Positions 1 through 64,000 of a stretch of 64,000 nucleotides of DNA are shown here, piece by piece. The notes under the pieces were generated by a model. The model searched no databases. It saw only the letters and a program-made list of their open reading frames with translations, and was not told the origin of the DNA. The stretch is from an uncultured Ignavibacteriales bacterium. GTDB taxonomy: Bacteria > Zixibacteria > MSB-5A5 > GN15 > FEB-12. The translations under genes and the position numbers were made by a program. The DNA is taken from positions 2,278-66,277 of the forward strand of contig CAZFOY010000002.1 of NCBI GenBank assembly GCA_964520865.1. The letters are read 5' to 3'. Numbering within the stretch: position 1 is the stretch's first letter; each line of letters opens with the position of its first letter.

Positions 1-985
1 TCGGCTGGGGCAGTTTCTGAATCCCGAATCCGTGTTCCAGAAGCAGACGATAGTAAGACAGCTCTACTTGTGAATAGGCCCGCGTTTCAAAGCAGCTTTC
101 AGAGATATTGGAGCAGGTGGCGGTGGCCGGCTCGAGCTGCCCGAAGTAGATTTCTACTTTGTTGCGCAGGTCGGCCCCTTCCAGCTCGATCAGGAGCTCT
201 TCAATTATCTCCGTAGTAAAACTTTTGTCGATGTTGACGCGAATCACCACCGGAAGTCGAGTAGTTGCGTACTGGATATTCTCGATAATCCTACGGTAAC
301 TGTCCTTTCCGTTTTTGAGCGGTCGCTTCTTATTGTGGATTCGCTCCGGGCCATCGATCGTTACCTGCACCTGTCCGAACTTGAGTTCGGCCAGCTTGTC
401 GGCCGCCTTCTGATCGAGAAGATAGCCGTTCGTGATCACTCCGCTGCATGCGTAGTCAAATTTGTATTCTTCGGCAAGGTCCAGAAATGATTCGGTGAGA
501 TCCGTGATTATGTCCATAGCCAGGAGCGGTTCTCCGCCGTACCAGGTGGTCTGAACATCGTGCAAGGTATCCCCCTGCTTTTCGACGAACGCGATTAAGG
601 CTTCGGCCACCCGCGGCGACATCCGACCCTTCTTGTTTTCTTCGAAACAATAGTTGCAGGCCATGTTACATGCCATGGTCGGGGCGATAATCAGTCCGAG
701 AGAGGTTGGATCGAAGCGCACTTTGCGATAGCGGAATTTCATCCAATCCAATTCGGGAAGGTCACTGTCGACGACGAAATGGCCGTATTGCAGCTGTCCG
801 AGCAATTCCTGCTCGGCGGTGTCGAGATTCTCCGGAGAACCGTTTCCCAGTTTGCCGGCCAGACGCTGATACGTGGCATAATTCTCCGACGTCATCAGGG
901 CGACAGCGCCACTCGCGGCATTGAAGGCCAGATAGTAACCGTCGCGCCAGGGTTGAAAATGATTGAAGCGCGATAACTTTGGCAT
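1..985 (-). CDS. radical SAM enzyme, peptide-maturase-like (N-terminal 328 aa; C-terminus lies beyond the window edge)
   Basis: Absent from the ORF track because it has no stop in the window. My minus-strand translation from ATG at 985 reads MPKLSRFNHFQPWRDGYYLAFNAASGAVALMT... It has a CX3CX2C cluster (MACNMACNYC, Cys106/110/113), a GGEPLL motif (WYGGEPLLAM) and VITNG. About 95 aa precede the cluster, as in RRE-bearing RiPP maturases. AAAGG lies 6 nt upstream of the ATG. Confidence 0.75.
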   Translation of the reverse strand, partial: MPKLSRFNHFQPWRDGYYLAFNAASGAVALMTSENYATYQRLAGKLGNGSPENLDTAEQELLGQLQYGHFVVDSDLPELDWMKFRYRKVRFDPTSLGLIIAPTMACNMACNYCFEENKKGRMSPRVAEALIAFVEKQGDTLHDVQTTWYGGEPLLAMDIITDLTESFLDLAEEYKFDYACSGVITNGYLLDQKAADKLAELKFGQVQVTIDGPERIHNKKRPLKNGKDSYRRIIENIQYATTRLPVVIRVNIDKSFTTEIIEELLIELEGADLRNKVEIYFGQLEPATATCSNISESCFETRAYSQVELSYYRLLLEHGFGIQKLPQP

Positions 986-1018
986 GACTCGCCTTTCGTT
1001 TTGAAAATCCCTGGCAGG

Positions 1019-1037
1019 GAGCAACTCGAAGTTGCTC
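1019..1037 (-). promoter_or_regulatory. intercistronic hairpin (7-bp perfect stem GAGCAAC/GTTGCTC, 5-nt loop) between the small ORF and the radical SAM gene
   Basis: Read directly from the sequence: gagcaac-tcgaa-gttgctc, about 35 nt upstream of the radical SAM ATG. No U-tract follows, so it is not a classical terminator. Confidence 0.4.
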
Positions 1038-1080
1038 GCCTGCCGTTGCTCTTCAGGGATGCGTCTTTGGCGCAACCCAT

Positions 1081-1092
1081 GTCAATATTGAC
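1081..1092. repeat. perfect 12-bp palindrome GTCAATATTGAC in the peptide-maturase spacer
   Basis: The sequence is its own reverse complement. Any function (operator?) is unknown. Confidence 0.5.
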
Positions 1093-1212
1093 TGACATTA
1101 TTCGACGTGCGGGAAGAAGTCGCCCGGGATGCCTCCCTGCGCGCCGTGTGAGGTCACATAAACCGTGTCGTCGAACGCGGAAGCCGTATGGCGGGATCCG
1201 GTCGACGCATCC

Positions 1213-1314
1213 TTATATGATGATTCCGTACAGCGGTTTGATGTGGCAGAAGCTGGAACATTTCGTTGTGCAGAAGCCCAGTTTGGTGTCCAGCGGATCG
1301 ATCAAATAGATCAT
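1213..1314 (-). CDS. small Cys-rich peptide (33 aa), candidate RiPP precursor: MIYLIDPLDTKLGFCTTKCSSFCHIKPLYGIII
   Basis: Too short for the ORF track. ATG at 1314, TAA at 1215-1213. GAGGAGG Shine-Dalgarno (1329-1323) sits 8 nt upstream of the ATG. An in-frame TAA eight codons upstream fixes the start. Core is Cx3Cx3C. Same strand as, and immediately upstream of, the radical SAM gene. Confidence 0.55.
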   Translation of the reverse strand: MIYLIDPLDTKLGFCTTKCSSFCHIKPLYGIII

Positions 1315-1575
1315 GCGGTTCACCTCCTCTAACAGTTAAATATTATGTGTAACTGCGGATGCACCACACCCTGGTACATCTCCTCAACTTACGAATGTTC
1401 GCGGACTTTGAATGTGCCGATACGGCGGACTTATCGAGTGGAACTTACTACATACCCGGCCGAACCCACGGCCGCCGTCGCGACGCGCCTCCCTCAAAAC
1501 GTTGTCTATTGGTTGTCGAGTCGAAATGTTGAACTCGTCTTGAACTACCACTCGAAATTGAAACAACCTGCATGC

Positions 1576-1604
1576 ATAATATTATTCGTAGAGTAACGTG
1601 TCAA
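1576..1604 (-). promoter_or_regulatory. sigma70-type promoter, -35 TTGACA / 17 nt / -10 TATTAT, reading toward the peptide-radical SAM pair
   Basis: Exact -35 consensus (1604-1599) and a near-consensus -10 (1581-1576) at optimal spacing on the minus strand. Confidence 0.5.
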
Positions 1605-1920
1605 GGATAATGTGGTCCGCGTTCGCACGATGTGATCAGAAGCTGCGTGTCGCGCTGATGAAACAATACAAAGAAGTACGTTTTCTTTGAAACGATCGAA
1701 GGTTGCGTTGGGTCTGACTTTGGGGAAGTCCGCCTGTCTCACCAGTGACGATAATTCCTTCCGGCCCTTAAACCGGTCCGGGGTGTATGGTCGGTAATCT
1801 CCAGTTCCGGCCGTCTTACCGAAACGGGCGGTAGTCAGCTTGGAAGATCGAAAAGAATTGGGGGAAACGATCCTGGCCGGATTAATCTAAAACAGATCCG
1901 GCACTGTCTAATTTTTGGAA

Positions 1921-1929
1921 TGTTATAAT
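1921..1929 (+). promoter_or_regulatory. extended -10 element TGtTATAAT upstream of the adaptor/ABC operon
   Basis: Consensus TATAAT at 1924-1929 with TG at 1921-1922, 37 nt upstream of the ATG at 1966. No good -35 element. Confidence 0.35.
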
Positions 1930-1965
1930 GTGGTGAAGAGCAATTAGCGTAAAAGGACCAAGAAT

Positions 1966-3258
1966 ATGAAGAAGAAGACAGTCTGGCTTCTAATCCTCCT
2001 CATAGTAATAGTTGTCGGAGGGATATTGGTAAGGAACGCGATGTCGAAGTCAGATACCGTGACCTACGATTTCGCCAAAATAGAGCGCGGCAATGTGCTC
2101 AACACTATTTCGGCCAGTGGTACGCTCAGCCCGGTTACTACGGTCGATATCGGGACCCAGGTCTCGGGGACTATCGACTCCGTATATGTCGATTACAATG
2201 ACAACGTGAAACAGGGGCAGGTCCTGGCCGTTCTGGATACTGTTCTGCTTAAGACTAATGTGATTGACGCCGAAGCGAATCTGGAGCGGGCTAACGCCGC
2301 GCTGAGCCAGGCGGAAGCGGACTTCGACCGGGCCAAAAAGCTCTATGACAAAAAGCTGATTTCCGACGCCGATTACATTACGGCGCAGGTCAATATCAAG
2401 ACTCAGGAAGCGGCAGTGAAGTCGGCCCAGGCGGATGTGACCAGGGCTCACCGAAACCTCCAGTATGCCGTAATCAGATCGCCTATCAAGGGGACTGTGA
2501 TCAGCAAGAACGTTGAATCGGGGCAAACGGTCGCGGCAAGCTTCTCTACGCCGACGCTGTTCAAGATAGCTCAGGACCTTTCCCATATGCAGATTCTGGC
2601 CGACGTGGATGAAGGGGATATTGGTCAAATCAAGGACGGTCAAGAGGTTACGTTCGAAGTTCAGGCGTACCCGGACAAGCAGTTTTCCGGAACGGTGAAT
2701 CAGCTGCGACTTGAACCAACCACGCTACAAAATGTCGTTACCTACACGGTCGTTATCGATGCTGCCAATCCGGACAATCTGTTGCTTCCCGGCATGACGG
2801 CGACAGTGGATTTCATTGTCGATAAGCTGACGGATGTCACTTTAGTTCCGAACAAGGCGTTGCGTTTTCAACCATCCGAAGAGGAGATGGCGGCGTTTCG
2901 TGAGCGACGTCAGAAAGAGTTGGCCGACATGCCGGATTCGGTCAAGGCCAGATTCCGCGGGGGACAGGGAAGGAGTGGCGGCGGAGGCATGGGGGGCGGA
3001 ATGGCCGGAGGCGGTATGATGGCCGGCGGCGGGGGTGGCGCGAACCGATCGCAGAATTTCGGCCACGTTTGGTACCTTGACTCGGACAATCAACTGGCGA
3101 TGGCGCCGCTTCGCCTGGGAGCCACCGATGGCACCAACACGCAAGTCGTTTCGAGCAGGACTTTGAAGGACGGAATGGAAGTAATCGTCGGAACCGGCTC
3201 CAGCGGCCAGTCTTCCGACTCGCAACATCGGCCGATGGGATTTCGGCTTTTCCGATAA
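1966..3258 (+). CDS. HlyD/MacA-family periplasmic adaptor subunit
   Basis: N-terminal TM anchor, barrel-sandwich and long coiled-coil hairpin region (EANLERANAALSQAEADFDRAKKLYDKKLIS...VIRSPIKGTVI). First gene of an adaptor-ATPase-permease operon. Confidence 0.9.
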   Translation: MKKKTVWLLILLIVIVVGGILVRNAMSKSDTVTYDFAKIERGNVLNTISASGTLSPVTTVDIGTQVSGTIDSVYVDYNDNVKQGQVLAVLDTVLLKTNVIDAEANLERANAALSQAEADFDRAKKLYDKKLISDADYITAQVNIKTQEAAVKSAQADVTRAHRNLQYAVIRSPIKGTVISKNVESGQTVAASFSTPTLFKIAQDLSHMQILADVDEGDIGQIKDGQEVTFEVQAYPDKQFSGTVNQLRLEPTTLQNVVTYTVVIDAANPDNLLLPGMTATVDFIVDKLTDVTLVPNKALRFQPSEEEMAAFRERRQKELADMPDSVKARFRGGQGRSGGGGMGGGMAGGGMMAGGGGGANRSQNFGHVWYLDSDNQLAMAPLRLGATDGTNTQVVSSRTLKDGMEVIVGTGSSGQSSDSQHRPMGFRLFR

Positions 3259-3279
3259 AGCGAGAATAACTCAACGGAG

Positions 3280-4053
3280 ATGGACACAACTATGACAACT
3301 GTAATCGAGACCCGCGGCCTGACCAAGACGTTTCAGATGGGATCGGTACCGGTCCACGCCCTCCGCGGTGTTGATTTGAAAATAGAGTCCGGAGAATTCG
3401 TGGCGATCATGGGTGCGTCCGGATCGGGGAAGTCCACCCTCATGAATCTGCTCGGCTGTCTTGACCGACCTTCGTCCGGTGAATACTGGCTCGATGGAAT
3501 GAAAGTCGACAGTTTGAGCAAAAACGAGTTCGCCGCCGTGCGCAACGAGCGGATCGGATTCGTTTTTCAGGGCTTCAATCTTCTGGCCCGCACTTCGGCA
3601 CTTGAAAATGTGGAACTGCCGTTATTCTATGACCGGGGGAGACGCATCGAAAACCCACGGCAGGAGGCTATCGACGTACTCAAACAGGTGGGCCTCGGCG
3701 AACGGATGGACCATGAGCCGAATCAACTCTCCGGCGGGCAGCAGCAACGAGTGGCGATTGCACGAGCACTCGTCAACCGACCCGCGATTGTCCTTGCCGA
3801 CGAACCGACCGGCAACCTGGATAGTCGGACCTCTGCCGAGGTGATGGCGCTGTTTCAGGAACTGAACGATCGGGGCATCACGATAGTCCTGGTGACTCAC
3901 GACGCCGATATAGCGGCGTATGCCAAGCGCATAGTGGAAATCAGGGATGGGCTGGTGATTCGGGATGTCGCCGTGACCGATCGGCGAGACGCCCACAAGG
4001 ATATGGCCGCTCTTCCGTCCAGGGAGACGGAACCGGAGGAGGCCGACGTATGA
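3280..4053 (+). CDS. ABC transporter ATP-binding protein (MacB/LolD family)
   Basis: Walker [10 protein letters not shown], signature [15 protein letters not shown], Walker [14 protein letters not shown]-loop VTHD. Confidence 0.9.
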
Positions 4054-5270
4054 AAGAATTCAAAAACTTGTTGAAGGCGGCATTTAGAAGCCTGCTTAAG
4101 AACCGCATGCGGAGCCTGTTGACGTCGCTCGGTATAATTATCGGTGTCAGTGCAGTGATCGTTATGGTCGCGGTCGGGCAGGGGTCGCAGGCGCAGATTG
4201 AAAAAAGTATTAATGCCCTGGGCACGAACCTCCTGATTGCGTTTCCGAGCAGCGGGTCTTCCCGGGGCGTTCACTTCGGGGCGGGCACCCTCAATCGGTT
4301 CACCTTCAGCGATGTCGACAAGCTGCGTAAAGAAGCTACCTTGCTGCAAGCCGTATCTCCGGTAGTGCGTACCGGAGCCCAGGTGATCGGCGGCGGAACC
4401 AACTGGGCAACGGAGATCTATGGCGTGACGCCGGACTACTTCAGCATCCGCAATTGGGAAATTGACAAAGGTGATTTCTTCTCCGAGCGCGATGTATCCA
4501 CCAACAAGAAAGTGGCCGTACTGGGTGCAACCGTGGCAAACCAGCTCTTCCCGGAACAGGATCCGGTCGGACAGAGTATCCGCATCAGAAATATACCATT
4601 TACCGTGGTCGGGGTGTTGAAGGCAAAAGGGCAGAGCGGGATGGGGCACGACCAGGACGACATCATCCTGGCTCCCGCAACCACGGTGCTGTACCGCCTC
4701 AAGGGTGGACGCTGGATAGATATGATTAACGCCAGCGCCGTATCGACCAATCAGATGGACTCGGCGATGGCCCAGATGACGACGATCCTTCGTGCCGCGC
4801 ACCGTATTCCCGAAGGTGAGGACAACGATTTCACGATCCGAAGTCAGGCTGAAATTACCGAAGCTGTTACCGAGACTACGAGTACAATGACTCTGCTCCT
4901 CGGATCGATCGCGGCAGTAAGCCTGGTGGTTGGCGGTATCGGCATCATGAATATCATGCTCGTGTCAGTGACCGAGCGAACCCGCGAGATCGGTATCAGA
5001 CTCTCGGTTGGAGCAAGAGAGAGCGATATACTCTTCCAATTTCTGACCGAAGCGGTTGTTCTCAGTCTGGCCGGAGGACTGATCGGGATACTTCTGTCTG
5101 CCCTTGTTGTAGCCGGCCTCGGCCGGTTCACGCAGCTACACCCCATAATCTCGCCGCAGATCATCACGATTTCGGTGTTGTTTGCCGGAGCGGTCGGCGT
5201 TTTCTTCGGCTTCTACCCGGCGCGGAAGGCGGCGGCGTTGAATCCGATCGACGCCCTCAGGCATGAATAG
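4050..5270 (+). CDS. ABC transporter permease, MacB periplasmic domain + FtsX fold
   Basis: ATGA start/stop overlap with the ATPase gene. N-terminal TM, large periplasmic domain, C-terminal FtsX-type helices ([14 protein letters not shown]... [16 protein letters not shown]). Confidence 0.9.
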
Positions 5271-5291
5271 AGCGCTTCCGCGGAAAATTCT

Positions 5292-5329
5292 GAAGACTGT
5301 CCGACCTAAATTGGACAGTCTTTCTCTTT
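5292..5329 (+). terminator. Rho-independent terminator after the exporter operon
   Basis: gaagactgtcc / 10-nt loop / ggacagtcttt stem, followed by ctctttg. Confidence 0.6.
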
Positions 5330-5565
5330 GATCCCTACAGGGTTACAGCTTCTGTTCGGTCGGGCAGAAATTGCGACAGGCATACCTGCGAAACAACTCC
5401 ACCCGACCGTCGTATACTTAATCCAGAAATAGCAACTGGCTCCTATTTTGGATCCGGAGGGAATCTGCCCTCTCTGTGACTGTCACCTTACACCGGTGTT
5501 TATGAACAGCAGTATTCTGACTCGCTTAACTGGAGCCCCCAAAGCGAATATGCAGGAGTACGCCC

Positions 5566-7923
5566 ATGAATACCGTGAAGTTGATACGGGCAAGATTATT
5601 TGTTCTCTTATTCATACTAACCCTCATTCTGTCCGCGGCACCTGTTGTCCTGGCCACGAAAACGCCGGCCCCGGTTTTTAATCCCGAACTAACGGTAGCC
5701 AAGACCGCAAAAGCGATCAAGGTCGATGGAAATATCAGTCCTGCCGAATGGGCCGGAGCTGCCGAGATCTCCAATTTCGTTGAACGTTATCCCGGAGAAA
5801 ACACTCAGCCCGCGGTCGCTACACAAACTTTCGTTACTTACGACCGGGACAACCTGTATGTGGCATTCGTCTGTCACGATGATCCGGCGAGTATTCGGGC
5901 TACGATGTGCCAGCGGGACCAATTCAACGGCGATGATGATGTCTGTGTACTAATCGATACCTATGGGAAGGCGGCCTGGGCCTACGAGCTTCTCGTGAAT
6001 CCGTACGGAGTTCAGAAGGACCGACTCTGGACGCAAGTTGCAGGAGAAGACAGTGGTTTCGACATGGTCTGGGCATCGGCGGCCAAAGTAACTGATTCAG
6101 GATATCAAGTCGAGATTGCGGTCCCCTTCTCGAGCATGAGGTTCCCCAATCAATCACCACAATCGTGGAAGATGGATTTCTGGAGAAACCGGCCCCGACA
6201 AAGCTCGCACCAGTACAGTTGGGCGGCGTACAACCGTAACGAACAATGCTGGCCGTGCCAGTGGGGAGAGGTCAACGGGATTGGCGACGTCAACCCGGGG
6301 AAAGGGATGGAGATTCTGCCCACCTATGTTGCCCATCAGGCAGGTTATCTCAACGACGGCGGTGATCCCACTTCCGGTTTCCACGAAGGAGACGTGAGCG
6401 GCGAGCTGTCGCTGGGCGCAAAGTACTCGATCTCCTCGAATGCCACGCTCGAAGGTGCGTACAATCCGGACTTCAGCCAGATCGAAAGCGACGCGGCGCA
6501 GGTCGACGTGAACTCGACAATCGCCCTTTTCTACCCGGAGCGAAGGCCGTTCTTTCAGGAAGGATCCGATATTTTCCGTACGCTGTTCAACTCCTTCTAT
6601 ACCCGAACGGTCAACGATCCGCAGTACGCCACGAAATTCATTACCAGGACTTCCGACTACAGCATTGGCTTCATGTCCGCCGAAGACAAGAATACACCGT
6701 ATTTACTTCCGCTCGAAGAACGCTCAGTGCTGTTCAACAGCGGCAAGAGCTATGTCAACGTCCTTCGGGGGAGTCGAGCGATCGGCGCAGAATCTCGAAT
6801 GGGATTCATCCTTACGGATCGAAGGCTCGACGGGGGAGGGTACGGAACAATTGCTTCAGTTGACGGTCGTTTTCGCCTGACCCAGCAATACAGTGTCCTG
6901 GGCCAGTTCATATCGAGTTTTACCGGCGAACCGGACAAGGCAGGACCGAGCGCGGGGCTCGAAGGCGTCAAAATCGATCGGGGAAAGCGAACGGCAATAT
7001 TCGACGGCGAGTCGTTTCACGGCAACGCGCTGATCACGCAATTGCGCCGACAGGCCCGCGAATGGAGCTTCACGATTGATTACGATCAGGTTGAGCCGTC
7101 CTATCGCACGCTTACCGGTTATGACCCGTGGGTAGATTATCGCAACACGTTTGTCGGTACCCAGTATACCTTCTATCCGACCAAAGGGTTGTTCCAGCGA
7201 ATCCAACCGTCGATCAATGTCGATGGAAGATGGTTGTTCGACGGGACCCGGCGGTGGGAACACCAGTATCTAAACTTGTACACGCAGTTAAGATGGGCGC
7301 AGACCGAAGCAAGCATTTCCGTGTCGAGAGGATCCGAATCCTGGACAAGCGGCTACTCAGGGAATCTGATCGAGTACAACGGACTCGTTTCCGTCGGGTT
7401 CAATGCCGATGGTCAGTTCTCCAATGCGCTCGGATATCAGTTCAATCTGCAGAGATCCAAGGATGTCGCCCGATTTGCCGAAGCGGAGGGACTTCAAAAC
7501 TCGGTGGAAGTATCTCTGGGGATCAAGCCAGTCGACCGTCTGTTGATCGAACCGGACGTCAATTATGTCCGAAGCACGCACGCCGACAAGGGAAACGAGC
7601 TTTATCGCCAGTTCATTTTCCATACGCGGTTGAGTATGCAGCTCAATCGGCAGTTGTCGTTGAGGCTGGTGCTGCAGTACAATGATTCCCGCGCTGCCAT
7701 TTACACGGGCGAAGATACTCAGGGACCGACATATTATCACGCTTTGAACAAGTCGTGGGCGGTCGATCCGTTGTTGACGTATCGAATCAGTTCATTCAGC
7801 GTGTTGTACGCCGGAGCGACTCACCAGTATGACTTCTTTCCGATGAATGATCAGTTCAATTCGCAATGGAGGCTGGGTTCGCGTCAGTTCTTCCTGAAAC
7901 TACAGTATTTGTTCCAAGCATAG
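5566..7923 (+). CDS. secreted/outer-membrane protein with CBM9-like N-terminal domain and DUF5916-like beta-rich body
   Basis: AGGAG lies 8 nt upstream. Signal peptide present. N-terminal KVDGNISPAEWAGAAEISNFVERYPGE...LYVAFVCHDD resembles CBM family 9. The long aromatic-rich C-terminal region ends in F-Q-A, as outer-membrane beta-barrels often do. Confidence 0.65.
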   Translation: MNTVKLIRARLFVLLFILTLILSAAPVVLATKTPAPVFNPELTVAKTAKAIKVDGNISPAEWAGAAEISNFVERYPGENTQPAVATQTFVTYDRDNLYVAFVCHDDPASIRATMCQRDQFNGDDDVCVLIDTYGKAAWAYELLVNPYGVQKDRLWTQVAGEDSGFDMVWASAAKVTDSGYQVEIAVPFSSMRFPNQSPQSWKMDFWRNRPRQSSHQYSWAAYNRNEQCWPCQWGEVNGIGDVNPGKGMEILPTYVAHQAGYLNDGGDPTSGFHEGDVSGELSLGAKYSISSNATLEGAYNPDFSQIESDAAQVDVNSTIALFYPERRPFFQEGSDIFRTLFNSFYTRTVNDPQYATKFITRTSDYSIGFMSAEDKNTPYLLPLEERSVLFNSGKSYVNVLRGSRAIGAESRMGFILTDRRLDGGGYGTIASVDGRFRLTQQYSVLGQFISSFTGEPDKAGPSAGLEGVKIDRGKRTAIFDGESFHGNALITQLRRQAREWSFTIDYDQVEPSYRTLTGYDPWVDYRNTFVGTQYTFYPTKGLFQRIQPSINVDGRWLFDGTRRWEHQYLNLYTQLRWAQTEASISVSRGSESWTSGYSGNLIEYNGLVSVGFNADGQFSNALGYQFNLQRSKDVARFAEAEGLQNSVEVSLGIKPVDRLLIEPDVNYVRSTHADKGNELYRQFIFHTRLSMQLNRQLSLRLVLQYNDSRAAIYTGEDTQGPTYYHALNKSWAVDPLLTYRISSFSVLYAGATHQYDFFPMNDQFNSQWRLGSRQFFLKLQYLFQA

Positions 7924-7971
7924 CGACGGTCTTCTGTCGGCGAGGCAGAGGCAAGACCATCGTCGCGATTA

Positions 7972-7999
7972 GAGCGGGAGGCGAGTGGCTCTCCCGCTC
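7972..7999. terminator. GC-rich hairpin between convergent genes (GAGCGGGAG / 10-nt loop / CTCCCGCTC)
   Basis: Perfect 9-bp stem read directly from the sequence. No clear U-tract. Confidence 0.4.
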
Positions 8000-8025
8000 G
8001 TCCATTTCAGGTAAATCGACTTCTG

Positions 8026-11000
8026 TTACTTATTCTTTGCTGTCACGGGCAGGTGAAACAGCATCTGAGGACTTATCTCCCGTTTCTCGAGATTCTTTCC
8101 CGAGACAAACACCGCCAGAGCTTCGTCCCCTTTCTTCTGGAACATCCTGATAGTAATCGGGTGATAACCGGCTTTCAAGGCGATGGATCCGGGCACTTCC
8201 CCTTCGCCATGGAGTCCGTCGTTGTCAACTATGAGTGAGTCGGCGACCCACAACCGGCTGCCGTCATCCGAGGACAGGTCAAAGTCATACAATCCATCGG
8301 AAGACACCTTGATATAGCCGGTGAATAGCAGGCCGAAGTCTTCGGGTCGGGCAAAATCCGGAATAACGATTGAATCCATGACTGTCTGTTTGACCGGGGC
8401 AAGCGAATCAAAGTCCGGCAAGTTGTCCCAGGATCCTTCATAGTAAGTGCACGCAAGCCCGTTTACAGGATTAGCCGGCGGCTGGACCGCTTCTATCAGC
8501 GTAGCCTTCGTAAACTTCGAGGATATCGAATAAGGGCTGACGCCGTTATCCTTGAAAGCACTCGCTTTTAAGGTAGTTGTCTTGGTCAGCTTGATCGGTT
8601 CCTTGTAAACGGCCGAAGTTATAGTCGGCTCGGAACCGTCGAGCGTGTACCTGATCGTGGCGCCGGGAGTCGGCGACGTGAGACTAACATCGAGATTATC
8701 GAGAAAATCGTGGCGTTTCGCGACAAGGTTCACGATCGCGTTGTCGATTTCATCGTACAACGGATGGGCCGGGACTATTTTATCGTAGGGCGTATTCACC
8801 GCCGTCGCGGCCATGATTCTAATCCGCTTGTCGTTCGGCAACGTAACGTGCTTCGCTCCTTCGGGGAGATCAAGCTCTACGAGGAACAGGTAGGTATATT
8901 CGTAAGCGTCGTTCTCGCCCTTCGGCGTATGCCGATGCGTTCCGACCCACGCAACCGGTTCTCGGTTGATGTAGGCCGGGGCAATCTGACCCCTTTCTTC
9001 GACAAAATTACCCCCGACAAGCCGATTGTTCCACTGGCCGAGCTTCTCATGATAATCCTGCACCCAGACGTTCGTCTCCTTGCCGTCGACGGAGAATTTG
9101 CCTTCAGCAGGTCCGTCGACTGCGGCAGCGAGGATGTAGCAGCGATTGAATGTACCGGCCGGGATATTCAAGTCCTGTCCTTCGCATACCACAACATTGT
9201 TCTCACCGTCTTTCTTTGGTCCGAACTTGAACGCGACATTCTTGTAAACGAGCAACTCCGGCAGCAGGTCTCCGGCTATCGTGTAGGCGTGACCATCGAA
9301 ATCACCATCGGTCCGATTCTCGTTGGTGCTGATGCCGTCGTGGTTGAACGGCATTTCGAGAACGGCACTTAGCGGTGTCTCGACCGGCCGCTCCTTGGCA
9401 GGCGAGAGTGTAACGGCAATTGTCCTCGGCTGGTACTTCTTGAAAGACAAATCCAGCGACCCGTTGTCCACGGTCAATGGACCGATTTCCTCTTCGGACC
9501 CGTTAAGCTCCCTGGCCGACGCAATCGGACGGTCAAAACTCATCTTTAGGCCATCGACCGGAGATCCGGTCAATTCGCGCATCCTGACTACGATCTGACT
9601 TGTATCTTCAGCTTTCTTCACCGCTGTTATCATGACCGGGGCCGGTTGATTCGGGGCATCGGACTTGACCAGAGACAACATTGATAAAGTCTTTCCCATT
9701 GTTCCCTTGTGTTCAGGGACCTGAAAAGCATAGAGCGGCTGATTAAGCCTCGCACCTTCCCACGCGATGTCGCCCTTCCGCCAGTCACCTGCATGTCCGA
9801 CGATCGCAAAGGTGAACCGATGATGCCCTTCGTCCATGGATCTCTGATCGCCGACCCACGACCAGTTTTCATACACACCCGGAGTGTGAATCAGGGTCAG
9901 CCGAAGTGTTCCTGAATCCGGATGGTCCCATCCGTACTTGCAGTCGTTGAGAACAGCGACTCCATAAGATCCATCGGGCGAAGTCATATCGGCCCACTGA
10001 TGGGCCGGGACCTCGTACAGCTTCGGCTGATCGATACCGCGCTGGATCGTGCCGAGCCCAAGATCGTAGGTGACCTTTTCGTTCGCGCATGTCAGCGGGA
10101 AAGCTGCCTTGAGAAGCGTTTCGCGTTCGTACCAATCGACCGTATTGTTCACTTCGACCCGACTTCCGCTCGCGCCGGCGCCGAGGCTGACGACCTGGTG
10201 GAAATCACTGTTAGGGGTATGCCGGGTGATTTCAAGACTCACCCGTACCGGTCCGTTTTCAATTACTCTTATTTCAGCCGGTTTGTCTGAGACCGTTTTG
10301 GGAGTGTCGATAATGTCTTCATACTGAATTTCCCAGGCAGGCCACTGTTTCGGTTTGTCGTGAAGCATCTGCAGCGAAGCAGGGGCAGACAGCAGTTCCC
10401 GATTCAGAGCTTTGTCGAACACGGAAGTAATATCGCCGTACTGATTCAACTTGACGGTGTACTGTTGGTTGTCCAGTTGGCTTGAGGTCGCGGACAGCCC
10501 TGTCTGAATTGCGCAAGGCTTGTCTGACGGCCGAACGTCGTAGACCGCATAACCGACCGAGGGGGCGTGGGCAAGGAAGATCACGTGCGCCTTGCCGCTA
10601 TTGATGCTAAGAACCTGAGATGGGACCTCTTTGTTGTCCGGGCCGTAAACTCTGAATGAGGCAGGGGTCTTTCCCTCGAAATTGATATCGACGTCAGCGA
10701 TATCCTGCCGGTCAATGGCAAGCGGATTGTAGATAAGCACCGGAGTTCCTTTGGCTCGGGTATCGAGAACCGGTGAGGTTGCCTCCACCGCGTTTTGAAG
10801 GACACCGGCGAATCTATTAAGGCAGAGGATCTCATCGTTCCATGAGAATTCATAAGCTTCAGGAATGCTGGTCCCGGTGACATCGTCGTGAAATTGGTGC
10901 CAGATGAACCGAATCCAGGTATCGCGAAGGAATTCCCGTGGGTAGCGATACCCGCCCATCGATTCGGCGATAACGGAAGCACGTTCGGCGGCATCGCCGA

Positions 11001-11988
11001 GCTGTTCGTTCTTCCGGTTCCATCGCTTCATGGCAGCCTCGGAGCTGTAACACCCGACGCCGTGATGGGTCATCAGGAGTTCCCCGTTGTATACCGGAAG
11101 ATGAATGTTTTTCTGGGCCGTTACCGAGTCATAGAGCTGATCTGAAGTGATGTTCTCGACTTTGAGCGGTCCATCGCTCTTCTCCGATTTGGTCAGCCAG
11201 TCGACCGACAGAGAGTCGGGCGCCCCGCCTGTATCTCCGGTCCCGAAATACATAACGCCGGCGTACAGACCCGAGGAATCCCCCTGATTGTTCACTTTCC
11301 TCAGCCAGGTGGTGTCACGGCTCATGTCGTGCTTGAGTTGTGTTCCGTAAGAACCCGGATTCACTGCCGACACCAGCCGGGAACCGTCGACACCCTCCCA
11401 GAGGCCGATGTCGAACGGTACGCCGACAGCCGATCCCCAGGTAAGCTTCTGTGTGGAGAAGCTCTTGAGACCGCAGTGTGCCGCAATTGAGGGGAGAGCA
11501 TAGCCGAATCCAAAGCAGTCGGGGAGAAAGACGTCGTTGCTGGTTTTGCCGAATTCACGTTTGAAATAGCCGTTGCCGTACAGCGTCTGGCGTACCAGCG
11601 ACTCGAAGGATGGAATGTTTACATCCATCGCATCAACCCAGCTTCCTGTGACATGCCAGCGTCCTTCGGCGATGTATTTCTTCAGTTGTGCGAACTCCTC
11701 GGGATAATATTCCTGAAGAAGCATATAATGGAAAGCGCCTTCCCAGCCAAAGGTGTAGCTGGGATATTCCCGCATGAGTTTGAAATTGTCGTGGAAGGTT
11801 GCGGGGACGAATTCGTTGATCGTATTTTGTATCGTCCAGCGCCACTGCGTGTCGAGGTGCGAGGTGCCGACCGCCCACAGGCGTTTGGCCGGCATGCCGG
11901 AGGTATCCGGTGATGGTTGAGTCTTTCCTGTCATGAAGAATCCTACCGTAAAGATGCAGACTGCTATAATACTGTTTCGCATACACAC
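8026..11988 (-). CDS. secreted GH38 alpha-mannosidase with C-terminal chitobiase/hexosaminidase-C-like and PA14 domains
   Basis: GH38 N-domain GTSHLDTQWRWT, central WHQFHDDVTGTS. Near the C-terminus, ATIRYTLDGSEPT (CHB_HEX_C-like) followed by PA14-like YYEGSW...GYIKVSSDGLYDFDLSSDDGSRLWV. N-terminal signal/TM present. Confidence 0.9.
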   Translation of the reverse strand: MCMRNSIIAVCIFTVGFFMTGKTQPSPDTSGMPAKRLWAVGTSHLDTQWRWTIQNTINEFVPATFHDNFKLMREYPSYTFGWEGAFHYMLLQEYYPEEFAQLKKYIAEGRWHVTGSWVDAMDVNIPSFESLVRQTLYGNGYFKREFGKTSNDVFLPDCFGFGYALPSIAAHCGLKSFSTQKLTWGSAVGVPFDIGLWEGVDGSRLVSAVNPGSYGTQLKHDMSRDTTWLRKVNNQGDSSGLYAGVMYFGTGDTGGAPDSLSVDWLTKSEKSDGPLKVENITSDQLYDSVTAQKNIHLPVYNGELLMTHHGVGCYSSEAAMKRWNRKNEQLGDAAERASVIAESMGGYRYPREFLRDTWIRFIWHQFHDDVTGTSIPEAYEFSWNDEILCLNRFAGVLQNAVEATSPVLDTRAKGTPVLIYNPLAIDRQDIADVDINFEGKTPASFRVYGPDNKEVPSQVLSINSGKAHVIFLAHAPSVGYAVYDVRPSDKPCAIQTGLSATSSQLDNQQYTVKLNQYGDITSVFDKALNRELLSAPASLQMLHDKPKQWPAWEIQYEDIIDTPKTVSDKPAEIRVIENGPVRVSLEITRHTPNSDFHQVVSLGAGASGSRVEVNNTVDWYERETLLKAAFPLTCANEKVTYDLGLGTIQRGIDQPKLYEVPAHQWADMTSPDGSYGVAVLNDCKYGWDHPDSGTLRLTLIHTPGVYENWSWVGDQRSMDEGHHRFTFAIVGHAGDWRKGDIAWEGARLNQPLYAFQVPEHKGTMGKTLSMLSLVKSDAPNQPAPVMITAVKKAEDTSQIVVRMRELTGSPVDGLKMSFDRPIASARELNGSEEEIGPLTVDNGSLDLSFKKYQPRTIAVTLSPAKERPVETPLSAVLEMPFNHDGISTNENRTDGDFDGHAYTIAGDLLPELLVYKNVAFKFGPKKDGENNVVVCEGQDLNIPAGTFNRCYILAAAVDGPAEGKFSVDGKETNVWVQDYHEKLGQWNNRLVGGNFVEERGQIAPAYINREPVAWVGTHRHTPKGENDAYEYTYLFLVELDLPEGAKHVTLPNDKRIRIMAATAVNTPYDKIVPAHPLYDEIDNAIVNLVAKRHDFLDNLDVSLTSPTPGATIRYTLDGSEPTITSAVYKEPIKLTKTTTLKASAFKDNGVSPYSISSKFTKATLIEAVQPPANPVNGLACTYYEGSWDNLPDFDSLAPVKQTVMDSIVIPDFARPEDFGLLFTGYIKVSSDGLYDFDLSSDDGSRLWVADSLIVDNDGLHGEGEVPGSIALKAGYHPITIRMFQKKGDEALAVFVSGKNLEKREISPQMLFHLPVTAKNK

Positions 11989-12043
11989 CTCCTGTGTAAT
12001 CAGCGCTTTTCGAGAAGCGGTCGGTGATGTTGAACGAGGATCG

Positions 12044-13423
12044 CTATCCGGAGAATCTGAATCCTCGTTGTTTCAATCTATCGAGCAAGACCGCGGCGAG
12101 GATCACTCCGCCGAGGACGACTTTTTGGGTGTAACTTTCCACATTCGTGAGATTCATGCCGTTCTGGATGACGGCGATAATGAACGCTCCGATCAATGTT
12201 CCGGAGATTCGTCCTTCGCCACCCATCAGGCTGGTGCCCCCTACAACCACGGCTGCAATAACATATAACTCATACGTCAGGCCGTAGGTCGGAGCGCCAC
12301 TTTTTAACTGCGAGGCCATGATGACTCCGCCGAGGCCGGCCAGGAGTCCGCAGATGACATAAGCCCAGAACAGAATTAACTTCACGCGAATCCCGGACAG
12401 ACGGGCAGCTTCAGGATTGCCGCCTACGGCGTAAATGTATCGTCCAATCGTGGTTCGAGTCATTACGATGTGGGCGAGAACGTACAAGACGATCATCAGG
12501 ATGACGGCGTAAGGGATATTGAACAGCGGATCGGCGCCGCGACCGAGCAAAATAAATCCGTCGGGGAGCTGATATATCGGCTTTCCCTGCGATATGATAT
12601 AGGCAAACCCGGCCGCCACCTGCATCATCGACAGCGTGGCGATAAACGGAGGAATGCCGAATCCGGTGATCATCACGCCGCTGAACGCGCCGGTCGCCGC
12701 GCATACGAGGATGCCGCCGAGTCCGGCGATGAGGACAGCCGTGGTCGAGGCCGAAGCTCCGCCCATATGACCTACGATCCACGCAGTCACAACTGCCGAA
12801 AGTGCGATCAGACTGCCGACCGACAAGTCGATTCCGGCGGTGATAATGACAATGGTCATACCGATCGCGATAATTGCTATGACCGTTATTTGATTGGCTA
12901 CATTGCGCAGATTGTCGGCAAGCAGAAAGGTCGGCCAGCGGTAAGTCGGGGGCGTCACGATCTCACTCGATTGATAGTCCTTCAACTGTGACACGATCGC
13001 GCCGATCACGGCCGAAAATGATTGAGTGGTGGCGATGATCTGAGGAACTTCCTTCCGCAACGCGACCTGACTGAGGGAATCGCGAAGAACACTCGGCTCG
13101 CTGGAGAAGATAATGCGCGATGGAATCGAGGATTCCTTGAGCTTTCTCTCTAAAGTGTTCGCGAAGAGGGAGTCTTCGCCGTTTACTCGCGCGACTATAA
13201 GCACGCCGCTGTTCAGAGATTGGTTCTGCTTCAGAGAGGTCATTAGCTTTTCTGCGGCGCTTGACCCTGTTGGCGACTGCTCTCTCAATGTGAGCACGGA
13301 AAAGAGGAGACACAGGATAAGCAGAACTCCCAGCATGCCATAGTCACCGAGAATCTTCGACCATCGGCCCCGACTCGCTTTAGGGCGTTCCGTCCGTACC
13401 GATTTCTTCGTCTCTTCAGTCAC
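12044..13423 (-). CDS. sugar ABC transporter permease (RbsC/AraH family) with about 150-aa N-terminal extension
   Basis: The C-terminal 310 aa are a typical ribose-type permease core (GIDLSVGS..., GGTSLMGGEG). GTGA overlap with the upstream ATPase stop. Confidence 0.85.
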   Translation of the reverse strand: MTEETKKSVRTERPKASRGRWSKILGDYGMLGVLLILCLLFSVLTLREQSPTGSSAAEKLMTSLKQNQSLNSGVLIVARVNGEDSLFANTLERKLKESSIPSRIIFSSEPSVLRDSLSQVALRKEVPQIIATTQSFSAVIGAIVSQLKDYQSSEIVTPPTYRWPTFLLADNLRNVANQITVIAIIAIGMTIVIITAGIDLSVGSLIALSAVVTAWIVGHMGGASASTTAVLIAGLGGILVCAATGAFSGVMITGFGIPPFIATLSMMQVAAGFAYIISQGKPIYQLPDGFILLGRGADPLFNIPYAVILMIVLYVLAHIVMTRTTIGRYIYAVGGNPEAARLSGIRVKLILFWAYVICGLLAGLGGVIMASQLKSGAPTYGLTYELYVIAAVVVGGTSLMGGEGRISGTLIGAFIIAVIQNGMNLTNVESYTQKVVLGGVILAAVLLDRLKQRGFRFSG

Positions 13424-14940
13424 GATACCGCCAAAGCCATGACATCTTCGTGCCTGGCTGTTTTAGGGTTGGTGATCTCGCCTGAAATTTCACCTTCGCG
13501 CATCACCAGTATCCGGTCGCTGATCCCGAGAACCTCCGGAAGCTCCGAAGAAATGACGATGATCACTTTCCCCTGTGCCGCGAGTTCGTTGATAAGCAGA
13601 TAGGTTTCATACTTGGCGCCGACATCGATCCCACGCGTCGGTTCATCGAATATGATAACTTTCGAATCGGTCTCAAGCCAGCGGGCGACGAGGAGCTTCT
13701 GCTGGTTACCACCCGACAGATGCTCGGCCGGCTGCTCCGGTCCGGTGACTCGGATGTTAAGGGCGGACACTCGTCCCGCGAAGCGAGAGCGTTCTTGCTT
13801 CTTATTGATCCATCCGAATCGGGACCAGCTGCGGAGATTGGGGAGAGCGAAATTCTCCTCGACCGATGCCCCCAATATCAGCCCCTGTCGTTTCCGATCC
13901 TCCGTCAGCAGACATATTCCGGATCGGATAGCATCACGGGGAGAGGAGATATGAAGACGGCGACCATCGAGCTCGACTTCTCCGCTGATCGCCGGATCGG
14001 CGCCGAATATAAGGCGGGCGAGCTCGGTGCGTCCGGCCCCCATGAGACCGGCCAGTCCGAGTACTTCGCCTCGTTTCACCGCGAACGAAATCGGCCCGAG
14101 GCCTGGACCCGCGAGATTTCGGACTACAAAACAAATATCTTTCGGAGCAGGTCTGTGTCTGGGAAATTCGTCTTCAAGCGACCGTCCGACCATCTGTTCG
14201 ATCAGCTGTCGTCGCGTGTAATTCTGAGAGGTGCGGGTGTCGATTGTCAATCCGTCGCGCATGACTGTGATGCGGTCGGCAATCTCAAAAATCTCGTCGA
14301 GGCGGTGGCTGATGAAGATGACTCCGATTCCTCGACCGGTGATCTCCTTCAGAATATCGAATAGAGCTTCGACTTCGCGGGGAGCCAGCGCCGCCGTCGG
14401 TTCATCCATCACCAGAACACGACACTCCGAGAGCAGGGCTCGCGCGATCTCGACCAGCTGTTGTTGCGCAACCGTCAATTCAGAAACGAGGGTATCTGAG
14501 TCAAGGCTGAGGCCCAGGCGCTCGAGGACCGGCTCGCATTGAGTACGCTCGAAATTGTTGTCGATTATCCCGTGATGAGTCCGTTCACGTCCAAGAAAGA
14601 GGTTGGCGCGAACAGTCATGGCAGGCACTAGTGTAAACTCCTGGTGGATCGCCGCGATCCCGGCATGTCGCGCCTCAACAGGTGAATGGAATTCAATCGG
14701 CTGACCATCGATCTCAATCGTCCCGCTGTCCGGCCGGTGCACTCCGGTGAGTATTTTGATCAGCGTGCTCTTACCTGCACCGTTCTCGCCGACAAGTGCG
14801 TGGATCTCCCCGGGCCGTAGATCGAAATTCCCATTCCCGACCGCCTGCACGCCCGGAAACGACTTCCTGAGTGCGGTCATACGCACGAGCGGACGGCCGG
14901 TGACTTCCGATCGGCCCTTGTCTGAACGGGGTTCGGTCAT
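13420..14940 (-). CDS. sugar ABC transporter ATP-binding protein, duplicated ABC domains (RbsA/MglA family)
   Basis: Two nucleotide-binding domains: GENGAGKST / LTVAQQQLVEIARAL and LSGGNQQKLLVARWL / IIFDEPTRGID. Confidence 0.9.
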   Translation of the reverse strand: MTEPRSDKGRSEVTGRPLVRMTALRKSFPGVQAVGNGNFDLRPGEIHALVGENGAGKSTLIKILTGVHRPDSGTIEIDGQPIEFHSPVEARHAGIAAIHQEFTLVPAMTVRANLFLGRERTHHGIIDNNFERTQCEPVLERLGLSLDSDTLVSELTVAQQQLVEIARALLSECRVLVMDEPTAALAPREVEALFDILKEITGRGIGVIFISHRLDEIFEIADRITVMRDGLTIDTRTSQNYTRRQLIEQMVGRSLEDEFPRHRPAPKDICFVVRNLAGPGLGPISFAVKRGEVLGLAGLMGAGRTELARLIFGADPAISGEVELDGRRLHISSPRDAIRSGICLLTEDRKRQGLILGASVEENFALPNLRSWSRFGWINKKQERSRFAGRVSALNIRVTGPEQPAEHLSGGNQQKLLVARWLETDSKVIIFDEPTRGIDVGAKYETYLLINELAAQGKVIIVISSELPEVLGISDRILVMREGEISGEITNPKTARHEDVMALAVS

Positions 14941-14950
14941 TCTCTAAGAA

Positions 14951-15907
14951 TCAATTGGCATCCTGCTGAGTGTAGAGGGCGCAGGGAATCAAGATAGTCG
15001 GAGGAACTTCTTCGCCGGAAACGTATGCTTTGACAGCTCCGATTGTTCTCTCGCCGATCACGTGTGGCTGCTGGATAACATCGGCGTATATCTTACCTGC
15101 TTTAATTGCCGCCCGCGCTTCGGGCACGGCATCGAACCCGACGATAGTTATCTGCCCGCTCTTGCCGGCTTTCTCGACCGCCGCGAGGGCGCCGAGGGCG
15201 GAGTCGTCGTTAATGCCGAATATCGCGGTCAAATCCGGATGGGCCTGGATAATGTCCTCGGCCGTTCGGAACGCCTGATCTTTGACCCCGTGGCCGGACA
15301 GTTTGGCGACAATCTTTAAACCGGGATACTTGGCCAGTTCGTCTTCGAATCCCTTCACCCGCTGAATAACCGACTCAACTTCCGGATGGTCGATTATCGC
15401 AACCTTACCGGTGCCATTCAACGCCTTGGCGATCGCCTGCGCGGCGAGTGCGCCGCCGGCGATGTTGTCCGAAGCCACGTGAGACACGACTTTGACTCCT
15501 TCAGCCAGGCAGGCGATATCGGCGGTAAAGACCGGAATACCGGCGTCGTTGGCCGCCTTGATCGCCGTGCCGATCGATTTGGAGTCGCAGGGAGAGACGA
15601 TGATGGCGTCTACCTTTCGGACGATGAAATCCTGAATCTGATCCTTCTGCTTTGCGACGTCAAACTCGCCCGCCGTAACGAGCAGTTGATAACCGGCCGA
15701 ATCGGCCGCGTCTTTCAGCCCTGCCTCGAGTTCCTGATAGAAGGGGTGAGTTCGCGTGAGCAACGACACACCGATAGTCAATTTAGGCTGTTTGGTGGTC
15801 ACTTTTGCGGAAGCGTTGTCGGTTTCGCTCTTGTGGCATCCTGCCAGGAGCATTGCCGCCAAAACGATACTGCTGATTGAACCTGCGATGATGAATTTTC
15901 TGAACAT
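14951..15907 (-). CDS. sugar ABC transporter substrate-binding lipoprotein (RbsB-like periplasmic binding protein)
   Basis: Lipobox LLAGC. Type I periplasmic binding fold sequence (IGVSLLTRTHPFYQEL...VDAIIVSP...IPVFTADI). Confidence 0.85.
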   Translation of the reverse strand: MFRKFIIAGSISSIVLAAMLLAGCHKSETDNASAKVTTKQPKLTIGVSLLTRTHPFYQELEAGLKDAADSAGYQLLVTAGEFDVAKQKDQIQDFIVRKVDAIIVSPCDSKSIGTAIKAANDAGIPVFTADIACLAEGVKVVSHVASDNIAGGALAAQAIAKALNGTGKVAIIDHPEVESVIQRVKGFEDELAKYPGLKIVAKLSGHGVKDQAFRTAEDIIQAHPDLTAIFGINDDSALGALAAVEKAGKSGQITIVGFDAVPEARAAIKAGKIYADVIQQPHVIGERTIGAVKAYVSGEEVPPTILIPCALYTQQDAN

Positions 15908-16082
15908 GGCCTACCTCGTGTGCAGTTTTGCGAATGGCAACCGGCGGAGCCGGCCGAAAGTCTTTAATCCGTTAAACATAAACCAACCGCCGGAAAGCGG
16001 CAAGTGAATTGTATCGACCCCGGTGCGCAGGTTCGAAATCTCTTTAGCGAGTAGTAAAAAATCCATATTATGAAATGATGAG

Positions 16083-16961
16083 ATGACCTTCGAATCCGGT
16101 AAGGAGGTTAGTGTGGAAGAATCGAAAAAAATAGTGATAATCTCCGACGGTACGGGGAAAACGGCCAAGCGGCTCATGGACTCGGTGCTCGCGCAGTACT
16201 CCATCGATGAAGTTGAGTTCTCGCTGATCAATATTTACCAGGAAGTGCGGGATAGGAAGAAGATAGACAAGCTGCTGAATGAGATTCAGGACGACTACCT
16301 GGTCGTCTTTTCGATTATCTCTGAATCGCTCGCCCGATATATGCATGAGAAGCTGTCGAGGCGGGCAGTTCTGCACTTGAACGTGCTCGAGCCGATGCTC
16401 AATACGATGTCAAAATTCCTCGGGGTGCATCCCGATTACCAGCCGGGCATTCTGCAGATCATCGACGATCGCTATTACAAGAAGGTCGATGCGATCGGTT
16501 TCACGGTAGAGCATGACGACGGTCAGGGACACCTGACGGGCGACGCCGACATCATCCTGCTCGGGCTTTCACGTACGTGCAAGACACCGATAAGCATGTA
16601 CCTCGCCTGCAACTACGGCCTGAAGGTGGCGAATATCCCGATTTTTCCCGGCAACACAATGGAGCAGGTGCTATCCTCCCGGCTTGTCAAGGCGAAGCAC
16701 GATCATATATTCGGCCTGCTGATGCAGCCTGAGGTGCTGATGCATGTCCGGGAAGAGCGGCTGGCCTATCTCGCCCGTACGAGCAGCTCCCAGCTGGAAC
16801 TGAAAACGTACTATGATTTACGCGATATTCGCGCAGAACTTCGATTTTGCCGCGAACTGTTCGGGCGCAAGAAGTGGAAGACTATCGATGTGACCCGAAG
16901 GGCAATCGAAGAGATCTCCATGGAGCTGCTCGAGCAGATCGGGCTCAGTCCGTATCATTGA
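16083..16961 (+). CDS. ppsR: pyruvate, water/phosphate dikinase regulatory protein (bifunctional kinase/pyrophosphorylase, DUF299)
   Basis: VIISDGTGKTAKRL N-terminal motif and GLSRTCKTPISMYLA P-loop region. Typical length (292 aa). Confidence 0.8.
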   Translation: MTFESGKEVSVEESKKIVIISDGTGKTAKRLMDSVLAQYSIDEVEFSLINIYQEVRDRKKIDKLLNEIQDDYLVVFSIISESLARYMHEKLSRRAVLHLNVLEPMLNTMSKFLGVHPDYQPGILQIIDDRYYKKVDAIGFTVEHDDGQGHLTGDADIILLGLSRTCKTPISMYLACNYGLKVANIPIFPGNTMEQVLSSRLVKAKHDHIFGLLMQPEVLMHVREERLAYLARTSSSQLELKTYYDLRDIRAELRFCRELFGRKKWKTIDVTRRAIEEISMELLEQIGLSPYH

Positions 16962-17074
16962 CTTCTTTCGCCTGAATTAATAGAGCGGAGGTCCCGAAAC
17001 CCGGATTTAGTTTCGCCCGGAAGGTCGGGAAAATCGTATTGGCTATTGATATTACGATCGCGATACTTTGAGAT

Positions 17075-17803
17075 GTGAGTGCAGAGGATATAGTCGTGAC
17101 CGAAAACAGATGGCTTAGAACGGTCGAGGTCTGTAAGTACTATCGACGCGGACCGCACGAGGTGCGGGCGGTCGATGGTGTCTCGCTGGGAATCGATCGG
17201 GGCGACAATATCGGAATTGTAGGTGCCTCCGGTTCCGGCAAGTCGACCCTGCTGAATCTTATGGCGGGGCTCGATACGCCGACCTCGGGAACGATAGATT
17301 TCGATGGTACCTCGCTGACTTCGCTCGATCGACGAGAGATCTCATCGTACCGGGCCCACAAGGTCGGCATGGTCTTTCAGTCGTTCAATCTCATTCCCCA
17401 TTTCACGGCGCAGAGAAATGTAGAGTTAGCCTTGTATTTCAATGACACGCCGCCAGACGAGCGCCGGAAACGAGCAATTACAATGCTTGCCCGGCTCGGT
17501 ATGGCTGATCGTCTCGACCACCGTCCCGCCGATCTTTCCGGCGGAGAACAGCAGAGAGTCGCCATTGCCCGCGCGCTCGTGAAGAAACCGGAAATCTTGT
17601 TTGCCGATGAACCGACCGGAAATCTCGACCAGACCAACAGCCTGCAAATAGCGGAACTTCTCAGAGAGCTTAACGAAGAAGGATTGACAATTGTACTGGT
17701 GACGCACGACGCCGAGATGGCCCAAAGGTGCGTGAATCGGATTGTCAGGATGCACTACGGCAAAATTGTCGACGATTCTGAAGCAGGGGAGGGGGGCCAA
17801 TGA
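17075..17803 (+). CDS. ABC transporter ATP-binding protein (MacB/LolD family)
   Basis: GTG start. [36 protein letters not shown]. Confidence 0.9.
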   Translation: MSAEDIVVTENRWLRTVEVCKYYRRGPHEVRAVDGVSLGIDRGDNIGIVGASGSGKSTLLNLMAGLDTPTSGTIDFDGTSLTSLDRREISSYRAHKVGMVFQSFNLIPHFTAQRNVELALYFNDTPPDERRKRAITMLARLGMADRLDHRPADLSGGEQQRVAIARALVKKPEILFADEPTGNLDQTNSLQIAELLRELNEEGLTIVLVTHDAEMAQRCVNRIVRMHYGKIVDDSEAGEGGQ

Positions 17804-19269
17804 CTCTTCGTGACCTGCTCGACATTTCTATCGGCAATCTCTGGCGAATGAAGCTCCGGGCGTTCCTCACGACCGCCGGAGTTGTAATCGCGATTGCAGC
17901 GTTTGTGTCAATGCTTTCGTTCGGCGCGGGCAACCAGGCCTATCTTGCCGAACAATTCGACAAGTTGGGGCTGTTTGCCACCATGCAGGTCCACCCGATA
18001 CGCACGAGGGACAATTCGGATACGACCGACGTTCGTCAGCTGACCGACGAAGCCGTCACCCAACTCGCCGCCATTCCGGGGGTCAAGATCGCTTACCCGT
18101 TCGATGCCTTTCAGGTGATCGTCCTGGTAGGGGATACTGCCATCAAGACCGAGGCGCAAGCGCTACCGGCGTCGGCCGTTCGTACCAAGCTCTTCTCCCA
18201 GTTGGCCGCCGGGGCGCCGCTTTCAAGCGATTCGGCCAACGAGGCGATGGCCACCGAGCAGTTCCTCAAGCTGGCCGGGATCGAATCTCCGGACTCGCTG
18301 GTGGGGAAGAAGATCATCGTCACCGTAAAAGTATCGACTATCGACAGTGCCCTGACGAATGTAGTTCGCGATCCGGACGGTTCGACACGAAAGCGGTTCG
18401 AGCAAATCAGAATAGATTCGTTGTTCAAGCCGGAATTTCTTCGAAAGTTCGCAAGTGAGGAATTGAGCAGCGCCATCTCCCGGTTTGTCGATGGGTATTT
18501 CAACAATCAGGCTGCTGTCAGTGATACACTGGTGGTGACCGGCGTATTGAAAGGCAAACACGGGGATTACGGCCGGTTCTCACGCATGAAGCCGATACTG
18601 ATCCCGGTCAAGACGGCAAGGCACTTTAGCAGCAGCGGAATGCCGACCGACAATGCCTCCCTGCTGGCATCATTAAGAAGCGGCGAGCTGTTCACGCCAA
18701 ACGGCGGAAGCGGCCGGACTTATCCGCGAGTGACACTCGACATAGATCCTCACGTCCCCTACCAGATGATCAGCGACAGCGTTAAGGCGCTCGGATTCAG
18801 CTCATTCAGTTATCTGGAGCAGTTCAAAGAGATTCAGAAGTTCTTTCTGTATTTCAATCTCGCCCTTGGTCTGATCGGCCTGATCGCCATGACGACTGCG
18901 TCGCTCGGTATCGTCAATACGATGGTGATGTCGATCATTGAACGGACACGCGAGATAGGGGTGCTTAAGTCACTGGGGGCAGATGAGTTCGATATTCGTC
19001 TGCTGTTTCTGGTCGAATCAGGCGTCATTGGTGCGGTCGGGGCTGTTGCCGGCATTGTCGTCGGCTGGATTATCGCCCGAGGAGCTTCGTTCGTGGCCAA
19101 AACCATCATGATCAGGGAAGGGGTGACGCCGATTGAGCTCTTCCGGCTGCCTCTGTGGCTGATCCTCGTAGCCTTCGCGTTTGGTTTCATCGTCAGCATT
19201 CTGGCCGGCTATTATCCTGCATCGCGAGCCGCCGGAGTCGACCCGGTGAAAGCGCTCCGCAATGAATAG
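17800..19269 (+). CDS. ABC transporter permease, FtsX/MacB-like
   Basis: ATGA overlap with the ATPase gene. N-terminal TM, large extracytoplasmic domain, C-terminal FtsX helices (ERTREIGVLKSLGA...YPASRAAGVDPVKALR). Confidence 0.85.
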   Translation: MTLRDLLDISIGNLWRMKLRAFLTTAGVVIAIAAFVSMLSFGAGNQAYLAEQFDKLGLFATMQVHPIRTRDNSDTTDVRQLTDEAVTQLAAIPGVKIAYPFDAFQVIVLVGDTAIKTEAQALPASAVRTKLFSQLAAGAPLSSDSANEAMATEQFLKLAGIESPDSLVGKKIIVTVKVSTIDSALTNVVRDPDGSTRKRFEQIRIDSLFKPEFLRKFASEELSSAISRFVDGYFNNQAAVSDTLVVTGVLKGKHGDYGRFSRMKPILIPVKTARHFSSSGMPTDNASLLASLRSGELFTPNGGSGRTYPRVTLDIDPHVPYQMISDSVKALGFSSFSYLEQFKEIQKFFLYFNLALGLIGLIAMTTASLGIVNTMVMSIIERTREIGVLKSLGADEFDIRLLFLVESGVIGAVGAVAGIVVGWIIARGASFVAKTIMIREGVTPIELFRLPLWLILVAFAFGFIVSILAGYYPASRAAGVDPVKALRNE

Positions 19270-19651
19270 CCCAACGCGCCCTTAAGGGCGTACTCAGATC
19301 CTTTTTCTCCACATATAGTTAGAAATTTCCCAAAGTCAATGTTGAGCTGAGTGCAATGTCTCCAAATTACTAATCTGATGCTTACCCTCGTTTAATTATT
19401 CCCTAACACAATAAGGGTTCTGTTGGGAAATCGTTACCAACATGCAAGCGCCGGAAAAACTTGAAAACGAAAACAGACCCGAAATCGAAAGTAGACAAGT
19501 ACAATATCCCCGTCGGTTATGTTGCGCACAGGCAAACGACCCGGACAAAGGATTGGTCAGACACGAAAACTAAAGGAAGAGGCAGATTTTGAAACACGAA
19601 TTAACCTCACAGTCACAAACTTTTCATCCCAAAACCAGGAGCAGAGAACAC

Positions 19652-20719
19652 ATGAAGAGAGTGATCACGATCTTCGCAATCGTCATCGGTTTGATGTCGG
19701 CGGTTTCAGTACACGCTGCGGATACCAAGGTGGGTGGCCGCATGTACGGTTACTGGATGCTTAACAAGACCGATGGAGCTGACAACTACAACAATTTTGG
19801 TCTTGATCGCGCCTATATCGATGTGAAGTCGAAACTGACCGAGTATACTTCCGCGCGGGCGACCATGGACCTGAAGCAGCTGGAAGGCTACGACGGCTAT
19901 ACGATGATTCTGAAGTACGGATACCTCGATTTCAAGCCAAAATTCGGTGAAGGTTGGGTAACTTTCAGGTTCGGTCTTCAGCCGACTCTCTATATCGACA
20001 ACATGCAGGACCTCTGGCATCGCCGCTATGCCCTGAAGGTAATCAGCGACAACAAAGAAATGCTGACCTCATCGGATCTCGGCGCCGGCCTCCTGGTTGA
20101 CCTGAGCAAAGACAAAAAGTACGGCTATGTTCAGGCCACCGTTTGGAATGGCGGTTCCTACTCGCACGTGAAAGACAAAAACAAGAACAAGAACTTCAAC
20201 GCCTTCATCCACTTGAACCCGGTTCCGACCAATGAAGACTGGAAGAAGTCGACGATTCTTGCCCAGGCGTATGTCGGTTCGCAGAATGTGGCGATCGACA
20301 GCGGCATGAGCGCCTCCGATGTGAAACAGAACCTGTTTGAATTCGGCGGCCTGCTCGCCTATCGGAACAGCTTCGATATCGGCGCCGACCTCAATTTCGA
20401 GACCAAAGGCATGGCTGACACAGCCGGCACGTATATGGACGTTAAGTCTCAGGGGCTGTCGTTCTTCGGCACTTTCTTCTTCCAGGATTTTGTCGACGAG
20501 GCCTCCCCGCTCCGGGACATCAACCTGTTCGGTCGTGTTGACAAATACGATCCTAATACCGACGTCGACAAAGACGGCGAAACGATGGTGGTAGGCGGCG
20601 TTGAGTGCGTTCCCGCCCCCGGCGTCAGAGCTTCGATCAGCTACCGGAACACCAGTTATCAGGCTGACAATGCGGTCAAGACAAAGACCTTCTACTTTAA
20701 CACGTTGGTGAAATTCTAA
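19652..20719 (+). CDS. porin-like outer-membrane beta-barrel protein (hypothetical)
   Basis: I prefer the internal ATG at 19652 (AGGAG 11 nt upstream). It gives a clean signal peptide, MKRVITIFAIVIGLMSAVSVHA/AD. Alternating aromatic/polar beta-strand pattern; ends in ...LVKF. Confidence 0.55.
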   Translation: MKRVITIFAIVIGLMSAVSVHAADTKVGGRMYGYWMLNKTDGADNYNNFGLDRAYIDVKSKLTEYTSARATMDLKQLEGYDGYTMILKYGYLDFKPKFGEGWVTFRFGLQPTLYIDNMQDLWHRRYALKVISDNKEMLTSSDLGAGLLVDLSKDKKYGYVQATVWNGGSYSHVKDKNKNKNFNAFIHLNPVPTNEDWKKSTILAQAYVGSQNVAIDSGMSASDVKQNLFEFGGLLAYRNSFDIGADLNFETKGMADTAGTYMDVKSQGLSFFGTFFFQDFVDEASPLRDINLFGRVDKYDPNTDVDKDGETMVVGGVECVPAPGVRASISYRNTSYQADNAVKTKTFYFNTLVKF

Positions 20720-20762
20720 TCGGAAACCAAGCCGAGCAGATGTGTAAAAAGTAAATGGACGG

Positions 20763-20806
20763 GCGGGGTTGAATCCATGCTACAATTCAGCCTCGCTCGT
20801 TTCATT
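20763..20806 (+). terminator. probable terminator after the porin-like gene
   Basis: 12-bp stem gcggggttgaat/attcagcctcgc (two G-U pairs on the plus-strand RNA), followed by tcgtttcattc. Confidence 0.4.
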
Positions 20807-20848
20807 CTATATCCCTCGGACTATTTCTACACTGATCTTAAGTTCTCA

Positions 20849-21346
20849 CTAACGAGATGACTTGACTTTGCCGCCGACAGGTACGGATCGAGCCAGCTCC
20901 TTTTCAATCAATGTCACCGCCCGCTCTACGGCATGCCGCACCGGGGCGGACATTTCAACTCCGGTTTCGAACGTGGCCGCTTCGATTCCGAAAAGTATCA
21001 ATTTTGTCGGTAGCGTCTTGAGCACCCGGCTCAGTTTGACGGCCTCAAGCAGACTGAAGAGGTGTGAGGACTGAGTATGCCAGTTGTCCGGCAAATCGGT
21101 TTCGCCGAGATCAATCCGATGAATAAACCCCGGCGGCATCGACGATCGAACGGCATCGACCACAATTACATTATCGAATTCCTGCCAGAGCTGAATGATA
21201 TCGGTACCATCGCGCGCCGTTTCCCGGAGACAGACTCCGGTGAGATTTCGGGTTTTGAGCTTTCGGACGATGGCAAGGCCGGCGCGGTCGTCCCCGCGAA
21301 ATTCGTTACCTATTCCAATGATGAGGGTCGAAGATGTGTGAGGCAT
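20849..21346 (-). CDS. [NiFe]-hydrogenase maturation endopeptidase
   Basis: LIIGIGNEFRGDDRAGLAIV motif. 165 aa. Directly downstream of the large-subunit gene. Confidence 0.85.
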   Translation of the reverse strand: MPHTSSTLIIGIGNEFRGDDRAGLAIVRKLKTRNLTGVCLRETARDGTDIIQLWQEFDNVIVVDAVRSSMPPGFIHRIDLGETDLPDNWHTQSSHLFSLLEAVKLSRVLKTLPTKLILFGIEAATFETGVEMSAPVRHAVERAVTLIEKELARSVPVGGKVKSSR

Positions 21347-21350
21347 ATGA

Positions 21351-22646
21351 CTAAGTCCTTTCCACGGTCAATTTCAGGAAGTGCGTTGCACAGGAGATGC
21401 AAGGATCGTAATTGCGGACGGCTTGTTCGCACTTCAGGGTGAGTTCTTCCTGGGGCAGGTCGATGAATCTCGTAGCAACCTCGCGAAGATCGCTTTCGAT
21501 CATCTTCTGATTCTGAGCGGTGGGGGGGACGATCTTGGCGGTTTGAATAACACCCCGATCGTCCAACGTATATCTGTGATACAGAATCCCGCGTGGAGCT
21601 TCCGAACATCCGCATCCGCGTCCGGATCGTGGCTGGATCTCGACACTCGGCTGCGCCGGCTGTTCGTACTTCTCGATAATCCTGATCGCATCCTCTACAA
21701 CCTGAGCGGTCTCAACCGCGCGAACGATTATCCCTTTGAACGGGTTCGTGCAGGTCTTCTTCAATCCCGCTTTGAGGGCCGCTTTCTGAACGTCGGGATA
21801 GAGCTGGTCAAAATTGAGATTGTACCGGGCGAGCGGACCTGTGAAGTACGCTCCTTTCCCTTTCAATCTGGAATGAAGCGCGTTGGCGTGCTTGATGTGC
21901 TCTTCTTCGAAGTAGATTTCGTATTCATCGATCGAGATATCCAGCCCCTTGTTAGAAACGACCCGACCTTCGTTAAACGGATATTCATCAGGATGGCGGA
22001 GGGCTACGAACTCGTAGTCACGGTCGATGTCGGGGAAGGGAAGGCCCGCGGCGAATTGAATCATCTCGTACGCAGCTTCCTGTGCCCATTTGAGCTTCTT
22101 AAGGAAGCCACGAAGTTCCTTCTGAGTTGGGGTCTTGTAGAATCCGCCAACCTTTACGTTGATCGGGTGAATCTCGCGGCCGCCCAGCAGGATCATGAGT
22201 TCGTTGCCGATCTTCTTGAGTTCGAGCGCTTTCTTAACTATCTCCGGATGTACCTGGGCGATTTGAATGGCATCCTCGAATCCGAGAAAATCCGGAGCAT
22301 GGAGCATGTACACATGGAGAACGTGACTCTCGATCCATTCACCGCAATAGATGAGCCGACGCAGGGCCCGAAGTTGTCCGTCGACTTTGGCGCCGAATGC
22401 CTGCTCCATAGCATGGACAGAACTCATCTGATACGCGACAGGGCAGATTCCGCAGATCCTGGCCGTGATATCCGGTGCTTCGTAGTAGTTGCGGTCGCGA
22501 AGAAAGGCTTCGAAGAACCGAGGCGGTTCAAATATCTTGAACTTCACCTCTTTGACTTCGTTCTCCTTGATTCGAATATGCAACGCCCCTTCGCCTTCGA
22601 CGCGGGCGAGGTAATCGACTTTTATTGTCTTACTGCTTTCTTTCAT
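21351..22646 (-). CDS. [NiFe]-hydrogenase large (alpha) subunit, group 3b-like
   Basis: N-terminal [10 protein letters not shown] and C-terminal DPCISCATH nickel-binding motifs with a short cleavable tail. 431 aa, the size of group 3 enzymes. Confidence 0.9.
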
Positions 22647-23415
22647 GGATCGTGCTTTCCTTCATAAAGGCGTCGGCATCCGCGTTGAACCCCCGAAATG
22701 TCCGCACCAGATCATCGGGGCTCATTCCGCAAAGTTTGAACCGTTCGGCGAGCGCTTCGGTGTTCGGCGTCTCTTTGGGACCGAAGCAACTGTAGCACCC
22801 ACGGTTATACGAGGGACAGATAGCGCCGCAACCGGCCTGCGTGACCGGTCCCATGCACAATGTCTGGTGAGCCACCATAACACAGGTATTGCCCCGGAGT
22901 TTGCAGTCGATACAAACGCTGTGTTTGGGGGTGACCGGCTTGCGCCGATTCAGAAACGCGTTCAGCACTTCAAGCAGCTGGTATTTGTTGATCGGGCAGC
23001 CGCGAAGTTCAAAGTCGACCGCCACATGGTTGGCAATCGGGGTAGAGTTGTTCAGCGTCTCGATATACTGAGGATGAGCGTAGACCGCACTTGTGAACTC
23101 GCGGACATCTTTGAAATTTCGCAATGCCTGTATCCCACCGGCCGTCGCGCAGGCGCCAATAGTGATGAGGAATTTGGAGCTCCGTCGGATCTTATGAATC
23201 CGCTCGGCATCATGCGGCGTCGTGATCGAGCCCTCCACCAGTGACACTTCGTATGGTCCGCGCATAACCGCCCGGGACGCTTCGGGGAAATTGGCAATAT
23301 CGATATGGGAGGTGACAGCCAGTAATTCATCCTCGCAGTCGAGCAGGCTGAGCTGACAGCCATCGCAGGAGGCGAACTTCCAGACCGCCAGTTTCGGTTT
23401 CTTGTCGCGATTCAT
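22630..23415 (-). CDS. [NiFe]-hydrogenase small (delta) subunit, group 3b-like
   Basis: ASCDGCQLS proximal-cluster motif and multiple Cys clusters. NuoB-like fold. Overlaps the alpha-subunit gene by 17 nt. Confidence 0.85.
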
Positions 23416-23418
23416 AGG

Positions 23419-24288
23419 CTACACCTCCCTCTTGTTGAAGAGGTCGCGGACGACGTCGAAACTGAACACCGGTCCGTCTTTACAGATAAACTTGGGGCCG
23501 AACTGACAGTGACCGCACAGTCCGATTGCGCATTTCATATTACGTTCCATCGAAACATAGATATTCTCAACCGGGACGCCTCGTTTCTGGAGCGCCAGGA
23601 CGGTATAGCGCATCATCACCTCCGGTCCGCAGATCATGGCGATGCAGCCTGAAGGGTCGAAACTTGTTCTCGGAATCAAGGTTGTGACAACCCCGACATT
23701 CCCGCGCCAGCCTTCATCAGCCCGGTCAACCGTAACCTCCACGTCCAGGTCGAACCGTGCCCGCCACTGCTCCAGCTCCTGGCGGAACAGGATATCCTGA
23801 GGTGTTCGGGTACCGTACAGCAATACCACTTTCCCGTATTTGTCGCGGTCGGCCAGAATTTGATAGAGGGCCGGACGAAGAGGTGCAAGGCCGATACCAC
23901 CGGTGATCAGCACGACATCTTTGCCAAGGGCCTTGTCGGTCGGCCATCCCGCACCGAACGGTCCGCGAATTCCAACCGTATCGCCAACGGCAAGGCGGCG
24001 GAGCGCTTTGGTGACAGCACCGACTGCTCTGACGGTATGAACGAGGGGATTCGGCTGGGTCGGATCACCACTTATCGAAATCGGGACTTCACCGACACCA
24101 TAGATATACAGCATATTAAACTGTCCCGGTTTGAATTCGAGGCCGTCAGAACCTCCGATTGCCGTCAGGTCGATCGTGAACGTATCCTCGGTCTCCTTGC
24201 GGACCCGCTGGATGCGATACATGCTGGGGCACATGGCGTCGAGCGCGCTTGTCCCCGATTTGCTTGGGGCTTTAGGGTTGTACGCCAT
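23419..24288 (-). CDS. hydrogenase gamma subunit, FAD/NAD(P)-binding oxidoreductase with C-terminal 2Fe-2S
   Basis: Ferredoxin-NADP reductase-like fold (GGIGLAPLR) and a C-terminal CAIGLCGHCQ cluster motif. Confidence 0.85.
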   Translation of the reverse strand: MAYNPKAPSKSGTSALDAMCPSMYRIQRVRKETEDTFTIDLTAIGGSDGLEFKPGQFNMLYIYGVGEVPISISGDPTQPNPLVHTVRAVGAVTKALRRLAVGDTVGIRGPFGAGWPTDKALGKDVVLITGGIGLAPLRPALYQILADRDKYGKVVLLYGTRTPQDILFRQELEQWRARFDLDVEVTVDRADEGWRGNVGVVTTLIPRTSFDPSGCIAMICGPEVMMRYTVLALQKRGVPVENIYVSMERNMKCAIGLCGHCQFGPKFICKDGPVFSFDVVRDLFNKREV

Positions 24289-24733
24289 AAATATCCAACA
24301 ACTGAATTCGCAGGGCCAGAAGTTCGTCCTCCATGAGGTGAACGAAGCGTCTCATGATTTCGTAGCCGAGTTCATGGTCTTCTTCGCACTTACGCCTCAG
24401 ACAGGCTCCGTCGAGTGCAATCGCACGCGTCAGTTCCATCGCGCGGCAGTCGAAGTGTCGAAGGTGCGGGGCGACCAGCCAGGACCATCCAAGGACGCTG
24501 CCTTCACCCAGCGTCTGAACGACAATGCCTCCCTTGTGCGGGCGAAAGACTTCCAGAGCAAGTCTTCCGTGACGGATGAAATAGAACTGATTTGCTTCAT
24601 CCCCCTCGTGAAATACATAGTCCCCTTCATCGAAACGGACGTTTGAGGCACAGCCCATCAGCAACTCGATATGTCGACTTTCCATCCCTTTGAGGAAAGG
24701 GTGTTCGGCCAGATACGGCTCAAGCGTTTGCAT
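24272..24733 (-). CDS. standalone cyclic-nucleotide-binding-domain protein (about 153 aa, no HTH)
   Basis: I start at the ATG at 24733 (GGAGG 6 nt upstream) rather than the track start. cNMP-domain pattern FLKGM...[22 protein letters not shown]...[12 protein letters not shown]...CRA. Overlaps the beta-subunit stop by 14 nt and the gamma-subunit start by 17 nt. Confidence 0.8.
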
Positions 24734-25901
24734 TCGGTACCTCCATAGACTCTGATCCTTTTGCCTGTCCTGCGTCCGTTTCACGGATCGCACGCAACTC
24801 TTCGGTTATATCGATGCCGACCGGGCACCAGGTAATGCACCGTCCGCAGCCTACGCATCCGGGGGTGCCGAACTGATCTATCCACGACGCCAGCTTGTGC
24901 GTCATCCACTGGCGGTAGCGGGCTTTGGCCGACGGTCTGACCGAGCCGCCGTGGATGTACGAGTATTCCATCGCAAAACAGGAATCCCATCTTCTGATCC
25001 GCTCGGCCGTGGAGCCGGACAGGTCTGTCAGATCCTCGACGGTAGCACAGAAGCAGGTGGGGCAGACCATGGTACAATTCGCGCAGGTGAGACATCGCCT
25101 TCCCACTTGATCCCAACGACGGTTGTCGACATTCCGATAGAGCAGTTCCTTCATGTCGGAAGTGTCGAGAGATCGACCCATCTGTGATGATGTTTCGGTC
25201 AGCTTCTGCGATTCCGTTTTCAACTGCTCCTCGGTTGCTTTCACCGCCGGCAGAACGTTCAGCAGCCTCCGCCCTGCGTCCGATCCGGCAGACGCGATAA
25301 AGTAGTGCGTTGTTTTGCTGTAGATCTCCGTGAGAGCAAGGTCGTATCCGTCCGAGGCCGAAGGTCCTGTCCCCATCGATGCGCAGAAACAGGTCCCACC
25401 CGCTCGCGTGCAGTTGACGACAATCAGCAGCAGATTGTCGCGCGTCCGCTTGTACAACGGATCGACGAATTCGCCCTGCATGAATATCTTATCCTGGATC
25501 TTGATCGCGGCGAGTTCGCAGGGACGAACTCCGAAAAAGGCAAGCTTTGCTGACGCTGCCTCGGGACGTTCCACTTCGAACCCGGTCTTTGTTCGTTTCA
25601 GGCGATTGATCTGCTGACGAGGGGGGAAGAGATAACGCTTCCAGGACTGGCCGCCCACCGTGAAGTCGAACGATGCCTTGTTCCCGGATGGTTCGAGCTT
25701 GTAGCTGGCCGGCTCCTGGCTGTCTGCCCAGCCCGATGGCAACGACTCCAGGGCGTTGATCTCGTCGAGCACGATTGCGCGCTCCCGAACGATCGGCCCG
25801 ATCACGCTATATCCTTCCGATTTGATAGCTGCCAAGAGTTTTGGCAGGTCATCACGTTCGATTATCAGCTTGTCTTTGGTTTTTCGAGTTTGGGGACTCA
25901 T
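24720..25901 (-). CDS. hydrogenase beta subunit, 4Fe-4S protein (AsrA/HydB-like)
   Basis: Two ferredoxin-type motifs ([16 protein letters not shown]; [12 protein letters not shown]). First gene of the beta-gamma-delta-alpha arrangement known from sulfhydrogenase-type enzymes. Confidence 0.8.
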
Positions 25902-25962
25902 TTGCTCTTCCGTTTTGTAAGGCCTCGGTTATCAAATCACCACAGGATCGAAAACATACATT

Positions 25963-25990
25963 AACTTATCTATGTTATCGGTATTGTCAA
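25963..25990 (-). promoter_or_regulatory. candidate sigma70 promoter of the hydrogenase operon (-35 TTGACA, 16 nt, -10 TAAGTT)
   Basis: Exact -35 hexamer at 25990-25985. Weak -10. Confidence 0.3.
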
Positions 25991-25999
25991 GGGAAATTA

Positions 26000-26015
26000 T
26001 GAGAAATATTTCACA
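26000..26015. promoter_or_regulatory. CRP/FNR-family-like palindrome TGAGA-N6-TCACA
   Basis: tgagaaatatttcaca is one mismatch from TGTGA-N6-TCACA. It abuts the -35 of the candidate hydrogenase promoter. Confidence 0.3.
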
Positions 26016-26286
26016 AAATGATTATGCTTCGGCAAATTAAAAGCGTTAATATACAATCGGTTACACGTGCCGTTCTTGTGCCGCCAACGACGATGTATTG
26101 TATGACATTTATCCTGACTGCTATCGGACCGGCGGCTCGGAATTCGGTCGACAGTGATCGAGATGATCTCGATGGCCCACATTGTCGTTATCAGATCGAC
26201 ACCGGGCGCCGCTCCTAATTGACAGGTACATATGCGTTTAGGAACATCTATCAGGATGGGTCGGGACTGGCGGTGTCAGTTTTGGG

Positions 26287-26314
26287 TTGCGGATAAGAGG
26301 GGATATGCTATATT
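26287..26314 (+). promoter_or_regulatory. candidate sigma70 promoter (-35 TTGCGG, 16 nt, -10 TATATT)
   Basis: Read directly from the sequence, about 90 nt upstream of the ATG at 26401. Confidence 0.3.
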
Positions 26315-26400
26315 TGAAAAGACAAAGAGACCAACCCTTTAGTACTCGCGATTTGTTCCGGGATCTAACCCGACTCTTAAACTGACTGGATTCGCAAATC

Positions 26401-27078
26401 ATGCTGATTTTGACACTTCGGCTTGCTACAGTTATGATCTCTTGTGTACTTCTGGCCGGCGCCGTTCTGGCAGCCGACGGCTATGTCTATCCGGATTCAG
26501 CGCGGATACTCTTCTCCTGGCAAACTTCAGGTGACACCATCACAGTTCAGCTGACCAATTCAGGAACGAGCCCGGTGCAGTTCAGCAGCATCACCGACAT
26601 CACCGAGGCAGATGTAACCACACTCCGATGTACTATTGATGGAACAGATATCACCCCGATCCCGGCTCTCAGCTTGTGGGGATCTATCTATCCGTCGAAG
26701 CTCTCCACAAGTTGGCAAACGGGTGCGTTTTCGCATTCCGCGGTTGTCAGGTTTGTTGCGCCCGGATACCAGCCGGGGAGTCTGAGTTGGATGGCGTTTT
26801 CGGACTATCCGATGTTCGGTATGGCTGATAGTGCCTTCGCACCCGGTGATTGCTGCGTCGGGTTGCGGGGAAACATTAACAACGATCCACTGGATCAGAC
26901 CGACATCTCCGATCTGATTTACTTTGTTGAATACATGTTCAACGATCCGCCCGCAGCGGCACCACCCTGTCTTGAAGAAGCAGATCTGACCGAGGACGGC
27001 ACGATTGACATCGGCGATTTGATCGCGTTAGTGGATTACACATTCGGAAAGGGACCGGATCTCCCGTCCTGCCCCTGA
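26401..27078 (+). CDS. secreted hypothetical protein with C-terminal dockerin-like duplicated EF-hand module
   Basis: Signal peptide ...LLAGAVLA/AD. C-terminal GNINNDPLDQTDISDLIYFVEYMF ... ADLTEDGTIDIGDLIALVDYTF gives two calcium-loop plus helix repeats. Confidence 0.6.
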   Translation: MLILTLRLATVMISCVLLAGAVLAADGYVYPDSARILFSWQTSGDTITVQLTNSGTSPVQFSSITDITEADVTTLRCTIDGTDITPIPALSLWGSIYPSKLSTSWQTGAFSHSAVVRFVAPGYQPGSLSWMAFSDYPMFGMADSAFAPGDCCVGLRGNINNDPLDQTDISDLIYFVEYMFNDPPAAAPPCLEEADLTEDGTIDIGDLIALVDYTFGKGPDLPSCP

Positions 27079-27102
27079 GCTGATTTTTGTCGAGCTGCAG
27101 AA

Positions 27103-27127
27103 AAGGCGACCCACGGCGAGTCGCCTT
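27103..27127. terminator. hairpin between convergent genes (AAGGCGAC / 9-nt loop / GTCGCCTT)
   Basis: 8-bp perfect stem, flanked by an A-run on the 5' side and ctcaaatt on the 3' side. Confidence 0.5.
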
Positions 27128-27198
27128 CTCAAATTAACACCCGTCATATTCGTATCAGGATATAGATGCTGCGGCATTGGCTCTTGATCTGACGGTGG

Positions 27199-28929
27199 TC
27201 AGATCCTGAACTGCGCAACCATCTCCTTCATACCTTCGGCCTGTCGATTGAGTTCTTCGGCCGCCGCCGCCGACTGTTCAGCTCCAGTTGCAGTCTCCTT
27301 TGTAACCGAGGAGATGTGCTCGATATTCCGGGAGATCTGCTCGGCCGCAGAAGACTGCTCTTCGGTAGCCGTCGCGATCTGTTGAACCATATCCATCACC
27401 CGCTGCGACATCGCAACGATCTCGGTCAGACTGCCGCCGGCTTTGTCGGCGAGTTGACGACCATTGTCCACTTCGGTAATTCCTGCTTCCATGGAGTGAA
27501 CGGCATCGGTCGTTTCATTCTGGATCCCCTTGATCATGTCGGTGATCTCGCCGGTCGCTTTGCCCGTTCGTTCGGCGAGCTTGCGCACTTCGTCGGCAAC
27601 GACGGCGAATCCGCGGCCCTGTTCGCCTGCTCGGGCGGCTTCGATCGCCGCATTCAACGCCAGCAGATTTGTCTGGTCGGCAATGTCATCGATGACGCTG
27701 ATTATCTCGCCGATCTGGTCGGCCGATTTCGCAAGTTTGCCGATCGAGTCCGAGGAGAGGCGGACAACTTCGGCGATCCGCTGCATGCCGTGAATCGTAT
27801 CCCCGACAATCTGTCCGCCCTGGGTGGCGTTATCCGAGGCGTTCTTCGCGCCATCCGAAGCTTCGGAAGCATTCCGTGAGGATTCGACGATCGTCACGGT
27901 CATCTCTTCGACCGCGCTCGAGATCTGTCCTATCTGACCGGCCTGCTGTTGGGCTCCCTTGGACATCTGTTCCGAGGAGGAGGAGATCTCACTTGCCGCC
28001 GAAACCAACTGGGTGGCATTGTCATTCAGCTGGCGAACCATCTGTTTCAGATTCGTCGTCATCTTGTTCAGAGAAATAGCGATCTGGTCCTTCGCCGAGA
28101 TTGTTTCTTCGACCGCCTTAACCAGCGTGCCCACTTCGTCACTTGAGTACTTTCCTATCTTCACGATTTCCGATTGTCGGACCTGATGAGTGAGGTCGTT
28201 GGATGCTACCGCATCGACGACTCCGACGAAGTCATGGAACTCGGCGTTCATCTGGTTGCTCAGTTCCACTACCTTTTGAATCGGTTTCGAGATCCGTCGG
28301 GCAATGACCCAGCCGATGAGGGTGCCGACCACGAGCGCTACAATTCCGAGAGTCATGATCAGCTGGAAAGCGCTTGCTTCGTGATGTTCGGCTCCGACCG
28401 TGACGCTATCCAGTCCGTGCGATACTTTGGCCAGGACATTCTCCACCTCCGTATCGAAATTGTCGGCGTTCTTGAGAACTCGTTCGAAGAAGTCTTTGAA
28501 TTCGGAGTTGTCGTTGGACTTCTCCGCCATTTGTATCAATCGTTGGGCACTGTCGTCAAAAGTAGTGTAATCGGCTTCGAGTTTCTTGAGGGCATCGAGC
28601 AGTCCAAGCGAAGTCAGATTCTTGCTGCTCGCGATCATCGACTCGGCCTCATCCAATTCCTGTTTGAGTTCTTTTCCCTTTTCTTCGTAAGTGTTGAGTT
28701 CTTCCGGCTGCCGGTCGAGCAGGTATCCTCTCAAGTTGCTTTCCTGGGTGAGGGCCGCTGCCTCGGCGTTGGTGATTTTCTCGTTTAGCGGTACGTAAGA
28801 TGTAGCTATCTCGGTCACGGCGTCGCCGATGAGCCCCATCTTCCAGTCCGAGACGAGAATCGTGATTGCAAGTACTGCTAATACGAAGCAGAACCCGGCC
28901 AGGATTTTTCCACCGATCTTCATTTTCAT
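27199..28929 (-). CDS. methyl-accepting chemotaxis protein (2 TM, periplasmic helical sensor, HAMP, MCP signalling domain)
   Basis: Highly conserved signalling hairpin [35 protein letters not shown]. Confidence 0.9.
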
Positions 28930-29452
28930 GACGGTGTCTCCTTGTTGCAGAATTTCAAAACATGCGGCCGGCCCGGCAGGATGTTGATCGGACTTCAGGT
29001 GCCCAGTTTTTGCCGATTGGGAACCACCGAGGAATGTCTGCCCACCTCTGGGTCGTACCTACACTATTTGCGGTGGTGGAGAAAAGTGCCCGGATTCTGT
29101 TTCCGTTCCAACGCTGGCTTTCAAATGTCAGACTCTGAATCGGCGCGCTACCGGCGTTGCGAGTCGGACGTACCGATCGAATATCGGAATAGAATGATTT
29201 GGTAAGTTTGCATGCCCGCCTATCAAATCTCCTTGTCTTCCGGTGATTGTAGATCCCGGCTTGACTCTAAATCTTATCGTCACATACCCGGATTCGATAA
29301 TGAGGCTTTTTGTGGGCACGGGGGAGTAAGATATCTACTTAGTGCACGTCGCCCTCTCGTCATGAAAGCATACGCGGCAGAGTCATAACCCTGTGGATAT
29401 AAGGACAAAACGGAGCAGAAGATGCTATGAAATGGACCGTAAGGGGATTCGG

Positions 29453-31315
29453 CTACATCGAATTCAGAAATCCGACGAGATTGACCTGCTTATTGTTTAC
29501 GCCCAGCTTGTTTCTGATCTGCTGTCGGAATTTGTGTACCGTCAGAAGGGAGATATTGAGGGTGTTGGCAATATCCTTGGAAGAAAAGCCGCTCTTGATC
29601 ATCTTGCAGATCTCAACCTCGCGAGGGGACAGCTTGGCGTACTGCTTTTCAAGCCGGTTGATGAAAGGGGAAGTGATGTCATTGAGGCACGATTCGAGAA
29701 AGTGAAGGTATGATTTGTTGGTGTCATCGGCTCGTTCGTAGAGAGTCTGCAGAACGGGCACGATAAGCCGGTCGACGTTTGCCTGGATCTGACGCTTGAT
29801 CTGTTCTTTCTCGTCGCCGATCTGCAGCAGGATTTCCTTCAAAGCCGAGTTCTTTTCCTCCAGCACCTGTTCTTCCCGCGCAAGCTTTTCGTTGGTAGCC
29901 TGGAGTTCCTCTTCAATCTGCATGCGTGAAGTTATATCTCGGCACTGAAGCAGCGAATAGTGCTCCCGGTGGACCGTGATGGAGGTTACCGATGATTCGA
30001 AATCAACGAATTCTCCATTGGCATTCTCGCACCGCCAGATGAAATCACCTGCCCAGTCGCGTGATTCCGAGGCGGCGTTGAGCGCTTCCCGGGCGGATCT
30101 TCGGTCGCCGGGATGGACCCGTTTGACGAGAGCCTCGAGATCCGAGGGACAGAACCCGAAGAAGCTGAGGCAGGAGGGGTTGGCCATGAGGATCTTGCCT
30201 TGACTATCGATCATCACAATCATCTCCCGGGAATTATTGAAGATCAGCCGAAGTCTCTCTTCGCCCGTGCGCAGATGAGAGAGCTGTTCCTCCGTACCGG
30301 TAATATCCCTGAAGCCTGCTACAACGCCGGTCACGTGGGAGGCAACATCGTGAAGAGGATAGAGGACAAGTTCAAGGGTCCCGGCGGTTGTTCTTCCCAA
30401 CAGGCCGGTCGGGGATTGAAGCCGATGGATTTCGAGGTTCAGGCGAATACTCCTGCCTTCGTGAAAGACCTGCTCGACAGTTTCGTCGAATCCGAGCTCA
30501 TGGATCGCCTGATCGAGCAGGATATTGAAGCTTCGCTCGTTTTCACTGAGATTGAAGAACCGGACGCAGGCATTGTTCATCCAGACGGTGCTTCCGTCCC
30601 GGTCGGTAATGAGATACGGATCAGGAGCCTGTCGGAGGGCATCGACCGAAGCTTCGCCTTGAGGATCACTTGACGAAGTAGATCGACCAAGCAGGTCCGG
30701 GTGTTTTGAAAGGGAAGCAGCGATCGAGGAGACGAGCGTACGATCTAGGTCGGTCCAGGGCTCACCTTCGGTCGTCCTGACACAACCGACGATAGCGGAC
30801 AGGTTATCGCCGTCGCAGATGCCGGCGCAGATCACCGCTTTGGTCCCCCTCGTTTCCAAAATCGCCTTGAGCCCGAACGCTTCTTTCGGTAATTCGGTCA
30901 ATGATTCGAAAGCCAGCGTCCTGCTCTCCTCCAATCGGTCAACTATCCATTGAACCGTGGCCGCGGGCACCTGGTCGATACCGATGGCGTGTTTCTCGAC
31001 CGATGACTGATACCAGCCGTAAGTACGGTCGAAGAATCTCCCATCATCGGAGAGCTGAAAAATGAGGCACTTTTCGGATCTGGTCAGCGTACACAATTCA
31101 CGCAGAACGTTTTCGATGTGTGCGCCATTCGGGTGTTTCGACAGATCGAGCAGGGCGCTCGTAAGGTCAATGAGCCAGTTCTCATCGCACCGGGCGATGT
31201 CGGAGGCTGGAGCCGGGCTTGACTCCGGACCTCTCGTAAACTGCATCTTTTGAGAAACTCTCGGCTTTCTGTCCTTCGTCGTTGGCACTATTGAGCTTCC
31301 GCCTGTCTTGCGCAA
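29453..31315 (-). CDS. GAF/PAS sensor LuxR-family transcriptional regulator
   Basis: C-terminal LuxR/GerE HTH (LSPREVEICKMIKSGFSSKDIANTLNISLLTVHKFRQQIRNKLG). Upstream PAS-like repeats and a coiled coil. The track start is TTG; an ATG alternative lies at 31246. Confidence 0.85.
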   Translation of the reverse strand: MRKTGGSSIVPTTKDRKPRVSQKMQFTRGPESSPAPASDIARCDENWLIDLTSALLDLSKHPNGAHIENVLRELCTLTRSEKCLIFQLSDDGRFFDRTYGWYQSSVEKHAIGIDQVPAATVQWIVDRLEESRTLAFESLTELPKEAFGLKAILETRGTKAVICAGICDGDNLSAIVGCVRTTEGEPWTDLDRTLVSSIAASLSKHPDLLGRSTSSSDPQGEASVDALRQAPDPYLITDRDGSTVWMNNACVRFFNLSENERSFNILLDQAIHELGFDETVEQVFHEGRSIRLNLEIHRLQSPTGLLGRTTAGTLELVLYPLHDVASHVTGVVAGFRDITGTEEQLSHLRTGEERLRLIFNNSREMIVMIDSQGKILMANPSCLSFFGFCPSDLEALVKRVHPGDRRSAREALNAASESRDWAGDFIWRCENANGEFVDFESSVTSITVHREHYSLLQCRDITSRMQIEEELQATNEKLAREEQVLEEKNSALKEILLQIGDEKEQIKRQIQANVDRLIVPVLQTLYERADDTNKSYLHFLESCLNDITSPFINRLEKQYAKLSPREVEICKMIKSGFSSKDIANTLNISLLTVHKFRQQIRNKLGVNNKQVNLVGFLNSM

Positions 31316-31611
31316 TCCAAATAGGTTTACTACTGTTTCCTATTCTTATCGGCCGAAGTGTGCAGATTCTAAACAGTTGCTGAAGATATCTGCGGTGCTT
31401 CCAACACCGGGTACCGAGGATGTGAGTCAAAAAAAGGTGGTGGAAAGGTCAAACCTATGGCCCGATAAGCTGTAAAACAGTTGAGAAAAGAGACTGGTAC
31501 GAGAAACAGGAGCCGGAAATCAAACACTCGAAATCACACGACCTTTCTTTGCAGGCACGGAACGGCTTGCTTGAAGCGGTGCGCTCAAAAGGCAGGGCAA
31601 CTCTGCCCCGC

Positions 31612-32667
31612 ATGCTGATTCTTGCCCCCGAATCGGGCCAGGATTTTCTCGATATCGATAAAGTGTTGCGGATCAATAGCTTGATTAATGAATCGGGGAG
31701 TTGTGCCGAAGTGATCCGGGTCGCACCATCGACCTCGGCAAGAGATGAGGTAAGCGCATCCGTCTCAGCCCTGTGGAGGAGGCGTGGTGAATTCTCGGTT
31801 ATCCGCTCGCTGCTCCGAAAGATCGGCTCATTTGATGTTGTCTTTATCGAGTACACAACGGGAATGTCGTTCCTGAGACTGGTGCTTCCGGCTATCCTGC
31901 TGGCCAAGTTCTTTGGAAAGAAAGTGGTGTTGAATTACCGTCACTACGCAGCCTTCGCAAGGCTCTACGACGGCGGCCCAATTCAAAATCGCCTGTTTGG
32001 CCTGTGTGACCGAGTTTTGGTGCTTTCCGACTTCCAGCATCACCGGCTCGAGAGATTCAGGCTTCGCAGCGGCTTCCTGCCGGAGTATTTGCGCGCCGGA
32101 CCTTCAGAACCGAAAAAGATCGAATCACTGCAGCCAAGGATATTGGTGGCCGGTCCCATTGAGAAGATTAGCAATTTGATCTGCGTGCTGAAGGCATATC
32201 GTCTGGTCAAGCAGAAATATCCGAGAACCGAACTGGTCATAGCCGGCGATGGGACAAGGAAACGGTCGCTGATGGCGCTCATAGATCGGGAGAAGATCCC
32301 CGGAGTGACTTTCCGTTCACTCCGTACACTGGACGAATTGAATGAACTTTACGGCGAAGCGGATCTGTTCGTGAACTGCTCATATTTGGATTATCTTCCC
32401 GCCACGATGATCGAGGCAGCGGCTCACGGGCTTCCGATCATCTCGACACCATCGGTGAGTGTCCTGGAGTCATTTTGTGAGGGGGAGAGCGTTTTGTTCG
32501 GCCGACACAACGATCATGTGTCCTTGTCGGACAAGATCATAGAGCTGGTCGAAAATCCTCAGCTGGTGCAGAAGCTCTGCGGACACGCAGGACGTGTCGT
32601 CGAGAATTTCCGCTGGGAGAAAGTACGTCCCGGCTGGCACTCCCTGCTCTCCCAAATAACCGAATAG
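31612..32667 (+). CDS. glycosyltransferase family 4 (GT-B fold)
   Basis: C-terminal GT1/GT4 motif EADLFVNCSYLDYLPATMIEAAAHGLPIIST. I prefer the ATG at 31612 (MLILAPESG...) over the TTG at 31549. Confidence 0.8.
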   Translation: MLILAPESGQDFLDIDKVLRINSLINESGSCAEVIRVAPSTSARDEVSASVSALWRRRGEFSVIRSLLRKIGSFDVVFIEYTTGMSFLRLVLPAILLAKFFGKKVVLNYRHYAAFARLYDGGPIQNRLFGLCDRVLVLSDFQHHRLERFRLRSGFLPEYLRAGPSEPKKIESLQPRILVAGPIEKISNLICVLKAYRLVKQKYPRTELVIAGDGTRKRSLMALIDREKIPGVTFRSLRTLDELNELYGEADLFVNCSYLDYLPATMIEAAAHGLPIISTPSVSVLESFCEGESVLFGRHNDHVSLSDKIIELVENPQLVQKLCGHAGRVVENFRWEKVRPGWHSLLSQITE

Positions 32668-32817
32668 GTTGCCATTTCCTAACCGAGGCCCGAGATATCA
32701 GTCAGCTTTTTTGTTTTGCTGTCCTCCGGTCGCTTCATATATTCCGTACACAAACAACCGCAAATTGAACTCGTTCAGCCGCAATCGGGCTGAGAGACTG
32801 AACATAAGGATGCTCTT

Positions 32818-33831
32818 GTGATGGCCGAAATCGAATCGAAGTACGACCTGGCGGTAGTAATGCCGGTCCGCAACGAAGAGAAGTTCCTCGGACAGACCCT
32901 CGATCAGCTCTATTTGCAGGATTTTCCGATGGATCGACTTGAGGTCGTGATTTCCGAAGGAGGTTCGACCGACCGGACCCGGGAAATTGCCGAATCCTAC
33001 AAGAGCAGATTCGGATCTCTTAAGATACTCGATAATCCGCGACGTCTGCCGTCGAGCGGGCGAAATGTCGGGGTCAAAAACTCGACTGCGCCTTATATCG
33101 TCGTCATTGACGGACACACCTACATTCCGAACAAGAGCTTTCTGAAGGATATTCTTGAAATATTCAAACGGACAGGGGCCCAGTGTCTTTGTCGTCCTCA
33201 ACCGTTGAATCCGCCGGACATCAACGAATTTCAGACGGCGGTGGCACTCTGTCGGAGTTCGTCGCTCGGACACAAGCCGGGCTCGGAAATTTATTCAGAA
33301 GCCGAAGGGGAAGTAGACCCGACATCTTCGGGGGCGATGTACGTGCGCCCTGTCTTCGATCAAATCGGGTATTTCGATGAGTCATTCGACGCCTGTGAAG
33401 ACGTCGATTTTAACTACCGGGTCAAGCTGGCCGGCTTGAGTTCGTTTCTTTCGCCGAAACTCAAAGTGTATTACTACCCTCGGGCGACTATCCGTGGTCT
33501 CTGGCGCCAGATGGGAAGGTACGGGCGAGGGAGATTCAGGTTTTCACGCAAGTATAAGATATTTTCGCCGGTGCAATGGTTCGCGGCGATGGGCGTGCTC
33601 GGCTTCGGACTCATGCTTGTCCTGTCGTTCCTTTTCGCTCCGATCTTTCAGGTGTTCAAGACAGTCACTGCCCTGTACATCCTGGTCGTGCTTCTTTACT
33701 CGTTCGCCCTGGCCCTGAGGGAGAAGCAGTTGGCGTGTCTGCTCTACGGACCGTTGATCTTTCCCACCGTGCACTTCGGACTCGGTTTCGGCTTTCTCAA
33801 AGAGATGGTCGATCAGTTCAAGCGAAAATAG
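32818..33831 (+). CDS. glycosyltransferase family 2 with C-terminal TM helices
   Basis: LAVVMPVRNEEKFLGQTLDQL...EGGSTDRT GT-A N-terminal signature. DxD-like VVIDGH. Confidence 0.85.
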   Translation: MMAEIESKYDLAVVMPVRNEEKFLGQTLDQLYLQDFPMDRLEVVISEGGSTDRTREIAESYKSRFGSLKILDNPRRLPSSGRNVGVKNSTAPYIVVIDGHTYIPNKSFLKDILEIFKRTGAQCLCRPQPLNPPDINEFQTAVALCRSSSLGHKPGSEIYSEAEGEVDPTSSGAMYVRPVFDQIGYFDESFDACEDVDFNYRVKLAGLSSFLSPKLKVYYYPRATIRGLWRQMGRYGRGRFRFSRKYKIFSPVQWFAAMGVLGFGLMLVLSFLFAPIFQVFKTVTALYILVVLLYSFALALREKQLACLLYGPLIFPTVHFGLGFGFLKEMVDQFKRK

Positions 33832-33860
33832 ATCCTAATTAGACTCAGGGAGGCAGCGAT

Positions 33861-35096
33861 ATGCCGTCGATGTACAGTTATAGCTCTCTGGAAACGTTTC
33901 GCATCTGCCCCAAGAAGTTTCAGTTTACTTATATTGACAAAGTTCCGGTAGAGGAGAAAGTCGCGGCTGACACATATCTGGGCAGCGCGGTTCATCGCGC
34001 GTTGCGCAAGCTCTATACGGCCGGCGCCGACGGCGTGCTCATTCCGCTCGATGACATTGTAAAGTTTTATCGCTCCGAATGGAATAAGCTGTCCCGCGAA
34101 CTGATCTCCGTCACTTCGGATTTCTACACGGTTGACGATTATATTCGAATTGGCGAGGAGATGTTGGCCAGACACTACGAGAAGCATAAACCGTTCAATC
34201 AGGGGACCTTGCTTGGGGCCGAGATGCATCTTGTCTGCACTTTACCGGACACGCCGTTCAAGTTTCGCTGCTATATCGACCGACTGTGGAAAAAGGAATC
34301 CGGTGAAGTCGAGATTTGCGACTTCAAGACCGGCCAGACCCTGGCGCGACCGCAGGATCCGAAATTCTTTTTCCAGATGGGGATCTATCAACTGGCGGTG
34401 CAACAAAACTTTCCTAAATACCAGGACATCTTGGTCGCTCAGTATTTCCTTCGTAAAGACGAGATAGTTTCTTATCGCATGTCGCCGGAGGAGATCGCTC
34501 AGCTGGTCGAGCAGCTGCGGCAGGCCGTTCTTGCCAGCCTTCAGGCCACGAAGTTAGGCGAGTTTCCGGCTCAGGAGGGGACCCACTGCAATTATTGTGA
34601 TTACGTGAGCGTGTGCCCCGCCAAGAAGCATCGCAAGCTTCTCGATGAAGAAGCTGCATCCGGAGGAAGTGTCGACGCGGAGAAGCTCAGGGAATTGGCG
34701 AATCGCTATATCGAGAAAAATCAGGAAAGCAAGACGATAAAGTCGGAGCTCGATTCTCTCAAGGCGGAACTTCTGGAAATCGCCCGCGAGCAGGATATGT
34801 CCGTTTTCGAAGGGGACACCGGGCGGGTTTCGGTGAAGGTCAACACCCGTGAGAAGTTCGTAACCAAGTCTGAAGATGAACAGGCGTTCGCCGACCTGAA
34901 TGCGACAGCCCGGGAACTCAGACTCGATGATTACTTTGTGGTCGACTCCACCAGCCTTCTCAAAGACGTGTACCTCAAGAAGATGCTGCCCCAAGATCAG
35001 CTCGACAAGCTCTCGCGGTTCGTCATGCGTAAGGACGAGCCTCGGGTGACTATCAAGCGCACCCATCAATCGGACAAGGACGAAGATATCGTCTGA
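33861..35096 (+). CDS. PD-(D/E)XK nuclease, Cas4/AddB-like with Fe-S cysteines and a C-terminal coiled-coil extension
   Basis: Motifs YIDRLW...GEVEICDFKTG (D...ExK) and QMGIYQLAV (QxxxY). Cys16 plus CNYCDYVSVCP (CX2CX5C), as in Cas4/AddB iron-staple nucleases. Confidence 0.8.
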   Translation: MPSMYSYSSLETFRICPKKFQFTYIDKVPVEEKVAADTYLGSAVHRALRKLYTAGADGVLIPLDDIVKFYRSEWNKLSRELISVTSDFYTVDDYIRIGEEMLARHYEKHKPFNQGTLLGAEMHLVCTLPDTPFKFRCYIDRLWKKESGEVEICDFKTGQTLARPQDPKFFFQMGIYQLAVQQNFPKYQDILVAQYFLRKDEIVSYRMSPEEIAQLVEQLRQAVLASLQATKLGEFPAQEGTHCNYCDYVSVCPAKKHRKLLDEEAASGGSVDAEKLRELANRYIEKNQESKTIKSELDSLKAELLEIAREQDMSVFEGDTGRVSVKVNTREKFVTKSEDEQAFADLNATARELRLDDYFVVDSTSLLKDVYLKKMLPQDQLDKLSRFVMRKDEPRVTIKRTHQSDKDEDIV

Positions 35097-35126
35097 AAAG
35101 TCAAAGGACGTGGGAAGTGAAAAGGA

Positions 35127-35151
35127 AAAGCCCGACCGAAGGTCGGGCTTT
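35127..35151. terminator. bidirectional Rho-independent terminator (AAAGCCCGACC gaa GGTCGGGCTTT)
   Basis: 11-bp perfect stem with a 3-nt loop. T-rich on the plus side, A-rich before the stem. Lies between convergent genes. Confidence 0.65.
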
Positions 35152-35178
35152 CTTCATTTCTAATATGAAGGAACGATA

Positions 35179-35757
35179 TTAGTCGACCTGTTTCGCTACG
35201 AAGGCAGGGCGAATCTCGATGATCTCCCGGTTGGCTATCGGAATGGTGTCCGGAGTGGCCCCTCCCTGCACAGTCGAGGCTATGACCAGCAGAGAGTTGT
35301 TGGGGTTGGTCGTAGTGGTGTCAACATCGAGTTTCTCGATCGGCTTCTTGTCCAGCGACGATACAAATACGGTTACCAGTCGTCCACTGCCTGCATCGAG
35401 TATCTTATGGGTCGGTCCGAGATTGGCGATCATGCCAAGCGTGACACATTGAATCGCGGTATCAGCCCGCATCCCCTTGTAGTCGAAAGTCTCTACCCGG
35501 CCACCCGTATAGATGGCTGAGTCGGCTACTACCCGGGTCATGCCTGCCGTCATCCTTAGCGGCACTGACAGACCCACGACCGATTCGTCGTTGGTGCAGC
35601 TGATAGTAATCGTCCAGTTGTTATCGTTGATTTTCGCGACATCGGCATACACGGTGTCAATCTTCCCGAAGTTGTCGACCTGGGCGGCCGCCAGGGCAGG
35701 CAGGATTACCACCGATGCTACAAGCATCAAGAGAGAGATCGTCCGTAAGCGTTTCAT
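35179..35757 (-). CDS. secreted hypothetical protein (beta-rich, 192 aa)
   Basis: Signal peptide ...ILPALAAA/QV. No motif I can name. Confidence 0.55.
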   Translation of the reverse strand: MKRLRTISLLMLVASVVILPALAAAQVDNFGKIDTVYADVAKINDNNWTITISCTNDESVVGLSVPLRMTAGMTRVVADSAIYTGGRVETFDYKGMRADTAIQCVTLGMIANLGPTHKILDAGSGRLVTVFVSSLDKKPIEKLDVDTTTTNPNNSLLVIASTVQGGATPDTIPIANREIIEIRPAFVAKQVD

Positions 35758-35802
35758 TTTTCCTCCATCCTCGTTAAATACAAGCGCCTTGTCTTGTACC
35801 CT

Positions 35803-37311
35803 CTATTTGTCAAAAAGATCCTCGCCGGTTGTGTCTTCGCCGATTGTCGTCAGGGAAGATTGAAGAATGGCTCTAAGAGAATCTGCCTTCTGAGGGTTAT
35901 TCAATTGTGTACGATATATTTCGGAAGCTTCGGCCAGGGCACTGCTCCCCTGACTGGTCCGTGGAAATTTGTTGAACACGGTCTGAAGTGTCTGGGCCGT
36001 TTTGGTCCAGTTCTTATCGAGACGGTATAGGTCTGCTTTATATAGCAGGGCGCGAGCCTCGTCCTGTCGACCCGCTCCACTTGATTCCAGGGCGCTGAAA
36101 TACTGCTCGGCATCTTTGTGCCACTTGTCCGCTTCGGCCGTCCGGCCGTGATCTCGGAAGTACTTTACGAGGTACAGGTAGGTCTGCATCGCCTCTTCAG
36201 AATAGCGGTATTTCTCTATCAGCAGGTCGTACTCGTTTTGAGCCAGGTTCCACTTGCCATCCAGTTCATACGCCCTCGCATATGTATATTGTACTGCCGG
36301 TGTGGCGGCGTAGTAGTCAGGGAACATCTTCTTGATCATGTCGATCTGAGCCCGGGCTTCGGCATACTTCTTCTGATCCATGTTGAGGATCGCTATTTTG
36401 AACTGAACTTCCGGCTTCATTGCCGAGTCTTCCGGTTTGAGCCGGTCGAGCGTTTCGTTGTAGAGCGCCATGGCGGTGTCGAACTTGCCCAGTTGTCCAC
36501 CGTAGATATCGGCCTTACGGATGAGTATCGTCAGATAGCTCGGCTTGGAAGGATCTGCAATCGCGTTCAGTTCGGCAATCTCCTTCCGCCATTGCCTTGA
36601 ATCATCATACATGCTGGCGAGATTCGAATGGCTGGCAATTGCCACTTTAGTCCCCGGATAATCGGTTACCAGATTGCGATAATAGTTCTCAGCCTGGTTG
36701 AATCGATTCTGGGCCGCCGACGTGTCCCTGAGATAGCTGAGCACGCGGTAGATATGTGTCGGTAAGTTGAAGACCGGGAAGATAATTTCACCGGCCTTGT
36801 CAAGCGGCGGATAGAATCTCTCGATAGCGTTGTCATAAACGGCCAGGGCAGAGTCCCACATATTGGACGACTGCAGTGTCTGGCCAAGGTTAATGTATGC
36901 GTTGGCAAGTTGTGCTCCGGAAAGACTCAGCGTGTTGAGCATTCGGTTAAACAACAGAATGCAACTGTCCGCCTGACCACTCGAGTAGTACAACTGGCCA
37001 AGGCGATTCGAGGTCTGGTATGCGAGGTATGTCAGTTCATTGTACTCGACCGGATACCGCATGCTGTCCGTCGACTTGAGCGAACTGATGCAGAACGCGA
37101 GCAGGTTGCGGTATTCGCCGGATACTTGCGCTAACGTCGATGGTGTGAGATTCGGGTTTAGGGCCAGTACATTCTTCAGCGCCCGCTCGGCCCGATCAAA
37201 CCGCTTCTCTGCTTCGTAACGTGAGCGAAGCGCCGGATTGTCCGAGCAGGACGACAGAGCCGCAAGGATAAGGAGACCTAATACAATTTTGAAGCCGGAC
37301 GTTTTTCTCAT
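35803..37311 (-). CDS. TPR-repeat lipoprotein
   Basis: The internal ATG at 37311 gives MRKTSGFKIVLGLLILAALSSC (lipobox). The body is repeated TPR-like helices. The 72-aa track extension crosses a terminator. Confidence 0.8.
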   Translation of the reverse strand: MRKTSGFKIVLGLLILAALSSCSDNPALRSRYEAEKRFDRAERALKNVLALNPNLTPSTLAQVSGEYRNLLAFCISSLKSTDSMRYPVEYNELTYLAYQTSNRLGQLYYSSGQADSCILLFNRMLNTLSLSGAQLANAYINLGQTLQSSNMWDSALAVYDNAIERFYPPLDKAGEIIFPVFNLPTHIYRVLSYLRDTSAAQNRFNQAENYYRNLVTDYPGTKVAIASHSNLASMYDDSRQWRKEIAELNAIADPSKPSYLTILIRKADIYGGQLGKFDTAMALYNETLDRLKPEDSAMKPEVQFKIAILNMDQKKYAEARAQIDMIKKMFPDYYAATPAVQYTYARAYELDGKWNLAQNEYDLLIEKYRYSEEAMQTYLYLVKYFRDHGRTAEADKWHKDAEQYFSALESSGAGRQDEARALLYKADLYRLDKNWTKTAQTLQTVFNKFPRTSQGSSALAEASEIYRTQLNNPQKADSLRAILQSSLTTIGEDTTGEDLFDK

Positions 37312-37434
37312 GATAGTTGTATCGGAAATTGATGATGTCTTGTATACACTTAGGCGAATATAGAAGAATCCAAAACGGGGTACAAGGCAATTTTCCGGTT
37401 TTCTGCACTGTCGGTCGCGCCCCGGCCAATAAAA

Positions 37435-37457
37435 AAACCCGCCTTGAAGGCGGGTTT
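37435..37457 (-). terminator. Rho-independent terminator after the PEP-CTERM gene
   Basis: aaacccgcc ttgaa ggcgggttt. On the minus strand it is followed by a T7-8 run. Confidence 0.7.
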
Positions 37458-37483
37458 TGTACAGGAAATTCAGGACGAATTGT

Positions 37484-38233
37484 CTATTTTTTACGTCTGC
37501 GAACGATTCCGGTACCCAGCAGGCCAAGACCGAACAGGAGCATTGTCCCCGGTTCAGGTACGGCAGTCGTGAAGTTCTCTTCCATCAGGTCATTGCCACA
37601 GCCGACATTGACGTGGAAGGACAAACTGTTGAAGTTTCCGAGCAGCGAACGGTCAAACTTCAATTCCCAAACGTACGTGTCGCCGTTTCCGGGAGACATG
37701 TAGTTCGTCTCGAGATCCGGGGCGAAAGTCATCATCGAATTGACCGAACCCAGAAGATTCCCTTGGGCCATTTCATGAGCGCCGGCGGCGTTTCTGATGG
37801 TCGAATTGCTGTAGTAGCTGTGGGGATCCTGCTGAATGTAGTTCCAGCTGTTTACCTGATACAGGCCGGTATTGTTGCCGCCTGCAGTGAGATCGACGGC
37901 ATACTGATATTTGTTGCCGCCGTCGACACCGATAAACAGATCGCCGAGTCTGAACCCTTCCTGGGAATAGCCAAATGAGTTCGTCAGCGATACGTAAACG
38001 AAATCCTGGTCTACCGCCACATTCAGACCTTCAAGATCGAATGCCTCACCGCCCGGATTGTATGAACCGGGGGAAGGCTGGTGGCCTATCCCGTAAGGAT
38101 AGCTGATGGGAGCCCAGTTGTTGTTGTGGTCGAAGATGTGGTCCTGTCCAAAGTCGTAGTAGGTGTAGCTGAAGCCGAAAGCCTGAACTGACACCAGCAT
38201 GAGGGCCGCGACCAGAATTACAAGTTTCTTCAT
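37484..38233 (-). CDS. PEP-CTERM sorting-domain secreted protein
   Basis: Signal peptide. C-terminal VPEPGTMLLFGLGLLGTGIVRRRKK is a canonical PEP-CTERM motif plus TM plus basic tail. Confidence 0.85.
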   Translation of the reverse strand: MKKLVILVAALMLVSVQAFGFSYTYYDFGQDHIFDHNNNWAPISYPYGIGHQPSPGSYNPGGEAFDLEGLNVAVDQDFVYVSLTNSFGYSQEGFRLGDLFIGVDGGNKYQYAVDLTAGGNNTGLYQVNSWNYIQQDPHSYYSNSTIRNAAGAHEMAQGNLLGSVNSMMTFAPDLETNYMSPGNGDTYVWELKFDRSLLGNFNSLSFHVNVGCGNDLMEENFTTAVPEPGTMLLFGLGLLGTGIVRRRKK

Positions 38234-38248
38234 AATATCTCCTGTACT

Positions 38249-38290
38249 GCAATTGATTATATTCGTCCAGTCCTACCTATAGCAATTGAT
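38249..38290. repeat. two exact copies of GCAATTGAT, 33 bp apart, bracketing the promoter above
   Basis: Copies at 38249-38257 and 38282-38290. A third exact copy in inverted orientation lies at 51326-51334. Confidence 0.6.
38256..38285 (-). promoter_or_regulatory. candidate sigma70 promoter of the PEP-CTERM gene (-35 TTGCTA, 18 nt, -10 TATAAT)
   Basis: Consensus -10 at 38261-38256. AGGAG RBS downstream. Both core elements abut copies of ATCAATTGC. Confidence 0.45.
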
Positions 38291-38566
38291 ATGCCGCCTA
38301 TCGGTGCTCACGAGACGATATGTATCTCTTTTGAATACAGAGACTTACGCTACCCAATCCGGTTTTCAAGAGACGATAGTGGCAAGCCGTTGCACAATGT
38401 TTGCGAAAATCACGATTCCATACGGGTGCGTTGCATCAGTTGTAGCTCGGTGGAATTTAAGGCGATAGACCTCCCGTTTCTTCATCTTGAAGCTGCTGAA
38501 AGCAGGTAAACTACAGCAATTGTGGTGTCATCTCACGGTTGGGCTGTCACAAAAAAAGGAACTACC

Positions 38567-39838
38567 GTGAGAATATTTGGTCGCAAGAAACTGCCGATTC
38601 CGCCTGCTACCGCCGCGATGAAGAATCCGGCAACAGTATTAATGGGGAACCAACCAGCGGTCGGACGGAAAAGCATCGGTCGGTATTTGCCGGGACTGCC
38701 TGTGGATAGCGGCTTATCCCGGAGGAACAAAATAATGCTCTACCGCTTCCTCGCGGACGAGATCCCGGTTGTGCAGGCGTGCGTGGCTACCTGGGTGAGG
38801 ATGAGCACCGCTCCCGGAAAGTATGTGATTAATCCCGATGTCTCAGCCGCGGTCCGGAAGCGGGCCGACGGGAAGCTGAACGAGCTTGCCGACCGACTCA
38901 ATTCGCACGAGCAACGAAGGCAAGGAAGCCTGGTCACGTTTCTCGCCGAGCTGTTTCAAGGGCTGTACCGTGACGGAGCATTCGGTGGGTTCCTCAGGGT
39001 GAGAGAAGATGGGATTGCTATCGACCGATTTCAACCTGTAGACACTTCGTCGGTCATACTGGACTCCACGAACGGTCAACGTCGGCTTCTGTTCGAAGGA
39101 AAAGATCAGTTGCTATCGCTCGACAGCCCTGATTTCTACATGCTGTCATTCAATTCCGATGAAACCCGTCCGCTCGGTCGATCGATCCTGCAAACCATTC
39201 CGTTCGTAGCGTACATTCAGCAGCAGCTTGTCGATGATATGCGGAGGACAAGTCATAACGCGGGCTATCATCGGCTGCATGTCAAGGTAACCCCTCCCGA
39301 ACGAATCTCCGGCGAGTCGGACAAAGCCTACATCGATCGGATCAACAGCTACTTCGACTCCACTGTCTCGATGATCAAGTCATGCCGGATCGATGAGAAC
39401 CCGGTGACCTGGGACAATGTTGCCATCGATCATATCGGTCCGGAGAACGTACGGGCCGTTACCAACAGCTGGTTCATGAATCATCGGGCGATGGTCGAAG
39501 AAATCTGCGCCGGAACCAACCTCGCTCCATTCATGCTTGGTTATTCGTACGGTGCCACTTCGACATGGTCGTCGTTCAAGTTCGATCTGGCGATGAGACA
39601 GGTGCGTTCGGTGCAAGCCGAGGCCGCTACTTTCCTTGAGTGGATCGGAAACATTGAATTGACTCTCGCCGGCATTCCCGCAACTTGCAGCTTTCACTTT
39701 GACAACACCTACGCATATCAAGCAACCGATGCCTCGGCGATTCGGGCGCGAGAGGTCGATGGCCTGCTCAGACTGTTCGAGTCAGGTCTGATCGACGAAG
39801 CCACCGCCCGCCAGAAAGCCCAGCAGCTGCTTTCGTGA
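38567..39838 (+). CDS. phage portal-like protein (putative)
   Basis: Translationally coupled (GTGA) to a terminase large subunit. About 420 aa. The N-terminal LYRFLADEIPVVQACVATW region is reminiscent of Mu gp29/DUF935-type portals. Start uncertain: GTG at 38567 with AAGGA 6 nt upstream, or the track start at 38522. Confidence 0.45.
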   Translation: MRIFGRKKLPIPPATAAMKNPATVLMGNQPAVGRKSIGRYLPGLPVDSGLSRRNKIMLYRFLADEIPVVQACVATWVRMSTAPGKYVINPDVSAAVRKRADGKLNELADRLNSHEQRRQGSLVTFLAELFQGLYRDGAFGGFLRVREDGIAIDRFQPVDTSSVILDSTNGQRRLLFEGKDQLLSLDSPDFYMLSFNSDETRPLGRSILQTIPFVAYIQQQLVDDMRRTSHNAGYHRLHVKVTPPERISGESDKAYIDRINSYFDSTVSMIKSCRIDENPVTWDNVAIDHIGPENVRAVTNSWFMNHRAMVEEICAGTNLAPFMLGYSYGATSTWSSFKFDLAMRQVRSVQAEAATFLEWIGNIELTLAGIPATCSFHFDNTYAYQATDASAIRAREVDGLLRLFESGLIDEATARQKAQQLLS

Positions 39839-41163
39839 CGATTGCCGAACAGGTCGACTGGCGCCTGGCCCTGGCCGATCCGGTTCACTTCGCGGAAGCA
39901 GTGCTCGGAATCAGCCTGCACCCGGGTCAGAAGAATTGGCTTCGTGAATCAATATCACACGAGAACCTGCTCGTTACAGGGAATCGGTGGGGAAAATCGT
40001 TTATCTGCGCGGTCAAGGCGCTTCATCGGGCGGTCTTTCGATTACGCGATATCAAATATGATACTTCCCGCAAATACCGCATTGTTACCGCCTCGATCAC
40101 GCAAGACCAGGCGAATATCGTTTTTGACCGAGCCGTCCGGCTGCTTCGTGAATCCGAGCTGCTCCATCCTTTCATTCTCACACTGACGAGATCCCCCTAT
40201 CCGCGATTGGTACTTTCGAACGGCGCGGTGCTCGAGGCGCGTTCGACGCAGAATCGGGGAGAGTATCTTCTTGGTAACGACTATGATTACTTCATCTTCG
40301 ATGAAGTCGCGTTCGAGAGCGATCCCGACTATGTCGTCGAAGAGGTCATCAAAATGCGCCTTGCCGACCGTGAGGGGATGCTTGATCTCGTCTCCACGCC
40401 GAATGGTCGAAACTGGTTCTACCTCCGCGCACGCGAAATAATCGAACGAAAACGGCCCGGGTACTTTCAGTCCGGGGATACCCGGGACAACAAATTCATT
40501 TCAGAAAGCGCAGTTCGGGCACGAATCGAGTCGTTCTCCGACCGCAGAGTTCAGCAAAACATCATGGGGAAGTTCGTCGACAGCGGCGGCGAGATTCTCA
40601 AAGGTGAATATGTCGATCGCGCGTTGGAGAACGCAAAGCGCATCGGGCAGGGAGCTGATTCGACCCGCTATTTTGTCTCGGGATGGGATCTTGCTCGCAA
40701 GAGAACTGCCACGGTTGGTGTGACAGTCTCGGTTGAAAACGGACACGCACATGTCGTCTGCCTGGAGCGATTTCGAATGTTCGACTGGAACGTGGTCATT
40801 GAGAAGATCCGCCAGCGCCAGGAAGAGTACCCCGGAGAACTGGTCGTAGATGCTACCGGGCTGGGTGATGTCGTCGTTGAGCAACTCCGGGATTACCGAC
40901 CGACCGCCGTAATCTTCTCGCCATCGACCAAGGCAGAACTGCTCACCAATGTCGAGCTTTACCATGCCCGTAATCTGCTGTCATACCACCGCTGGGAATT
41001 GCCGGATGGACCGGGGCGGATCTGGTCGCTCGAAGATGAACTTCGCAAGGCGCAGTGGGATGACAATTCAGAATGCGATGCCCTGATGGCATTAGCCCTC
41101 GCGCTGTGGCCGCTCAGAAAACGCAAGATGATTGCACCACTGCCCAGAGTCGGACGAGTGTAG
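39835..41163 (+). CDS. phage terminase large subunit-like protein
   Basis: Walker A-like GNRWGKS, Walker B YDYFIFDE, coupling motif STP. The C-terminal RNase H-like nuclease has acidic motifs GWDLA, VVDATGLG and CDALMALALA. Confidence 0.85.
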   Translation: MTIAEQVDWRLALADPVHFAEAVLGISLHPGQKNWLRESISHENLLVTGNRWGKSFICAVKALHRAVFRLRDIKYDTSRKYRIVTASITQDQANIVFDRAVRLLRESELLHPFILTLTRSPYPRLVLSNGAVLEARSTQNRGEYLLGNDYDYFIFDEVAFESDPDYVVEEVIKMRLADREGMLDLVSTPNGRNWFYLRAREIIERKRPGYFQSGDTRDNKFISESAVRARIESFSDRRVQQNIMGKFVDSGGEILKGEYVDRALENAKRIGQGADSTRYFVSGWDLARKRTATVGVTVSVENGHAHVVCLERFRMFDWNVVIEKIRQRQEEYPGELVVDATGLGDVVVEQLRDYRPTAVIFSPSTKAELLTNVELYHARNLLSYHRWELPDGPGRIWSLEDELRKAQWDDNSECDALMALALALWPLRKRKMIAPLPRVGRV

Positions 41164-41297
41164 CGTGATTCGTTCGATTCACCCGGAATCCTGTTGAAAT
41201 TCAATTCGTTAATCGAGACATATGAACTTCATCTTTAAGGTGGCGATAAATTCACCGACGGCCGGTGAATTACGACAGATTCTCTCCAAAAAACCTG

Positions 41298-41325
41298 TTG
41301 ACACGCTCCGAAGGATGCGTATTAT
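41298..41325 (+). promoter_or_regulatory. sigma70 promoter for carAB (-35 TTGACA, 16 nt, -10 TATTAT)
   Basis: Exact -35 and near-consensus -10. About 170 nt upstream of the carA ATG. Confidence 0.55.
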
Positions 41326-41496
41326 GGTTCAATCTCACCCAGGTCCGCACGGTACCTTCGACCGGAGATTCGTCGTCCACGTTGCGGACAGGCCGTATCA
41401 CAAGATAACCGACAGGAAGGTCTCGAAAGTGTTCAAAGGACTCGGAACACACAACTCGACTTGCGTCGCAACGGGCAGCGCGGGGTGGCTGCACTG

Positions 41497-42621
41497 ATGG
41501 CTGCGCTGGGCACGGCACGGCTTGTTCTCGAAGACGGCACAATATTTGAGGGGGAAGGATTCGGATTTCAGGGCGCATCGGCGGGCGAAGTTGTTTTCAG
41601 CACCGGGATGGTCGGATATCCGGAATCATTGACCGATCCTTCATACAAAGGACAGATCCTCACACTTACCTACCCGCTTGTCGGCAACTACGGAGTCCCG
41701 GAGTTTACCAGAGATGAATCCGGACTGCCGCTTGGATTCGAATCGGAAAAGATTCAGGCCTCAGGCTTGATCGTGTCGGAGTACGCCTCGAGACACAGCC
41801 ATCACTCGGCCGCCCGGTCGCTCGATCAATGGCTCGAAAACGAGCAAATCCCCGGCCTTGCCGGAATCGACACCAGGGCACTTACCAAGATACTCCGCGA
41901 ACGGGGTTCGATGCTCGGGAAGATAGAATTCCCCGGCATGCCGACCGAGTTCTTTGATCCGAATGCCGCCGATCTTGCGGCCTCAGTTACTCCATCGGAA
42001 GTTACCCGTCTCGGCGGCAAGCCTGATTCATCTTCGAAGCGCCTTACCGTCGTGATGCTCGACTGCGGTGCGAAGGTGAGTATTCCCCGCAGTCTTCTTC
42101 GTCGCGGCGTCGATATTGTCCGCGTGCCTTACGACCATTACTTCCTGAATCTCGATTACGATGGTTTGTTGATAACGAACGGTCCGGGGGATCCCCGCAT
42201 GTACGGTACGACCGTGAAGAACATCGAGCGCTCGCTGGCCGTAGGCAAACCAATACTTGGTATCTGTCTCGGTCATCAGCTCCTGGCTCTGGCGGCCGGC
42301 GCGGATACGTACAAACTCAAGTTCGGTCATCGAAGCCACAACCAGCCGTGCATCGAACACAACGGTAACGGGTCGAATTCCAGATCGAAGCCGGGGCGGT
42401 GTTTCATTACTTCGCAGAATCATGGCTACGTCGTTCGCAAAGACAGTCTTCCGCACGACTGGACGGTCTGGTTTACGAATGTGAACGACGGGACGGTCGA
42501 GGGAATTCACCACATCAGTAAACCGTTCTTCAGCGTACAGTTCCATCCCGAAGCCAACCCCGGCCCGGAAGATACCGGGTGGATATTCGACGAGTTTGTC
42601 GAGAGGATGCTCCGTGAGTAG
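41497..42621 (+). CDS. carA: carbamoyl-phosphate synthase small (glutaminase) subunit
   Basis: ARLVLEDGTIFEGEGFG N-terminus. Catalytic GICLGHQLL and QFHPE motifs. ATG at 41497 preferred over the TTG at 41461. Confidence 0.9.
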   Translation: MAALGTARLVLEDGTIFEGEGFGFQGASAGEVVFSTGMVGYPESLTDPSYKGQILTLTYPLVGNYGVPEFTRDESGLPLGFESEKIQASGLIVSEYASRHSHHSAARSLDQWLENEQIPGLAGIDTRALTKILRERGSMLGKIEFPGMPTEFFDPNAADLAASVTPSEVTRLGGKPDSSSKRLTVVMLDCGAKVSIPRSLLRRGVDIVRVPYDHYFLNLDYDGLLITNGPGDPRMYGTTVKNIERSLAVGKPILGICLGHQLLALAAGADTYKLKFGHRSHNQPCIEHNGNGSNSRSKPGRCFITSQNHGYVVRKDSLPHDWTVWFTNVNDGTVEGIHHISKPFFSVQFHPEANPGPEDTGWIFDEFVERMLRE

Positions 42622-45600
42622 ACCGGAGTTTGCCGACCGGCACCTTCCCGAGACGGTTCTGGTGTTGGGTAGTTCGGCGCTCAAGATCGGAGAAGCAGGG
42701 GAGTTCGATTATTCCGGAAGCCAGGCGATCAAGGCCCTTCAGGAAGAAGGGATCCGTACCGTACTAATCAATCCCAATGTCGCAACGATACAAACTTCCG
42801 AACATCTTGCCGACGAAATCTATTTTGCTCCGATAACGCCCCGGTTTGTCGAACAGGTGATCGCCGATGAACGGCCCGATGCGATCATGCTGGGTTTCGG
42901 CGGTCAGACGGCGCTCAACTGCGGAGTGGAGCTGTATCGCTCCGGCGTGCTGCAAAAATACGAAGTCAAAATACTCGGCGCTCCGATCGAGTCGGTAATA
43001 GACACCGAAGACCGGGAGCGATTCGTCAGTCGCCTCAACGAGATCGAGGTGAAGTCTCCCCGAAGCATATCTACCGTGTCGGTCGAGGAGGCTGTCGAAG
43101 CCGCCGGAAAGATCGGTTTTCCCTGCATGGCAAGAGTAGCATTCGCGCTGGGCGGTCTTGGGTCTGGCATTTGCCGCGATGAAGGACAACTCCGTGATCT
43201 TGCCCAGCGTGCTTTCGCTCACACCACGCAACTGCTCGTAGAGGAGTACCTCGAGGGATGGAAAGAGATCGAGTACGAAGTGGTACGCGACCGCTTCGAC
43301 ACCTGCGTGACCGTCTGTAATATGGAAAATCTCGATCCGATGGGGATTCACACGGGGGAGAGTATTGTGGTCGCACCCAGCCAGACGCTGAACAACGATG
43401 AATATCAGATGCTCCGGGATATTGCCATTCGAGTCATTCGGCATCTTGGAATCATTGGAGAGTGCAACATACAATACGCTCTGTCGCCGGACAGCCGGGA
43501 CTATCGGGTGATTGAAGTAAATGCACGGTTGTCGCGAAGCTCTGCGCTTGCCTCCAAGGCGACCGGTTATCCACTGGCCTTTGTGGCGGCCAAGCTGGCA
43601 CTCGGAAAATCTCTCGCCGAAGTAAGAAATTCGGTGACCCAGGTCACAATGGCCTGTTTCGAACCTGCGCTCGACTATGTGGTGGTGAAGGCACCGCGGT
43701 GGGATCTTAACAAATTCCACGGTGTCTCGACCCGGATCGGATCGGCGATGAAGTCAGTCGGCGAAGTCATGGCGATCGGGAGAAAGTTCGAAGAGGCGCT
43801 GCAGAAGGCGTTGCGCATGATCCAGACCGGCGCCGCCGGGCTTGTCGAAAACCCGACGATTACTTTCGACGATCTCAGTAAGTCGCTCAGAGAGCCGACA
43901 GAGCGGCGTATTTTCGCGGTGGCCGATGCGATCAGGGCCGGTATGTCGGCTTGCGAAATCCACAATATCACCCATATCGACCGCTGGTTTATCGACAAAA
44001 TTGCGAATATCGTGGAAATCGATACCGAATTGAAGAGCTCCGGTGTTCACGGTCTGGACAGAAGGCTTATGCTCAGGGCCAAGCAGCATGGGTTCGCCGA
44101 TCTGCAGATTGCCCGCGCAACCGGGACGAACGAAGATAAGATTACCGGGATGCGACGATCCTGGGAACTCCGGCCCCGCATCAAGCAGATCGACACCCTG
44201 GCGGCCGAATATCCGGCCGTGACCAACTATCTCTACCTGACCTACAACGGGACAGAAGATGATATAAGTTTCGGGCAGGAGGGCGGAGTCATGATCCTCG
44301 GACCGGGAGCCTATCGTATCGGCAGCTCGGTAGAATTCGACTGGTGTTGCGTGAACGCGGTCAGGACTTTGCGCCAGCTGGGCTATAGAACCTTAATGGT
44401 CAACTATAATCCGGAAACGGTAAGCACTGATTATGACGAATGTGACCGACTCTATTTCGACGAGCTGTCGTTCGAGACGGTGTCGGATATCTATCACCTT
44501 GAGCAGCCGATAGGGCTGATCCTGTCGATGGGCGGACAGATCCCGAACAGCCTTGCACTTCGATGCACCGAAGCCGGAATGCGGGTGCTGGGTACGTCGG
44601 CTCGGAACATCGACCGCGCCGAGGACAGACACAAATTTTCGAGCCTGCTCGAGAAACTTGAACTCCCGCAGCCGGAATGGCGCGAAGTCAGTTCACTGGA
44701 GGAGACGCATCATTTTGCCGAGTCCGTCGGCTATCCGGTCATCATCAGGCCTTCGTACGTGCTCTCAGGTGCCGCGATGGCTGTAGCGGGAAACAGCGAG
44801 GAGCTAACCGAGTATCTCAATAAGGCAGTGAAAGTCTCGCCGGAACACCCGGTCGTAATCAGCAAATTCATCGAAAATGCGAAGGAGATTGATGTTGACG
44901 CCGTGGCGCGTGACGGTGAGCTGGTAGTGTGGGCGGTATCAGAACACGTAGAAAACGCCGGTGTGCATTCGGGGGATGCTACGCTCGTCCTGCCGCCTCA
45001 ACGCACCTATCTGGAGACAATGCGCCGGATCAGGAAGATCTGCACACAGGTGGCCAGCTCGTTGTCGATAAACGGTCCGTTTAATATCCAGTTCCTGGCC
45101 CGTCATAATCAGGTGATGGTAATCGAGTGCAATCTCCGGGCGTCGCGCAGTTTTCCGTTCGTTTCGAAGGTGCTCAAGACGAATTTCATCGAGGCCGCAA
45201 CGCGCGTTATCATGGGCCGGCCGGTTCAGGAGACCGGCAAATCATTCCTCGAACTTGATTACGTGGGAGTGAAGGCTCCGGAATTCTCATTTTCGCGGCT
45301 CGAGGGTGCAGACCCGACACTCGGTGTCGAAATGGCATCGACGGGCGAGGTCGCTTGTTTGGGCTGGGATTTCGACGAAGCGTTTCTCAAAGCACTGATT
45401 GCCGTCGGCTTCAAATTTCCCCTTAAGTCTGTACTTCTCTCTTCGGGACCGATTGAAAGCAAAGCGGCGTTTCTCGAAAGCGCGCACGGCCTCAAGACAC
45501 TTGGTGTAGAATTCTACGCAACTCAGGGTACAGCCGATTTCATGCGCCAGCACGGTTTCGATGTGACCGTGCTCAAATGGCCGCTCGAAGATGGAGAACC

Positions 45601-45829
45601 GCGCGCCACCGATCATATCAAGCAGGGGAAAATAGACCTTGTGATTAATATTCCGAAAGACTATCGCAAGGAAGAACTGACCAACGATTATCTCATTCGT
45701 CGCACGGCGGTCGATTTCAAAGTCCCGCTTATCACCAACCTTCAGTTGGCACAACGCCTCGCTGAGTCCCTTTGCCGCGTTCCGGTCGAATCGCTCCGGG
45801 TGCAAAGCTGGAACAGATACGGGGAGTAA
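42614..45829 (+). CDS. carB: carbamoyl-phosphate synthase large subunit
   Basis: Duplicated ATP-grasp halves and an MGS-like C-terminal domain. EFDYSGSQA near the N-terminus. The GTG at 42614 has GAGAGGA 6 nt upstream and overlaps the carA stop. The TTG at 42596 is the alternative. Confidence 0.95.
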   Translation: MSRPEFADRHLPETVLVLGSSALKIGEAGEFDYSGSQAIKALQEEGIRTVLINPNVATIQTSEHLADEIYFAPITPRFVEQVIADERPDAIMLGFGGQTALNCGVELYRSGVLQKYEVKILGAPIESVIDTEDRERFVSRLNEIEVKSPRSISTVSVEEAVEAAGKIGFPCMARVAFALGGLGSGICRDEGQLRDLAQRAFAHTTQLLVEEYLEGWKEIEYEVVRDRFDTCVTVCNMENLDPMGIHTGESIVVAPSQTLNNDEYQMLRDIAIRVIRHLGIIGECNIQYALSPDSRDYRVIEVNARLSRSSALASKATGYPLAFVAAKLALGKSLAEVRNSVTQVTMACFEPALDYVVVKAPRWDLNKFHGVSTRIGSAMKSVGEVMAIGRKFEEALQKALRMIQTGAAGLVENPTITFDDLSKSLREPTERRIFAVADAIRAGMSACEIHNITHIDRWFIDKIANIVEIDTELKSSGVHGLDRRLMLRAKQHGFADLQIARATGTNEDKITGMRRSWELRPRIKQIDTLAAEYPAVTNYLYLTYNGTEDDISFGQEGGVMILGPGAYRIGSSVEFDWCCVNAVRTLRQLGYRTLMVNYNPETVSTDYDECDRLYFDELSFETVSDIYHLEQPIGLILSMGGQIPNSLALRCTEAGMRVLGTSARNIDRAEDRHKFSSLLEKLELPQPEWREVSSLEETHHFAESVGYPVIIRPSYVLSGAAMAVAGNSEELTEYLNKAVKVSPEHPVVISKFIENAKEIDVDAVARDGELVVWAVSEHVENAGVHSGDATLVLPPQRTYLETMRRIRKICTQVASSLSINGPFNIQFLARHNQVMVIECNLRASRSFPFVSKVLKTNFIEAATRVIMGRPVQETGKSFLELDYVGVKAPEFSFSRLEGADPTLGVEMASTGEVACLGWDFDEAFLKALIAVGFKFPLKSVLLSSGPIESKAAFLESAHGLKTLGVEFYATQGTADFMRQHGFDVTVLKWPLEDGEPRATDHIKQGKIDLVINIPKDYRKEELTNDYLIRRTAVDFKVPLITNLQLAQRLAESLCRVPVESLRVQSWNRYGE

Positions 45830-45911
45830 TCCCCGGCAACGCAAATCCTGTGATCGAACCGGAACCTGTAGTCATCGCTCCGAGGCGCAATCAGAAAACC
45901 GGAGAACGGAC

Positions 45912-46529
45912 TCAACGGATTATCGAAACCTGTTCGATGTCATCCAGCGGTACTTCAACTTTGCCGCCGTTGTTGCTACCCACGAGTCGCCACTCGTTCT
46001 TGAAACTTAGCGTAGGTTGATCGAGCACGGTGGTTTGTTTCTTTCCCTGTGCGTTCATTCGCTCGAGTTTGAGACGTTGTCTGCCCCTGATCGCCGCGTT
46101 GATGAGCATCGAAGACAGAATCTCCGAACAGTCGCTTACCTTTGCCACGCCGGCAAGCTGCTCCTCGTAGGCATCGAGAATCTCCTCCAGCGGATGCTCC
46201 TGACTTGAAATCAATTTGGAGATCAACATCTCGATATTGCCCTGATACCTGTCGCCAAGGCCGGCCGCGAGCAAACGCAGGCCGGAGACGAGCATGACCG
46301 CTTCATCCGGTCCGAGTGCAACCCCCTGGCTTTTGTTCCGCTGATACAGCCGGTACGCCTTGAGCCGCTTGTCGTATACGACCGGGAAGTTCGCCTCGGA
46401 GATGTCGTTGATGTATCGGTAGGCGGTTCGTTCCGGGACTCCACAAACTCGCTCGATCGTCTTCAGGGTGACCATCGGTCGATTCGTGAACAGATTAATA
46501 AGAGTGAGGATTCTACTTAGTTTGTTCAT
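45912..46529 (-). CDS. HTH (DeoR/YafY-type) regulator with WYL-like C-terminal domain
   Basis: N-terminal LSRILTLINLFTNRPMVTLKTIERVCGVPERTAYRYINDI is a winged HTH. C-terminal ...FKNEWRLVGSNNGGKVEVPLDDIEQVSII resembles the WYL beta-barrel. At 205 aa it is shorter than typical YafY proteins. Confidence 0.55.
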   Translation of the reverse strand: MNKLSRILTLINLFTNRPMVTLKTIERVCGVPERTAYRYINDISEANFPVVYDKRLKAYRLYQRNKSQGVALGPDEAVMLVSGLRLLAAGLGDRYQGNIEMLISKLISSQEHPLEEILDAYEEQLAGVAKVSDCSEILSSMLINAAIRGRQRLKLERMNAQGKKQTTVLDQPTLSFKNEWRLVGSNNGGKVEVPLDDIEQVSIIR

Positions 46530-46578
46530 ATTCGATTGCGGGAGGCGCGTTTTGTGCGCCCCCCTTCCTTCGCTCAGT

Positions 46579-46839
46579 CTACAAGACTATATTAACGAGT
46601 ACATTGAATACATCCAGATAGCTGATTCCTTCGGGTGCGATCGAGTAGGTACCTCCGGTGCCCGTCGTATCGGTAACCACACCGTTTGAAGTCCCGGTTG
46701 TGTCGGGCGTCGGACACGGCGGATCGCCGCCGTCACCGGCGAGAGCGATACCGGGAAGCAGCCCGGCTGCGCAGAATTGAATTACAAGAATTACCAGTCC
46801 GATGATGATGCTGTGTTTCAGTAACTGATCTCTTCTCAT
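46579..46839 (-). CDS. small secreted/membrane protein (86 aa), Thr/Gly-rich with duplicated DTTGT motif
   Basis: GGAGG lies 5 nt upstream of the ATG. N-terminal hydrophobic segment ends ...GIALA/GD. Mature part reads PPCPTPDTTGTSNGVVTDTTGTGGTYS..., with a hydrophobic C-terminus. Confidence 0.55.
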   Translation of the reverse strand: MRRDQLLKHSIIIGLVILVIQFCAAGLLPGIALAGDGGDPPCPTPDTTGTSNGVVTDTTGTGGTYSIAPEGISYLDVFNVLVNIVL

Positions 46840-46882
46840 TTCTACCTCCTCTTGAAGTTGGTGCGTTCTACAAGTGGGGGTA

Positions 46883-46899
46883 TATCAAAACGGCTGCCA
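46883..46899 (-). promoter_or_regulatory. sigma54-like promoter element TGGCAG-N5-TTTGA
   Basis: The minus strand reads TTGGCAGCCGTTTTGATA. GG and TTG have the correct -24/-12 spacing, but the -12 is GA instead of GC. About 45 nt upstream of the small-protein ATG and just downstream of the EBP-type gene. Confidence 0.3.
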
Positions 46900-47105
46900 A
46901 CGCGGACGCGCTCACATCGCTCGTGCTATGACATTCGATGACAGTGGATTACGAGAAATTGCCCGCTGCTGACTAATAGCGGATTAACCAATTCTATTCA
47001 GGCGGTTGATTCGTCAAACGGGTAACTTGTTGATAGACATGCCGACGACAATGCCGGAAGATGGGTGCAAAGTTGGGTAATTCGGTAATCTGAAGGGGAA
47101 AAAGG

Positions 47106-50100
47106 CTAATCTTTGAGGTGATATTTCTGAATTTTATACTGTAGCGTGGCGTAGGGCATACCAAGAGCCTCGGCGGTCCGCTTCACATTCCCTTTGTTCT
47201 TGATTAATGTCGCGCGTATCGTCTCTTTCTCAATCTGTTCTTTGAGCTTTTTCTTTTGCTGCGGGTCGTTGAAGGCCCGTTGCATTGGGGAAGGAAGATC
47301 GGTAAGCTTGACCTTCTCGCCGGCCTGGACAACACAGAATCTTTCTACGACGTTACGGAGTTCGCGCACGTTGCCGGGCCAGTCGTAGCTGAGGAAGGCC
47401 ATCCGCACATCATGCTCGAACACAGGTGGACGGTGACCGGTCGAGAAAAGCTTGACGAAGTGCTCTAGGAGTAACCTGATATCGTCGATGCGTTCTCGGA
47501 GCGGCGGGATTTCGAACACATATCCGCTGATACGATGGTAAAGGTCGCTGCGGAAGGTCCCTTCATCGATCATTTTCAACAGATCCTTATTGGTCGCGTA
47601 GATGAACCGGATATCTGTCTTGAGCACTTTGTTGCTGCCGACACGCTCGAACTCCTGGTACTCGACAGCACGGAGGATCTTGGCTTGGGCTGCGAGCGGC
47701 ATGTCGCCAATCTCGTCAAGGAACAGCGTCCCTCCATCGGCGGCTGAAAATTTTCCGTCGCGTGCCGCGACACCGGTTGCCGCGTTGCTCGCGACACCGA
47801 AAAGTTCACTTTCGAGCATGCTCTCAGGAAGCGCCGAGCAGTTGAGTTTCACCAGAGGACGATCCTTGCGATCGCTCAACCGGTGAAGATACTCGGCTAC
47901 GATTTCCTTGCCGGTGCCACTTTCTCCAAGTATCAGCACTGGCAGGGAGAACCGGGCGATCTCCGGAAGCCGGTCGAACATTTTCTGAACGGCACGATCC
48001 TGCGTGATGAACCGGTGCGCCCCGATCTGCTTGTTGATATCTTCAACCAGCTGGCGGTTAATGACGCTCATGTCGCGATAGCTTTCGATTGCCGAAAGCA
48101 TCAGGCCGATGAAATTGGCGATTGATCTGATGTACGTTACATCGTCCTGCTCGAACAAGGCCGGAATCGTGTGGTGATCCAGATAGAGCACGCCCAGCAG
48201 TTTATCTCCGTGCATGATAGGCAGGCAGATGACCGAGAGGATGTTGTGCGCCACGATGCTACGGTAGTCTTTAGTCCGCTTGTCGGTTACGGCATTGTCG
48301 AGAATGAGCGGTTCGTGCTGATGGGCCACCTGTGACGGAACTCTCATGCTGATGTCGGCGATGTCCCGAAGGCTTTCGTCGTCGCAATTGACAAACGCCT
48401 TCACCCGTAGCTCGTCGGACTGACTCGCCTTTTCAAGAATTACCCCTCGCTCCGCGCCGGTCTGATCGACGGCAAAACGGACAATCTGTTCCAGTGAACG
48501 ACCATAGTCGTCAATATGCTTCAGAATCTCGGATATGCCCAGCAGTGAGGCAACGATTCGCCCGATATTTTCCTCAGGGTTTTCAACCGTGTCGATTTCT
48601 GATTGCAGACCGGCCATCATAGGTTTGTTCTTCAATTGAGTGGCATGTCTCAGCGACTGAATGAGGAACTTAGTCCTTAGTTTCCCTCGACCGGACTTGC
48701 CGTACTCCAGGGCAATTCTCCGACAAACGATCATAGCGGCGAACGTTCTGCCCGCGCCGGACAGAATGCGATAACAGGATTTTAGCATCAAGAGCAGTTG
48801 CTCAGAATTGACCTCACCGTTCATGAGTGGCTTCAATTCTTTAAGTACGGCGAATATCGGAATCTCGGCGGTTTCGATCAACGGCTCGAGCGTGGCTGTC
48901 GTTTGCTTCAGGTCATCGAATCGAGTTTCGTTTTCATCCATCAGCATGTAGAAGAGGCAGTAGCCAGCGTCCCACACTGCGTCGTACTCTATCAGACTCT
49001 GCATGAGCGGCAGCAGATCAGGCGGAGGTTCAGTGGTATTGAATTTTCGGTTGGTCGAGACTACCAACTCCAATTCCTGCTGGCATCTCTGGTTATCGAT
49101 CCTTTCGAAAATATGGCGGGCGGACTCGGCGTATTCCGAAACTTGTTGAGTATTCCCTTCAAAGCAGGCGATTTCGGCAAGAGCCATATAGATGTGTCCC
49201 TCTGTCAGAGCGACCATATCGTTTCTTACCAGGTCCAATGCTATCATTGCTGCTGATTTCGCTTGTTCCAGGGAGCTGCGTGTTTTCTCCAAAACCAAAA
49301 GGCTGTAGTAGTACGTTGCAAATTCGCGGTGATCCATTTCCGAGGCATAGTTGCTCCAGACTCTGCTGAGCCAGTATTCCGCCTTTCGATATTCACCGAG
49401 CCTCAGATAGCAGAAGCCGAGGTGTCTCCACATTTCACGCTCCCGCCAGCGCTCCGATCCCTTTATCGCGTCCATCGTCAGCACGGCTCTTGCCGTTTTG
49501 ATGGTATCACCCGGCCGGTACATGGTGCGAAGGCATGAGACCAGGCCGGCTGCCCCCCGAAGCGCTTCGCTTTCGAGACGAACATCGCGGGCAACCTCAT
49601 AACTCTTGCGAAACTGCATCTCGGCGTCGGCCGTCCTCCCCTGGGTGAAAGCGGCATAGCCAAGCACATAATGGTTGGTCGAATCGAGCAAGGGCGAGTC
49701 GAGTTCCGAGGAACGTTCCAGGATCGTCCGCATGGACTCCTCAACCTCGGCGAATTTACCTTCCAGGCAGAGCACCAGGGCACCAAGAGACTCGAATACC
49801 AGCTCCATTTCGAGGGAGTGTGCCTTTCTCGCCTCGGCCATGCCGAGCTCAGCGAGATCAGCACCATACTGATTCGGCCTGATTCCGAACGACCTCGGTA
49901 TGAGACGATAGACGAGATCCAGGTCGACCGCGTTTCTGGACTGCTGCAGCCGGACCGCTTCATCCATCAACGAGACGCACTCACGCCGTAGGCCCATTTG
50001 TAATGCGAGATCAGCCGATTCTTTCAGAACTCTTTCAAGCAATTCCGTGCTCAGCTCGAGCTGCTTTTCGATATGAGCCTCCCGGATCGCCTGATAAATC

Positions 50101-51293
50101 AGCAGGGCAGGCTCCGGGATGTCGCGATCTGAGAGGTCATTCGCGGTTCGAGCGGCTTCACTCACGATTTCCTGCGATGTAAGCGTGCATTGAGCGGGGA
50201 TCAAGGCATGCCCCGCGCTTATCTCTGAAGCGGCATTGTACACTTCGATGAGCAGATTGCCGGGTGGAGCCAGGTACCAGTACTCCCCGAGCCTCTTGAT
50301 TGCGCTCTCCAGGGCGATTCGCCTGAACAAAGCAAAGGCCTGGCGCTTCGAATTGCGCAGGATATCCTGAAGGCTGTCGACCAATTCGGTTCGGAGTCCC
50401 AAAATCTTGCAGGCGTCCAGCAACGACTTCTTGATGCCGGCGTTCTCGATCTGACGCACACCGGTCTCACGGTACCGATTGAGAAGTATGATCCCCGCGA
50501 GCTTACGCTCTAATTCGGCATGTCGCTTTTGGTCGACGAACTTGTACTTGAGTAGCGTGTCTATGAGCACCCTTGGCCGATGCAGCGGATCCGCGCTCGT
50601 CAGTTCGTCCGCAAGTTCCCTGAGCCTCGAGACATCAGCTTCGACATCGTGAGCGGTCCGATCAAGCGACTCCTCGATCACTTTTTTGAGCATCATGCCG
50701 ATGGAAAAATTGTCCGATTGAATCAGAATCGTCTCATTGTTGAGAATCTCCGGCGCGATGTGATCCGGGCTGCCGACAATTCGAGCCTTCGGGTAGGAGC
50801 CGGCTTCACACATGAAGTCGAGGTCGATAAGGCGAATCCGTGGAACACCTTTCGAATCTGAGGGGCCAACTATGAAATTGCTCAGTTTCAGGTCACAGTG
50901 GACAAACTGAAGGAAGTGGAGATAGTCAATTGTGAGAAAGAGTTCCGGTAGCAGGAGATCAAGGCGCTCCAGTAACAACGATCCGGTGAGAACCTGCCAT
51001 CGATCCTCGTCGAACTTCGGATACTCGATGAACAATACCCCGTTCTCGACACACTTAGCCCGGGCGGTCAGGACCCGTGGATTTCTTATGCCGCGCTGGC
51101 AGGAGTAAGAGTTGAGTAGAACATTTCGCTTTTCATCGGTCGGAATAGTGCTTTCCGGATTGACCGTCTTAACAAAACAGGGATACCCGCTGGCTGTCGA
51201 CTCGGCGATCCAGGATTGACTCAAATCGTTGGTTGAAAGAAGATGGACGAAGTGGTATTTGGTGCTGACAGGGTCTGACATGGTAGCCGCCAC
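47106..51293 (-). CDS. Ser/Thr protein kinase - helical/TPR - GAF - sigma54-type AAA+ - Fis HTH fusion regulator (1395 aa)
   Basis: Kinase motifs: CFVKTV (Lys), HCDLKLSNFIV, IDLDF, GSPDHIAPE. GAF: ...LSVICLPIMHGDKLLGVLYLDH. AAA+: VLILGESGTGKE, GGTLFLDEIGDM, WPGNVRELRN. C-terminal HTH: GNVKRTAEALGMPYATLQYKI. GTG start; ATG alternative at 51281. Confidence 0.85.
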   Translation of the reverse strand: MAATMSDPVSTKYHFVHLLSTNDLSQSWIAESTASGYPCFVKTVNPESTIPTDEKRNVLLNSYSCQRGIRNPRVLTARAKCVENGVLFIEYPKFDEDRWQVLTGSLLLERLDLLLPELFLTIDYLHFLQFVHCDLKLSNFIVGPSDSKGVPRIRLIDLDFMCEAGSYPKARIVGSPDHIAPEILNNETILIQSDNFSIGMMLKKVIEESLDRTAHDVEADVSRLRELADELTSADPLHRPRVLIDTLLKYKFVDQKRHAELERKLAGIILLNRYRETGVRQIENAGIKKSLLDACKILGLRTELVDSLQDILRNSKRQAFALFRRIALESAIKRLGEYWYLAPPGNLLIEVYNAASEISAGHALIPAQCTLTSQEIVSEAARTANDLSDRDIPEPALLIYQAIREAHIEKQLELSTELLERVLKESADLALQMGLRRECVSLMDEAVRLQQSRNAVDLDLVYRLIPRSFGIRPNQYGADLAELGMAEARKAHSLEMELVFESLGALVLCLEGKFAEVEESMRTILERSSELDSPLLDSTNHYVLGYAAFTQGRTADAEMQFRKSYEVARDVRLESEALRGAAGLVSCLRTMYRPGDTIKTARAVLTMDAIKGSERWREREMWRHLGFCYLRLGEYRKAEYWLSRVWSNYASEMDHREFATYYYSLLVLEKTRSSLEQAKSAAMIALDLVRNDMVALTEGHIYMALAEIACFEGNTQQVSEYAESARHIFERIDNQRCQQELELVVSTNRKFNTTEPPPDLLPLMQSLIEYDAVWDAGYCLFYMLMDENETRFDDLKQTTATLEPLIETAEIPIFAVLKELKPLMNGEVNSEQLLLMLKSCYRILSGAGRTFAAMIVCRRIALEYGKSGRGKLRTKFLIQSLRHATQLKNKPMMAGLQSEIDTVENPEENIGRIVASLLGISEILKHIDDYGRSLEQIVRFAVDQTGAERGVILEKASQSDELRVKAFVNCDDESLRDIADISMRVPSQVAHQHEPLILDNAVTDKRTKDYRSIVAHNILSVICLPIMHGDKLLGVLYLDHHTIPALFEQDDVTYIRSIANFIGLMLSAIESYRDMSVINRQLVEDINKQIGAHRFITQDRAVQKMFDRLPEIARFSLPVLILGESGTGKEIVAEYLHRLSDRKDRPLVKLNCSALPESMLESELFGVASNAATGVAARDGKFSAADGGTLFLDEIGDMPLAAQAKILRAVEYQEFERVGSNKVLKTDIRFIYATNKDLLKMIDEGTFRSDLYHRISGYVFEIPPLRERIDDIRLLLEHFVKLFSTGHRPPVFEHDVRMAFLSYDWPGNVRELRNVVERFCVVQAGEKVKLTDLPSPMQRAFNDPQQKKKLKEQIEKETIRATLIKNKGNVKRTAEALGMPYATLQYKIQKYHLKD

Positions 51294-51371
51294 ATTACCT
51301 ATTTGCGATATTGCCTCTTCAGTTTATCAATTGCGAGAGCCGGAACCACTGCTTCGGATCGTTATCCGCAT

Positions 51372-51400
51372 AGTATAGTCAATTGAGTTCTGTTAATCAA
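51372..51400 (-). promoter_or_regulatory. candidate sigma70 promoter of the kinase-EBP gene (-35 TTGATT, 17 nt, -10 TATACT)
   Basis: Read on the minus strand. Both hexamers overlap or abut CAATTGA motifs. Confidence 0.4.
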
Positions 51401-51919
51401 TTGGTTATGTGCGATCACAAATCAGCCTGTCGTTCCATTCGAGAAATCGACTCGCTTGTCAAGATATGTACGTGGGAAATAGCACTGGAAGTAACCAGGC
51501 TGATCGGAAAGGACGCCCTTAGCAGAGCCGGTCCCTATCCCGATCAGGAAGTGTTCGCGTCACAGGATAGAGCTTGGTTGCCGTAAGGATGCTGTACGGA
51601 CATGTAAGACAAGGTCTTAGGGTGGGCGTGGTGTTGCGCGACGCTGCGAACTCGCTCGCGACAGTCGGAACACCGCCGCGACAACACTGTTTCGATAGAC
51701 ATAGGTACAAGTTGACGGGCCGGGTTTGACTGCTCTCGTTGTCCGCTAACGGAAGATGACGACAGTTGCTCCTTTACTTCGCCAGGGCTTTCAGCTATGG
51801 TGATGTAACTTCACACGCCACCGATTGGCGAATGCGAAAGTGTGGATGTTAATTGTCGGCCGATTTTGCCGAAATTGTAAGAACAGCAGAGATAGGAAAG
51901 CAGCAATGACAAGGAGTCC

Positions 51920-53905
51920 ATGGTGATAGACCACGAAAAGAATTCCCAAAATTCCCAAGCAACCACCTATGCCCGATCGAGTGGGTTTCCCGACACCGTG
52001 ATTCATGGTCCGACGCTGCTTTCGGATTACGATGTTCACCTGTTCCGGGAGGGCAATCATCTCCGGGTTTACGAAAAACTCGGTGCACACAAAATGATTG
52101 TGGATGGTGTGGAGGGGGTACTTTTCGCAGTATGGGCGCCCAATGCCTACCTTGTCACCGTTATGGGGGACTTCAACGGGTGGAACCCGGAATCGCACGA
52201 ACTCGCCCCGCGTTGGGACGGGTCCGGTATCTGGGAGGGTTTCGTACCCGGGTTGAGCGCAGGGGTGAGGTACAAATATCATATCGATTCCCTTAACAAG
52301 AGTTATCGAGCCGATAAGGGAGATCCCTATGCCTTCCTCTGGGAGAAAGCCCCGCACACGGCATCGATCGTGCACGAACTGCAATATGACTGGAACGATG
52401 ATAGCTGGATGAAAGAACGGCGGGAAAGCGATGCGTTACGGGAACCGATGTCGGTATACGAAGTCCATCTGGGTTCATGGCGACGTGTCCCCGACGATGA
52501 CAACCGGTTTTTGACTTATAGAGAATTGGCTGATCAACTTCCTGCATACGTCAGGGAGATGGGCTTCACGCATGTGGAGTTCCTGCCGGTCATGGAGCAT
52601 CCGTTCTACGGATCCTGGGGTTATCAGACGTCCGGGTATTTTGCTCCTACGAGTCGATACGGCACGCCACAGGATTTCATGTATCTTGTCGATCAGCTTC
52701 ATCAGAACGGAATCGCCGTGGTTCTTGACTGGGTTCCGTCTCATTTCCCGTCGGATTTGCACGGCCTTGCGTACTTCGATGGTACGCATCTGTACGAGCA
52801 TGAAGATCCGCGAAAGGGTTTCCATCCTGACTGGAAGAGCTACATATTCAATTACGGGCGCAACGAGGTCCGTAGTTTCTTGCTCAGCAGCGCCATCTTT
52901 TGGCTCGACCGCTACCATATCGACGGACTCCGGGTAGACGCGGTAGCTTCGATGCTCTATCTCGATTACTCGCGGCAGAACGGAGATTGGATCCCGAATA
53001 TGTACGGGGGGCGTGAGAATATCGAGGCGATAGATTTACTGCGTCGCTTCAACCAGGCGATCTACAGCGAATTTCCGGGCGCCCAGACAATCGCGGAGGA
53101 GTCCACCGCCTGGCCGATGGTCTCGCGACCGACCTATCTGGGAGGGCTCGGGTTCGGATTCAAATGGAACATGGGCTGGATGCACGATTCCCTCGACTAC
53201 TTTTCCAAAGATCCCATCCATCGGAAGTTTCATCATAACCAGCTGACCTTCAGCATCTGGTACGCCTTCTATGAGAATTTCGTACTGCCGCTGTCGCATG
53301 ACGAAGTGGTGCACGGTAAAGGTTCGCTGCTGAACAGCATGCCGGGTGAAGGCGGCGAGCGGTTTGCCAATCTTCGACTGCTCCTCGGGTATATGTGGAC
53401 ACACCCTGGCAAGAAACTGCTGTTTATGGGGGGAGAATTCGGACAGGGGGACGAATGGTATCACGAGAAGAGTCTTGACTGGCATCTTCTGCAGTATCCG
53501 CTCCAGAGCGGTTTGAAAAAATGGGTGCAGGATCTCAACGCGTTTTATCGTTCCGAGCCGACCCTCTTTGAACGTGATTTCGAGATGGATGGATTCCAAT
53601 GGGTTGACTGCAATGACGCTGACAACAGCGTTATCAGCTACATCAGGCGCGGATCATCCACCGACGATGTCCTCCTGGCAGTTTGTAATATGACGCCGGT
53701 TCCAAGGCTTGGTTACCGTGTTGGCGTGCCGCTCGATGGTCATTGGAAGGAAGTGCTGAACAGTGATGCCGGCGAGTATGAAGGAAGCGGGCTGGGGAAT
53801 ATGGGAGGCGTGACGGCCGAGCCGACACCGCTTCACGGCTTCGATAACTCGCTGACCCTTCTGCTGCCACCGCTTAGCGTCGTTGTTTTCAAGCGAGAAG
53901 CTTAA
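51920..53905 (+). CDS. glgB: 1,4-alpha-glucan branching enzyme
   Basis: GH13 motifs [36 protein letters not shown]-terminal CBM48-like region. Confidence 0.9.
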
Positions 53906-54029
53906 GGGGCGGGCCGGTTATTCGGTGACGATCTCTCTGCAAACCGCCTAAGATGACACAGGGACGTGTCGATAATGGAAATACTCAGGGTAAGTTCGAT
54001 CGACCGAATGGAATAAACAGGGAAGTAGT

Positions 54030-55535
54030 ATGAACCGACGCGGGAGCGGAATCCTCTTACACATTTCTTCGTTGCCATCCGCCTTTGGAGTCGGCGACTT
54101 TGGGCCGGCGGCAAATCGTTTCGCCGACTTTCTGTCTCTCGCCGGCCAGAGCTTTTGGCAGGTACTTCCCCTGAATCCCACCGATGCCGCATTAGGCAGT
54201 TCTCCCTACAGCAGCCCGTCAGCATTTGCTCTCAACCCTTTGTTCATCAGTCCGGAGTTACTTGCCAGGGAGCATCTTCTCGAAAACGCCGAGCTTAGTT
54301 CGTTTCCGCATTTCCCCGAAGAAAAGGTAGATTTTGCCAAAGTACTTCCCTACAAGCGAAGGCTTCTTGAACAGGCATTCGTCGCCTTTCGTTCTGCCGG
54401 AGCAATGGCGGAGTATCGCCTTTTCTGTGAGCACAACGGCTATTGGCTGAACGACTTCGCGCTGTTTCAGTCATTGAAACACAAATTCCACGGACAGGTC
54501 TGGAGCGACTGGCCGGAAGATATCCGCGATCGCCAGCCGCAAGCGCTGGAGGAGGCGTCAAGACAGCTCAGTGATGCGATTGAATACGAAAAATTTCTTC
54601 AGTTTGTATCTGCCCGACAGTGGTCGGAACTTCAGCAGTACTGCTCCGACCGGGGGATTCAGCTCATTGGCGATATACCGATCTATGTGAACTACGATAG
54701 CGCCGACGTATGGAGTCACCCGTATATCTTCAAATTAAACCAGGAGAAGAAACCAACCGTCGTTGCAGGCGTTCCACCCGATTATTTCAGCGAAACCGGC
54801 CAGCTCTGGGGAAATCCGGTCTATGACTGGGACGCTCTAAGGGATCGGAGATATGCCTGGTGGGTCAAACGGATGGAGCGCACCCTCGGGCTGTATGATC
54901 TGGCCCGCATAGATCACTTCCGCGGACTGGTAGCCTTCTGGGAGGTTCCGGCCCGCGAAGAAACAGCTATCAACGGCTATTGGGTAAAGGTCCCGACCGA
55001 TGACTTCTTCTCGACTCTCAGTTCACACTTCTTCAATCTGCCGCTGATTGCCGAAGACCTCGGATATATCACCGCCGAAGTGCGCGAAGTTGTGCGATCA
55101 CTTGGACTGCCCGGCATGAAGATTCTCCAGTTCGCCTTTGGGGCAGATATGCCGGACCATCCGTACTTGCCACACAATTATGATCGTAATTGTGTCGTAT
55201 ACACCGGAACACACGACAATAATACCGTCCGCGGCTGGTTTGAGAACGAAGCCGACGACGAGTGCAAGCAGCGCCTGGCGCAATACTTTGGATTCAAACA
55301 GACGGCCGAGGAGATACCGTGGACAATGGTCCGCGCGGCGATGATGTCGGTTGCGGATCTGGCGATTGCTCCTTTACAGGATATCGTCGGTCTCGGGGGC
55401 GAGGCGAGAATGAACAAGCCATCGGTCGCCAACGGTAACTGGTCCTGGCGATGCACCGAAGAAATGTTGTCCGATTCAGTCATTGATAAGCTCAAACAGG
55501 TAACACACATATTCGGTCGGGCCTCCGCCGTCTGA
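54030..55535 (+). CDS. malQ: 4-alpha-glucanotransferase (amylomaltase, GH77)
   Basis: N-terminal RGSGILLHISSLPSAFGVGDFG. IDHFRG, GDIPIYV and YTGTHDN motifs. Confidence 0.9.
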   Translation: MNRRGSGILLHISSLPSAFGVGDFGPAANRFADFLSLAGQSFWQVLPLNPTDAALGSSPYSSPSAFALNPLFISPELLAREHLLENAELSSFPHFPEEKVDFAKVLPYKRRLLEQAFVAFRSAGAMAEYRLFCEHNGYWLNDFALFQSLKHKFHGQVWSDWPEDIRDRQPQALEEASRQLSDAIEYEKFLQFVSARQWSELQQYCSDRGIQLIGDIPIYVNYDSADVWSHPYIFKLNQEKKPTVVAGVPPDYFSETGQLWGNPVYDWDALRDRRYAWWVKRMERTLGLYDLARIDHFRGLVAFWEVPAREETAINGYWVKVPTDDFFSTLSSHFFNLPLIAEDLGYITAEVREVVRSLGLPGMKILQFAFGADMPDHPYLPHNYDRNCVVYTGTHDNNTVRGWFENEADDECKQRLAQYFGFKQTAEEIPWTMVRAAMMSVADLAIAPLQDIVGLGGEARMNKPSVANGNWSWRCTEEMLSDSVIDKLKQVTHIFGRASAV

Positions 55536-55757
55536 TCGGGGCCGGATTCGGCTCCGAGCGCGGCATTCCGCTCGCAGGAACACTCTCACCGCACGGCTGT
55601 TACTATGTACTGACCTCGCGGACAATGGTTAATGAGGGTCTACTTTGAGGCCTGGCGGCCGATTTTAGTTGGACGAGCGTGGCCCCGAGGCTTAACTTCG
55701 CAGACAAGCACAAACTGATTCGGGGAGGTTCGGACGTTACTTACGGAAAGGCACACT

Positions 55758-58439
55758 ATGACTCCAGGCGAGCGATCAGAAATACAAAGAGAAATCGAGT
55801 ACGAGAACCGGGAATGGCTTGATTCTCTTGATTACGTCTATCAGAACGAAGGCCCGAATCGAGTCCGGGAATTACTGCGTAAACTGCAGCTTCGTGCCCA
55901 ACAGCACGGCGTTCACATTCACTTCACGGCCAACACCCCGTACATTAATACCATCCCTGCCGATCGTCAGCCGGTCTATCCGGGCAGCCGGGAAATCGAG
56001 CGAAGAATCAAGAGCATCCTTCGATGGAACGCGATGGCCATGGTGGTGCGGGCGAATCGGACTGCCAGCGGGATTGGTGGACATATCTCCACCTATGCCT
56101 CGACTGCCACCTTGTTCGAAGTCGGATTCAATCATTTTTTCCACGCCAAGAGGGAAGACTCCACCGAAGGAGATATCATCTATTTTCAGGGACATGCTGC
56201 CCCGGGCGTTTATGCCCGGGCGTTCCTCGAAGGACGTATTTCGGAGAAGCATCTTGAGAACTTCCGTCGGGAGCTCAAGCCGGGTGGTGGATTGTCGTCG
56301 TATCCGCATCCTTATCTGATGCCGGATTTCTGGGAGTTTCCGACGGTGTCGATGGGTCTCTCGCCGATCATGGCGATTTATCAGGCGAGATTCAGCCGCT
56401 ATTTGAAAGACCGGTCGCTTCGCAAAACAAGCGGACAGAAAGTCTGGGCGTTCCTTGGCGACGGTGAGCTGGATGAACCGGAGTCGCTCGGCGCGATTAC
56501 TCTGGCATCGCGGGAGCAGCTCGACAATCTCATATTTGTCATCAACTGCAATCTACAGAGACTGGACGGCCCCGTCAGGGGCAATGGAAAAGTCATTCAG
56601 GAACTGGAAGCAGCGTTCCGCGGCGCCGGATGGAATGTAATAAAGGTTATCTGGGGGGCGGACTGGGATCCACTCCTGGCTAACGATAGATACGGCCTGC
56701 TGGCGAAACGGATGGAAGAGACTCCCGACGGCCAGTATCAGAAATACTCGGTGACCGGTGGCGACTATATCCGCAAAGATTTCTTCGGCGCCGATCCGCG
56801 TCTGCTGGAGTTAGTGCAGCACTATTCCGATGAACAGCTCCAGAAACTCCGCCGTGGCGGTCATGATCCGGAAAAAGTATACGCTGCCTACAAAGCGGCG
56901 GTGGATCACCGCGGTTCCCCCACAGTGATTCTGGCCAAAACCATTAAGGGTTACGGCCTCGGCGAAGCAGGCGAGGGCAGGAACGTCACGCACCAACAGA
57001 AGAAGCTTAACGAGCAGGAACTCCGTGAATTCCGAAGCCGGTTCGGCATCCCTATTTCCGATGACGAAATAGCCGAGACGCCGTTCTATCGACCTTCGGA
57101 AGAGAGCGAAGAAATGCAATATATGCGGGAACGTCGGCTGGAACTGGGGGGATATGTTCCGCGCCGGATGGTGACTGTCAAGCCGATAGATCCGCCGCCG
57201 GCCGATATATTCGAAGATTTCTATCTCGGTTCCGGCGAACGTGAAGTTGCCACTACGATGGCGTTCGTTCACCTCCTGTCGAAACTTCTGGCCGATGAAA
57301 AGCTCGGTAAATACATCGTACCGATTGTCCCGGACGAAGCCAGGACGTTCGGTATGGAGTCGCTTTTCCGCAAGGTGGGCATTTACTCACACCAGGGCCA
57401 GATATACGAACCGGTGGACAAAGAAAGTCTCCTCTATTATAAGGAAGCAACCGACGGACAGATTCTCGAAGAAGGTATCACCGAAGCAGGTGCGATGTCA
57501 TCGTTCATTGCGGCGGCAACCGCTTATGCTACTCACGGCCTGAATATGATACCGTTCTTTATTTTCTATTCGATGTTCGGATTCCAGCGGATCGGCGACC
57601 TGATTTGGGCGGCCGGCGATGTGCGGGCCAGAGGTTTCCTCCTTGGCGGGACCTCCGGACGCACTACGCTCGCGGGAGAAGGGCTGCAGCATCAGGATGG
57701 ACACAGTCATCTACTCGCTTTCGCGCATCCGTCGGTCAAGGCATACGATCCGGCATTCGCCTACGAACTGGCCGTCATTATCAGGGACGGTATTCATCGT
57801 ATGCTCGAAAAGCAGGAGAGTGTATTCTATTACCTGACGGTGATGAACGAGTTCTACAAGATGCCACCAATGCCCAAAGGCGTCACCGACGGAATTATCA
57901 AGGGGATGTACCGATTCAAGAAGAGTTCGAACCAGCAGTCTGAATTCCGGGCCCATCTGTTCGGCAGCGGGACTATCCTGAACGAAGTAATCAAAGCGCA
58001 ACAGATTCTCGAGGAGAATTTCGACATAGCTGCGGAAGTGTGGAGTGTAACGAGCTACAAAGAGCTCTACTTCGACGGTATAGAAACGGAAAGATGGAAC
58101 TGGCGCAATTTCGACAAGAAGCCGAAGGCGCCGTACGTGAGTGCGTTACTTGCCGATGAGAAGGGAGTATTCGTGGCCGCCTCGGACTATGTCAAGGCGC
58201 TGCCCGCCTCGATTGCCAAATGGATCCCCGGACCGTTGACGGTGCTGGGAACCGACGGATACGGGCGGAGCGATACAAGGGATGCCCTGCGGGACTTCTT
58301 TGAAGTAGATGCGAACAACATTGCCTTCGCAGCCCTGGTGGCAATGCACCGGGAAGGAAAAGTCGAAGCTTCGGTCGTAAAAAAAGCGCAGAAGGATCTT
58401 GCCATTGACCCGAAGAAATCTAACCCGCTCTTTTCGTAA
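55758..58439 (+). CDS. aceE: pyruvate dehydrogenase E1 component, homodimeric type
   Basis: 893 aa. ThDP motif region GDGELDEPES...NCNLQRLDGPVRGN. Followed by E2 and E3 genes. Confidence 0.95.
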   Translation: MTPGERSEIQREIEYENREWLDSLDYVYQNEGPNRVRELLRKLQLRAQQHGVHIHFTANTPYINTIPADRQPVYPGSREIERRIKSILRWNAMAMVVRANRTASGIGGHISTYASTATLFEVGFNHFFHAKREDSTEGDIIYFQGHAAPGVYARAFLEGRISEKHLENFRRELKPGGGLSSYPHPYLMPDFWEFPTVSMGLSPIMAIYQARFSRYLKDRSLRKTSGQKVWAFLGDGELDEPESLGAITLASREQLDNLIFVINCNLQRLDGPVRGNGKVIQELEAAFRGAGWNVIKVIWGADWDPLLANDRYGLLAKRMEETPDGQYQKYSVTGGDYIRKDFFGADPRLLELVQHYSDEQLQKLRRGGHDPEKVYAAYKAAVDHRGSPTVILAKTIKGYGLGEAGEGRNVTHQQKKLNEQELREFRSRFGIPISDDEIAETPFYRPSEESEEMQYMRERRLELGGYVPRRMVTVKPIDPPPADIFEDFYLGSGEREVATTMAFVHLLSKLLADEKLGKYIVPIVPDEARTFGMESLFRKVGIYSHQGQIYEPVDKESLLYYKEATDGQILEEGITEAGAMSSFIAAATAYATHGLNMIPFFIFYSMFGFQRIGDLIWAAGDVRARGFLLGGTSGRTTLAGEGLQHQDGHSHLLAFAHPSVKAYDPAFAYELAVIIRDGIHRMLEKQESVFYYLTVMNEFYKMPPMPKGVTDGIIKGMYRFKKSSNQQSEFRAHLFGSGTILNEVIKAQQILEENFDIAAEVWSVTSYKELYFDGIETERWNWRNFDKKPKAPYVSALLADEKGVFVAASDYVKALPASIAKWIPGPLTVLGTDGYGRSDTRDALRDFFEVDANNIAFAALVAMHREGKVEASVVKKAQKDLAIDPKKSNPLFS

Positions 58440-58453
58440 GAGAGGACAACTTT

Positions 58454-59830
58454 ATGACTAAAGATATCAAGATCCCTGACATAGGTGAAAAGGTAGAAAA
58501 AGGAAGTGTCGTCTCCGTTCTTGTCGCCAAGGGGGACGCGGTCGAACTGGATCAGGCGATTATCGAGTTCGAAACGGAAAAAGCGGTCGTTGAGATCCCC
58601 TCCCCCGAGCATGGAAAGATCATTGAAGTGCTGGTAAAGGAAGGAGACACGCTCAAGATCGGCGACGTGATCGCCCGGATCGACACCGATGCTGCCTTGG
58701 AACGACCGGAACCTGAAGCTGCGGCTCCACCGCGTCACGAAATTCAGCCGGAAAAGCCCGCACCTCAGGACGAGACCGAGGTCACTGAGGTCCGGCAGTC
58801 TTCGCCGCCGACACCGAGTCGGGAACCGGCGTCTGCCCCTCCGCCGAGCGCCGGCCAGACGGAAGATACCGTAATTCTTATGCAGGGGCCGGTAGAGATC
58901 CCTCGTATACCTGCCGCCGCCTCACCGACTGTCCGTCGTCTCGCCCGCGAACTTGGCGCCGATATCAACGCCATTCGCGGTAGCGGACCGGGCGATCGAA
59001 TCACCGCTGACGATGTCAAAGAGTACATAAAGCAAGTAGTATCAGGAGGAAAAGGGGTATCGGTCGGGCCGAGCACGACGCGTCAGTTGCCCGACTTCGG
59101 CAATTGGGGAACGATCGAGCGCGAAACGATTTCAAGCGTCCGGGGTGTGATTGCGGAGAATACAGCCTTTGCATGGAGTGCTATTCCCCATGTTACTCAG
59201 TTTGACCAGGCAGATATCACTGAGCTGGAAAGATTCCGCGCCAGGCACGGCGAGAAGGTTCGCGAGCAGGGGGGAAGGCTGACCATCACGCCGATAGTGA
59301 TGAAGATTATAGTCGAAGCACTCAAACAGTTTCCGAAATTCAATGCTTCGATCGATACCTTGCGCGATGAGATCGTCTACAAGAAATACTATCACATCGG
59401 AATGGCCGTCGACACCGAGCGCGGCCTGTTGATGCCGGTCGTGCGGGATGCAGACAAAAAGTCCATCGTAGAACTTGCTATTGAAATCAAGCAGCTGGCT
59501 GACCGGGCAAGAAGCAGACGGCTCTCTCCGGAAGATATGGAAGGCGGCAGTTTCTCCATCTCGAATCAGGGAGGAATAGGCGGAACGAACTTCACGCCGA
59601 TAATCTTTTGGCCGCAGGTTGCCATACTCGGCATAAGTCGCAACAGCCCTCAGCCGCTACTTGTCGATGGTGAGTGGCAGTCACGGCAGGTCCTCCCGCT
59701 GTCACTTTCTTACGACCATCGTATTATCGACGGGGCGGATGCCGCGAGATTTCTGCGATGGGTCGTCGAGGCACTGGAAAATCCGCTCATGCTCATATTT
59801 GAGGGACGAAACTTGGAGCCGGGAAACTGA
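58454..59830 (+). CDS. aceF: dihydrolipoamide acetyltransferase (E2), single lipoyl domain
   Basis: Lipoyl-lysine motif EFETEKAVVEI. Subunit-binding domain ASPTVRRLARELGADI. Catalytic DHRIIDGADAARF. Confidence 0.9.
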   Translation: MTKDIKIPDIGEKVEKGSVVSVLVAKGDAVELDQAIIEFETEKAVVEIPSPEHGKIIEVLVKEGDTLKIGDVIARIDTDAALERPEPEAAAPPRHEIQPEKPAPQDETEVTEVRQSSPPTPSREPASAPPPSAGQTEDTVILMQGPVEIPRIPAAASPTVRRLARELGADINAIRGSGPGDRITADDVKEYIKQVVSGGKGVSVGPSTTRQLPDFGNWGTIERETISSVRGVIAENTAFAWSAIPHVTQFDQADITELERFRARHGEKVREQGGRLTITPIVMKIIVEALKQFPKFNASIDTLRDEIVYKKYYHIGMAVDTERGLLMPVVRDADKKSIVELAIEIKQLADRARSRRLSPEDMEGGSFSISNQGGIGGTNFTPIIFWPQVAILGISRNSPQPLLVDGEWQSRQVLPLSLSYDHRIIDGADAARFLRWVVEALENPLMLIFEGRNLEPGN

Positions 59831-59858
59831 CCTCCGATCAGATATAGGGAATCAGGTT

Positions 59859-61283
59859 ATGGTAGATAAGAAAATGGCAACGCAGCTGGTAGTGGTAGGC
59901 GGGGGACCGGGCGGATATGCGGCCGCATTTCTGGCCGCCGACATGGGCATGCAAGTAACCCTGGTCGATCCGGACAAAAATCCGGGCGGCGTCTGTTTGT
60001 ATCGGGGATGTATCCCTTCGAAGGCACTCCTGCACGTGGCGAAACTGATTCACGAAGCTTCGGAAGCTGAAGCCTGGGGCGTGCATTTCGAGAAACCCAG
60101 CTTCGATTTGGATAGAATCCGGGCATGGAAAGACGAGGTTGTCGACAAACTCACCGGAGGAGTGGGGCAACTTACCAAACAACGAAAGATCACCCACATT
60201 CGGGGGATGGCGAAGTTTATTGATGCCAACACGATTTCAATCGACAAAGTCGGCGGCGGCAGCGAGTCGCTTACCTTCGAGCACGCGATCCTCGCATCCG
60301 GCTCGGAGCCTGCCAGAATACCCGGCTTTCCGAAATCTCCAAACATTCTGGATTCAACCACGGCGCTGGATCTGGAAAGTATCCCGAAGACGCTTCTCGT
60401 GATTGGAGGAGGGTATATCGGACTGGAATTGGGGACGGTTTATGCTACGCTGGGATCGAAAGTGACTCTGGTCGAGATGACTTCGGGGCTGCTGCCCGGC
60501 GTTGATCGTGATCTTGTCAACGTGGTTCAGAAAAGGATAACCTCGCTGTTCGATACAGTTCTTCTGAACACCAAAGTGAGCGAACTCAAGGATCAGAAGA
60601 ACGGGTTGAAGGCGTCATTCGAAGGAAAGGGTGCCGATAAGCAATCCGGACTGTTCGAAAAGGTCCTTGTTTCGGTCGGTCGACGGCCACTTTCGGCGAA
60701 CCTCGGACTCGAGAATACAAAAATACAGCTGACTCAGCGCGGGTTCGTGAAAGTCGACGAGCAGCTTCGAACTGATGAACCGAGCATATTCGCAATCGGC
60801 GATGTGGTCGGCGAACCGATGCTGGCGCACAAGGCGTCACACGAGGGACGGACCGCGGTAGAAGCGATTGCCGGTCAGAAAGTAGCGTTTGAACCGCATG
60901 CGATACCGGCCGTCGTATTCACCGATCCGGAAATCGCATGGTGCGGCACGACTGAAAGCGAAGCAAAGAGCAAGGGGCAGCAGGTCAGTGTCGCTAAATT
61001 TCCCTGGGGTGCCTCGGGGCGAGCCGCGACCCTGGGCCGGAGTGACGGCCTCACGAAACTCATTATCGATCCGGAAACGGAACGTGTCCTCGGCCTGGGG
61101 CTGGTCGGTCCGGGTGCCGGTGAGCTGATAGCCGAAGGTGTCGTGGCCATAGAAATGGGTGCCCTGGCCAGCGATATCGGACTCTCGATCCACCCGCATC
61201 CGACACTTTCGGAAACGATTATGGAGGCGGCCGACTTGTTCTACGGTACTTCGACGCATTACTACCGACCGAAGCGTCGATAG
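59859..61283 (+). CDS. lpdA: dihydrolipoyl dehydrogenase (E3)
   Basis: VVVGGGPGGYAAAF FAD motif, redox disulfide GGVCLYRGCIPSK, C-terminal HPHPTLSE. The 66-codon track extension overlaps E2 and is rejected. Confidence 0.9.
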   Translation: MVDKKMATQLVVVGGGPGGYAAAFLAADMGMQVTLVDPDKNPGGVCLYRGCIPSKALLHVAKLIHEASEAEAWGVHFEKPSFDLDRIRAWKDEVVDKLTGGVGQLTKQRKITHIRGMAKFIDANTISIDKVGGGSESLTFEHAILASGSEPARIPGFPKSPNILDSTTALDLESIPKTLLVIGGGYIGLELGTVYATLGSKVTLVEMTSGLLPGVDRDLVNVVQKRITSLFDTVLLNTKVSELKDQKNGLKASFEGKGADKQSGLFEKVLVSVGRRPLSANLGLENTKIQLTQRGFVKVDEQLRTDEPSIFAIGDVVGEPMLAHKASHEGRTAVEAIAGQKVAFEPHAIPAVVFTDPEIAWCGTTESEAKSKGQQVSVAKFPWGASGRAATLGRSDGLTKLIIDPETERVLGLGLVGPGAGELIAEGVVAIEMGALASDIGLSIHPHPTLSETIMEAADLFYGTSTHYYRPKRR

Positions 61284-61664
61284 GAAACTCCACCGTTTGT
61301 AGTTGAAATCGATTTTCACCGCACGTCCTTCCGATGCGAAATGCGTCAGGCGAGGCATCGCTGCCCCCACACTTCCATCTTCATACTTGACATATTCGTT
61401 GATGTTGATGACATTATCTCTGTTAGCTTAGTTTGGGTTACAATATATCATATCGGAGGGTTGGATAGGGTTATGCATCCCGGGGCCCGCTCTCATGCAG
61501 CGGTCAGTTTCGCCGTTTCCCCAGTCATTTTATTATTCAGGATGGCGTTAAAGAACGACTCATTCTGCCCATATGTGGGTAACGCGTCCAACCATTCCGA
61601 TCCGTTCCCGGTGTATCGCATTGTGCGAGTCAAGCTCAGGGGATAACGAGAGGAGGAGTTTCTG

Positions 61665-63575
61665 ATGTTGAAGCACGGTTTCTTTGCAGTTGGAATATTT
61701 CTGTTAGTCTGTTGCTCGATCGGATCGGTTTCGGCAGAAAAATGGGGAGACGTCACCGATGAAGAATGGAACATGCAGCCGCCGAAGAACTATCCCGAAG
61801 CGAATGCCGAGGTGATCTATGACGTTGGCGAAATGAAAGTGACGCTTGATGCTATAGACTTCACTCGGCACGTCCGCATCAAGGTGTTTACCGACAAAGG
61901 GGCCGAGGATGTCGGTGATATCGCCATTCAGTACTACAAAGATGACAAGTTGAAAGGGCTGAAGGCCCAGACGATCACGCCGGACGGCAAGAAACATGAA
62001 GTAAAAGGCGGAGATATTCACTCCCGAGAATTCGGCAGCCAAAGAGAAAAGACATTCGCCTTTCCTGCCGTGGTCCCCGGATCGATACTTGAATACAAGT
62101 ATGAAAATGTGAATCAACGGTTCAGGGCGCTCGATCCCTGGTATTTTCAAACCGATCTCTTCACGCTCAAGTCGAGTTTCACGCTCGTGCTTGCCCCGGG
62201 GTTTACCTATTCATCGCTGGTAAAAAACATTCCGAGTTTCGAGAAGGATCCGAAAGTCGAAGATGCCATGTCTACGCAGGATAAGCTCTTTACCTGGACA
62301 CGGACTGACCTTCCCCCGGTAACTGACGAACCGTATATGAGTGCGGTACGCGACTATTTGTCGTCACTGTATTGTCAACTTGTCTCCTACGAATCTCCCT
62401 ATTTCAAACAGACGTTCATTACCGGTTGGGCAGATCTTGGCGATTTTTTCAGCAAGTTCGTCGATGACTACGCTCATAAGGACAACGGAGTCAAAGAAGC
62501 AGTAGCCGCCATTATAGACCCGAATGCCTCGAAATCCGAATCAAACGCGCGCGCAATCTACCGGTACGTGACCCAGGAGATCAAGACGAAGAGCACCGGT
62601 GATTGGTGGACTCACGACAATCTCAAGGAGATGCTCGTTGACAAATTCGGTACTTCGGACGAGAAGAACGTACTCCTGACCAAGATGTTGCGCGAGGCGG
62701 GAATCGACGCCTGGCCGGTCATGATCAGTACTCGGAGCCACGGTACTTTCAAGCCGGAACTCTACCAGCTAACGCAGTTGAACAAGGTAATCACCTACGC
62801 GGTGGTGGATTCCACCGGCATCTATATGGATGCCTCCAGCCGTTTCTGTCCTTACGGTTCTCTACCGGCAAACTCCATGAGCAACGCCGGCCTGTTGCTC
62901 GATGGCGAGAATTCTGAGTTGGTACGGATCTTTGCCGTTCTGCCGAAATGTTACCGGATCGATGCAACCAATATCGAGATCGACTCGGCGGGCGAGGCAC
63001 ATTGTCAGACCACGGTCGGTCTGACGGGATATTTCACCTCAACCTACGGCAGCCGCTATGAATCGGAAGAACCTGAGGATTTTGTCAAGAAGCGATTTGT
63101 TGACAGGATATCCAAAGATTATCAACTCGGAGAGTATTCTTTCGATTTCGACACGACAAGCAATCAGTGTAAACTCAATGTCGCGTATACCACGAACGAC
63201 CTGACCGAGAGCCTCGACCAGAATTTGCTGGTAACCCCCGCGGTCTACTATCTGAAAACTAACCCGTTCACGCTCAAGCAACGGGATTTCCCGGTCGATT
63301 TCGGCTTCCCCTTCACATATCAAAACATCGTGAATATTAAGTGTGACGGTGGCTATACGCCGGGCCAGCTGCCAAACGACACGACTCTCCAGATTGACGG
63401 CGCCACCTTCGAGCGACACACCATGGTCAACGGCGGAGACGTGACAGTCGAAAGTAAACTGGTGGTGGAGACCGCCAACTTCCTCCCGAGCCAGTACTTC
63501 GGGCTTCGTCAGTTCTTCACCGGAATCGAGGATGCTGACAACCAGAAAGTCGTCTTTACAAAGGCCGCTCAATGA
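61665..63575 (+). CDS. DUF3857-family secreted protein with central transglutaminase-like region
   Basis: GAGGAGG RBS and signal peptide. The N-terminal WGDVTDEEWNM...EANAEVIYDVGEMKV pattern is typical of DUF3857. Central ...FGTSDEKNVLLTKMLREAGIDAWPV is transglutaminase-core-like, with Ser where the catalytic Cys usually sits. Confidence 0.65.
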   Translation: MLKHGFFAVGIFLLVCCSIGSVSAEKWGDVTDEEWNMQPPKNYPEANAEVIYDVGEMKVTLDAIDFTRHVRIKVFTDKGAEDVGDIAIQYYKDDKLKGLKAQTITPDGKKHEVKGGDIHSREFGSQREKTFAFPAVVPGSILEYKYENVNQRFRALDPWYFQTDLFTLKSSFTLVLAPGFTYSSLVKNIPSFEKDPKVEDAMSTQDKLFTWTRTDLPPVTDEPYMSAVRDYLSSLYCQLVSYESPYFKQTFITGWADLGDFFSKFVDDYAHKDNGVKEAVAAIIDPNASKSESNARAIYRYVTQEIKTKSTGDWWTHDNLKEMLVDKFGTSDEKNVLLTKMLREAGIDAWPVMISTRSHGTFKPELYQLTQLNKVITYAVVDSTGIYMDASSRFCPYGSLPANSMSNAGLLLDGENSELVRIFAVLPKCYRIDATNIEIDSAGEAHCQTTVGLTGYFTSTYGSRYESEEPEDFVKKRFVDRISKDYQLGEYSFDFDTTSNQCKLNVAYTTNDLTESLDQNLLVTPAVYYLKTNPFTLKQRDFPVDFGFPFTYQNIVNIKCDGGYTPGQLPNDTTLQIDGATFERHTMVNGGDVTVESKLVVETANFLPSQYFGLRQFFTGIEDADNQKVVFTKAAQ

Positions 63576-64000
63576 AGTCGTTGGCGACAGCTTCATTGAT
63601 CGTCGCCGGATTGATCCTTTTATCGGGTGCGGCGTGGTCGAAAGAGAAGAAGAGTATCGACGAATACGATGCCGTCTACAACATCCGCGATTGGAAGTGC
63701 GAGATTGACGGCAACAAAGCCGTGGTAAAGGTGCACAATCGAATTACGGTGAAAAACAGGAGAGGTGACGATTACGGCTATATCCATCTTACCGATACCC
63801 GGTATAGCCAGTTGAAGGATGCCAATATCACTATCTCGGATACGACCGGCAAGGTGATCAACCGCTATGGCAAGAAGGATCTCCGGAAGGCCTGCGGCTA
63901 CGGTGCTTCGTATGCTCTTTACGAAGATATCTGTCATTACTTTACCGATGCCGCGGTTGCGACCTTTCCCTACGTTGTCGACCTCAACTACACTCGGGAG
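63572..64000 (+). CDS. second DUF3857-like secreted protein (N-terminal 143 aa; runs off the right edge)
   Basis: Absent from the ORF track (no stop in window). ATGA overlap with the preceding stop. My translation reads MKSLATASLIVAGLILLSGAAWSKEKKSIDEYDAVYNIRDWKCEIDG... Confidence 0.55.
   Translation, partial: MKSLATASLIVAGLILLSGAAWSKEKKSIDEYDAVYNIRDWKCEIDGNKAVVKVHNRITVKNRRGDDYGYIHLTDTRYSQLKDANITISDTTGKVINRYGKKDLRKACGYGASYALYEDICHYFTDAAVATFPYVVDLNYTRE

Follow-up and report, generated by a model that had tools for sequence, protein, structure and literature searches.

CteB, which makes thioethers, combines an RRE, a radical SAM core and a SPASM domain; its SCIFF precursor (thermocellin) is Cys-rich and is encoded directly 5' of the enzyme. 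In the Clo7bot systems, too, short Cys-rich precursors lie beside a radical SAM/SPASM enzyme, and two further families, TIGR04463 and CefB (Cys-every-fifth), are defined as maturases of Cys-rich peptides. The precursor of PapB (freyrasin) carries a repeated Cys-X3-Asp motif. PapB is reported to form thioethers between Cys and Asp or Glu (PMC9413430).

The locus considered here lies in a stretch of 64,000 nucleotides (the window) from candidate-division Zixibacteria. At its left end, the gene for a 33-residue Cys-rich peptide stands directly 5' of a gene for a radical SAM enzyme with an RRE-like N-terminal domain (Table 1). This probably marks the start of a RiPP biosynthetic operon, comprising a precursor and an RRE/radical SAM/SPASM maturase for which thioether chemistry is proposed. 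An earlier, sequence-only reading of the DNA had pointed to a precursor-maturase pair.

Table 1. Features of the precursor-maturase region, in coordinates of the window
Feature	Position	Strand	Remarks
Sigma-70-like promoter, TTGACA-17-TATTAT	1576..1604	-	putative function; 11/12 positions match; reads into the peptide gene
Long 5' leader, about 260 nt, promoter to peptide start	1315..1575	-	no Rfam match
Shine-Dalgarno sequence, GAGGAGG	1323..1329	-	read from the sequence; 8 nt 5' of the ATG
Precursor peptide gene, 33 aa, MIYLIDPLDTKLGFCTTKCSSFCHIKPLYGIII	1213..1314	-	conserved in all syntenic loci
GC-rich stem-loop, GGCAGGCGAGCAAC-TTCG-AGTTGCTCCCTGCC	1013..1044	-	between the peptide and maturase genes
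RRE/radical SAM/SPASM maturase gene, 5' part (codons 1-328 of 454)	1..985	-	cut by the window edge
N-terminal RRE-like domain, residues 1 to about 92	710..985	-	predicted strands, then helices
Radical SAM cluster motif, C106-x3-C110-x2-C113	647..670	-	invariant in 69 homologues

The precursor gene and its flanks

The sequence features named in that reading were all found as described, including the peptide ORF itself, its Cx3Cx3C core (C15, C19 and C23), an in-frame stop eight codons 5' of the ATG, and the Shine-Dalgarno sequence and promoter listed in Table 1. It had also called the ORF unannotated. This holds for the supplied track of open reading frames, from which the gene is missing, but not for NCBI, JGI and Logan data, where it is called a 'hypothetical protein'.

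An ORF of only 33 codons in a long 5' leader, absent from such a track, might be there by chance; the radical SAM enzyme would then act on a non-peptide or protein substrate, in the manner of anSMEs. Comparison with other loci argues otherwise. All 12 syntenic loci carry the ORF 5' of the enzyme gene, with one to four copies each. Relative to the closest loci, it has undergone 12 synonymous and three or four non-synonymous codon changes (12 and three relative to locus L011), the pattern of purifying selection that the sequence-only reading had asked about. Nucleotide identity is 71-83% within the ORF and 29-70% in the flanking non-coding DNA, so that a conserved ORF stands between flanks that have diverged. 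Because it is present in every syntenic locus, changes mostly at synonymous positions and exceeds its flanks in identity, the ORF is more than chance. Moreover, all five loci compared keep the GGAGGT of the Shine-Dalgarno sequence unchanged, and a search of 1.84 billion library proteins gives the peptide family at least 212 cluster representatives (E<=1e-3). Synteny, codon pattern, family size and the island of conservation already effectively refute a chance ORF, and we give that explanation almost no credence. No second copy of the peptide gene was found within the window.

Upstream, the -35 element of the putative promoter (CTTGAC) is invariant in five aligned loci, and the -10 element is less conserved; five promoter-like sites were observed between positions 900 and 2000, against 0.9 expected. 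The long 5' leader folds no better than shuffled sequences (z -0.27), and it is not coding, because indels separate close loci. A search of Rfam gave no match in positions 900-2000 (E<=1) and none in the whole window; therefore, the leader is not a known riboswitch.

The intercistronic region folds with a z of -3.2. Its stem-loop shows compensatory changes at five of 14 pairs (five loci), and in 14 of 15 loci a hairpin stands at this position, formed by unrelated sequences. A scan for intrinsic terminators found none, and the stem-loop is not a canonical terminator because no U-tract follows it. It may instead keep precursor mRNA in excess over enzyme mRNA.

The maturase

As had been stated, the radical SAM gene follows on the same strand, starting at 985 (227-228 nt after the peptide stop), and its CxxxCxxC motif begins only at residue 106. 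The full-length enzyme (P0001, 454 residues) was completed from public data. Pfam PF04055 matches it with 57.9 bits. The sequence-only reading had proposed that the missing C-terminus be recovered and searched for a SPASM domain: TIGR04085 matches residues 333-411, beyond the window, with 52.9 bits (cut-off 27), and the Pfam SPASM model PF13186 gives no match to P0001 at E<=0.001. A seven-Cys motif (C333-x13-G-x4-C352; C391-x2-C-x5-C-x3-C404; C419) is invariant in 69 homologues, as are C291 and C298. The SPASM domain presumably carries two auxiliary Fe-S clusters.

An RRE within the first hundred or so residues had likewise been proposed. The best PDB match of the AF2 model of the enzyme (pLDDT 87.5) is CteB (5WHY/5WGG; E 2e-20), aligned over 461-476 columns; this is the full length, and the alignment takes in CteB's RRE. 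When the N-terminal domain is modelled by itself, Foldseek matches it best to the RRE domains of TigE, TbiB1 (with leader peptide), a lasso-peptide B1 protein, LynD and CteB. The seven best matches are all RRE-bearing RiPP proteins, the best of them with E 6e-3 and TM 0.63; individually these matches are weak, none reaching E<=1e-3. At the level of sequence, Pfam gives no RRE or PqqD match for residues 1-95, and a PDB profile search with the alignment of this domain returned noise. Because no sequence-level match was obtained, the case for an RRE is structural and of moderate strength: residues 1-90 are predicted to fold as one. Together with the precursor, the CxxxCxxC motif and the SPASM domain, this RRE-like domain completes the four generic features of an RRE-dependent radical SAM/SPASM maturase.

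The six best NCBIfam matches of P0001, and most others, are peptide maturases: Clo7bot (329.6 bits), TIGR04463 (294.7), CefB (207.7), FlmE/OhkG (207.6), geopeptide (169.3) and PapB (133.3), these family scores being about half of the curated cut-offs. Kinship with anSMEs or another non-RiPP family would have spoken for a non-peptide or protein substrate, and anSME structures do occur among the structural matches. However, they align to the enzyme model over only about 385 columns, the anSME model TIGR03942 scores 95.2 bits against a cut-off of 349, the RRE-like domain of the enzyme is not expected of an anSME, and no sulfatase gene was found in the cluster neighbourhoods. The SPASM domain, the RRE-like fold, the conservation of the ORF and the matches to peptide-maturase families all support the precursor-maturase pair.

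The wider operon

A conserved gene order extends the pair, mostly outside the window: one or more peptide genes; the RRE/radical SAM/SPASM enzyme; a second radical SAM/SPASM enzyme; zero to two B12-dependent radical SAM genes (one or two in most loci); and an ABC exporter, which is kept in every sufficiently long locus. The genes for the first and second radical SAM enzymes overlap by 4 nt. No leader peptidase was found in the conserved cluster. Divergent MacAB/HlyD efflux genes (1966-5270) were considered as part of the cluster and rejected: they are kept only in the two closest loci, L002 and L011, and not in the nine more distant loci.

Among the families that the second radical SAM enzyme resembles are MftC (151 bits) and PqqE (88 bits), both scores being far below cut-offs, and PqqE is among its PDB sequence matches. 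Since the precursor is also very short, with a Tyr-Gly motif that never varies, it might give rise to a redox cofactor, as in PqqA/PqqE or MftA/MftC, its conserved Lys, Tyr and Gly being excised and used inside the cell. This is most improbable: the peptide core is hypervariable, with up to four paralogous precursors per locus; a dedicated exporter is conserved; and the genes beside the cluster include no conserved cofactor-dependent dehydrogenase or peptidase.

A family of small peptides

Members of the peptide family share a common pattern: M-I-Y-L-I-D-P, a linker of 6-8 residues, a CxxxC ladder, and I-K-P-L-Y-G. A profile search, its alignment headed by a 43-residue member, returned 255 clusters, all unnamed or 'hypothetical'; the family has hundreds of members, and a name for it is absent from curated databases. 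Literature searches with IYLIDP, IKPLYG and KPLYGI found no paper, and matches to YLVDP were unrelated. The spacing between Cys residues is four in 211 of 261 intervals, and in 96 of 116 peptides the P of PLYG follows the last Cys at the same distance of four. At Cys+3, Lys and hydrophobic residues predominate, and the cores contain little Asp or Glu (3% and 2%).

Which residues are modified? P27, Y29 and G30 are invariant, and K26 nearly so, while the number of Cys per peptide varies from one to six. Because a few members have only one or two Cys, and because conservation within the core is highest in K-P-L-Y-G, which lacks Cys, Cys might take no part in the key modification. That modification could be a C-C, C-O or C-N cross-link, an epimerisation or a methylation on I-K-P-L-Y-G (for example, a Tyr cyclophane on Y-G-[I/V], or a Lys-Tyr link), with Cys residues serving in disulfides or binding metal. 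The two further radical SAM enzymes of the operon fit this scheme, and radical SAM/SPASM enzymes with RREs make many non-thioether links (SuiB and TigE, both among the structural matches, are examples). Nevertheless, we consider it unlikely. C15 hardly varies among the locus peptides, nor do C19 and C23 in the wider family, and the strict CxxxC periodicity is hard to explain unless an enzyme acts on Cys. Furthermore, most of the top sequence matches of the enzyme (Clo7bot, TIGR04463, CefB, PapB) mature Cys-rich peptides, and the best structural match forms thioethers. Thioether cross-linking of Cys is thus the likely chemistry, judged by the homology of the enzyme to CteB and PapB-type enzymes.

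More tentatively, the locus might specify a new class of RiPPs whose synthesis takes three radical SAM enzymes. Such a class would have an undescribed cross-link (for example, from Cys to the Lys or hydrophobic residue at Cys+3), a second modification on Lys-Pro-Leu-Tyr-Gly, a leader of about 7-13 residues, and no dedicated protease. We regard this as conceivable, with the odds against it.

A proposed model for maturation

The Cys-directed reading suggests the following model. The promoter near 1604 would transcribe the precursor gene and then, past the stem-loop, the maturase genes. The RRE-like domain may bind the N terminus of the peptide, where M-I-Y-L-I-D-P is invariant, as an extra β-strand; binding would set the CxxxC ladder in the active site. 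The first maturase would then join the sulfur of each Cys to a carbon in a neighboring residue, giving thioethers of the sactionine or ranthionine type. This chemistry is proposed because CteB, the closest structural relative, makes thioethers. The second radical SAM/SPASM enzyme and, in most loci, the one or two B12-dependent enzymes could tailor the peptide further, perhaps at the I-K-P-L-Y-G motif. Presumably, the dedicated ABC exporter secretes the product.

If correct, this describes a compact, testable RiPP family: a 33-residue precursor, two or three radical SAM enzymes, and one exporter. It would also be a peptide family from an uncultivated phylum for which no RiPP report was found in the papers searched: none combines Zixibacteria with ranthipeptide, and of the best ten matches to any two of Zixibacteria, RiPP and radical SAM, none mentions Zixibacteria. 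More than 200 diverse natural core sequences would be at hand for comparison, and the combination of a very short conserved leader with a regular CxxxC ladder would make an attractive peptide-stapling tool. Moreover, the chemistry of one member, once solved, would probably reveal at a stroke what several orphan radical SAM families do, because no published chemistry was found for Clo7bot, TIGR04463 or CefB.

Comparison with named systems

The sequence-only reading had given the peptide a putative leader of about 13 residues and had matched it to no family it could name. Named neighbors do exist, the nearest being Clo7bot (TIGR04334, TIGR04333) and TIGR04463, but all scores lie well below their cut-offs, and to that extent the remark stands. 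Literature searches with TIGR04463, TIGR04334 and OhkG found no paper; matches to FlmE and CefB were unrelated.

Clo7bot is the top-scoring curated family for both partners. The enzyme matches over its full length at 329.6 bits against a cut-off of 600 (three homologues score 330-361 bits), and the peptide matches over residues 1-24 at E 2e-4, with 21 bits against a cut-off of 31. Tandem precursor copies, present in several of the loci here, count on the side of this likeness. However, the Clo7bot peptide model TIGR04333 matches only two of 20 locus peptides at E<=1. The present family also has its own invariant C-terminal I-K-P-L-Y-G block, a second radical SAM/SPASM enzyme and B12-dependent radical SAM genes, and it occurs in Zixibacteria and related MAGs.

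CteB is the best full-length structural match, with the same architecture of RRE, radical SAM core and SPASM domain. Yet aligned identity is only 18%, the SCIFF maturase model (TIGR03974) scores 84.4 bits against a cut-off of 425, the precursor motif differs, and the present operon has extra radical SAM enzymes.

PapB shares regularly spaced Cys residues in its precursor, which recalls the period-4 ladder here, and a related radical SAM/SPASM core (133 bits over residues 96-406 only, below the cut-off of 340). The rarity of Asp and Glu in the present cores, and the prevalence of Lys or hydrophobic residues at Cys+3, set the two apart.

TIGR04463 and CefB match the enzyme over its full length, including the N-terminal domain, at scores that fall short of their cut-offs (525 and 600, respectively); Cys residues recur here every four positions, and not every five as in CefB. 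We regard the system as a new form of sactipeptide- or ranthipeptide-type system.

Precursor peptide gene

A precursor gene and a gene for a radical SAM (rSAM) enzyme with a SPASM domain and a probable RiPP recognition element (RRE) form a conserved, co-oriented pair heading a multi-rSAM operon with an exporter. The comparison covered twelve syntenic loci, whose sources are Zixibacteria, GN15, and MAGs carrying an Ignavibacteriales label (one, L013, ends within the enzyme gene). In all twelve, between one and four small ORFs precede the enzyme gene on the same strand, which supports the precursor-maturase pairing proposed by the sequence-only reading.

The elements on which that reading was built are present as it described them: the small ORF; its Shine-Dalgarno sequence; the in-frame stop, eight codons 5' of the ATG; the three-Cys core (positions 15, 19, and 23); the near-consensus promoter; and the rSAM gene on the same strand, with its cluster motif, CNMACNYC, at residues 106-113. 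No second copy of the peptide gene was found in the 64-kb window. Compared with its counterparts in the two closest loci, L002 and L011, the ORF has 12 synonymous codon differences against 3-4 non-synonymous ones, and the changes concentrate at third codon positions. Moreover, it is a conserved island amid diverged flanks: nucleotide identities to L011, L002, L010, and L003 are 83, 82, 71, and 73% for the ORF, 70, 55, 31, and 29% for the 5' leader, and 69, 52, 31, and 34% for the intercistronic spacer. The predominance of synonymous changes, together with this island, indicates that the ORF is coding.

Features of the peptide-maturase locus and its divergent neighbours
Feature	Position	Strand	Remarks
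Promoter-like site TTGACA-17-TATTAT	1604..1576	minus	11/12 positions match
Shine-Dalgarno GAGGAGG	1329..1323	minus	8 nt ahead of peptide ATG
Precursor peptide ORF	1314..1213	minus	translates to MIYLIDPLDTKLGFCTTKCSSFCHIKPLYGIII
GC-rich stem-loop	1044..1013	minus	about 25 nt ahead of enzyme start
rSAM1 gene, 5' part	starts 985, runs past left window edge	minus	328 codons in window
HlyD-family adaptor	1966-3258	plus	MacAB-type tripartite efflux set, divergent from RiPP operon
ABC ATPase	3280-4053	plus	MacAB-type efflux set
MacB/FtsX permease	4050-5270	plus	MacAB-type efflux set
785-aa protein, CBM9-like carbohydrate-binding domain and DUF5916	5566-7923	plus	adjoins efflux genes in L002, L011 too

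Peptide family

The 20 locus peptides all fit the pattern M-x-[YF]-L-[IV]-D-P ... Cys-rich ... P-[LMC]-Y-G-[IVL], and M1, L4, D6, P7, P27, Y29, and G30 are invariant among them. A profile search of a 5.8-billion-protein collection returned 255 clusters; the best 120 (all E<1.5e-6) are each unnamed or "hypothetical protein", and none of these 120 has a Pfam domain. When 1.84 billion cluster representatives were searched exhaustively with HMMER, 212 family members were found at E<=1e-3.

Family anatomy was drawn from two sets, of 116 and 221 peptides. Members are 29-46 residues long, with the first Cys typically at position 15 and two to five Cys residues ahead of PLYG. Of 261 intervals between successive Cys residues, 211 measure exactly four, and the last Cys lies four residues ahead of the P of PLYG in 96/116 peptides. 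Lys occupies the Cys+3 position in 41% of cases, and Leu, Phe, Val, or Tyr most of the remainder; the cores contain little Asp or Glu, and net charge averages +1.7. The HMMER search also recovered P0332, a 280-aa protein from outside the window with four tandem repeats, each followed by a Pro/Thr-rich linker. Three repeats contain I-K-P-L-Y-G-V-P-V-D, the C-terminal block of the small peptides, and one contains I-K-L-L-Y-G.

The first maturase

Searching with the 328-aa fragment of the first maturase (rSAM1) recovered the complete protein, P0001 (454 aa), which matches the fragment exactly, as well as 1066 relatives at E<=1e-10. Where a relative has a taxon-specific name, it is usually Zixibacteria or GN15, and once Deferrimicrobium. 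The source organism is confirmed by cluster members as a candidate-division Zixibacteria bacterium. The recovered C-terminus contains a SPASM domain (TIGR04085, 52.9 bits, cut-off 27). Across 69 aligned homologues the Cys triad of the radical SAM cluster does not vary, nor do C291, C298, or the canonical seven-Cys SPASM motif, C333-x13-G347-x4-C352 / C391-x2-C394-x5-C400-x3-C404 / C419.

The best NCBIfam matches are peptide maturases: Clo7bot (TIGR04334; 329.6 bits, cut-off 600), TIGR04463 (294.7, 525), CefB (207.7, 600), FlmE/OhkG (207.6, 500), the geopeptide maturase (169.3, 400), and PapB (133.3, 340). Anaerobic sulfatase maturase (anSME), an assignment that would have counted against a role in RiPP biosynthesis, scores lower (95.2 bits, cut-off 349).

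The AlphaFold2 model (pLDDT 87.5, pTM 0.85) places four short strands and then helices in residues 1-90, ahead of the barrel. Its best PDB match is CteB (5WHY/5WGG; E about 2e-20, 461-476 columns), aligned over its full length, the CteB RRE included; next come SuiB, anSME (about 385 columns, without the RRE), TigE, and ChlB. When the N-domain is modelled alone (pLDDT 82.7), its seven best fold matches are all RRE-bearing RiPP proteins, among them TigE, TbiB1 with bound leader peptides, a lasso-peptide B1 protein, LynD, and CteB. These matches are individually weak (best E 6e-3) and sequence methods detected no RRE in the domain, so the fold gives moderate support to the predicted RRE.

Operon and neighbours

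L001, a public contig of 3.7 kb that matches the window edge identically, continues past it with a second rSAM-SPASM gene (rSAM2, 372 aa), which overlaps the rSAM1 stop codon by 4 nt and is followed by the 5' end of a gene for a B12-binding rSAM protein. The order across loci is peptide(s), rSAM1, rSAM2, B12-rSAM, and ABC exporter (569-586 aa), with no peptidase in the conserved set. B12-rSAM is found in L002, L003, L004, L006, L009, L010, L011, and L012, and is missing from L005, L007, L008, and L015. rSAM2 lacks an N-terminal extension; its nearest families (GDL-motif, TIGR03913; nif11-class-3 maturases; heme synthase AhbD/NirJ2 families; MftC) all score below cut-offs, and its best PDB sequence match is SkfB.

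The exporter bears on the reading of the peptide as a cofactor precursor; together with the hypervariable cores and paralogous precursors, it makes that reading unlikely.

Individual loci depart from this plan. The B12-rSAM gene of L011 (10508-11948) is broken across two frames (ORFs 10508-11233 and 10842-11948), reflecting either a frameshift or pseudogene or an assembly error; in L004 (10508-11914) both matching segments lie in one frame, encoding a single 469-aa protein. Directly 3' of the L011 exporter, an ORF (13629-14135) with an internal duplication (…CCRVEPSSDPPNHARLKACLLCRSA… / …CCKVEPSSDPPNYVRLKACLPCRSA…) may be repeated DNA, not a gene. In the distant locus L016 (8551-9310 and 12509-15488), a zf-HC2 anti-sigma gene and an ECF-sigma fragment lie immediately 5' of the precursor, and there are two B12-rSAM genes in place of one, which suggests that regulation and tailoring vary within the family.

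The MacAB/HlyD efflux genes are syntenic with the operon only in L002 and L011, and so were not counted as cluster members; they probably lie outside. No tRNA gene was found in the 64-kb window, where every Rfam family also stayed below its gathering score.

Leader and spacer

Region 900-2000 contains five promoter-like sites (0.9 expected from shuffles). Aligning five loci shows no variation in the -35 hexamer or the Shine-Dalgarno sequence. Between the peptide and enzyme genes, the spacer gave a better fold than 200/200 shuffles (z -3.2). Compensatory changes keep pairing at 5 of the 14 pairs of its stem-loop, and 14 of 15 loci have a hairpin of unrelated sequence at the same position. No U-tract follows the window hairpin. 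By analogy with other RiPP operons, it may attenuate read-through or stabilise the precursor transcript.

Model and comparison with known systems

These features suggest a model in which the RRE would bind the hydrophobic M-I-Y-L-I-D-P strand, and rSAM1, like CteB and PapB, would form thioethers at the Cys residues of the period-4 ladder. The main rival places the defining modification on K-P-L-Y-G rather than on Cys. In the thioether model, rSAM2 and B12-rSAM would tailor the peptide further, possibly at this invariant K-P-L-Y-G, and the ABC transporter would export the cationic, cross-linked product.

No mention of the peptide family, its motifs, or the nearest NCBIfam models was found in the open-access literature. 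The system is a solid genome-mining lead, though one unlikely to surprise specialists.

The Zixibacteria system works like sactipeptide and ranthipeptide systems, and Clo7bot is its nearest family. The sequence-only reading could name no family. That stands insofar as curated membership thresholds were missed for every named family tested, and is amended in that a nearest family can be identified. The window peptide matches the Clo7bot peptide model weakly (21 bits, cut-off 31), and that model matches only 2/20 related peptides. The system further has a precursor signature of its own, in two blocks, and additional rSAM enzymes.

Follow-up and report, generated by a model that had tools for sequence, protein, structure and literature searches.

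A conserved cyclic-nucleotide-binding-fold gene nested between the beta and gamma subunit genes of bacterial group 3b [NiFe]-hydrogenase operons

Introduction

Group 3b [NiFe]-hydrogenases occur widely among the bacteria of soil, sediment and wastewater. Their presumed role is either to convert excess reductant to H2 in hypoxic aerobes or to generate NAD(P)H from H2, and their archaeal operons have the order beta-gamma-delta-alpha. The enzymes are usually described as consisting of four subunits (e.g. PMC8115632). In the window analysed here, a stretch of DNA of 64,000 nucleotides, an operon of this type carries an additional small gene lodged between the beta and gamma genes whose product has a cyclic-nucleotide-binding (CNB) fold. 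What does a standalone CNB protein do inside a hydrogenase operon? A first-pass annotation of the window had proposed a fifth, ligand-sensing subunit or an assembly factor that couples hydrogenase activity to a nucleotide second messenger or a redox metabolite. In the literature searched, no functional study of the gene was found, and only PMC13332983 and PMC12319191 mention it in 3b clusters; both list its product in passing among the cluster genes and neither tested its function. In a proteome supplement for Nitrospira marina, the locus tags of hydB and hydG lie seven numbers apart and a CNB entry is absent, which makes the list uninformative on this point.

Results

The CNB gene occupies positions 24272..24733 on the minus strand and encodes a 153-residue, HTH-less protein with the family motif G82-W-S-W-L ... 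P89 ... R92-H-F-D-C-R-A. A GGAGG ribosome-binding site, read directly from the DNA, is located at 24740..24744 (minus strand) inside the end of the beta gene and is followed, after a 6-nt spacer, by the ATG at 24733. The gene overlaps the beta gene, which ends with a TGA at 24722-24720, by 14 nt, and its own TAA at 24274-24272 produces a 17-nt overlap with the gamma gene, whose ATG is found at 24288. Both the dedicated ribosome-binding site and the interlocking with the structural genes, as described in the first-pass annotation, were thus confirmed. The longest reading in the list of open reading frames comprises 173 residues and begins with a GTG at 24793. We prefer the 153-residue ATG start because homologues begin at M-x-T-L-E-P in alignments and because two independent public gene calls chose it. 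A total of 2823 homologues were found, the best 120 of which are 62-100% identical and about 153 residues long. Judged by the number and similarity of these homologues, the reading frame is a genuine gene and not a chance occurrence.

Domain searches yielded PF00027 (cNMP_binding) as the sole Pfam match, covering residues 32-118 with 55.1 bits at a gathering cut-off of 27.5, and no HTH family was matched in the Pfam search. NCBIfam models of CRP, NtcA and FtrB aligned with the sensor part only, at scores far under cut-off. The AlphaFold2 model (pLDDT 88.3, pTM 0.82) predicts N-terminal helices, an eight-stranded barrel (strands between residues 29 and 108), a short helix (109-118) and a long C-helix (120-148), that is, the barrel followed by B and C helices that characterizes the CNB fold. 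The protein terminates 5 residues past the C-helix in this model, leaving out an HTH domain. The earlier description of a CNB-only gene of about 153 residues therefore stands, as does the statement that its product is not a transcription factor, since the lack of an HTH excludes one of the CRP type.

All genes of the operon lie on the minus strand. The beta gene (24720..25901) encodes a HydB/AsrA-like protein of 393 residues with a 4Fe-4S dicluster domain (Pfam Fer4_22, E 9.1e-34) and NCBIfam matches to sulfhyd_HydB/ShyB and also AsrA, which fall under the equivalog cut-offs. On the other side of the CNB gene, the gamma gene (23419..24288) specifies a HydG/AsrB-like protein of 289 residues with FAD/NAD(P)-binding and 2Fe-2S domains (Pfam NAD_binding_1 and DHODB_Fe-S_bind; NCBIfam hydrogenase subunit gamma, E 3.1e-67, with AsrB/ShyC/HydG matches). 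It is followed by the genes for the small (delta) subunit (22630..23415, 261 residues; Pfam Oxidored_q6, NCBIfam ShyD/HydD) and the large (alpha) [NiFe] subunit (21351..22646, 431 residues; Pfam NiFeSe_Hases), whose translation contains both nickel-binding motifs, RICGIC and DPCISCATH. The last gene (20849..21346) encodes a hydrogenase maturation endopeptidase of 165 residues (Pfam HycI; TIGR00072, E 9e-33). In a PDB search, Pyrococcus sulfhydrogenase 1 ranked ahead of group 3c, 3d and 3a enzymes for both the alpha and the beta protein. Its alpha chain is the closest solved relative of the large subunit (9nez_D, E 1.8e-69, compared with 1e-54 for 3c and 1e-36 for 3d enzymes) and its beta chain that of the beta protein (9nez_B, E 4.8e-39), so the label "group 3b-like" given in the first-pass annotation holds. 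NCBIfam equivalog scores of the hydrogenase subunits are all far under cut-off, which places the enzyme in a separate bacterial branch.

Within positions 20400-26500, the sole promoter-like site on the minus strand is a weak sigma-70-like match (9/12) at 26021..26049, upstream of the beta gene, which we regard as a candidate only because the regional site count is not above shuffle expectation. The same scan found no promoter-like site directly before the CNB gene, and no minus-strand terminator was found inside the operon. We count both observations as support for a single transcription unit.

A survey of related group 3b loci, the check that the first-pass annotation had suggested, was carried out using one genome per species from many phyla, including Zixibacteria, Acidobacteriota, Bacteroidota, Chloroflexota, Planctomycetota, Actinomycetota, Pseudomonadota and others. 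Loci were located via the large subunit and thus independently of the CNB gene. Among 70 informative loci, the order beta-CNB-gamma was observed in 52 and CNB-beta-gamma in 6; the CNB gene was absent from the remaining 12. The beta gene adjoins the CNB gene in all 58 loci that carry it, and at both junctions, beta/CNB and CNB/gamma, the reading frames mostly overlap, by 4-29 nt. In one further locus, L096, which encodes a fused beta-gamma protein, the CNB gene is separate and lies upstream of the fusion. The six-gene order with its overlaps is identical in RefSeq plasmids of Burkholderia thailandensis and Rhodococcus sp. BH4. Far from being unusual, the arrangement is that of the majority of a large bacterial 3b sub-clade and is routinely annotated in RefSeq. 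In one large bacterial sub-clade of group 3b, the operon normally carries a member of the CNB family as its fifth gene. Members of the family share a length of about 150-165 residues, a G-W-S-W-L ... P-P motif, a C-terminal R-x-Q-L-L-D-x-Y-G and a beta-adjacent gene, and the window gene has all of these traits. Sequence comparison identifies a well conserved, unnamed family of which the window gene is one ordinary, already annotated member.

The 12 loci without the CNB gene are scattered over at least 6 separate places in the large-subunit tree. Four 3b loci of more distant relationship likewise lack the gene, and the CNB protein matched none of the chains of the solved archaeal enzyme (9nez, 9nf0, 9e15, 9e1j), the source of the reference 3b structures. 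Taken together, this indicates that the hydrogenase works without it. None of the solved hydrogenase structures among the PDB entries searched contains a relative, and a close relative is absent from the solved structures altogether. Columns or length differences in the beta, gamma, small and large subunits that track the presence of the CNB gene were sought, with nothing convincing found beyond one weak column each in the gamma and large subunits. Neither the 58 loci nor the 120 best homologues include a protein in which the CNB domain is naturally fused to beta or gamma. A 288-residue reading of the CNB gene in locus L073 was considered as a CNB-gamma fusion and rejected, being out of frame with gamma and frameshift-like.

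Median identity to the window protein is 46% for CNB, 50% for beta and 54% for gamma. Ratios of dN/dS range from 0.11-0.40 for the CNB gene, 0.15-0.38 for beta and 0.13-0.42 for gamma, values that are rough only because synonymous sites are near saturation (dS 0.9-2.8). From these comparisons, the CNB gene is under purifying selection comparable to that acting on the structural genes. Pairwise CNB distances correlate with large-subunit distances (r 0.78) and with gamma distances (r 0.74) about as gamma does with the large subunit (r 0.77), so that, by this measure, the CNB gene diverges in step with the structural genes. Mirror-tree partial correlations with CNB (gamma 0.33, beta 0.03) give a hint, on which we do not rely, that gamma rather than beta may be the closer co-evolving partner. 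The combination of absence from orthologous operons and relaxed selection, which the first-pass annotation had said would overturn its proposal, was not observed. Position, coupling, co-divergence and purifying selection fit a hydrogenase-linked protein of either kind proposed there, a fifth subunit or an assembly factor.

Discussion

With a probability of about one half, we favour the interpretation that the CNB protein is a non-catalytic, dispensable accessory or regulatory subunit docked on the NAD(P)-side module of the enzyme, where it tunes activity to a ligand or redox state. The CNB gene is usually translationally coupled to both beta and gamma. The physical association, partner, ligand and regulatory effect that we infer would be as follows. 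The CNB protein would dock on the NAD(P)-linked electron-transfer module formed by these two subunits, in a manner that may resemble the way in which the HoxI dimer binds HoxFU, the diaphorase of the soluble hydrogenase from Cupriavidus necator. There, its response to a small ligand or the redox state would tune the activity or the activation of the hydrogenase. This reading is supported by the conserved beta-adjacent position, tight junctions, neighbour-like conservation, co-divergence and apparent single transcription unit, as well as by the HTH-less fold, the non-canonical pocket residues and the HoxI precedent. Counting against it are the lack of CNB fusions and of tracking columns, the CNB-less operons, the existence of free-standing paralogues, and the low identity and differing gene context of HoxI.

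A bolder proposal, which we consider possible though on the improbable side, is that this protein is the first hydrogenase-bound representative of a class of CNB sensors that has so far gone unrecognised. Such sensors would combine a tryptophan-lined pocket and, in most members, Cys28, Cys111 and Cys116 with the perception of a signal other than a cyclic nucleotide, and would gate the hydrogenase post-translationally. The signal might be, for example, the NAD(P)H/NAD(P)+ ratio, another nucleotide or the thiol redox state; a bidirectional hydrogenase might be gated in this way in hypoxia or reductive stress; and paralogues in actinobacterial dormancy islands might share the sensing chemistry and act on other targets.

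It is unlikely that the CNB protein is instead a transient assembly or maturation factor for beta and gamma, absent from the mature enzyme, which would assist folding or cofactor loading (Fe-S clusters, FAD) or hold beta and gamma until the hydrogenase dimer joins. The conserved place between beta and gamma, the translational coupling and the co-divergence would fit such a helper equally well, repeated loss is typical of helper proteins, and every operon also contains a dedicated maturation protease. However, the CNB fold serves in ligand sensing and is not known as a chaperone fold, and in our survey the most conserved part of the protein is the pocket-lining motif (S84 100%, G82 95%, W83 88%), which argues for ligand or partner recognition at the classical site rather than for scaffolding. 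Free-standing paralogues, moreover, have no hydrogenase to assemble.

These paralogues, found in Streptomyces away from any hydrogenase, are 30-36% identical and keep the GWSWL motif, so the CNB family is not intrinsically a hydrogenase subunit. They reside in dormancy-type islands, which encode universal stress proteins (USP), CBS proteins, a GAF sensor kinase with a response regulator, a PNPOx-family protein, a Zn-alcohol dehydrogenase and a flavohaemoglobin/Rrf2 pair. USP and CBS genes also flank the hydrogenase operons of Burkholderia and Rhodococcus, and the window has genes for a methyl-accepting chemotaxis protein and a GAF-PAS-LuxR regulator a few kb upstream. Such surroundings would suit a free signalling protein, an HTH-less CRP-like sensor that is merely co-expressed with the hydrogenase and whose hypoxia or redox signal goes to a different partner, for instance a two-component system or transcription factor. 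We regard this as quite doubtful, since a diffusible regulator needs neither an overlapping place between two structural genes in dozens of phyla nor to stay next to beta in both gene orders, and the divergence of the CNB gene closely follows that of the structural genes.

The ligand pocket bears on whether the protein senses cyclic nucleotides. In an alignment with PKG, the canonical Glu, Arg, Thr and Ala correspond to W83, R92, H93 and F94, respectively. In 71/71 close relatives and in 88% of 59 surveyed family members, the Glu of the phosphate-binding cassette that contacts the ribose has given way to Trp (W83). His-Phe stands where Ser/Thr-Ala normally follows the canonical Arg, and the position of the Arg itself is occupied by Trp in 39/59 family members and by Arg in 3/59; the clade to which the window protein belongs keeps the Arg. 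The canonical cassette G-E-x-A ... R-[ST]-A is thus not found in the window protein; a conserved G-W-S-W-L / P-P-x-x-W motif takes the place of the canonical contacts, which makes cAMP or cGMP sensing unlikely. The degenerate pocket that the first-pass annotation had named, together with a missing interface, as evidence against its proposal is thus partly borne out. Judging from these residues, the ligand is probably not cAMP or cGMP, our best guess being a nucleotide (pyridine or otherwise) or a redox metabolite. The coupling to a cyclic-nucleotide second messenger suggested earlier is correspondingly weak. A true cAMP or cGMP receptor, at least in the clade of the window, that ties hydrogenase activity to such a messenger would be in line with the Pfam cNMP_binding score far over threshold, with the Arg at R92 in the window protein and 28/71 close relatives, and with the existence of functional CNB domains that lack the canonical Glu, such as Epac. 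The family-wide replacements nevertheless make ancestral cNMP binding unlikely, and we judge this possibility to be very slim.

The 71 closest relatives all have the three cysteines C28, C111 and C116, and H120 is nearly invariant among them. In the AlphaFold2 topology C28 comes before strand 1 and C111 after strand 8, and the two are probably close in the predicted model because strands 1 and 8 pair in the jelly-roll. Their presence tends to go together across the 59 survey sequences, of which 41 have both, 14 have neither and 4 have only one. In roughly a quarter of the hydrogenase-linked members, Rhodococcus among them, these cysteines are missing, and position 120 is His or Pro; an Fe-S cluster or 3Cys+His site, which we had considered, is weakened by both observations. 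The least probable of all readings is a thiol redox switch or metal site formed by Cys28, Cys111 and Cys116 near the hinge between barrel and C-terminal helices, with the classical pocket merely structural: the invariance, co-occurrence and predicted proximity of the cysteines would agree with it, whereas their loss in some members and the lack of conservation of H120 speak against it, and the co-variation of C28 and C111 may reflect shared ancestry.

If the CNB protein is a regulatory subunit, as we favour, the direction, cofactor preference or activation of 3b enzymes in most bacteria would be under a control that current models ignore. This would bear on H2 fluxes read from genomes and on the use of these enzymes for cofactor regeneration. 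The CNB family also represents a tractable case of a cyclic-nucleotide-binding fold that may have been repurposed for another signal.

Comparison with known systems

The best Foldseek matches of the CNB protein (E about 1e-11, TM 0.72-0.81, identity 14-24%) include the sensor domains of CRP/FNR regulators (M. tuberculosis CRP, GlxR, P. aeruginosa DNR) and standalone CNB proteins of unknown function (PDB 3mdp, 3gyd, 5d1i). The long C-helix is shared with CRP, where it forms the dimer interface. Unlike CRP/FNR regulators, however, the CNB protein has no DNA-binding domain and its pocket residues are non-canonical. An enzyme-regulatory CNB protein that does not use cAMP is provided by the trypanosome PKA regulatory subunit ("cAMP-independent protein kinase A", PDB 6ftf, 6hyi, 6h4g). 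According to the entry titles, one of these structures is a complex with inosine, which illustrates that a CNB pocket can be repurposed for other nucleosides. This protein is eukaryotic, regulates a kinase and has tandem CNB domains, so the likeness is at the level of the fold only (22-23% identity). Among hydrogenases, the reference 3b enzyme, archaeal sulfhydrogenase I of Pyrococcus furiosus and Thermococcus kodakarensis, has the same set of structural subunits as the window enzyme.

A CNB-only hydrogenase subunit is not without precedent. The NAD+-reducing soluble hydrogenase of C. necator H16 (group 3d) has the composition HoxHYFUI2, in which HoxI is a CNB-domain subunit (PMC3189943). Like the CNB protein, HoxI (167 residues) consists of a cNMP_binding domain only, lacks an HTH and is encoded in the operon of a cytoplasmic group 3 [NiFe]-hydrogenase. 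HoxI characteristically co-purifies as a dimer with its enzyme, on which it confers activation by NADPH. Its cassette is likewise non-canonical, reading G-E-L ... H-S-L in place of R-S/T-A, but keeps the Glu that is Trp in the CNB family. The two proteins share 23% identity over 110 residues (BLASTP, 34 bits), animal PKG CNB domains match the CNB protein as well or better (phmmer, 39.5 bits), and a tblastn search of plasmids with the window protein did not find HoxI at E 1e-3. Orthology was therefore rejected, and the CNB gene should be viewed as analogous to HoxI. PMC12319191 names the CNB gene of 3b clusters HoxI and describes it with the NADP binding of the C. necator protein, which is believed to provide an NADP(H) site (Burgdorf et al. 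2005, as cited there). The genomic settings differ as well, the HoxI gene following the protease gene hoxW and the CNB gene lying between AsrA-like beta and AsrB-like gamma. So do the neighbours: HoxFU, the diaphorase partner of HoxI, is related to peripheral-arm subunits of Complex I (PMC3189943), whereas those of the CNB protein are AsrA/AsrB-like. HoxI leaves HoxFU at high ionic strength, being lost at 150 mM KCl and pH 8. It is an accessory subunit that binds loosely to the NAD(P)-side module and is dispensable for core catalysis (PMC3189943), much as we envisage for the CNB protein of group 3b enzymes.

Results and discussion

Direct reading of the minus strand of the window yields a 153-codon gene for a protein with a cyclic-nucleotide-binding (CNB) fold, running from the ATG at 24733 to the TAA at 24274-24272, with a GGAGG motif at 24744-24740, six bases before the ATG. 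On this strand it shares 14 nt with the 3' end of the beta gene (25901..24720, 393 aa, stop TGA at 24722-24720) and 17 nt with the start of the gamma gene (24288..23419, 289 aa, ATG at 24288). A mechanical ORF list offers a longer alternative start, GTG at 24793; the aligned N-terminus of CNB homologues, M-x-T-L-E-P, matches the 153-aa start, and two independent gene predictions in public records of the identical protein also use it. The sole Pfam match of the protein was cNMP_binding, which scored 55.1 bits where the cut-off is 27.5; no domain for DNA binding was among the Pfam results. Domain-family searches identified beta as a HydB/AsrA-like 4Fe-4S protein and gamma as a HydG/AsrB-like FAD/NAD(P) protein with a 2Fe-2S domain, the other operon genes encoding a hydrogenase small subunit, large subunit and maturation endopeptidase. 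The nearest solved relatives of beta and the large subunit are the beta (E 4.8e-39) and alpha (E 1.8e-69) subunits of Pyrococcus sulfhydrogenase 1, the latter match lying well above those to group 3c Mvh (1e-54), group 3d (1e-36) and F420-reducing enzymes, and the translated large subunit contains RICGIC and DPCISCATH. Neither a promoter-like site directly upstream of the CNB gene nor a minus-strand terminator within the hydrogenase cluster was found. Since strand reading, domain searches, solved relatives and the promoter and terminator scan agree, every element observed in the first-pass annotation is borne out, namely the ORF, its ribosome-binding site, both overlaps, the lack of an HTH and the group 3b-like operon.

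A few kb upstream of the operon, also on the minus strand, lie genes for a methyl-accepting chemotaxis protein (27199-28929; 4HB_MCP/CHASE3/HAMP/MCPsignal) and a GAF-PAS-PAS-LuxR(GerE) regulator (29453-31315), which is a candidate for controlling transcription of the hydrogenase operon. Two flanking plus-strand ORFs had no Pfam match: one (26401-27078, 225 aa) has a signal-like N-terminus and two C-terminal dockerin-like D-x-D-x-x-I repeats, the other (19589-20719, 376 aa) resembles an outer-membrane beta-barrel by eye.

A sequence search detected 2823 homologues of the CNB protein, the best 120 being 62-100% identical, nearly all 150-160 aa long and derived from Zixibacteria, Brocadia, Bacteroidota, Blastocatellia, Ignavibacteriaceae and others. 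To avoid circularity, gene order was surveyed starting from the large subunit. Diverse representatives were collected by a whole-library search, and an alignment of 69 was scanned against one genome per species, yielding 584 relatives of which the best 80 (48-69% identity) were kept. The six window proteins of the operon were compared with these loci by tblastn, and the 70 loci with both beta and gamma were counted. The order was beta-CNB-gamma in 52 and CNB-beta-gamma in six, all from a single clade of Planctomycetota and Chloroflexota; in 12, the CNB gene was missing within 8 kb and beta was joined straight to gamma. The arrangement is thus no oddity of the window, as 58 of 70 related loci (83%), representing one 3b sub-clade, carry the gene. 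Overlaps prevail in the 52 beta-CNB-gamma loci (typically -4 to -29 nt for beta/CNB and -4 to -23 nt for CNB/gamma), and RefSeq annotation gives the identical six-gene order with overlaps on plasmids of Burkholderia thailandensis and Rhodococcus sp. BH4.

The CNB gene was not found in four informative, more distant loci (large subunit 37-45% identical), and its product matched none of the chains in the solved entries for archaeal sulfhydrogenase. It was likewise not found in Mycobacterium loci L067, L072 and L075, agreeing with the annotation of M. smegmatis MSMEG_3931-3927 as four subunits plus protease (PMC2799521). The 12 CNB-less loci are scattered over at least six separate places of a neighbour-joining large-subunit tree. 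Judged from these sequences, the simplest history would be a single gain in the bacterial 3b sub-clade, then repeated loss.

Individual loci showed further deviations. In a metagenomic 3b locus (L096:376-2810, large subunit 46% identical), beta and gamma are fused into one 653-aa protein, with a 159-aa CNB gene directly upstream overlapping by 7 nt. The hydB and hydG tags of Nitrospira marina Nb-295 (LX98DRAFT_2930 and LX98DRAFT_2937; supplement of PMC8115632) are seven numbers apart, so several genes appear to lie between them and beta-gamma adjacency is not universal in bacterial 3b loci. Small- and large-subunit genes are 3.3 kb apart in Ca. Brocadia sp. AMX1 (L005), where an 849-aa repeat-rich opposite-strand ORF (4833-7382), by eye resembling a secreted or surface protein, lies between them, and are separated by a gap of about 3 kb (about 4937 to 8001) in a Bryobacteraceae locus (L027). 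Probable assembly frameshifts split gamma into 106-aa and 96-aa pieces (L092:1148-1858) and extend a CNB ORF to 288 aa, out of the gamma frame (L073:5870-6736).

Across the survey loci, median identities to the corresponding window proteins were 46% (CNB), 50% (beta), 54% (gamma), 65% (small subunit), 58% (large subunit) and 36% (protease). For nine closer pairs, dN/dS was 0.11-0.40 for CNB, 0.15-0.38 for beta and 0.13-0.42 for gamma, values that are rough because synonymous sites are close to saturation. Pairwise CNB distances follow the large-subunit distances (correlation 0.78) and the gamma distances (0.74) as closely as gamma follows the large subunit (0.77). Because all three measures match the structural genes, they indicate that the CNB gene is inherited along with the operon and that selection is not relaxed. 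Absence from orthologous operons combined with relaxed selection, which the first-pass annotation had set against its own proposal, is therefore not what the 58 loci and the CNB dN/dS range display.

An AlphaFold2 model built from a 71-sequence alignment was confident (pLDDT 88.3, pTM 0.82). In it, helices at the N-terminus precede a barrel of eight strands (29-108), after which come a short helix (109-118) and a long, hydrophobic C-helix (120-148). The best Foldseek matches were CRP of M. tuberculosis, GlxR and DNR, in each case the sensor domain, together with standalone CNB proteins without assigned function (3mdp, 3gyd, 5d1i), at TM 0.72-0.81 and 14-24% identity; no hydrogenase-related structure was among them.

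In the best-supported model, to which we assign a probability of about one half, the protein would serve the NAD(P) side of the enzyme as an accessory or regulatory subunit without catalytic function. The model draws on the adjacency of the CNB gene to beta, kept in either gene order, on its translational coupling with beta and gamma, on co-divergence and purifying selection, and on a sensor fold without output domain. The protein would bind the beta/gamma module and may dimerise via its C-helix, by analogy with CRP and with HoxI in HoxHYFUI2, and pocket occupancy would alter the enzyme's activity, its activation or its use of cofactors. The repeated losses, the lack of any CNB fusion to beta or gamma in the survey, the lack of beta, gamma, small- or large-subunit columns convincingly tracking CNB presence, and free-standing paralogues in Streptomyces all speak against a subunit that is tightly bound and obligatory. 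A transient assembly factor, the other role raised in the first-pass annotation, is unlikely, at about one in six, and a free signalling protein merely co-expressed with the hydrogenase is slightly more doubtful still.

The paralogues occur on Streptomyces plasmids (L087:5977-6429, L088:5992-6438, L002:5971-6408) at 30-36% identity, keep the GWSWL..PP..W motif and have no adjoining hydrogenase. They sit in dormancy/hypoxia-type islands that also encode universal stress proteins, a CBS protein, a response regulator together with a GAF sensor kinase, a PNPOx-family protein, a Zn-alcohol dehydrogenase, a flavohaemoglobin/Rrf2 pair and glucose-6-phosphate dehydrogenase. Universal stress and CBS genes also flank the Burkholderia and Rhodococcus hydrogenase operons.

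HMMER alignment to PKG revealed a non-canonical phosphate-binding cassette. W83 takes the place of the ribose-binding Glu, R92 (24458-24460, minus strand) that of the phosphate-binding Arg, and H93-F94 that of the Thr-Ala after it. Of the 59 family members surveyed, 39 carry Trp at the Arg position and three carry Arg; conservation within the protein is highest in G82-W83-S84-W85-L86 ... P89 (G 95%, W 88%, S 100%). Positions 92 and 96 (C96, 24446-24448, minus strand) co-vary almost perfectly in the 71 closest relatives, with two pocket sub-types: 41 sequences are W92/A96, and 28, among them the window protein, are R92/C96. These substitutions make the proposed coupling to a cyclic-nucleotide second messenger unlikely, and a genuine cNMP receptor, even if confined to the R92 clade, is improbable. 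The pocket does not look like a decayed site; its conserved, aromatic-rich character suggests a non-cyclic-nucleotide ligand or a protein-contact surface. Such repurposing of the fold occurs: the regulatory subunit of trypanosome PKA, likewise a CNB fold, carries the description cAMP-independent, and one of its structures is a complex with inosine. Least probable of all is a thiol or metal switch on C28 (24650-24652), C111 (24401-24403) and C116 (24386-24388; all minus strand), which are invariant in the 71 closest relatives, C28 and C111 being co-retained or co-lost in the 59 survey sequences (41 both, 14 neither, 4 one only), but missing in about a quarter of hydrogenase-linked members, a pattern compatible with a thiol switch, with a metal site or with nothing more than common descent.

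Comparison with known systems

The CNB gene is real and conserved, but neither rare nor previously unnoticed. Two recent papers list it in the group 3b clusters of R. equi 103S (WP_013415449.1; PMC13332983) and 'M. acidophilus' 29, where it is named HoxI (PMC12319191); a four-subunit description of group 3b enzymes is still used in PMC8115632. We found no functional or structural study of the gene in the literature searched and no solved structure with a close relative. The gene itself will not surprise a specialist; given its 83% presence, clean repeated losses, Trp-rich pocket and paralogues in dormancy islands, the survey sharpens a testable question, namely the fifth protein's effect on a bidirectional hydrogenase.

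The precedent for the subunit model is HoxI of Cupriavidus necator, a CNB-only protein within the soluble hydrogenase HoxHYFUI2. It is released from the HoxFU diaphorase by higher ionic strength and alkaline pH (PMC3189943) and is thought to give an NADP(H) site (PMC12319191, citing Burgdorf et al. 2005). It is only 23% identical to the window protein and no closer to it than PKG. Its gene follows the protease gene instead of lying between beta and gamma, its partner is a different diaphorase type, and its cassette deviates otherwise, with Glu kept and His in place of Arg. The analogy is therefore functional rather than genealogical.

Follow-up and report, generated by a model that had tools for sequence, protein, structure and literature searches.

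The 64-kb window (the whole stretch of DNA analysed here) carries two adjacent, intact genes, apparently coupled in translation, for a portal protein and a large terminase subunit (TerL), with no capsid gene detected beside them. Homologues of this pair occupy one chromosomal position throughout the phylum Zixibacteria, where in most genomes they stand next to a capsid operon, and the whole cluster appears to have been inherited vertically under purifying selection. We consider it probable, though by no means certain, that the pair serves as packaging module in a phylum-wide, so far undescribed system of domesticated particles resembling gene transfer agents (GTAs), with its capsid genes at another locus; the particles, their packaging of host DNA and a capsid operon elsewhere in this genome are all inferred.

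The portal and terminase genes

Features of the window are given by coordinates, strand and assignment:

33861-35096, plus strand: PD-(D/E)XK Cas4-like nuclease (Pfam and PADLOC, with matches to phage-exonuclease PHROG families)
35179-35757, minus strand: secreted 192-aa protein, upstream neighbourhood
35803-37311, minus strand: TPR lipoprotein, upstream neighbourhood
37484-38233, minus strand: PEP-CTERM protein, upstream neighbourhood
38522..39838, plus strand: longest portal ORF, 438 aa, from GTG 38522
38556..38560, plus strand: Shine-Dalgarno-like AAGGA, 6 nt 5' of GTG 38567, by sequence inspection
38567..39838, plus strand: predicted portal gene, 423 aa from GTG 38567, start assigned from homologue N-termini and ribosome-binding site
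39835..39838, plus strand: GTGA overlap of the TerL start GTG with the portal stop TGA, from ORF coordinates
39835..41163, plus strand: TerL, 442 aa, predicted N-terminal packaging ATPase and C-terminal RNase-H-like nuclease
41164..41460, plus strand: inferred TerL/carA rearrangement junction, holding the carA promoter-like site and a conserved leader
41298-41325: promoter-like site of carAB, TTGACA-16-TATTAT, from a promoter scan

A preliminary description of this DNA had proposed two ORFs overlapping by GTGA (38522-41163), the first portal-like and the second bearing the full hallmarks of TerL, and had suggested that the folds of both be checked. Each of these proposals was substantiated, and the overlap is of a kind that suggests translational coupling. 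Translation of the portal most likely begins at GTG 38567 rather than at 38522, because AAGGA lies 6 nt upstream of the former and because homologues share the N-terminus M(R/K)LF.RKK; homologous loci repeatedly show an in-frame 'KKG' 5' of this start.

TerL scores 37.2 bits (3.1e-9) with Pfam Terminase_6N, whose gathering cut-off is 22, matches the PHROG family phrog_2 at 7e-33 and, as a profile, matches solved structures of an ATPase domain (4ZNJ; 4e-7) and of nuclease domains (5TGE and 5M1F). Its AlphaFold2 model (pLDDT 78.9) retrieved T4 gp17 with Foldseek at 4e-18, together with the TerL proteins of HK97, D6E and Sf6 and the nuclease domains of G20c, P74-26 and RB49. The motifs comprise NRWGKS at residues 50-55 (Walker A K54), YFIFDE at 152-157 (Walker B D156/E157), STP at 187-189 and, in the nuclease, the acidic residues D285, D339/D345 and D415; among 23 homologues NRWGKS, FDE, STP, D285, D339, D345 and D415 are invariant. 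On this evidence from sequence and modelled fold, the product of 39835..41163 is TerL with all catalytic motifs intact.

The portal was identified from sequence family and predicted fold. It belongs to a known sequence family by its matches to the PHROG portal profiles phrog_3753 (3.9e-15) and phrog_30703 (7.5e-9), and a search of PDB sequences with the portal profile gave no match. The AlphaFold2 model (pLDDT 82.8, pTM 0.70), in which the portal fold (clip, stem, wing and crown helices and sheets) was obtained only when a diverse alignment from a representative search was supplied as input, yielded 130 Foldseek matches in the PDB with E<=1e-3. The best 50 of these were portal proteins without exception (E down to 4.6e-10, probability 1.0, TM 0.5-0.58); they include phage 812, T4 gp20, HK97, HFTV1, G20c and lambda. 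By predicted fold and PHROG family, the product of 38567..39838 is a tailed-phage portal protein, which by analogy would assemble as a dodecamer at a unique capsid vertex. The resemblance of its N-terminus to Mu gp29/DUF935, also proposed earlier, held only at one remove: no Pfam model, including Portal_Mu (PF06074, formerly DUF935), matched the window portal or 20 Zixibacteria homologues, whereas 8 of 40 distant relatives matched PF06074 (best 1.6e-9). Kinship with Portal_Mu, outside the current model, is accordingly supported only transitively.

Together the two genes would constitute a self-contained two-gene operon for the DNA-packaging motor of a tailed-phage-type capsid, in which the portal would form the channel at one capsid vertex while TerL would cut DNA with its nuclease domain and, with its ATPase, pump it through that channel.

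Surroundings of the pair in the window

Searches of the 64-kb window found no capsid, tail, lysis or integrase genes, and tblastn against it found no capsid gene; no tRNA was present at 30-50 kb and no direct (att-type) repeat flanked the pair. The earlier impression that no other phage genes lie nearby is upheld within these limits, as is the account of the flanks: opposite-strand envelope genes to the left (PEP-CTERM, TPR lipoprotein and the secreted 192-aa protein) and, to the right, carAB with its promoter-like site. The upstream block (33861..38233) probably consists of host genes. Its PD-(D/E)XK nuclease, 3.4 kb 5' of the pair, had gone unmentioned in the preliminary description and is a conserved neighbour phylum-wide. 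PADLOC found no defence-system match for portal or TerL; a reading of the pair as a defence decoy was considered and rejected.

A conserved cluster at one chromosomal slot in Zixibacteria

TerL homologues were retrieved from 235 GTDB species genomes, essentially all of them Zixibacteria; the best 80 of these 235 are Zixibacteria sequences of 56-84% identity, and six complete chromosomes are among them. The portal adjoins TerL in 78 of these 80 loci. Where enough downstream sequence was available, h509, whose N-terminus resembles head maturation proteases, was present in 49 of 52 loci and a full-length major capsid protein (MCP) in 36 of 44. The block running from the nuclease to the PEP-CTERM gene lies 5' of the portal in 41 of the 48 loci with enough sequence, and a downstream flank of DUF7451, radical SAM, RR-HD and M50 genes is likewise conserved, so that both flanks are syntenic and define a single chromosomal slot.

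A typical cluster spans ~13 kb and comprises portal-TerL, a small opposite-strand PEP-CTERM gene, a prohead protease fusion, three small genes, MCP and six distal genes. The opposite-strand gene is found between TerL and h509 in ~40 loci, and in one locus (L134) foreign genes have been inserted into the same gap; from this arrangement portal-TerL and the head genes appear to be separate operons. MCP matches phrog_3922 at 3e-61. In the distal genes the Pfam matches were confined to a CarboxypepD_reg domain and, weakly, Phage_capsid_4, and profiles of h470, h139 and h270 retrieved nothing from PDB sequences apart from weak sialidase/BNR-like matches for h470. The full cluster, as seen in CP070777.1 and other loci, lacks genes for an integrase, a repressor, replication and lysis, and unbiased ORF clustering disclosed no further linked family; nor could a small terminase, tail tube or tape measure be recognised. 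The isolation of the pair, emphasised in the preliminary description as an 'orphan' state, thus holds for the window and not for most Zixibacteria, which have the pair beside a capsid operon: it is lineage-specific. Searches of the literature for a connection between Zixibacteria and GTAs, terminases, capsids or prophages yielded nothing of relevance.

Vertical inheritance and viral relatives

Mean pairwise identity was 0.71 for MCP, 0.69 for h139, 0.65 for TerL and 0.58 for portal, compared with 0.58, 0.42 and 0.36 for the host genes GT2, PDDEXK and TPR; MCP, TerL and portal are conserved at least as well as the flanking host genes. Across the phylum MCP identity ranges over 61-89%. Divergence of the cluster parallels that of host genes (Mantel r=0.76, p=0.0005), and its GC content is the same as that of the flanks. 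The best TerL among 2.9 M viral contigs of IMG/VR is 49% identical and the best from a cultured phage 29%; the gene order of the cluster recurs in one IMG/VR contig (L088), and no close phage relative was found among 50,697 phage genomes or the 2.9 M viral contigs. These comparisons suggest a cluster inherited vertically under purifying selection over Zixibacteria, rather than a circulating phage. We envisage that a phage-derived cluster of ~13 kb, with an HK97-type MCP, would have become fixed at one site of the chromosome in the common ancestor of the phylum and then passed on vertically under purifying selection, without genes for integration, lysogeny, replication or lysis.

Separation of packaging and head genes

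Two related genomes, L007 (CAVQCT01, MFD02416.bin.1.319) and L008 (CAYJOL01), share with the window a TerL-carA junction of equal length (297-301 nt) that can be aligned across all three. It contains no remnant of h509, I42, h107, h133, h139 or MCP detectable with hmmsearch --max, and its carA leader has no Rfam match. Within this clade pS is 0.69-0.83 and pN 0.11-0.20, giving a dN/dS of at most ~0.05-0.06, an upper bound only, since dS is saturated. Measured against the phylum trend and against host genes, the rate of portal-TerL shows no acceleration, and of the residues invariant across the phylum TerL keeps 98 of 98 and portal 53 of 54, the exception being a clade-specific E->Q. The comparisons of synteny and dN/dS that had been recommended at the outset thus revealed a 13-kb head/packaging cluster in relatives and no full prophages, with neither relaxed selection nor disrupted catalytic residues. 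Because the junction is common to three genomes with saturated synonymous sites and the ORFs remain intact, the rearrangement appears to be old and the pair still under selection. A single old event at the operon boundary may be envisaged: in the ancestor that the three genomes share, a break between the two operons would have brought carAB behind TerL.

Comparable separations occur elsewhere. Eight of the 44 informative loci, from about seven independent lineages, have the pair with no adjoining full-length MCP, and two of 30 MCP-anchored loci (L173 and L217) have a head operon without portal-TerL; L217 has a GC content of 0.68 and L173 belongs to the group of L011, and neither could be tied to the clade of the window. 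Pair-only and head-only loci both exist, in different genomes, and have not been shown together in one. Among the best 120 matches listed in two MCP searches there is no homologue on the 2.26-Mb contig of L007 or the 593-kb contig of L008, which is weak evidence; the context of P0200 was uninformative, its contigs breaking inside h139. Other loci are eroded: in L053 the capsid genes were removed by deletion in situ, in L010 MCP is truncated and in L024 the portal has an in-frame stop. Among the complete chromosomes, CP070824.1, CP070756.1 and CP070674.1 have truncated clusters. Head genes appear truly lost in some lineages, and the window pair could lack partners also.

Alternative explanations

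That the pair is functional although the capsid operon has been lost from the genome, serving a capsid-independent or exapted role such as a machine for DNA translocation or cleavage, seems to us rather unlikely, but it is favoured by the seven or so lineages with intact portal-TerL and no adjoining full-length MCP, including the in-situ deletion, by selection that in the window's clade long outlasted unlinking, and by the substitution at an otherwise invariant portal residue. Against it, reciprocal loci with only the head operon fit a multi-locus system, the other truncations are of undetermined age and may be recent, and the invariant residues kept are those of a canonical packaging motor. 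We know of no capsid-independent function for a portal/TerL pair, and we see only a slim chance that the motor has been retained as a free-standing module functioning without a capsid of its own. To read the pair as a non-functional remnant that the ancestral cluster left behind, not yet decayed, is quite improbable: the absence of adjoining head genes and the erosion in other lineages would suit a relic, but a junction common to three genomes at the observed pS, two intact ORFs with low pN, near-complete retention of invariant residues without rate acceleration, and preservation of the GTGA coupling would not. Since strong selection persisted after the rearrangement, the pair is likely still partnered with distant capsid genes, and in the reading we prefer, a GTA-like packaging module, it would most likely still work with capsid genes at another locus of the same genome.

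Two further explanations invoke a mobile element. The preliminary description had offered a domesticated or satellite packaging module in place of prophage debris; domestication is supported by the 235 species genomes, the fixed locus and a dN/dS of <=~0.06, and the satellite alternative is not. Packaging genes are known in phage satellites, and an isolated packaging module without capsid genes is what a PICI or cf-PICI-like satellite hijacking the capsids of an unrelated helper phage might show; we nevertheless find this very unlikely, given the lack of an integrase, att repeat, tRNA or replication gene, the fixed position and phylum-wide co-divergence with host genes in place of a patchy distribution, the linkage of a cognate capsid operon in most genomes and the absence of any IMG/VR relative above 49% identity. 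That the whole cluster should be a still active temperate phage, or a prophage of recent origin, entering the chromosome again and again at one conserved site is scarcely credible. Every recognisable gene of the cluster is of phage origin and the contig L088 shares its gene order, yet the cluster is only ~13 kb long without integrase, repressor, replication or lysis genes, its MCP co-diverges with host genes at high identity phylum-wide, its GC matches the flanks, a host-type gene is embedded in it, and no close phage emerged from either viral collection. The GTA-type domesticated system is favoured because vertical inheritance under selection is combined with the absence of phage life-cycle genes. 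Particles have as yet no experimental support, and there is no Zixibacteria isolate in which they could be sought; both points weigh against this reading.

Significance and comparison with known systems

The locus is a candidate for a new GTA family that is fixed throughout a whole uncultured phylum. Independently domesticated GTAs known so far amount to a handful, nearly all from cultured bacteria. A mean MCP identity of ~71% is extraordinary for a virus-derived gene. If particles are made, Zixibacteria would possess a DNA-packaging system that is ancient and under host control, and that might serve gene exchange; were the motor instead to act without a capsid, this would be the first case of a viral packaging motor exapted by cells on its own, atop a phylum-wide and phylum-old GTA-like system. 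The motor-only and capsid-only loci offer a natural experiment on whether a packaging motor is maintained without a linked capsid, and annotators should note that portal, TerL and capsid genes in Zixibacteria MAGs are no prophage contamination.

cf-PICIs and other satellites are chromosomal elements with portal, terminase and capsid genes and no full phage genome; the Zixibacteria locus differs in having no integrase, att site or replication module, and in being vertically inherited phylum-wide, neither mobile nor patchy. With the motors of T4 (gp20/gp17), HK97 and P74-26/G20c the pair shares folds, catalytic motifs and adjacent, translationally coupled genes, but its TerL is at most 29% identical to that of any cultured phage, and the window pair is chromosomal, at a fixed locus and without linked capsid genes.

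RcGTA has the gene order TerS-TerL-portal-protease-MCP. In Zixibacteria the portal precedes TerL in an operon apart from protease-MCP, an opposite-strand gene is embedded, and no TerS, tail-tube or tape-measure gene is recognised, so that the cluster is not an RcGTA-like co-linear head-tail cluster; no candidate for a small terminase lacking a DNA-binding domain, a further GTA feature, was recognised in it, where h107 and h133 remain uncharacterised. Two other GTA features are present, namely a content of packaging and structural genes only and a vertical descent, with purifying selection, that extends across a large clade. GTAs resemble remnant phages that have only packaging and structural genes and are vertically inherited, they are often multi-locus, with some loci of one or two genes, and their true prevalence was an open question in a 2024 review (PMC11841831). 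Bartonella BaGTA, Brachyspira VSH-1, Desulfovibrio Dd1 and Methanococcus VTA are separate domestications of different tailed phages (PMC11841831); they are functionally analogous and defined by particles and transfer assays, whereas the Zixibacteria system is defined by comparative genomics only. The Zixibacteria cluster is of independent origin from the RcGTA type of Alphaproteobacteria (Rhodobacter capsulatus, Caulobacter) and belongs to an uncultured phylum in which GTA function is inferred, but the two are alike in being head/packaging clusters of ~13-15 kb that derive from phages and lack life-cycle genes, and in having been transmitted vertically through a large clade while purifying selection acted on them; some RcGTA components can in addition be encoded apart, in loci that contain one or two genes (PMC11841831), an arrangement that is only inferred for the Zixibacteria system.

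Identity and setting of the two genes

The portal and TerL (large terminase) genes lie within otherwise ordinary chromosome, whose features are listed here.

Features of the window (position, strand, description)
19589-20719, +: ORF of 376 aa without Pfam match
26401-27078, +: ORF of 225 aa without Pfam match
33861-35096, +: PD-(D/E)XK, Cas4-like nuclease (PF12705, 2e-33; phrog_69 "exonuclease", 4e-32; PADLOC Cas4, 7.6e-10), its C-terminus weakly Pam3 gp33-like
38522-39838, +: portal ORF, 438 aa at its longest
39835-41163, +: TerL ORF, 442 aa, overlapping the portal ORF by GTGA
41164-41496: carA leader, ~300 nt, downstream of a near-consensus promoter
45912-46529, -: WYL-domain/HTH transcription regulator directly past carB (PADLOC WYL, 1.5e-19; phrog_13105), also kept in homologous loci L006/L007
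47106-51293, -: 1395-aa fusion of Ser/Thr protein kinase, TPR, GAF, sigma-54 activator AAA+ and Fis-type HTH, found in L006 too
Further genes: hydrogenase genes, ABC transporter, MCP chemoreceptor, PAS-LuxR regulator, glycosyltransferases, carAB, glgB, malQ, PDH E1

The GC profile does not shift over the locus, a search of 30-50 kb revealed no tRNA, and no direct repeats were found flanking the pair; the preliminary description of overlapping ORFs in ordinary surroundings, lacking such features, was therefore accurate. Judged from sequence, the portal protein is probably 423 aa long, because homologue N-termini (M(R/K)LF.RKK) align with an internal GTG at 38567 and AAGGA sits 6 nt 5' of it.

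The portal protein matched two PHROG portal families (3.9e-15 and 7.5e-9), and HMMER run over the full library turned up just 184 representative clusters of relatives. An AlphaFold2 model built on a 40-sequence alignment of distant relatives was confident (pLDDT 82.8, pTM 0.70) and gave 130 Foldseek matches to the PDB at E<=1e-3; the best 50 were all portal proteins (probability 1.0), among them those of phage 812, T4 (gp20), HK97, HFTV1, G20c and lambda, confirming the portal fold. Its proposed "DUF935-like" character is supported only transitively, because 8 of the 40 distant relatives match Pfam Portal_Mu, but the window protein itself matches no Pfam model. TerL exceeded the gathering score of Pfam Terminase_6N (3.1e-9) and matched phrog_2 "terminase large subunit" (7e-33) and, by profile, solved ATPase (4ZNJ, 4e-7) and nuclease (5TGE, 5M1F) domains; its AF2 model (pLDDT 78.9) matched full-length T4 gp17 (4e-18) and the HK97, D6E and Sf6 terminases by Foldseek. 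The ATPase and nuclease residues described as intact (Walker A K54, Walker B D156/E157, STP 187-189; D285, D339, D345, D415) are invariant in 23 homologues.

A phylum-wide cluster at one chromosomal slot

TerL has a great many close homologues: the best 120 clusters listed (62-84% identity) are all named Zixibacteria or GN15, several on Mb-scale chromosomes. With each GTDB species represented by one genome, relatives turned up in 235 genomes; the best 80 (56-84%) are Zixibacteria MAGs almost without exception, six complete chromosomes among them. Synteny analysis across loci placed the cluster, ~13 kb in size, at a single slot.

Gene order at the slot
Upstream block (41 of 48 loci with enough sequence): GT1, GT2, PD-(D/E)XK nuclease, secreted ~190-aa protein (p190), TPR lipoprotein, often a PEP-CTERM protein
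Cluster: portal-TerL, h509, h107, h133, h139, MCP (HK97-type major capsid protein), h470, h270, h124, h88, h428, h468
Opposite-strand gene in the TerL-h509 gap, e.g. L011:11478-11801, L052:11397-11711, L173:6604-6933 (all -): small PEP-CTERM protein, absent from the window
Downstream flank: DUF7451, radical-SAM enzyme, HD response regulator, M50 peptidase
Inhibitor_I42 insertions: L004:11381-11782, L002:12331-13244, L134:2098-2499

Portal adjoins TerL in 78/80 loci, the remaining two being cut by contig ends. MCP matches phrog_3922 "major head protein" (3e-61), and h509 looks like annotated head-maturation proteases over its N-terminal ~200 aa. Signals in the distal h470 to h468 were weak and limited to BNR/sialidase-like and CarboxypepD_reg/Ig types; nothing in the cluster could be recognised as a TerS, tube, tape-measure or lysis gene.

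ORF clustering also revealed the opposite-strand gene, conserved in ~40 loci, whose product (~100-125 aa) carries a membrane anchor at the N-terminus (..LKWxxAxxIFxLxMTxTFxDVYG), is of low complexity in the middle and ends in a PEP-CTERM motif, and is predicted to be a host-type exosortase substrate inside a phage-derived cluster. Because this gene separates TerL from h509, portal-TerL is inferred to be its own transcription unit, apart from the capsid operon. The same gap has received an insertion of four unrelated genes in L134; several lineages carry inserted genes for chagasin-like protease inhibitors (Pfam Inhibitor_I42) between TerL and the prohead-protease fusion gene. Most Zixibacteria loci have the PD-(D/E)XK nuclease upstream of portal, and its divergence follows that of TerL most closely (rho 0.78); rather than being a mere neighbour, it could work with the particle system as a functional partner.

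Cluster proteins are well conserved across loci (mean pairwise identity: MCP 0.71, h139 0.69, TerL 0.65, portal 0.58), as compared with flanking host genes (GT2 0.58, p190 0.53, PDDEXK 0.42, TPR 0.36), and co-diverge with host genes (Mantel r: TerL 0.76, portal 0.65, MCP 0.64; p=0.0005), in keeping with vertical descent. No close phage emerged from IMG/VR, cultured-phage or phage MCP comparisons. In IMG/VR the top contig (L088) shares the gene order, with identity of no more than 49% in TerL and 60% in MCP; the second-best reaches 36% in TerL, and the best cultured-phage TerL 29%. Phage MCP relatives are only five unannotated gut contigs (31-35%). L088 (IMGVR_UViG_3300027896_005586, 11 kb) is the only "viral" contig with the order portal-TerL-h509-h107-h139-MCP-h470; at 39-60% identity to the cluster it is a sister lineage, from either an unsampled Zixibacteria relative or the ancestral phage group.

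Unlinking and constraint in the window clade

In three genomes alone does carAB directly follow TerL: that of the window and those of its closest relatives, L007 and L008 (TerL 84% and 77% identical). The TerL-carA spacers (301, 300 and 297 nt) are near-equal in length and alignable with shared blocks, which indicates, on this comparison, a single ancestral joining event; they contain no head-gene remnants, and since the usual downstream-flank genes are all missing from the locus, rearrangement is inferred rather than simple deletion. The carA leader has blocks conserved in all three genomes (e.g. CAATCTC...GGTC, GAGATTCGTCG, GACAGGAAGGTCT, GTGTTC.AGGA), matched nothing in Rfam, and is possibly an unrecognised cis-regulatory RNA for pyrimidine biosynthesis.

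Since the rearrangement, synonymous sites have saturated among these genomes (pS 0.69-0.83), and pN is 0.11-0.16 for TerL and 0.19-0.20 for portal, bounding dN/dS at about 0.06, in the range of neighbouring carA. Divergence of both genes falls on the phylum-wide trend, without consistent acceleration relative to five host genes. The window TerL keeps 98/98 residues invariant in 73 other TerLs, and the portal 53/54 phylum-invariant residues, departing from them only by an E->Q change, specific to the clade, in the YIEQQLVDDMRR helix. That Q, in "FVAYIQQQLVDDMRR" at about residue 218 of the 423-aa portal, is shared by the clade whose pair has come apart from the capsid operon. Because dN/dS is low, rates are not accelerated and invariant residues are kept, the pair is judged functional, upholding the suggestion that it is not random prophage debris.

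Alternative explanations and the proposed system

The 64-kb window contains no head genes, and no MCP was found on the L007 or L008 contigs among the best 120 matches listed for each of two MCP searches. An intact pair without adjacent full-length MCP occurs in 8/44 TerL-anchored loci, from about seven unrelated lineages and with L053 among them, as might be expected of a motor exapted to work independently of a capsid; we hold this unlikely, though the strongest rival. Conversely, 2/30 MCP-anchored loci, on metagenome contigs, have an intact head operon without portal-TerL within 7-10 kb: L217, of a high-GC lineage, and L173, preceded by sucCD, whose breakpoint is placed in the same TerL-h509 gap because the small PEP-CTERM gene is still present. 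Both halves thus occur alone, as a multi-locus system would look, although both in one genome have not been shown; GTA (gene transfer agent) loci can be "only one or two genes" (PMC11841831).

Slow decay of a relic would suit signs of erosion in single lineages: clean in-situ deletion of h107 to h428 (L053:11300-15700), an MCP shortened to 152 aa (L002/L010:16571-17028, CP070674.1), an in-frame stop in the L024 portal, and an h139 broken by about 55 nt of unrelated sequence (L136-L138:1-244), which suggests a repeat or mobile element because three independent assemblies break there. Set against the constraint on the unlinked pair, we consider decay improbable. A satellite would account for a pair lacking head genes, and an active prophage for the phage origin of all recognisable genes; when every ORF of 80 loci was clustered without bias, no further linked family appeared, so integrase, repressor, replication and lysis genes are lacking, and together with the co-divergence of cluster and host genes this leaves the satellite very little credence and the prophage marginally less.

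We favour, as the probable though not secure explanation, the packaging motor of a host-domesticated, GTA-like system whose two operons became unlinked in the window clade. The portal-TerL operon would supply the motor to procapsids assembled from the products of the protease, h139 and MCP operon, TerL cutting DNA and moving it through the portal; particle role, packaged DNA and tail are unknown. A full-text literature search found no paper tying Zixibacteria to GTAs, terminases or capsid clusters. Domesticated phage-derived particles, or GTAs, are a kind of system already known. The searchable literature shows no description of this cluster family, of its having become fixed throughout an uncultured phylum, of a capsid protein so extremely conserved, of a two-operon layout that embeds a host gene, or of motor-only loci that survive repeatedly.

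Follow-up and report, generated by a model that had tools for sequence, protein, structure and literature searches.

The question raised by this locus is whether an enhancer-binding protein (EBP) that lacks the phenylalanine of the GAFTGA motif could serve as the activator of the sigma-54-type promoter located directly behind its own gene, and what the two genes downstream of that promoter might do. The features described earlier are all found on the minus strand of the 64-kb stretch of DNA analysed here (the window), where three genes run from position 51293 down to 45912 in the order EBP, spacer, small ORF and regulator. A preliminary description had grouped them as a kinase-like EBP, a small signal-peptide protein and an HTH/WYL-like regulator, and this grouping turned out to be a conserved cassette, the three-gene layout recurring in at least 25 loci whose neighbouring genes differ. 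The typical layout comprises an EBP of ~1,390 aa with kinase-like, TPR, GAF, AAA+ and Fis modules, a spacer of ~265 nt (range ~260–270), a gene for a signal-peptide protein of 67–92 aa, a gap of 38–81 nt and a gene for an HTH regulator of ~205 aa. The proposed synteny in relatives was recovered with sequence in 23 non-redundant loci and in the near-duplicates L001, L015 and L022, while for the P0123 locus the order is known from gene calls only. All cassette members bearing an organism name belong to Zixibacteria, and no description of the cassette was found in the literature. We consider it reasonably probable that the three genes form a conserved, self-contained, enhancer-dependent regulatory cassette across Zixibacteria, a grading that covers the whole reading in which the EBP acts on a sigma-54-type promoter to give an exported peptide and a WYL-like factor.

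The EBP ORF (47106..51293) corresponds to 1395 aa, with a conserved start (MSDPVS) at 51281 (protein 1391–1395 aa). The combination of kinase and EBP proposed earlier agrees, as regards a kinase-like domain, with Pfam, which matched Pkinase (residues 59–209, 50667–51119, E 6.8e-14), Sigma54_activat (PF00158, residues 1096–1257, 47523–48008, E 5e-58) and a Fis-type HTH_8 (residues 1352–1391, 47121–47240, E 1.8e-10), as well as TPRs (about 49362–49781) and a GAF domain (residues 933–1064, 48102–48497); an AAA+ lid lies at 47256–47498. The domain assignment draws on Pfam and NCBIfam matches together, and in NCBIfam nifA was the best partial match, below its cut-off. Orthologues align over the full length with 61% and 54% identity, and the layout is common to more than 100 clusters (50% identity clustering). 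Nothing is missing from the AAA+ core, which has GESGTGKE as Walker A, LFLDEIGDM as Walker B and an FRxDLYHRI region, and both Walker motifs are invariant among the orthologues. In the kinase-like domain, the Pkinase match is limited to model positions 45–194; K42, HCDLKxxN, D-F and APE are invariant in orthologues and no GxGxxG was seen at the N-terminus, which reads LSTNDLSQSW at that place, and the domain may be a pseudokinase. A conserved sigma-70-type TTGATT-17-TATACT at about 51372–51400 suggests that the EBP is probably expressed from its own promoter of this type, and it indicates that the lineage uses ordinary sigma-70 promoters elsewhere.

The unusual part of the protein is the L1 loop, in which VASNAATGV (codons 47769..47795, residues 1167–1175) takes the place of GAFTGA. 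In this stretch, ELFG-VASNAATGV, Ala stands in place of the Phe and the loop has lost one residue, with Thr-Gly retained; the N-x-A-T-G-V loop is kept in the orthologues and in nearly all of the ~1390-aa family members (>100 clusters). Changes in GAFTGA abolish open-complex formation by PspF (PMC3467059; PMC9770992), and the GAFTGA-defective homologues TyrR, DhaR, HupR and VpsR are considered to depend on sigma-70 (PMC3162934), so that by published criteria an EBP without the GAFTGA Phe would be classed as not sigma-54-dependent. The EBP might accordingly be a sigma-54-independent protein like these four, binding the spacer as a repressor, anti-activator or sigma-70-type activator, with the -24/-12 element either fired by a different, canonical EBP or kept silent. 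The family-wide, shortened loop without Phe speaks for this alternative, as changes of this kind are taken in the literature as loss of sigma-54 coupling, and so does a degenerate second AAA+ gene in the variant cassette L037. On the other hand, the ATPase motifs are preserved, loci other than L037 have no linked second EBP, and F or Y still occurs in the L1 loop of a few family members, which implies that the family descended from working sigma-54 activators. The DNA between the EBP gene and the small gene also bears on this alternative.

This spacer (46840–47105) is exactly 266 nt long, as described earlier. Its Shine-Dalgarno sequence, GGAGG (46845..46849), lies 5 nt before the ATG at 46839 and is invariant in four orthologous spacers. 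The spacer also contains the putative sigma-54-type promoter TTGGCAG-CCGTT-TTGATA (TTGGCAGCCGTTTTGATA, 46883..46900), with the GG at 46897–46898 and the TTGA of the -12 region at 46885–46888; the predicted TSS for the small ORF is at about 46873. Scoring of the site with a sigma-54 matrix, suggested as a check, was uninformative by itself: with an E. coli-derived matrix the site reaches 8.1 bits and rank 19 within the window, slightly less than the lowest score among 42 E. coli sites (8.4 bits), and TGGCA-N6-TTGC with up to one mismatch occurs 13 times in the window, with 12.1 expected. Matrix scoring of the window alone was for that reason discarded as proof of a promoter. The -24/-12 match is thus insignificant alone but becomes highly significant by phylogenetic footprinting, as yGGCA-N6-TTG precedes the start codon in 22/23 loci with usable upstream sequence, at a distance of 55–78 nt. 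In the 22 aligned sites, GG is present in all, CA in 21 and TTG in 21–22, and the start codon lies 57–78 nt away; L033 has a distance of 55 nt, and L027 (27 nt) was left out of the distances because its ORF start is miscalled. When the spacers of orthologues are aligned, the sequence around the element has diverged while the element itself is kept. The sigma-54-like element of the preliminary description therefore stands on family-wide conservation of its sequence, geometry and distance to the start codon.

The same comparison bears on the idea that the -24/-12-like sequence instead serves the WYL-like regulator or the EBP as an operator, with transcription starting elsewhere. The low E. coli matrix score of the window site, the missing C at -12 and the striking invariance of TTGATAT in the four closest relatives would all suit an operator. 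Across distant loci, however, TTGATAT is not conserved, and what persists are only the positions that define a sigma-54 site (GGCA, TTG and their exact spacing), the start codon lies at a fixed distance, and no other promoter is detectable in the spacer; we regard this idea as highly improbable. No sigma-70-like -35/-10 pair was found in the spacer, and manual trials with TTGATA or TTGGCA as a -35 element yielded no -10 element. As for sigma-54 itself, rpoN is absent from the 64-kb window; a candidate position beside the lptB-like ABC ATPase gene at 17075 was rejected, the next gene there encoding an FtsX permease. The factor is only indirectly indicated for the lineage, by a canonical cGGCAT-N5-TTGCT (GG-N10-GC) that in three genomes stands unchanged upstream of a PEP-CTERM gene.

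The base at -12 deserves separate mention. The preliminary description had recorded GA instead of GC at this position; the substitution is present, but it is no isolated defect and runs through the whole family, with C in only 4 of the 22 sites, A in 9 (including the window site) and T in 9. Among the E. coli sites used for comparison, 38/42 have C at -12. Promoters with a different base are known, as E. coli pspA, pspG (TTGTA) and hydN (GTGAA) are sigma-54-bound sites that are marked as confirmed promoters (PMC4591121 Table 1).

Further upstream, the spacer carries tandem half-sites, ATTACCgaATTACC (47076..47089; -190/-182 from the -24 GG), which we propose as the upstream activating sequence (UAS-I) for the HTH of the EBP. 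They consist of two copies of ATTACC, an exact tandem that is unique within the window, with a GTTACC at 47021–47026; the (A/G)TTACC repeats pointed out earlier are hence present, and they occupy half-site positions that are conserved in the family. Counted from the GG, these positions are -190/-182 for TT[GA]CC and about -157, -103 and -92 for GG[CT]AA, and 48 positioned half-sites were observed, where shuffling gave 14.5 +/- 3.8 and no more than 29 in any of 500 shuffles. The ATTACC tandem is perfectly kept in L001, while in L004 both copies read ATTATCC, so that the two copies are altered in concert between lineages. The C-terminal HTH of the EBP thus appears to have putative cognate upstream sites that keep their position in the family and change together between lineages. 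An IHF-like element lies at -137 from the GG, TATCAACAAGTTA (47023..47035), which matches WATCAANNNNTTR; the exact IHF consensus is found at this position in the window, L001 and L013, and a looser AATC..TTA motif in most loci. The proximal GG[CT]AA half-sites cluster at about -103/-92 family-wide, while the window has a possible inverted copy, GCGGGCAATTT (46956..46966), at -65, a weaker match than those in L013, L017, L029 and L031. The direct repeats AG(T/C)GGATTA noted earlier do exist in the window (AGTGGATTA at 46943 and AGCGGATTA at 46978), but they were rejected as enhancer sites: they are not conserved even in L001, the closest relative with a 91% identical small protein, and are probably due to chance.

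TyrR, DhaR, HupR and VpsR resemble the cassette EBP in that the GAFTGA of their AAA+ sigma-54-interaction-type domain is disrupted, but they act at sigma-70 promoters, whereas EBP, enhancer-like half-sites and a linked sigma-54-type promoter occur together in every locus of the cassette despite changing neighbours. Together with the lack of a detectable sigma-70 promoter in the spacer, this makes a sigma-54-independent role of the EBP rather unlikely in our view.

Should the EBP act at this promoter, the altered loop and the altered -12 base may be connected. The Ala-loop EBPs with a known promoter were paired with TTGA or TTGT in 11/11 cases, and the Phe-retaining members L034 (NAFTGV) and L036 (KAFTDV) were both paired with TTGC. 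A strict covariation was rejected, since the two Tyr-loop members have a non-C base at -12 and the NJ trees of the EBP and the regulator disagree on whether one or two transitions took place; the crown-clade TTGC loci L024 and L025 come without an EBP sequence. Published structures show one L1 loop inserted into the groove of the DNA immediately past -12 on the downstream side, at the place where region I of sigma-54 passes through (PMC9770992), and this placement provides a structural rationale for the pairing. We tentatively suggest, as something short of an even bet, that a large EBP clade in which the supposedly essential GAFTGA Phe changed to Ala (NxATGV) still drives sigma-54 promoters that lost the near-invariant -12 C in parallel. 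Loop and promoter would then be co-adapted, in a variant of enhancer-dependent transcription where lock and key are both weakened. Neither the missing Phe nor the family-wide non-C base had been raised in the preliminary description.

The first gene behind the promoter (46579..46839) encodes the expected protein of 86 aa with a hydrophobic N-terminus and two copies of DTTGT. A dN/dS of 0.11–0.22 indicates that the small ORF is under purifying selection, and its AxA|DG and DG..(D/E)PP motifs are kept in 22 sequences, which answers the earlier call for a conservation check. The predicted signal peptide (46738–46839) would be cleaved at ALA|GDG after residue 34, and inspection of the 22 aligned sequences gave a common pattern of a K/R-rich start, a hydrophobic stretch of ~20 aa, A-x-A and then D/G-G, in keeping with a Sec signal peptide cleaved by SPase I. 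The mature part begins with the conserved DG..(D/E)PP, followed by a linker rich in Thr, Gly, Pro and Asp, and ends in a hydrophobic tail (46582–46629). Readings as a Tat substrate (RR pair not conserved), a lipoprotein (Cys not conserved) and a PEP-CTERM protein (no PF07589 match, no basic residues in the tail) were rejected; a true PEP-CTERM protein is encoded in the window at 37484..38233. The small protein had no matches in Pfam, NCBIfam or PADLOC, and word-indexed searches of 5.8 billion proteins returned only four clusters; the wider family was recovered only through synteny.

A short exported protein next to a TPR-bearing regulator could also belong to a quorum-sensing-like autoinduction loop, in which the TPR/GAF part of the EBP would perceive, directly or through an intermediate, an exported and processed pro-pheromone, and the EBP would in turn raise transcription of the peptide gene, with the WYL-like factor as output. 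In the RNPP systems (PlcR-PapR, Rap-Phr, NprR-NprX), the gene of a TPR-bearing regulator directly precedes that of a small pro-peptide with a signal peptide. The cassette may resemble these systems, PlcR-PapR for example, in that the small signal-peptide gene directly follows a TPR regulator and is probably under its control, and the peptide family is short, lineage-variable and conserved at its ends. It differs in its output domain, where a sigma-54 AAA+ ATPase takes the place of a lone HTH, and in its host, a Gram-negative-type phylum of the FCB group. Moreover, no transporter, protease or importer (such as Opp) is linked, the EBP shows no membrane segment, and the best-conserved part of the peptide is the mature N-terminus and not a short C-terminal signal. 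Such a loop therefore seems improbable to us.

Between the small gene and the regulator gene, the GC-rich hairpin seen earlier could be confirmed at 46540..46564 (GGGGGGCGC/ACAAAAC/GCGCCTCCC), with a 9-bp stem and no U-tract; the intercistronic region has an MFE of -21.6 kcal/mol (z -3.6). Similar hairpins of unrelated sequence are found in 12/22 loci (z <= -2.3) and are absent in about 10/22. A canonical intrinsic terminator was rejected on the missing U-tract, the absence of a call in a terminator scan and this patchy occurrence, and Rfam gave no matches in 45800–47300.

The second gene (45912..46529) encodes a regulator of 205 aa with a winged HTH (46368–46511), a helical linker and a C-terminal five-strand Sm/WYL-like beta domain (45915–46082). 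HTH_11 matched 13/15 family members (best E 2.1e-08) and HTH_PafC 10/15, with the window regulator itself below Pfam cut-offs. The earlier assignment as HTH/WYL-like holds for the PADLOC WYL model (E 1.5e-19, residues 2–184) and for the fold, the best Foldseek matches in the PDB being DriD, PafBC, BrxR and CapW, but not for the Pfam WYL family (PF13280), which matched 0/15 members, nor for the WCX extension, the protein ending at residue 205 right after the last beta strand. The WYL signature of the family is cut down to an invariant Trp. The AF2 model, of low confidence as a whole (mean pLDDT 55), has a pLDDT of about 80 in the C-terminal domain and fits BrxR chains locally, with 2.2 A over 70 residues; a profile search of PDB sequences gave only a spurious ESCRT match. 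By fold and by PADLOC model, we thus describe the predicted regulator as WYL-like. Compared with HTH-WYL regulators (DriD, PafBC, BrxR, CapW and CRISPR-associated WYL proteins), it shares the winged HTH, the helical linker and, as predicted, an Sm-like WYL-type beta domain, but it lacks the WCX dimerisation extension and is shorter, with 205 aa as against about 270–330 aa in known members. Nor does the cassette have linked DNA-damage or defence genes. In PADLOC, the regulator matched a CRISPR-associated WYL model and the C-terminal part of the EBP matched RtcR/PspF-type models. A link to defence systems, hinted at in the preliminary description as guarding of stress or defence modules, was rejected despite these matches, as no defence genes adjoin the cassette in any locus examined.

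Among well-studied sigma-54 circuits, the NtrC/NifA-type systems (glnAp2-glnALG, NifA-nifH) share with the cassette the AAA+ sigma-54-interaction domain with a C-terminal Fis-type HTH and a promoter of -24/-12 type preceded by half-sites and an IHF-like element, and NifA also has a GAF sensor. In glnA-ntrBC, the regulator genes lie downstream of the first cistron, behind a hairpin, and the position of the cassette's regulator gene may be seen as analogous. In contrast to these systems, the cassette EBP is 1,390 aa long with an N-terminal kinase-like domain and TPRs, its L1 loop has NxATGV for GAFTGA, the -12 C is usually absent, and instead of metabolic enzymes the genes encode a WYL-like factor and a tiny peptide predicted to be exported. 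PspF with pspA and pspG comes close in other respects: these promoters have a non-C base at -12, with TTGT for TTGC (pspA TTGGCACGCAAATTGTA, pspG TTGGCATGATTCTTGTA), the gene of the EBP lies next to them, IHF plays an assisting part, and they give rise to small envelope-associated proteins. PspF, however, has a canonical GAFTGA and no sensor domains, the Psp system has no WYL-type factor, and the peptide has no sequence similarity to PspA, B, C or G.

In the enhancer-dependent cassette that we favour, the EBP, a large cytoplasmic protein, would integrate signals via its kinase-like, TPR and GAF modules and bind with its Fis-type HTH to the half-site tandem, which lies upstream of the -24 element by about 190 bp. 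A bend at the IHF-like element would bring it to the promoter, where its AAA+ ring would remodel closed sigma-54 RNA polymerase at yGGCA-N6-TTG(T/A). Downstream of this sigma-54-type promoter lies a bicistronic unit of the small peptide and the ~205-aa HTH/WYL-like factor. The peptide would be exported by Sec, with a cleavable AxA|DG signal peptide, a DGxGx(D/E)PP mature N-terminus and a hydrophobic C-terminal tail, and may act as the extracytoplasmic arm, either as a signal or as an envelope effector. Where present, the hairpin might lower read-through or stabilise the upstream mRNA, and we propose that this would leave the peptide in excess over the regulator. The WYL-like factor would form the cytoplasmic arm, by feedback on the spacer or by control of distal genes.

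The cassette would represent a phylum-wide regulatory module of an uncultured lineage, the Zixibacteria, and its small exported peptides a previously unannotated family. It also amounts to a natural experiment, with more than 100 clusters of EBPs that lack a Phe deemed essential by mutagenesis and cryo-EM and yet are tied to conserved -24/-12 promoters with a systematically non-consensus base at -12. If the NxATGV EBPs are active, the criteria by which true sigma-54 activators are told apart from homologues that depend on sigma-70 would have to be revised, and naturally matched activators and promoters would offer a way to probe what the -12 fork junction contributes to locking the closed complex. 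If they are inactive, the family would show an AAA+ EBP homologue put to a different, conserved use at a sigma-54 promoter.

The genes of the cassette lie on the minus strand, beginning with an ORF of 1395 aa (47106..51293) in which Pfam recognized Pkinase-like, TPR, GAF, Sigma54_activat and HTH_8 domains. When this enhancer-binding protein (EBP) was compared to NCBIfam, the matches to NifA, NorR, PspF and AtoC were only partial and sub-threshold. The ORF is followed by a 266-nt spacer containing a promoter-like site (TTGGCAGCCGTTTTGATA, 46883-46900, minus strand), a small ORF of 86 aa (46579..46839, minus strand) with GGAGG 5 nt ahead, a GC-rich hairpin (46540-46564, minus strand) and a 205-aa HTH protein (45912..46529, minus strand). 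All of these elements, the three genes included, had been described from the sequence and were found on the minus strand. A sigma-70-like promoter, TTGATT-17 nt-TATACT (51372-51400, minus strand), is kept in three genomes ~100 nt ahead of the EBP start, and the intergenic region between glgB and the EBP gene contains, in addition, a conserved CGGCAAAATCGGCCG block and an inverted repeat, GGAACAG...GTGTTCCG. The window also encodes a further sensory pair, a GAF-PAS-PAS-LuxR(GerE) regulator (29453-31315, minus strand) adjoining a CHASE3/HAMP methyl-accepting chemotaxis protein (27199-28929, minus strand), and a [NiFe]-hydrogenase cluster (20849-25901, minus strand) encodes a HycI-type maturation protease, large and small subunits, an NAD-binding/FeS subunit, a 4Fe-4S protein and a cNMP-binding protein.

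The small ORF at first appeared orphan-like, with 2 and then 4 clusters found in searches among 5.8 billion proteins. Regulator orthologues (79% and 63% identical) were found on large contigs with synteny identical to that of the window, in the order malQ, a glgB-like gene, EBP, small ORF and regulator, followed on the opposite strand by carB, carA and a terminase-like ORF; the MAGs bearing them are named Zixibacteria, one being labelled Ignavibacteriales. Adjoining carA on the plus strand, an unannotated 438-aa ORF (38522..39838) and a Terminase_6N-like ORF (39835..41163) are kept in the same place in the related loci L004 and L005 and thus do not stem from a recent prophage insertion; possibly they are a phage remnant that was domesticated or became fixed. 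With the EBP C-terminus as query, a full HMMER search recovered more than 100 representatives (50% clusters), proteins of ~1,380-1,400 aa sharing the domain layout. The regulator profile recovered 19 metagenomic loci, with an ORF of 67-92 aa and like architecture ahead of the regulator in every locus with enough upstream sequence, and the EBP upstream of the small ORF wherever the sequence reaches (spacer 224-273 nt, mostly 259-273). Furthermore, searching from EBP representatives led to this gene trio in L013, L033, L034, L035, L036 and the P0123 locus, among unrelated flanking genes. Conservation of the small ORF and of the three-gene synteny was thus upheld by both regulator- and EBP-based searches. 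All organism-named members are Zixibacteria, and no paper describing the cassette was found in the literature searched.

On its own, the promoter-like site of the window is not beyond chance. With one mismatch allowed, TGGCA-N6-TTGC has 13 hits in the window (12.1 expected), and scoring with a matrix derived from E. coli sigma-54 sites (42 intergenic sense sites) did not single it out: the site reached 8.1 bits (rank 19 in the window) and the weakest E. coli site 8.4 bits (PMC4591121 Table 1). It is taken as more than chance because it is kept when spacers are compared. Between the four spacers that are closest, those of the window, L001, L004 and L005, the columns GGC...TTGATAT are invariant and the flanks diverged. 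yGGCA(C/T/G)-N5-TTG lies 57-78 nt from the small-ORF start codon in every locus whose upstream sequence is usable except L033, which has AGCAC at 55 nt (L027, where the ORF start is miscalled, was left out of the distances). Among 22 aligned sites, GG is found in 22/22, the following CA in 21/22 and TTG in 21-22/22; the base at the canonical -12 C position is C in 4, A in 9 and T in 9, compared to C in 38/42 in E. coli. The E. coli pspA, pspG and hydN promoters also have a non-C at -12, compatible with sigma-54 function (PMC4591121 Table 1). The sigma54-like element of the preliminary description is therefore kept across loci in sequence and distance to the start, with the -12 C rarely present. 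No sigma-70-type promoter was found in the spacer, and rpoN was not found within the 64-kb window. PEP-CTERM genes are linked to sigma-54 regulators, and a canonical sigma-54-type element (cGGCATatcaaTTGCT, 38282-38296, minus strand) ~50 nt ahead of the start codon of a PEP-CTERM gene (37484..38233, minus strand) fits this link; its cGGCAT-N5-TTGCT does not vary between the window, L004 and L005, where the flanks diverge, and indirectly indicates that sigma-54 is probably in use in this lineage.

Further upstream, TT[GA]CC half-sites cluster at -190/-182 relative to the GG, and GG[CT]AA at about -157, -103 and -92, with 48 half-sites observed compared to 14.5 +/- 3.8 in shuffles; ATTACCgaATTACC of the window fills the -190/-182 slots. 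Of the repeats noted earlier, the AG(T/C)GGATTA pair exists in the window but is not kept in the closest relative, and the ATTACC repeats, in tandem at 47076-47089, are kept in the closest relatives. Both half-site copies co-change between lineages (TTACC, TTATCC, TTGCC, CTGCC, CTGTCG), as would be the case for two sites read by a single protein. At -137, the window, L001 and L013 have an exact IHF consensus (TATCAACAAGTTA), and most other loci a looser AATC..TTA motif. Together, the comparative promoter and enhancer findings indicate transcription that is probably enhancer-dependent and of sigma-54 type.

In place of GAFTGA, the L1 loop of the EBP reads VASNAATGV, with Phe replaced by Ala and one residue shorter, and the N-x-A-T-G-V form is found in the orthologues and nearly all family representatives. 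Phe-less loops are also found in EBPs with other sensor modules, namely P0156 (a 1,673-aa kinase/AAA_16/TPR/GAF protein) and P0146 (L038 1185-3782), an 865-aa fusion of caspase-like Peptidase_C14, HATPase_c_4 and EBP AAA+ with the loop VAHGVATGV; the variant thus extends beyond the kinase/TPR/GAF architecture. Downstream of the fusion gene, neither a small ORF nor a regulator was found. PspF contacts region I of sigma-54 through Phe85 and Thr86, and open-complex formation is lost on substitution (PMC3467059; PMC9770992), and homologues with a defective motif are regarded as sigma-70-dependent (PMC3162934). By this rule the EBP family would be excluded from sigma-54 activators, yet of all families it is the one with the tightest linkage to a conserved sigma-54-type promoter, and its Phe-less loop is presumably competent for activation.

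Where the promoter is known, loci with an Ala loop carry TTGA or TTGT (11/11), Phe-retaining members TTGC (2/2; L034 NAFTGV, L036 KAFTDV) and Tyr members a non-C (2/2). For the 15 paired loci, a hand calculation that ignores phylogeny gives a chance of 1/105 that both TTGC sites fall on the two Phe members; F/Y members are basal in NJ trees, which disagree on the number of transitions, and L024 and L025 have TTGC too, with no EBP sequence there. For these reasons the covariation of loop and -12 base is suggestive, not established. A physical rationale for the pairing is offered by structures in which one L1 loop occupies the DNA groove immediately downstream of -12, at the point of passage of region I (PMC9770992).

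The small protein is under purifying-type constraint by dN/dS (0.11 compared to L001; 0.15-0.22 in the other three pairwise comparisons) and matched no known family. All 22 family members have a basic N-terminus, a hydrophobic stretch of ~20 residues and A-x-A followed by D/G-G, which by the -3/-1 rule would be a signal peptidase I-type site. The predicted mature protein starts with a conserved DGxGx(D/E)PP, continues with a Ser/Thr/Pro/Asp-rich linker of variable length and ends in a hydrophobic or amphipathic tail of 12-17 residues that frequently includes one acidic residue. Duplication of DTTG is limited to close relatives of the window. A 72-aa peptide of the same family is encoded by a variant cassette (L037 5097-7389), preceded by a 1,673-aa EBP (full Pkinase, AAA_16, many TPR, GAF, AAA+, KVATGV loop) and cGGCAC-N5-TTGA, and followed by a 96-aa ORF, a degenerate AAA+ protein of 251 aa and an HTH_11 protein of 153 aa that lacks the beta domain.

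In 12/22 loci, the cistrons are separated by a strong GC-rich hairpin that has no U-tract, with sequences unrelated across loci and no matching Rfam family; it may be a read-through or stability element setting the peptide:regulator ratio. The conserved start of the regulator is MNKLS at 46529, giving 205 aa. Public gene calls begin at non-conserved codons (L002 3365-3928, 187 aa; P0004, 217 aa, inside the hairpin; L001 1103), and the 187-aa and 217-aa calls are mis-started. The proposed WYL-like nature held in part: the PADLOC WYL model matched (E 1.5e-19) and Foldseek ranked DriD, PafBC, BrxR and CapW at the top, with the C-terminal domain leading to Hfq/Sm folds, but Pfam WYL matched no regulator member examined, and the WCX extension is absent because the protein stops directly after the C-terminal beta domain. 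HTH_11 and HTH_PafC weakly match most members, and AF2 gave a model of poor overall quality (pLDDT 55) with a confident five-strand C-terminal domain. Based on these matches, the Pfam WYL miss and the loss of WCX, the regulator is probably a truncated, divergent HTH-WYL-type factor.

In the best-supported reading, the sensor EBP would bind the tandem half-sites ~190 bp upstream and, aided by an IHF-like bend, would activate the sigma-54-type promoter, which would drive an exported peptide and a WYL-like transcription factor. Comparison across loci supports this transcriptional architecture well; peptide export and the targets of peptide and regulator are presumptive. That L1 loop and -12 base deviate as a pair would surprise a sigma-54 specialist and is directly testable.
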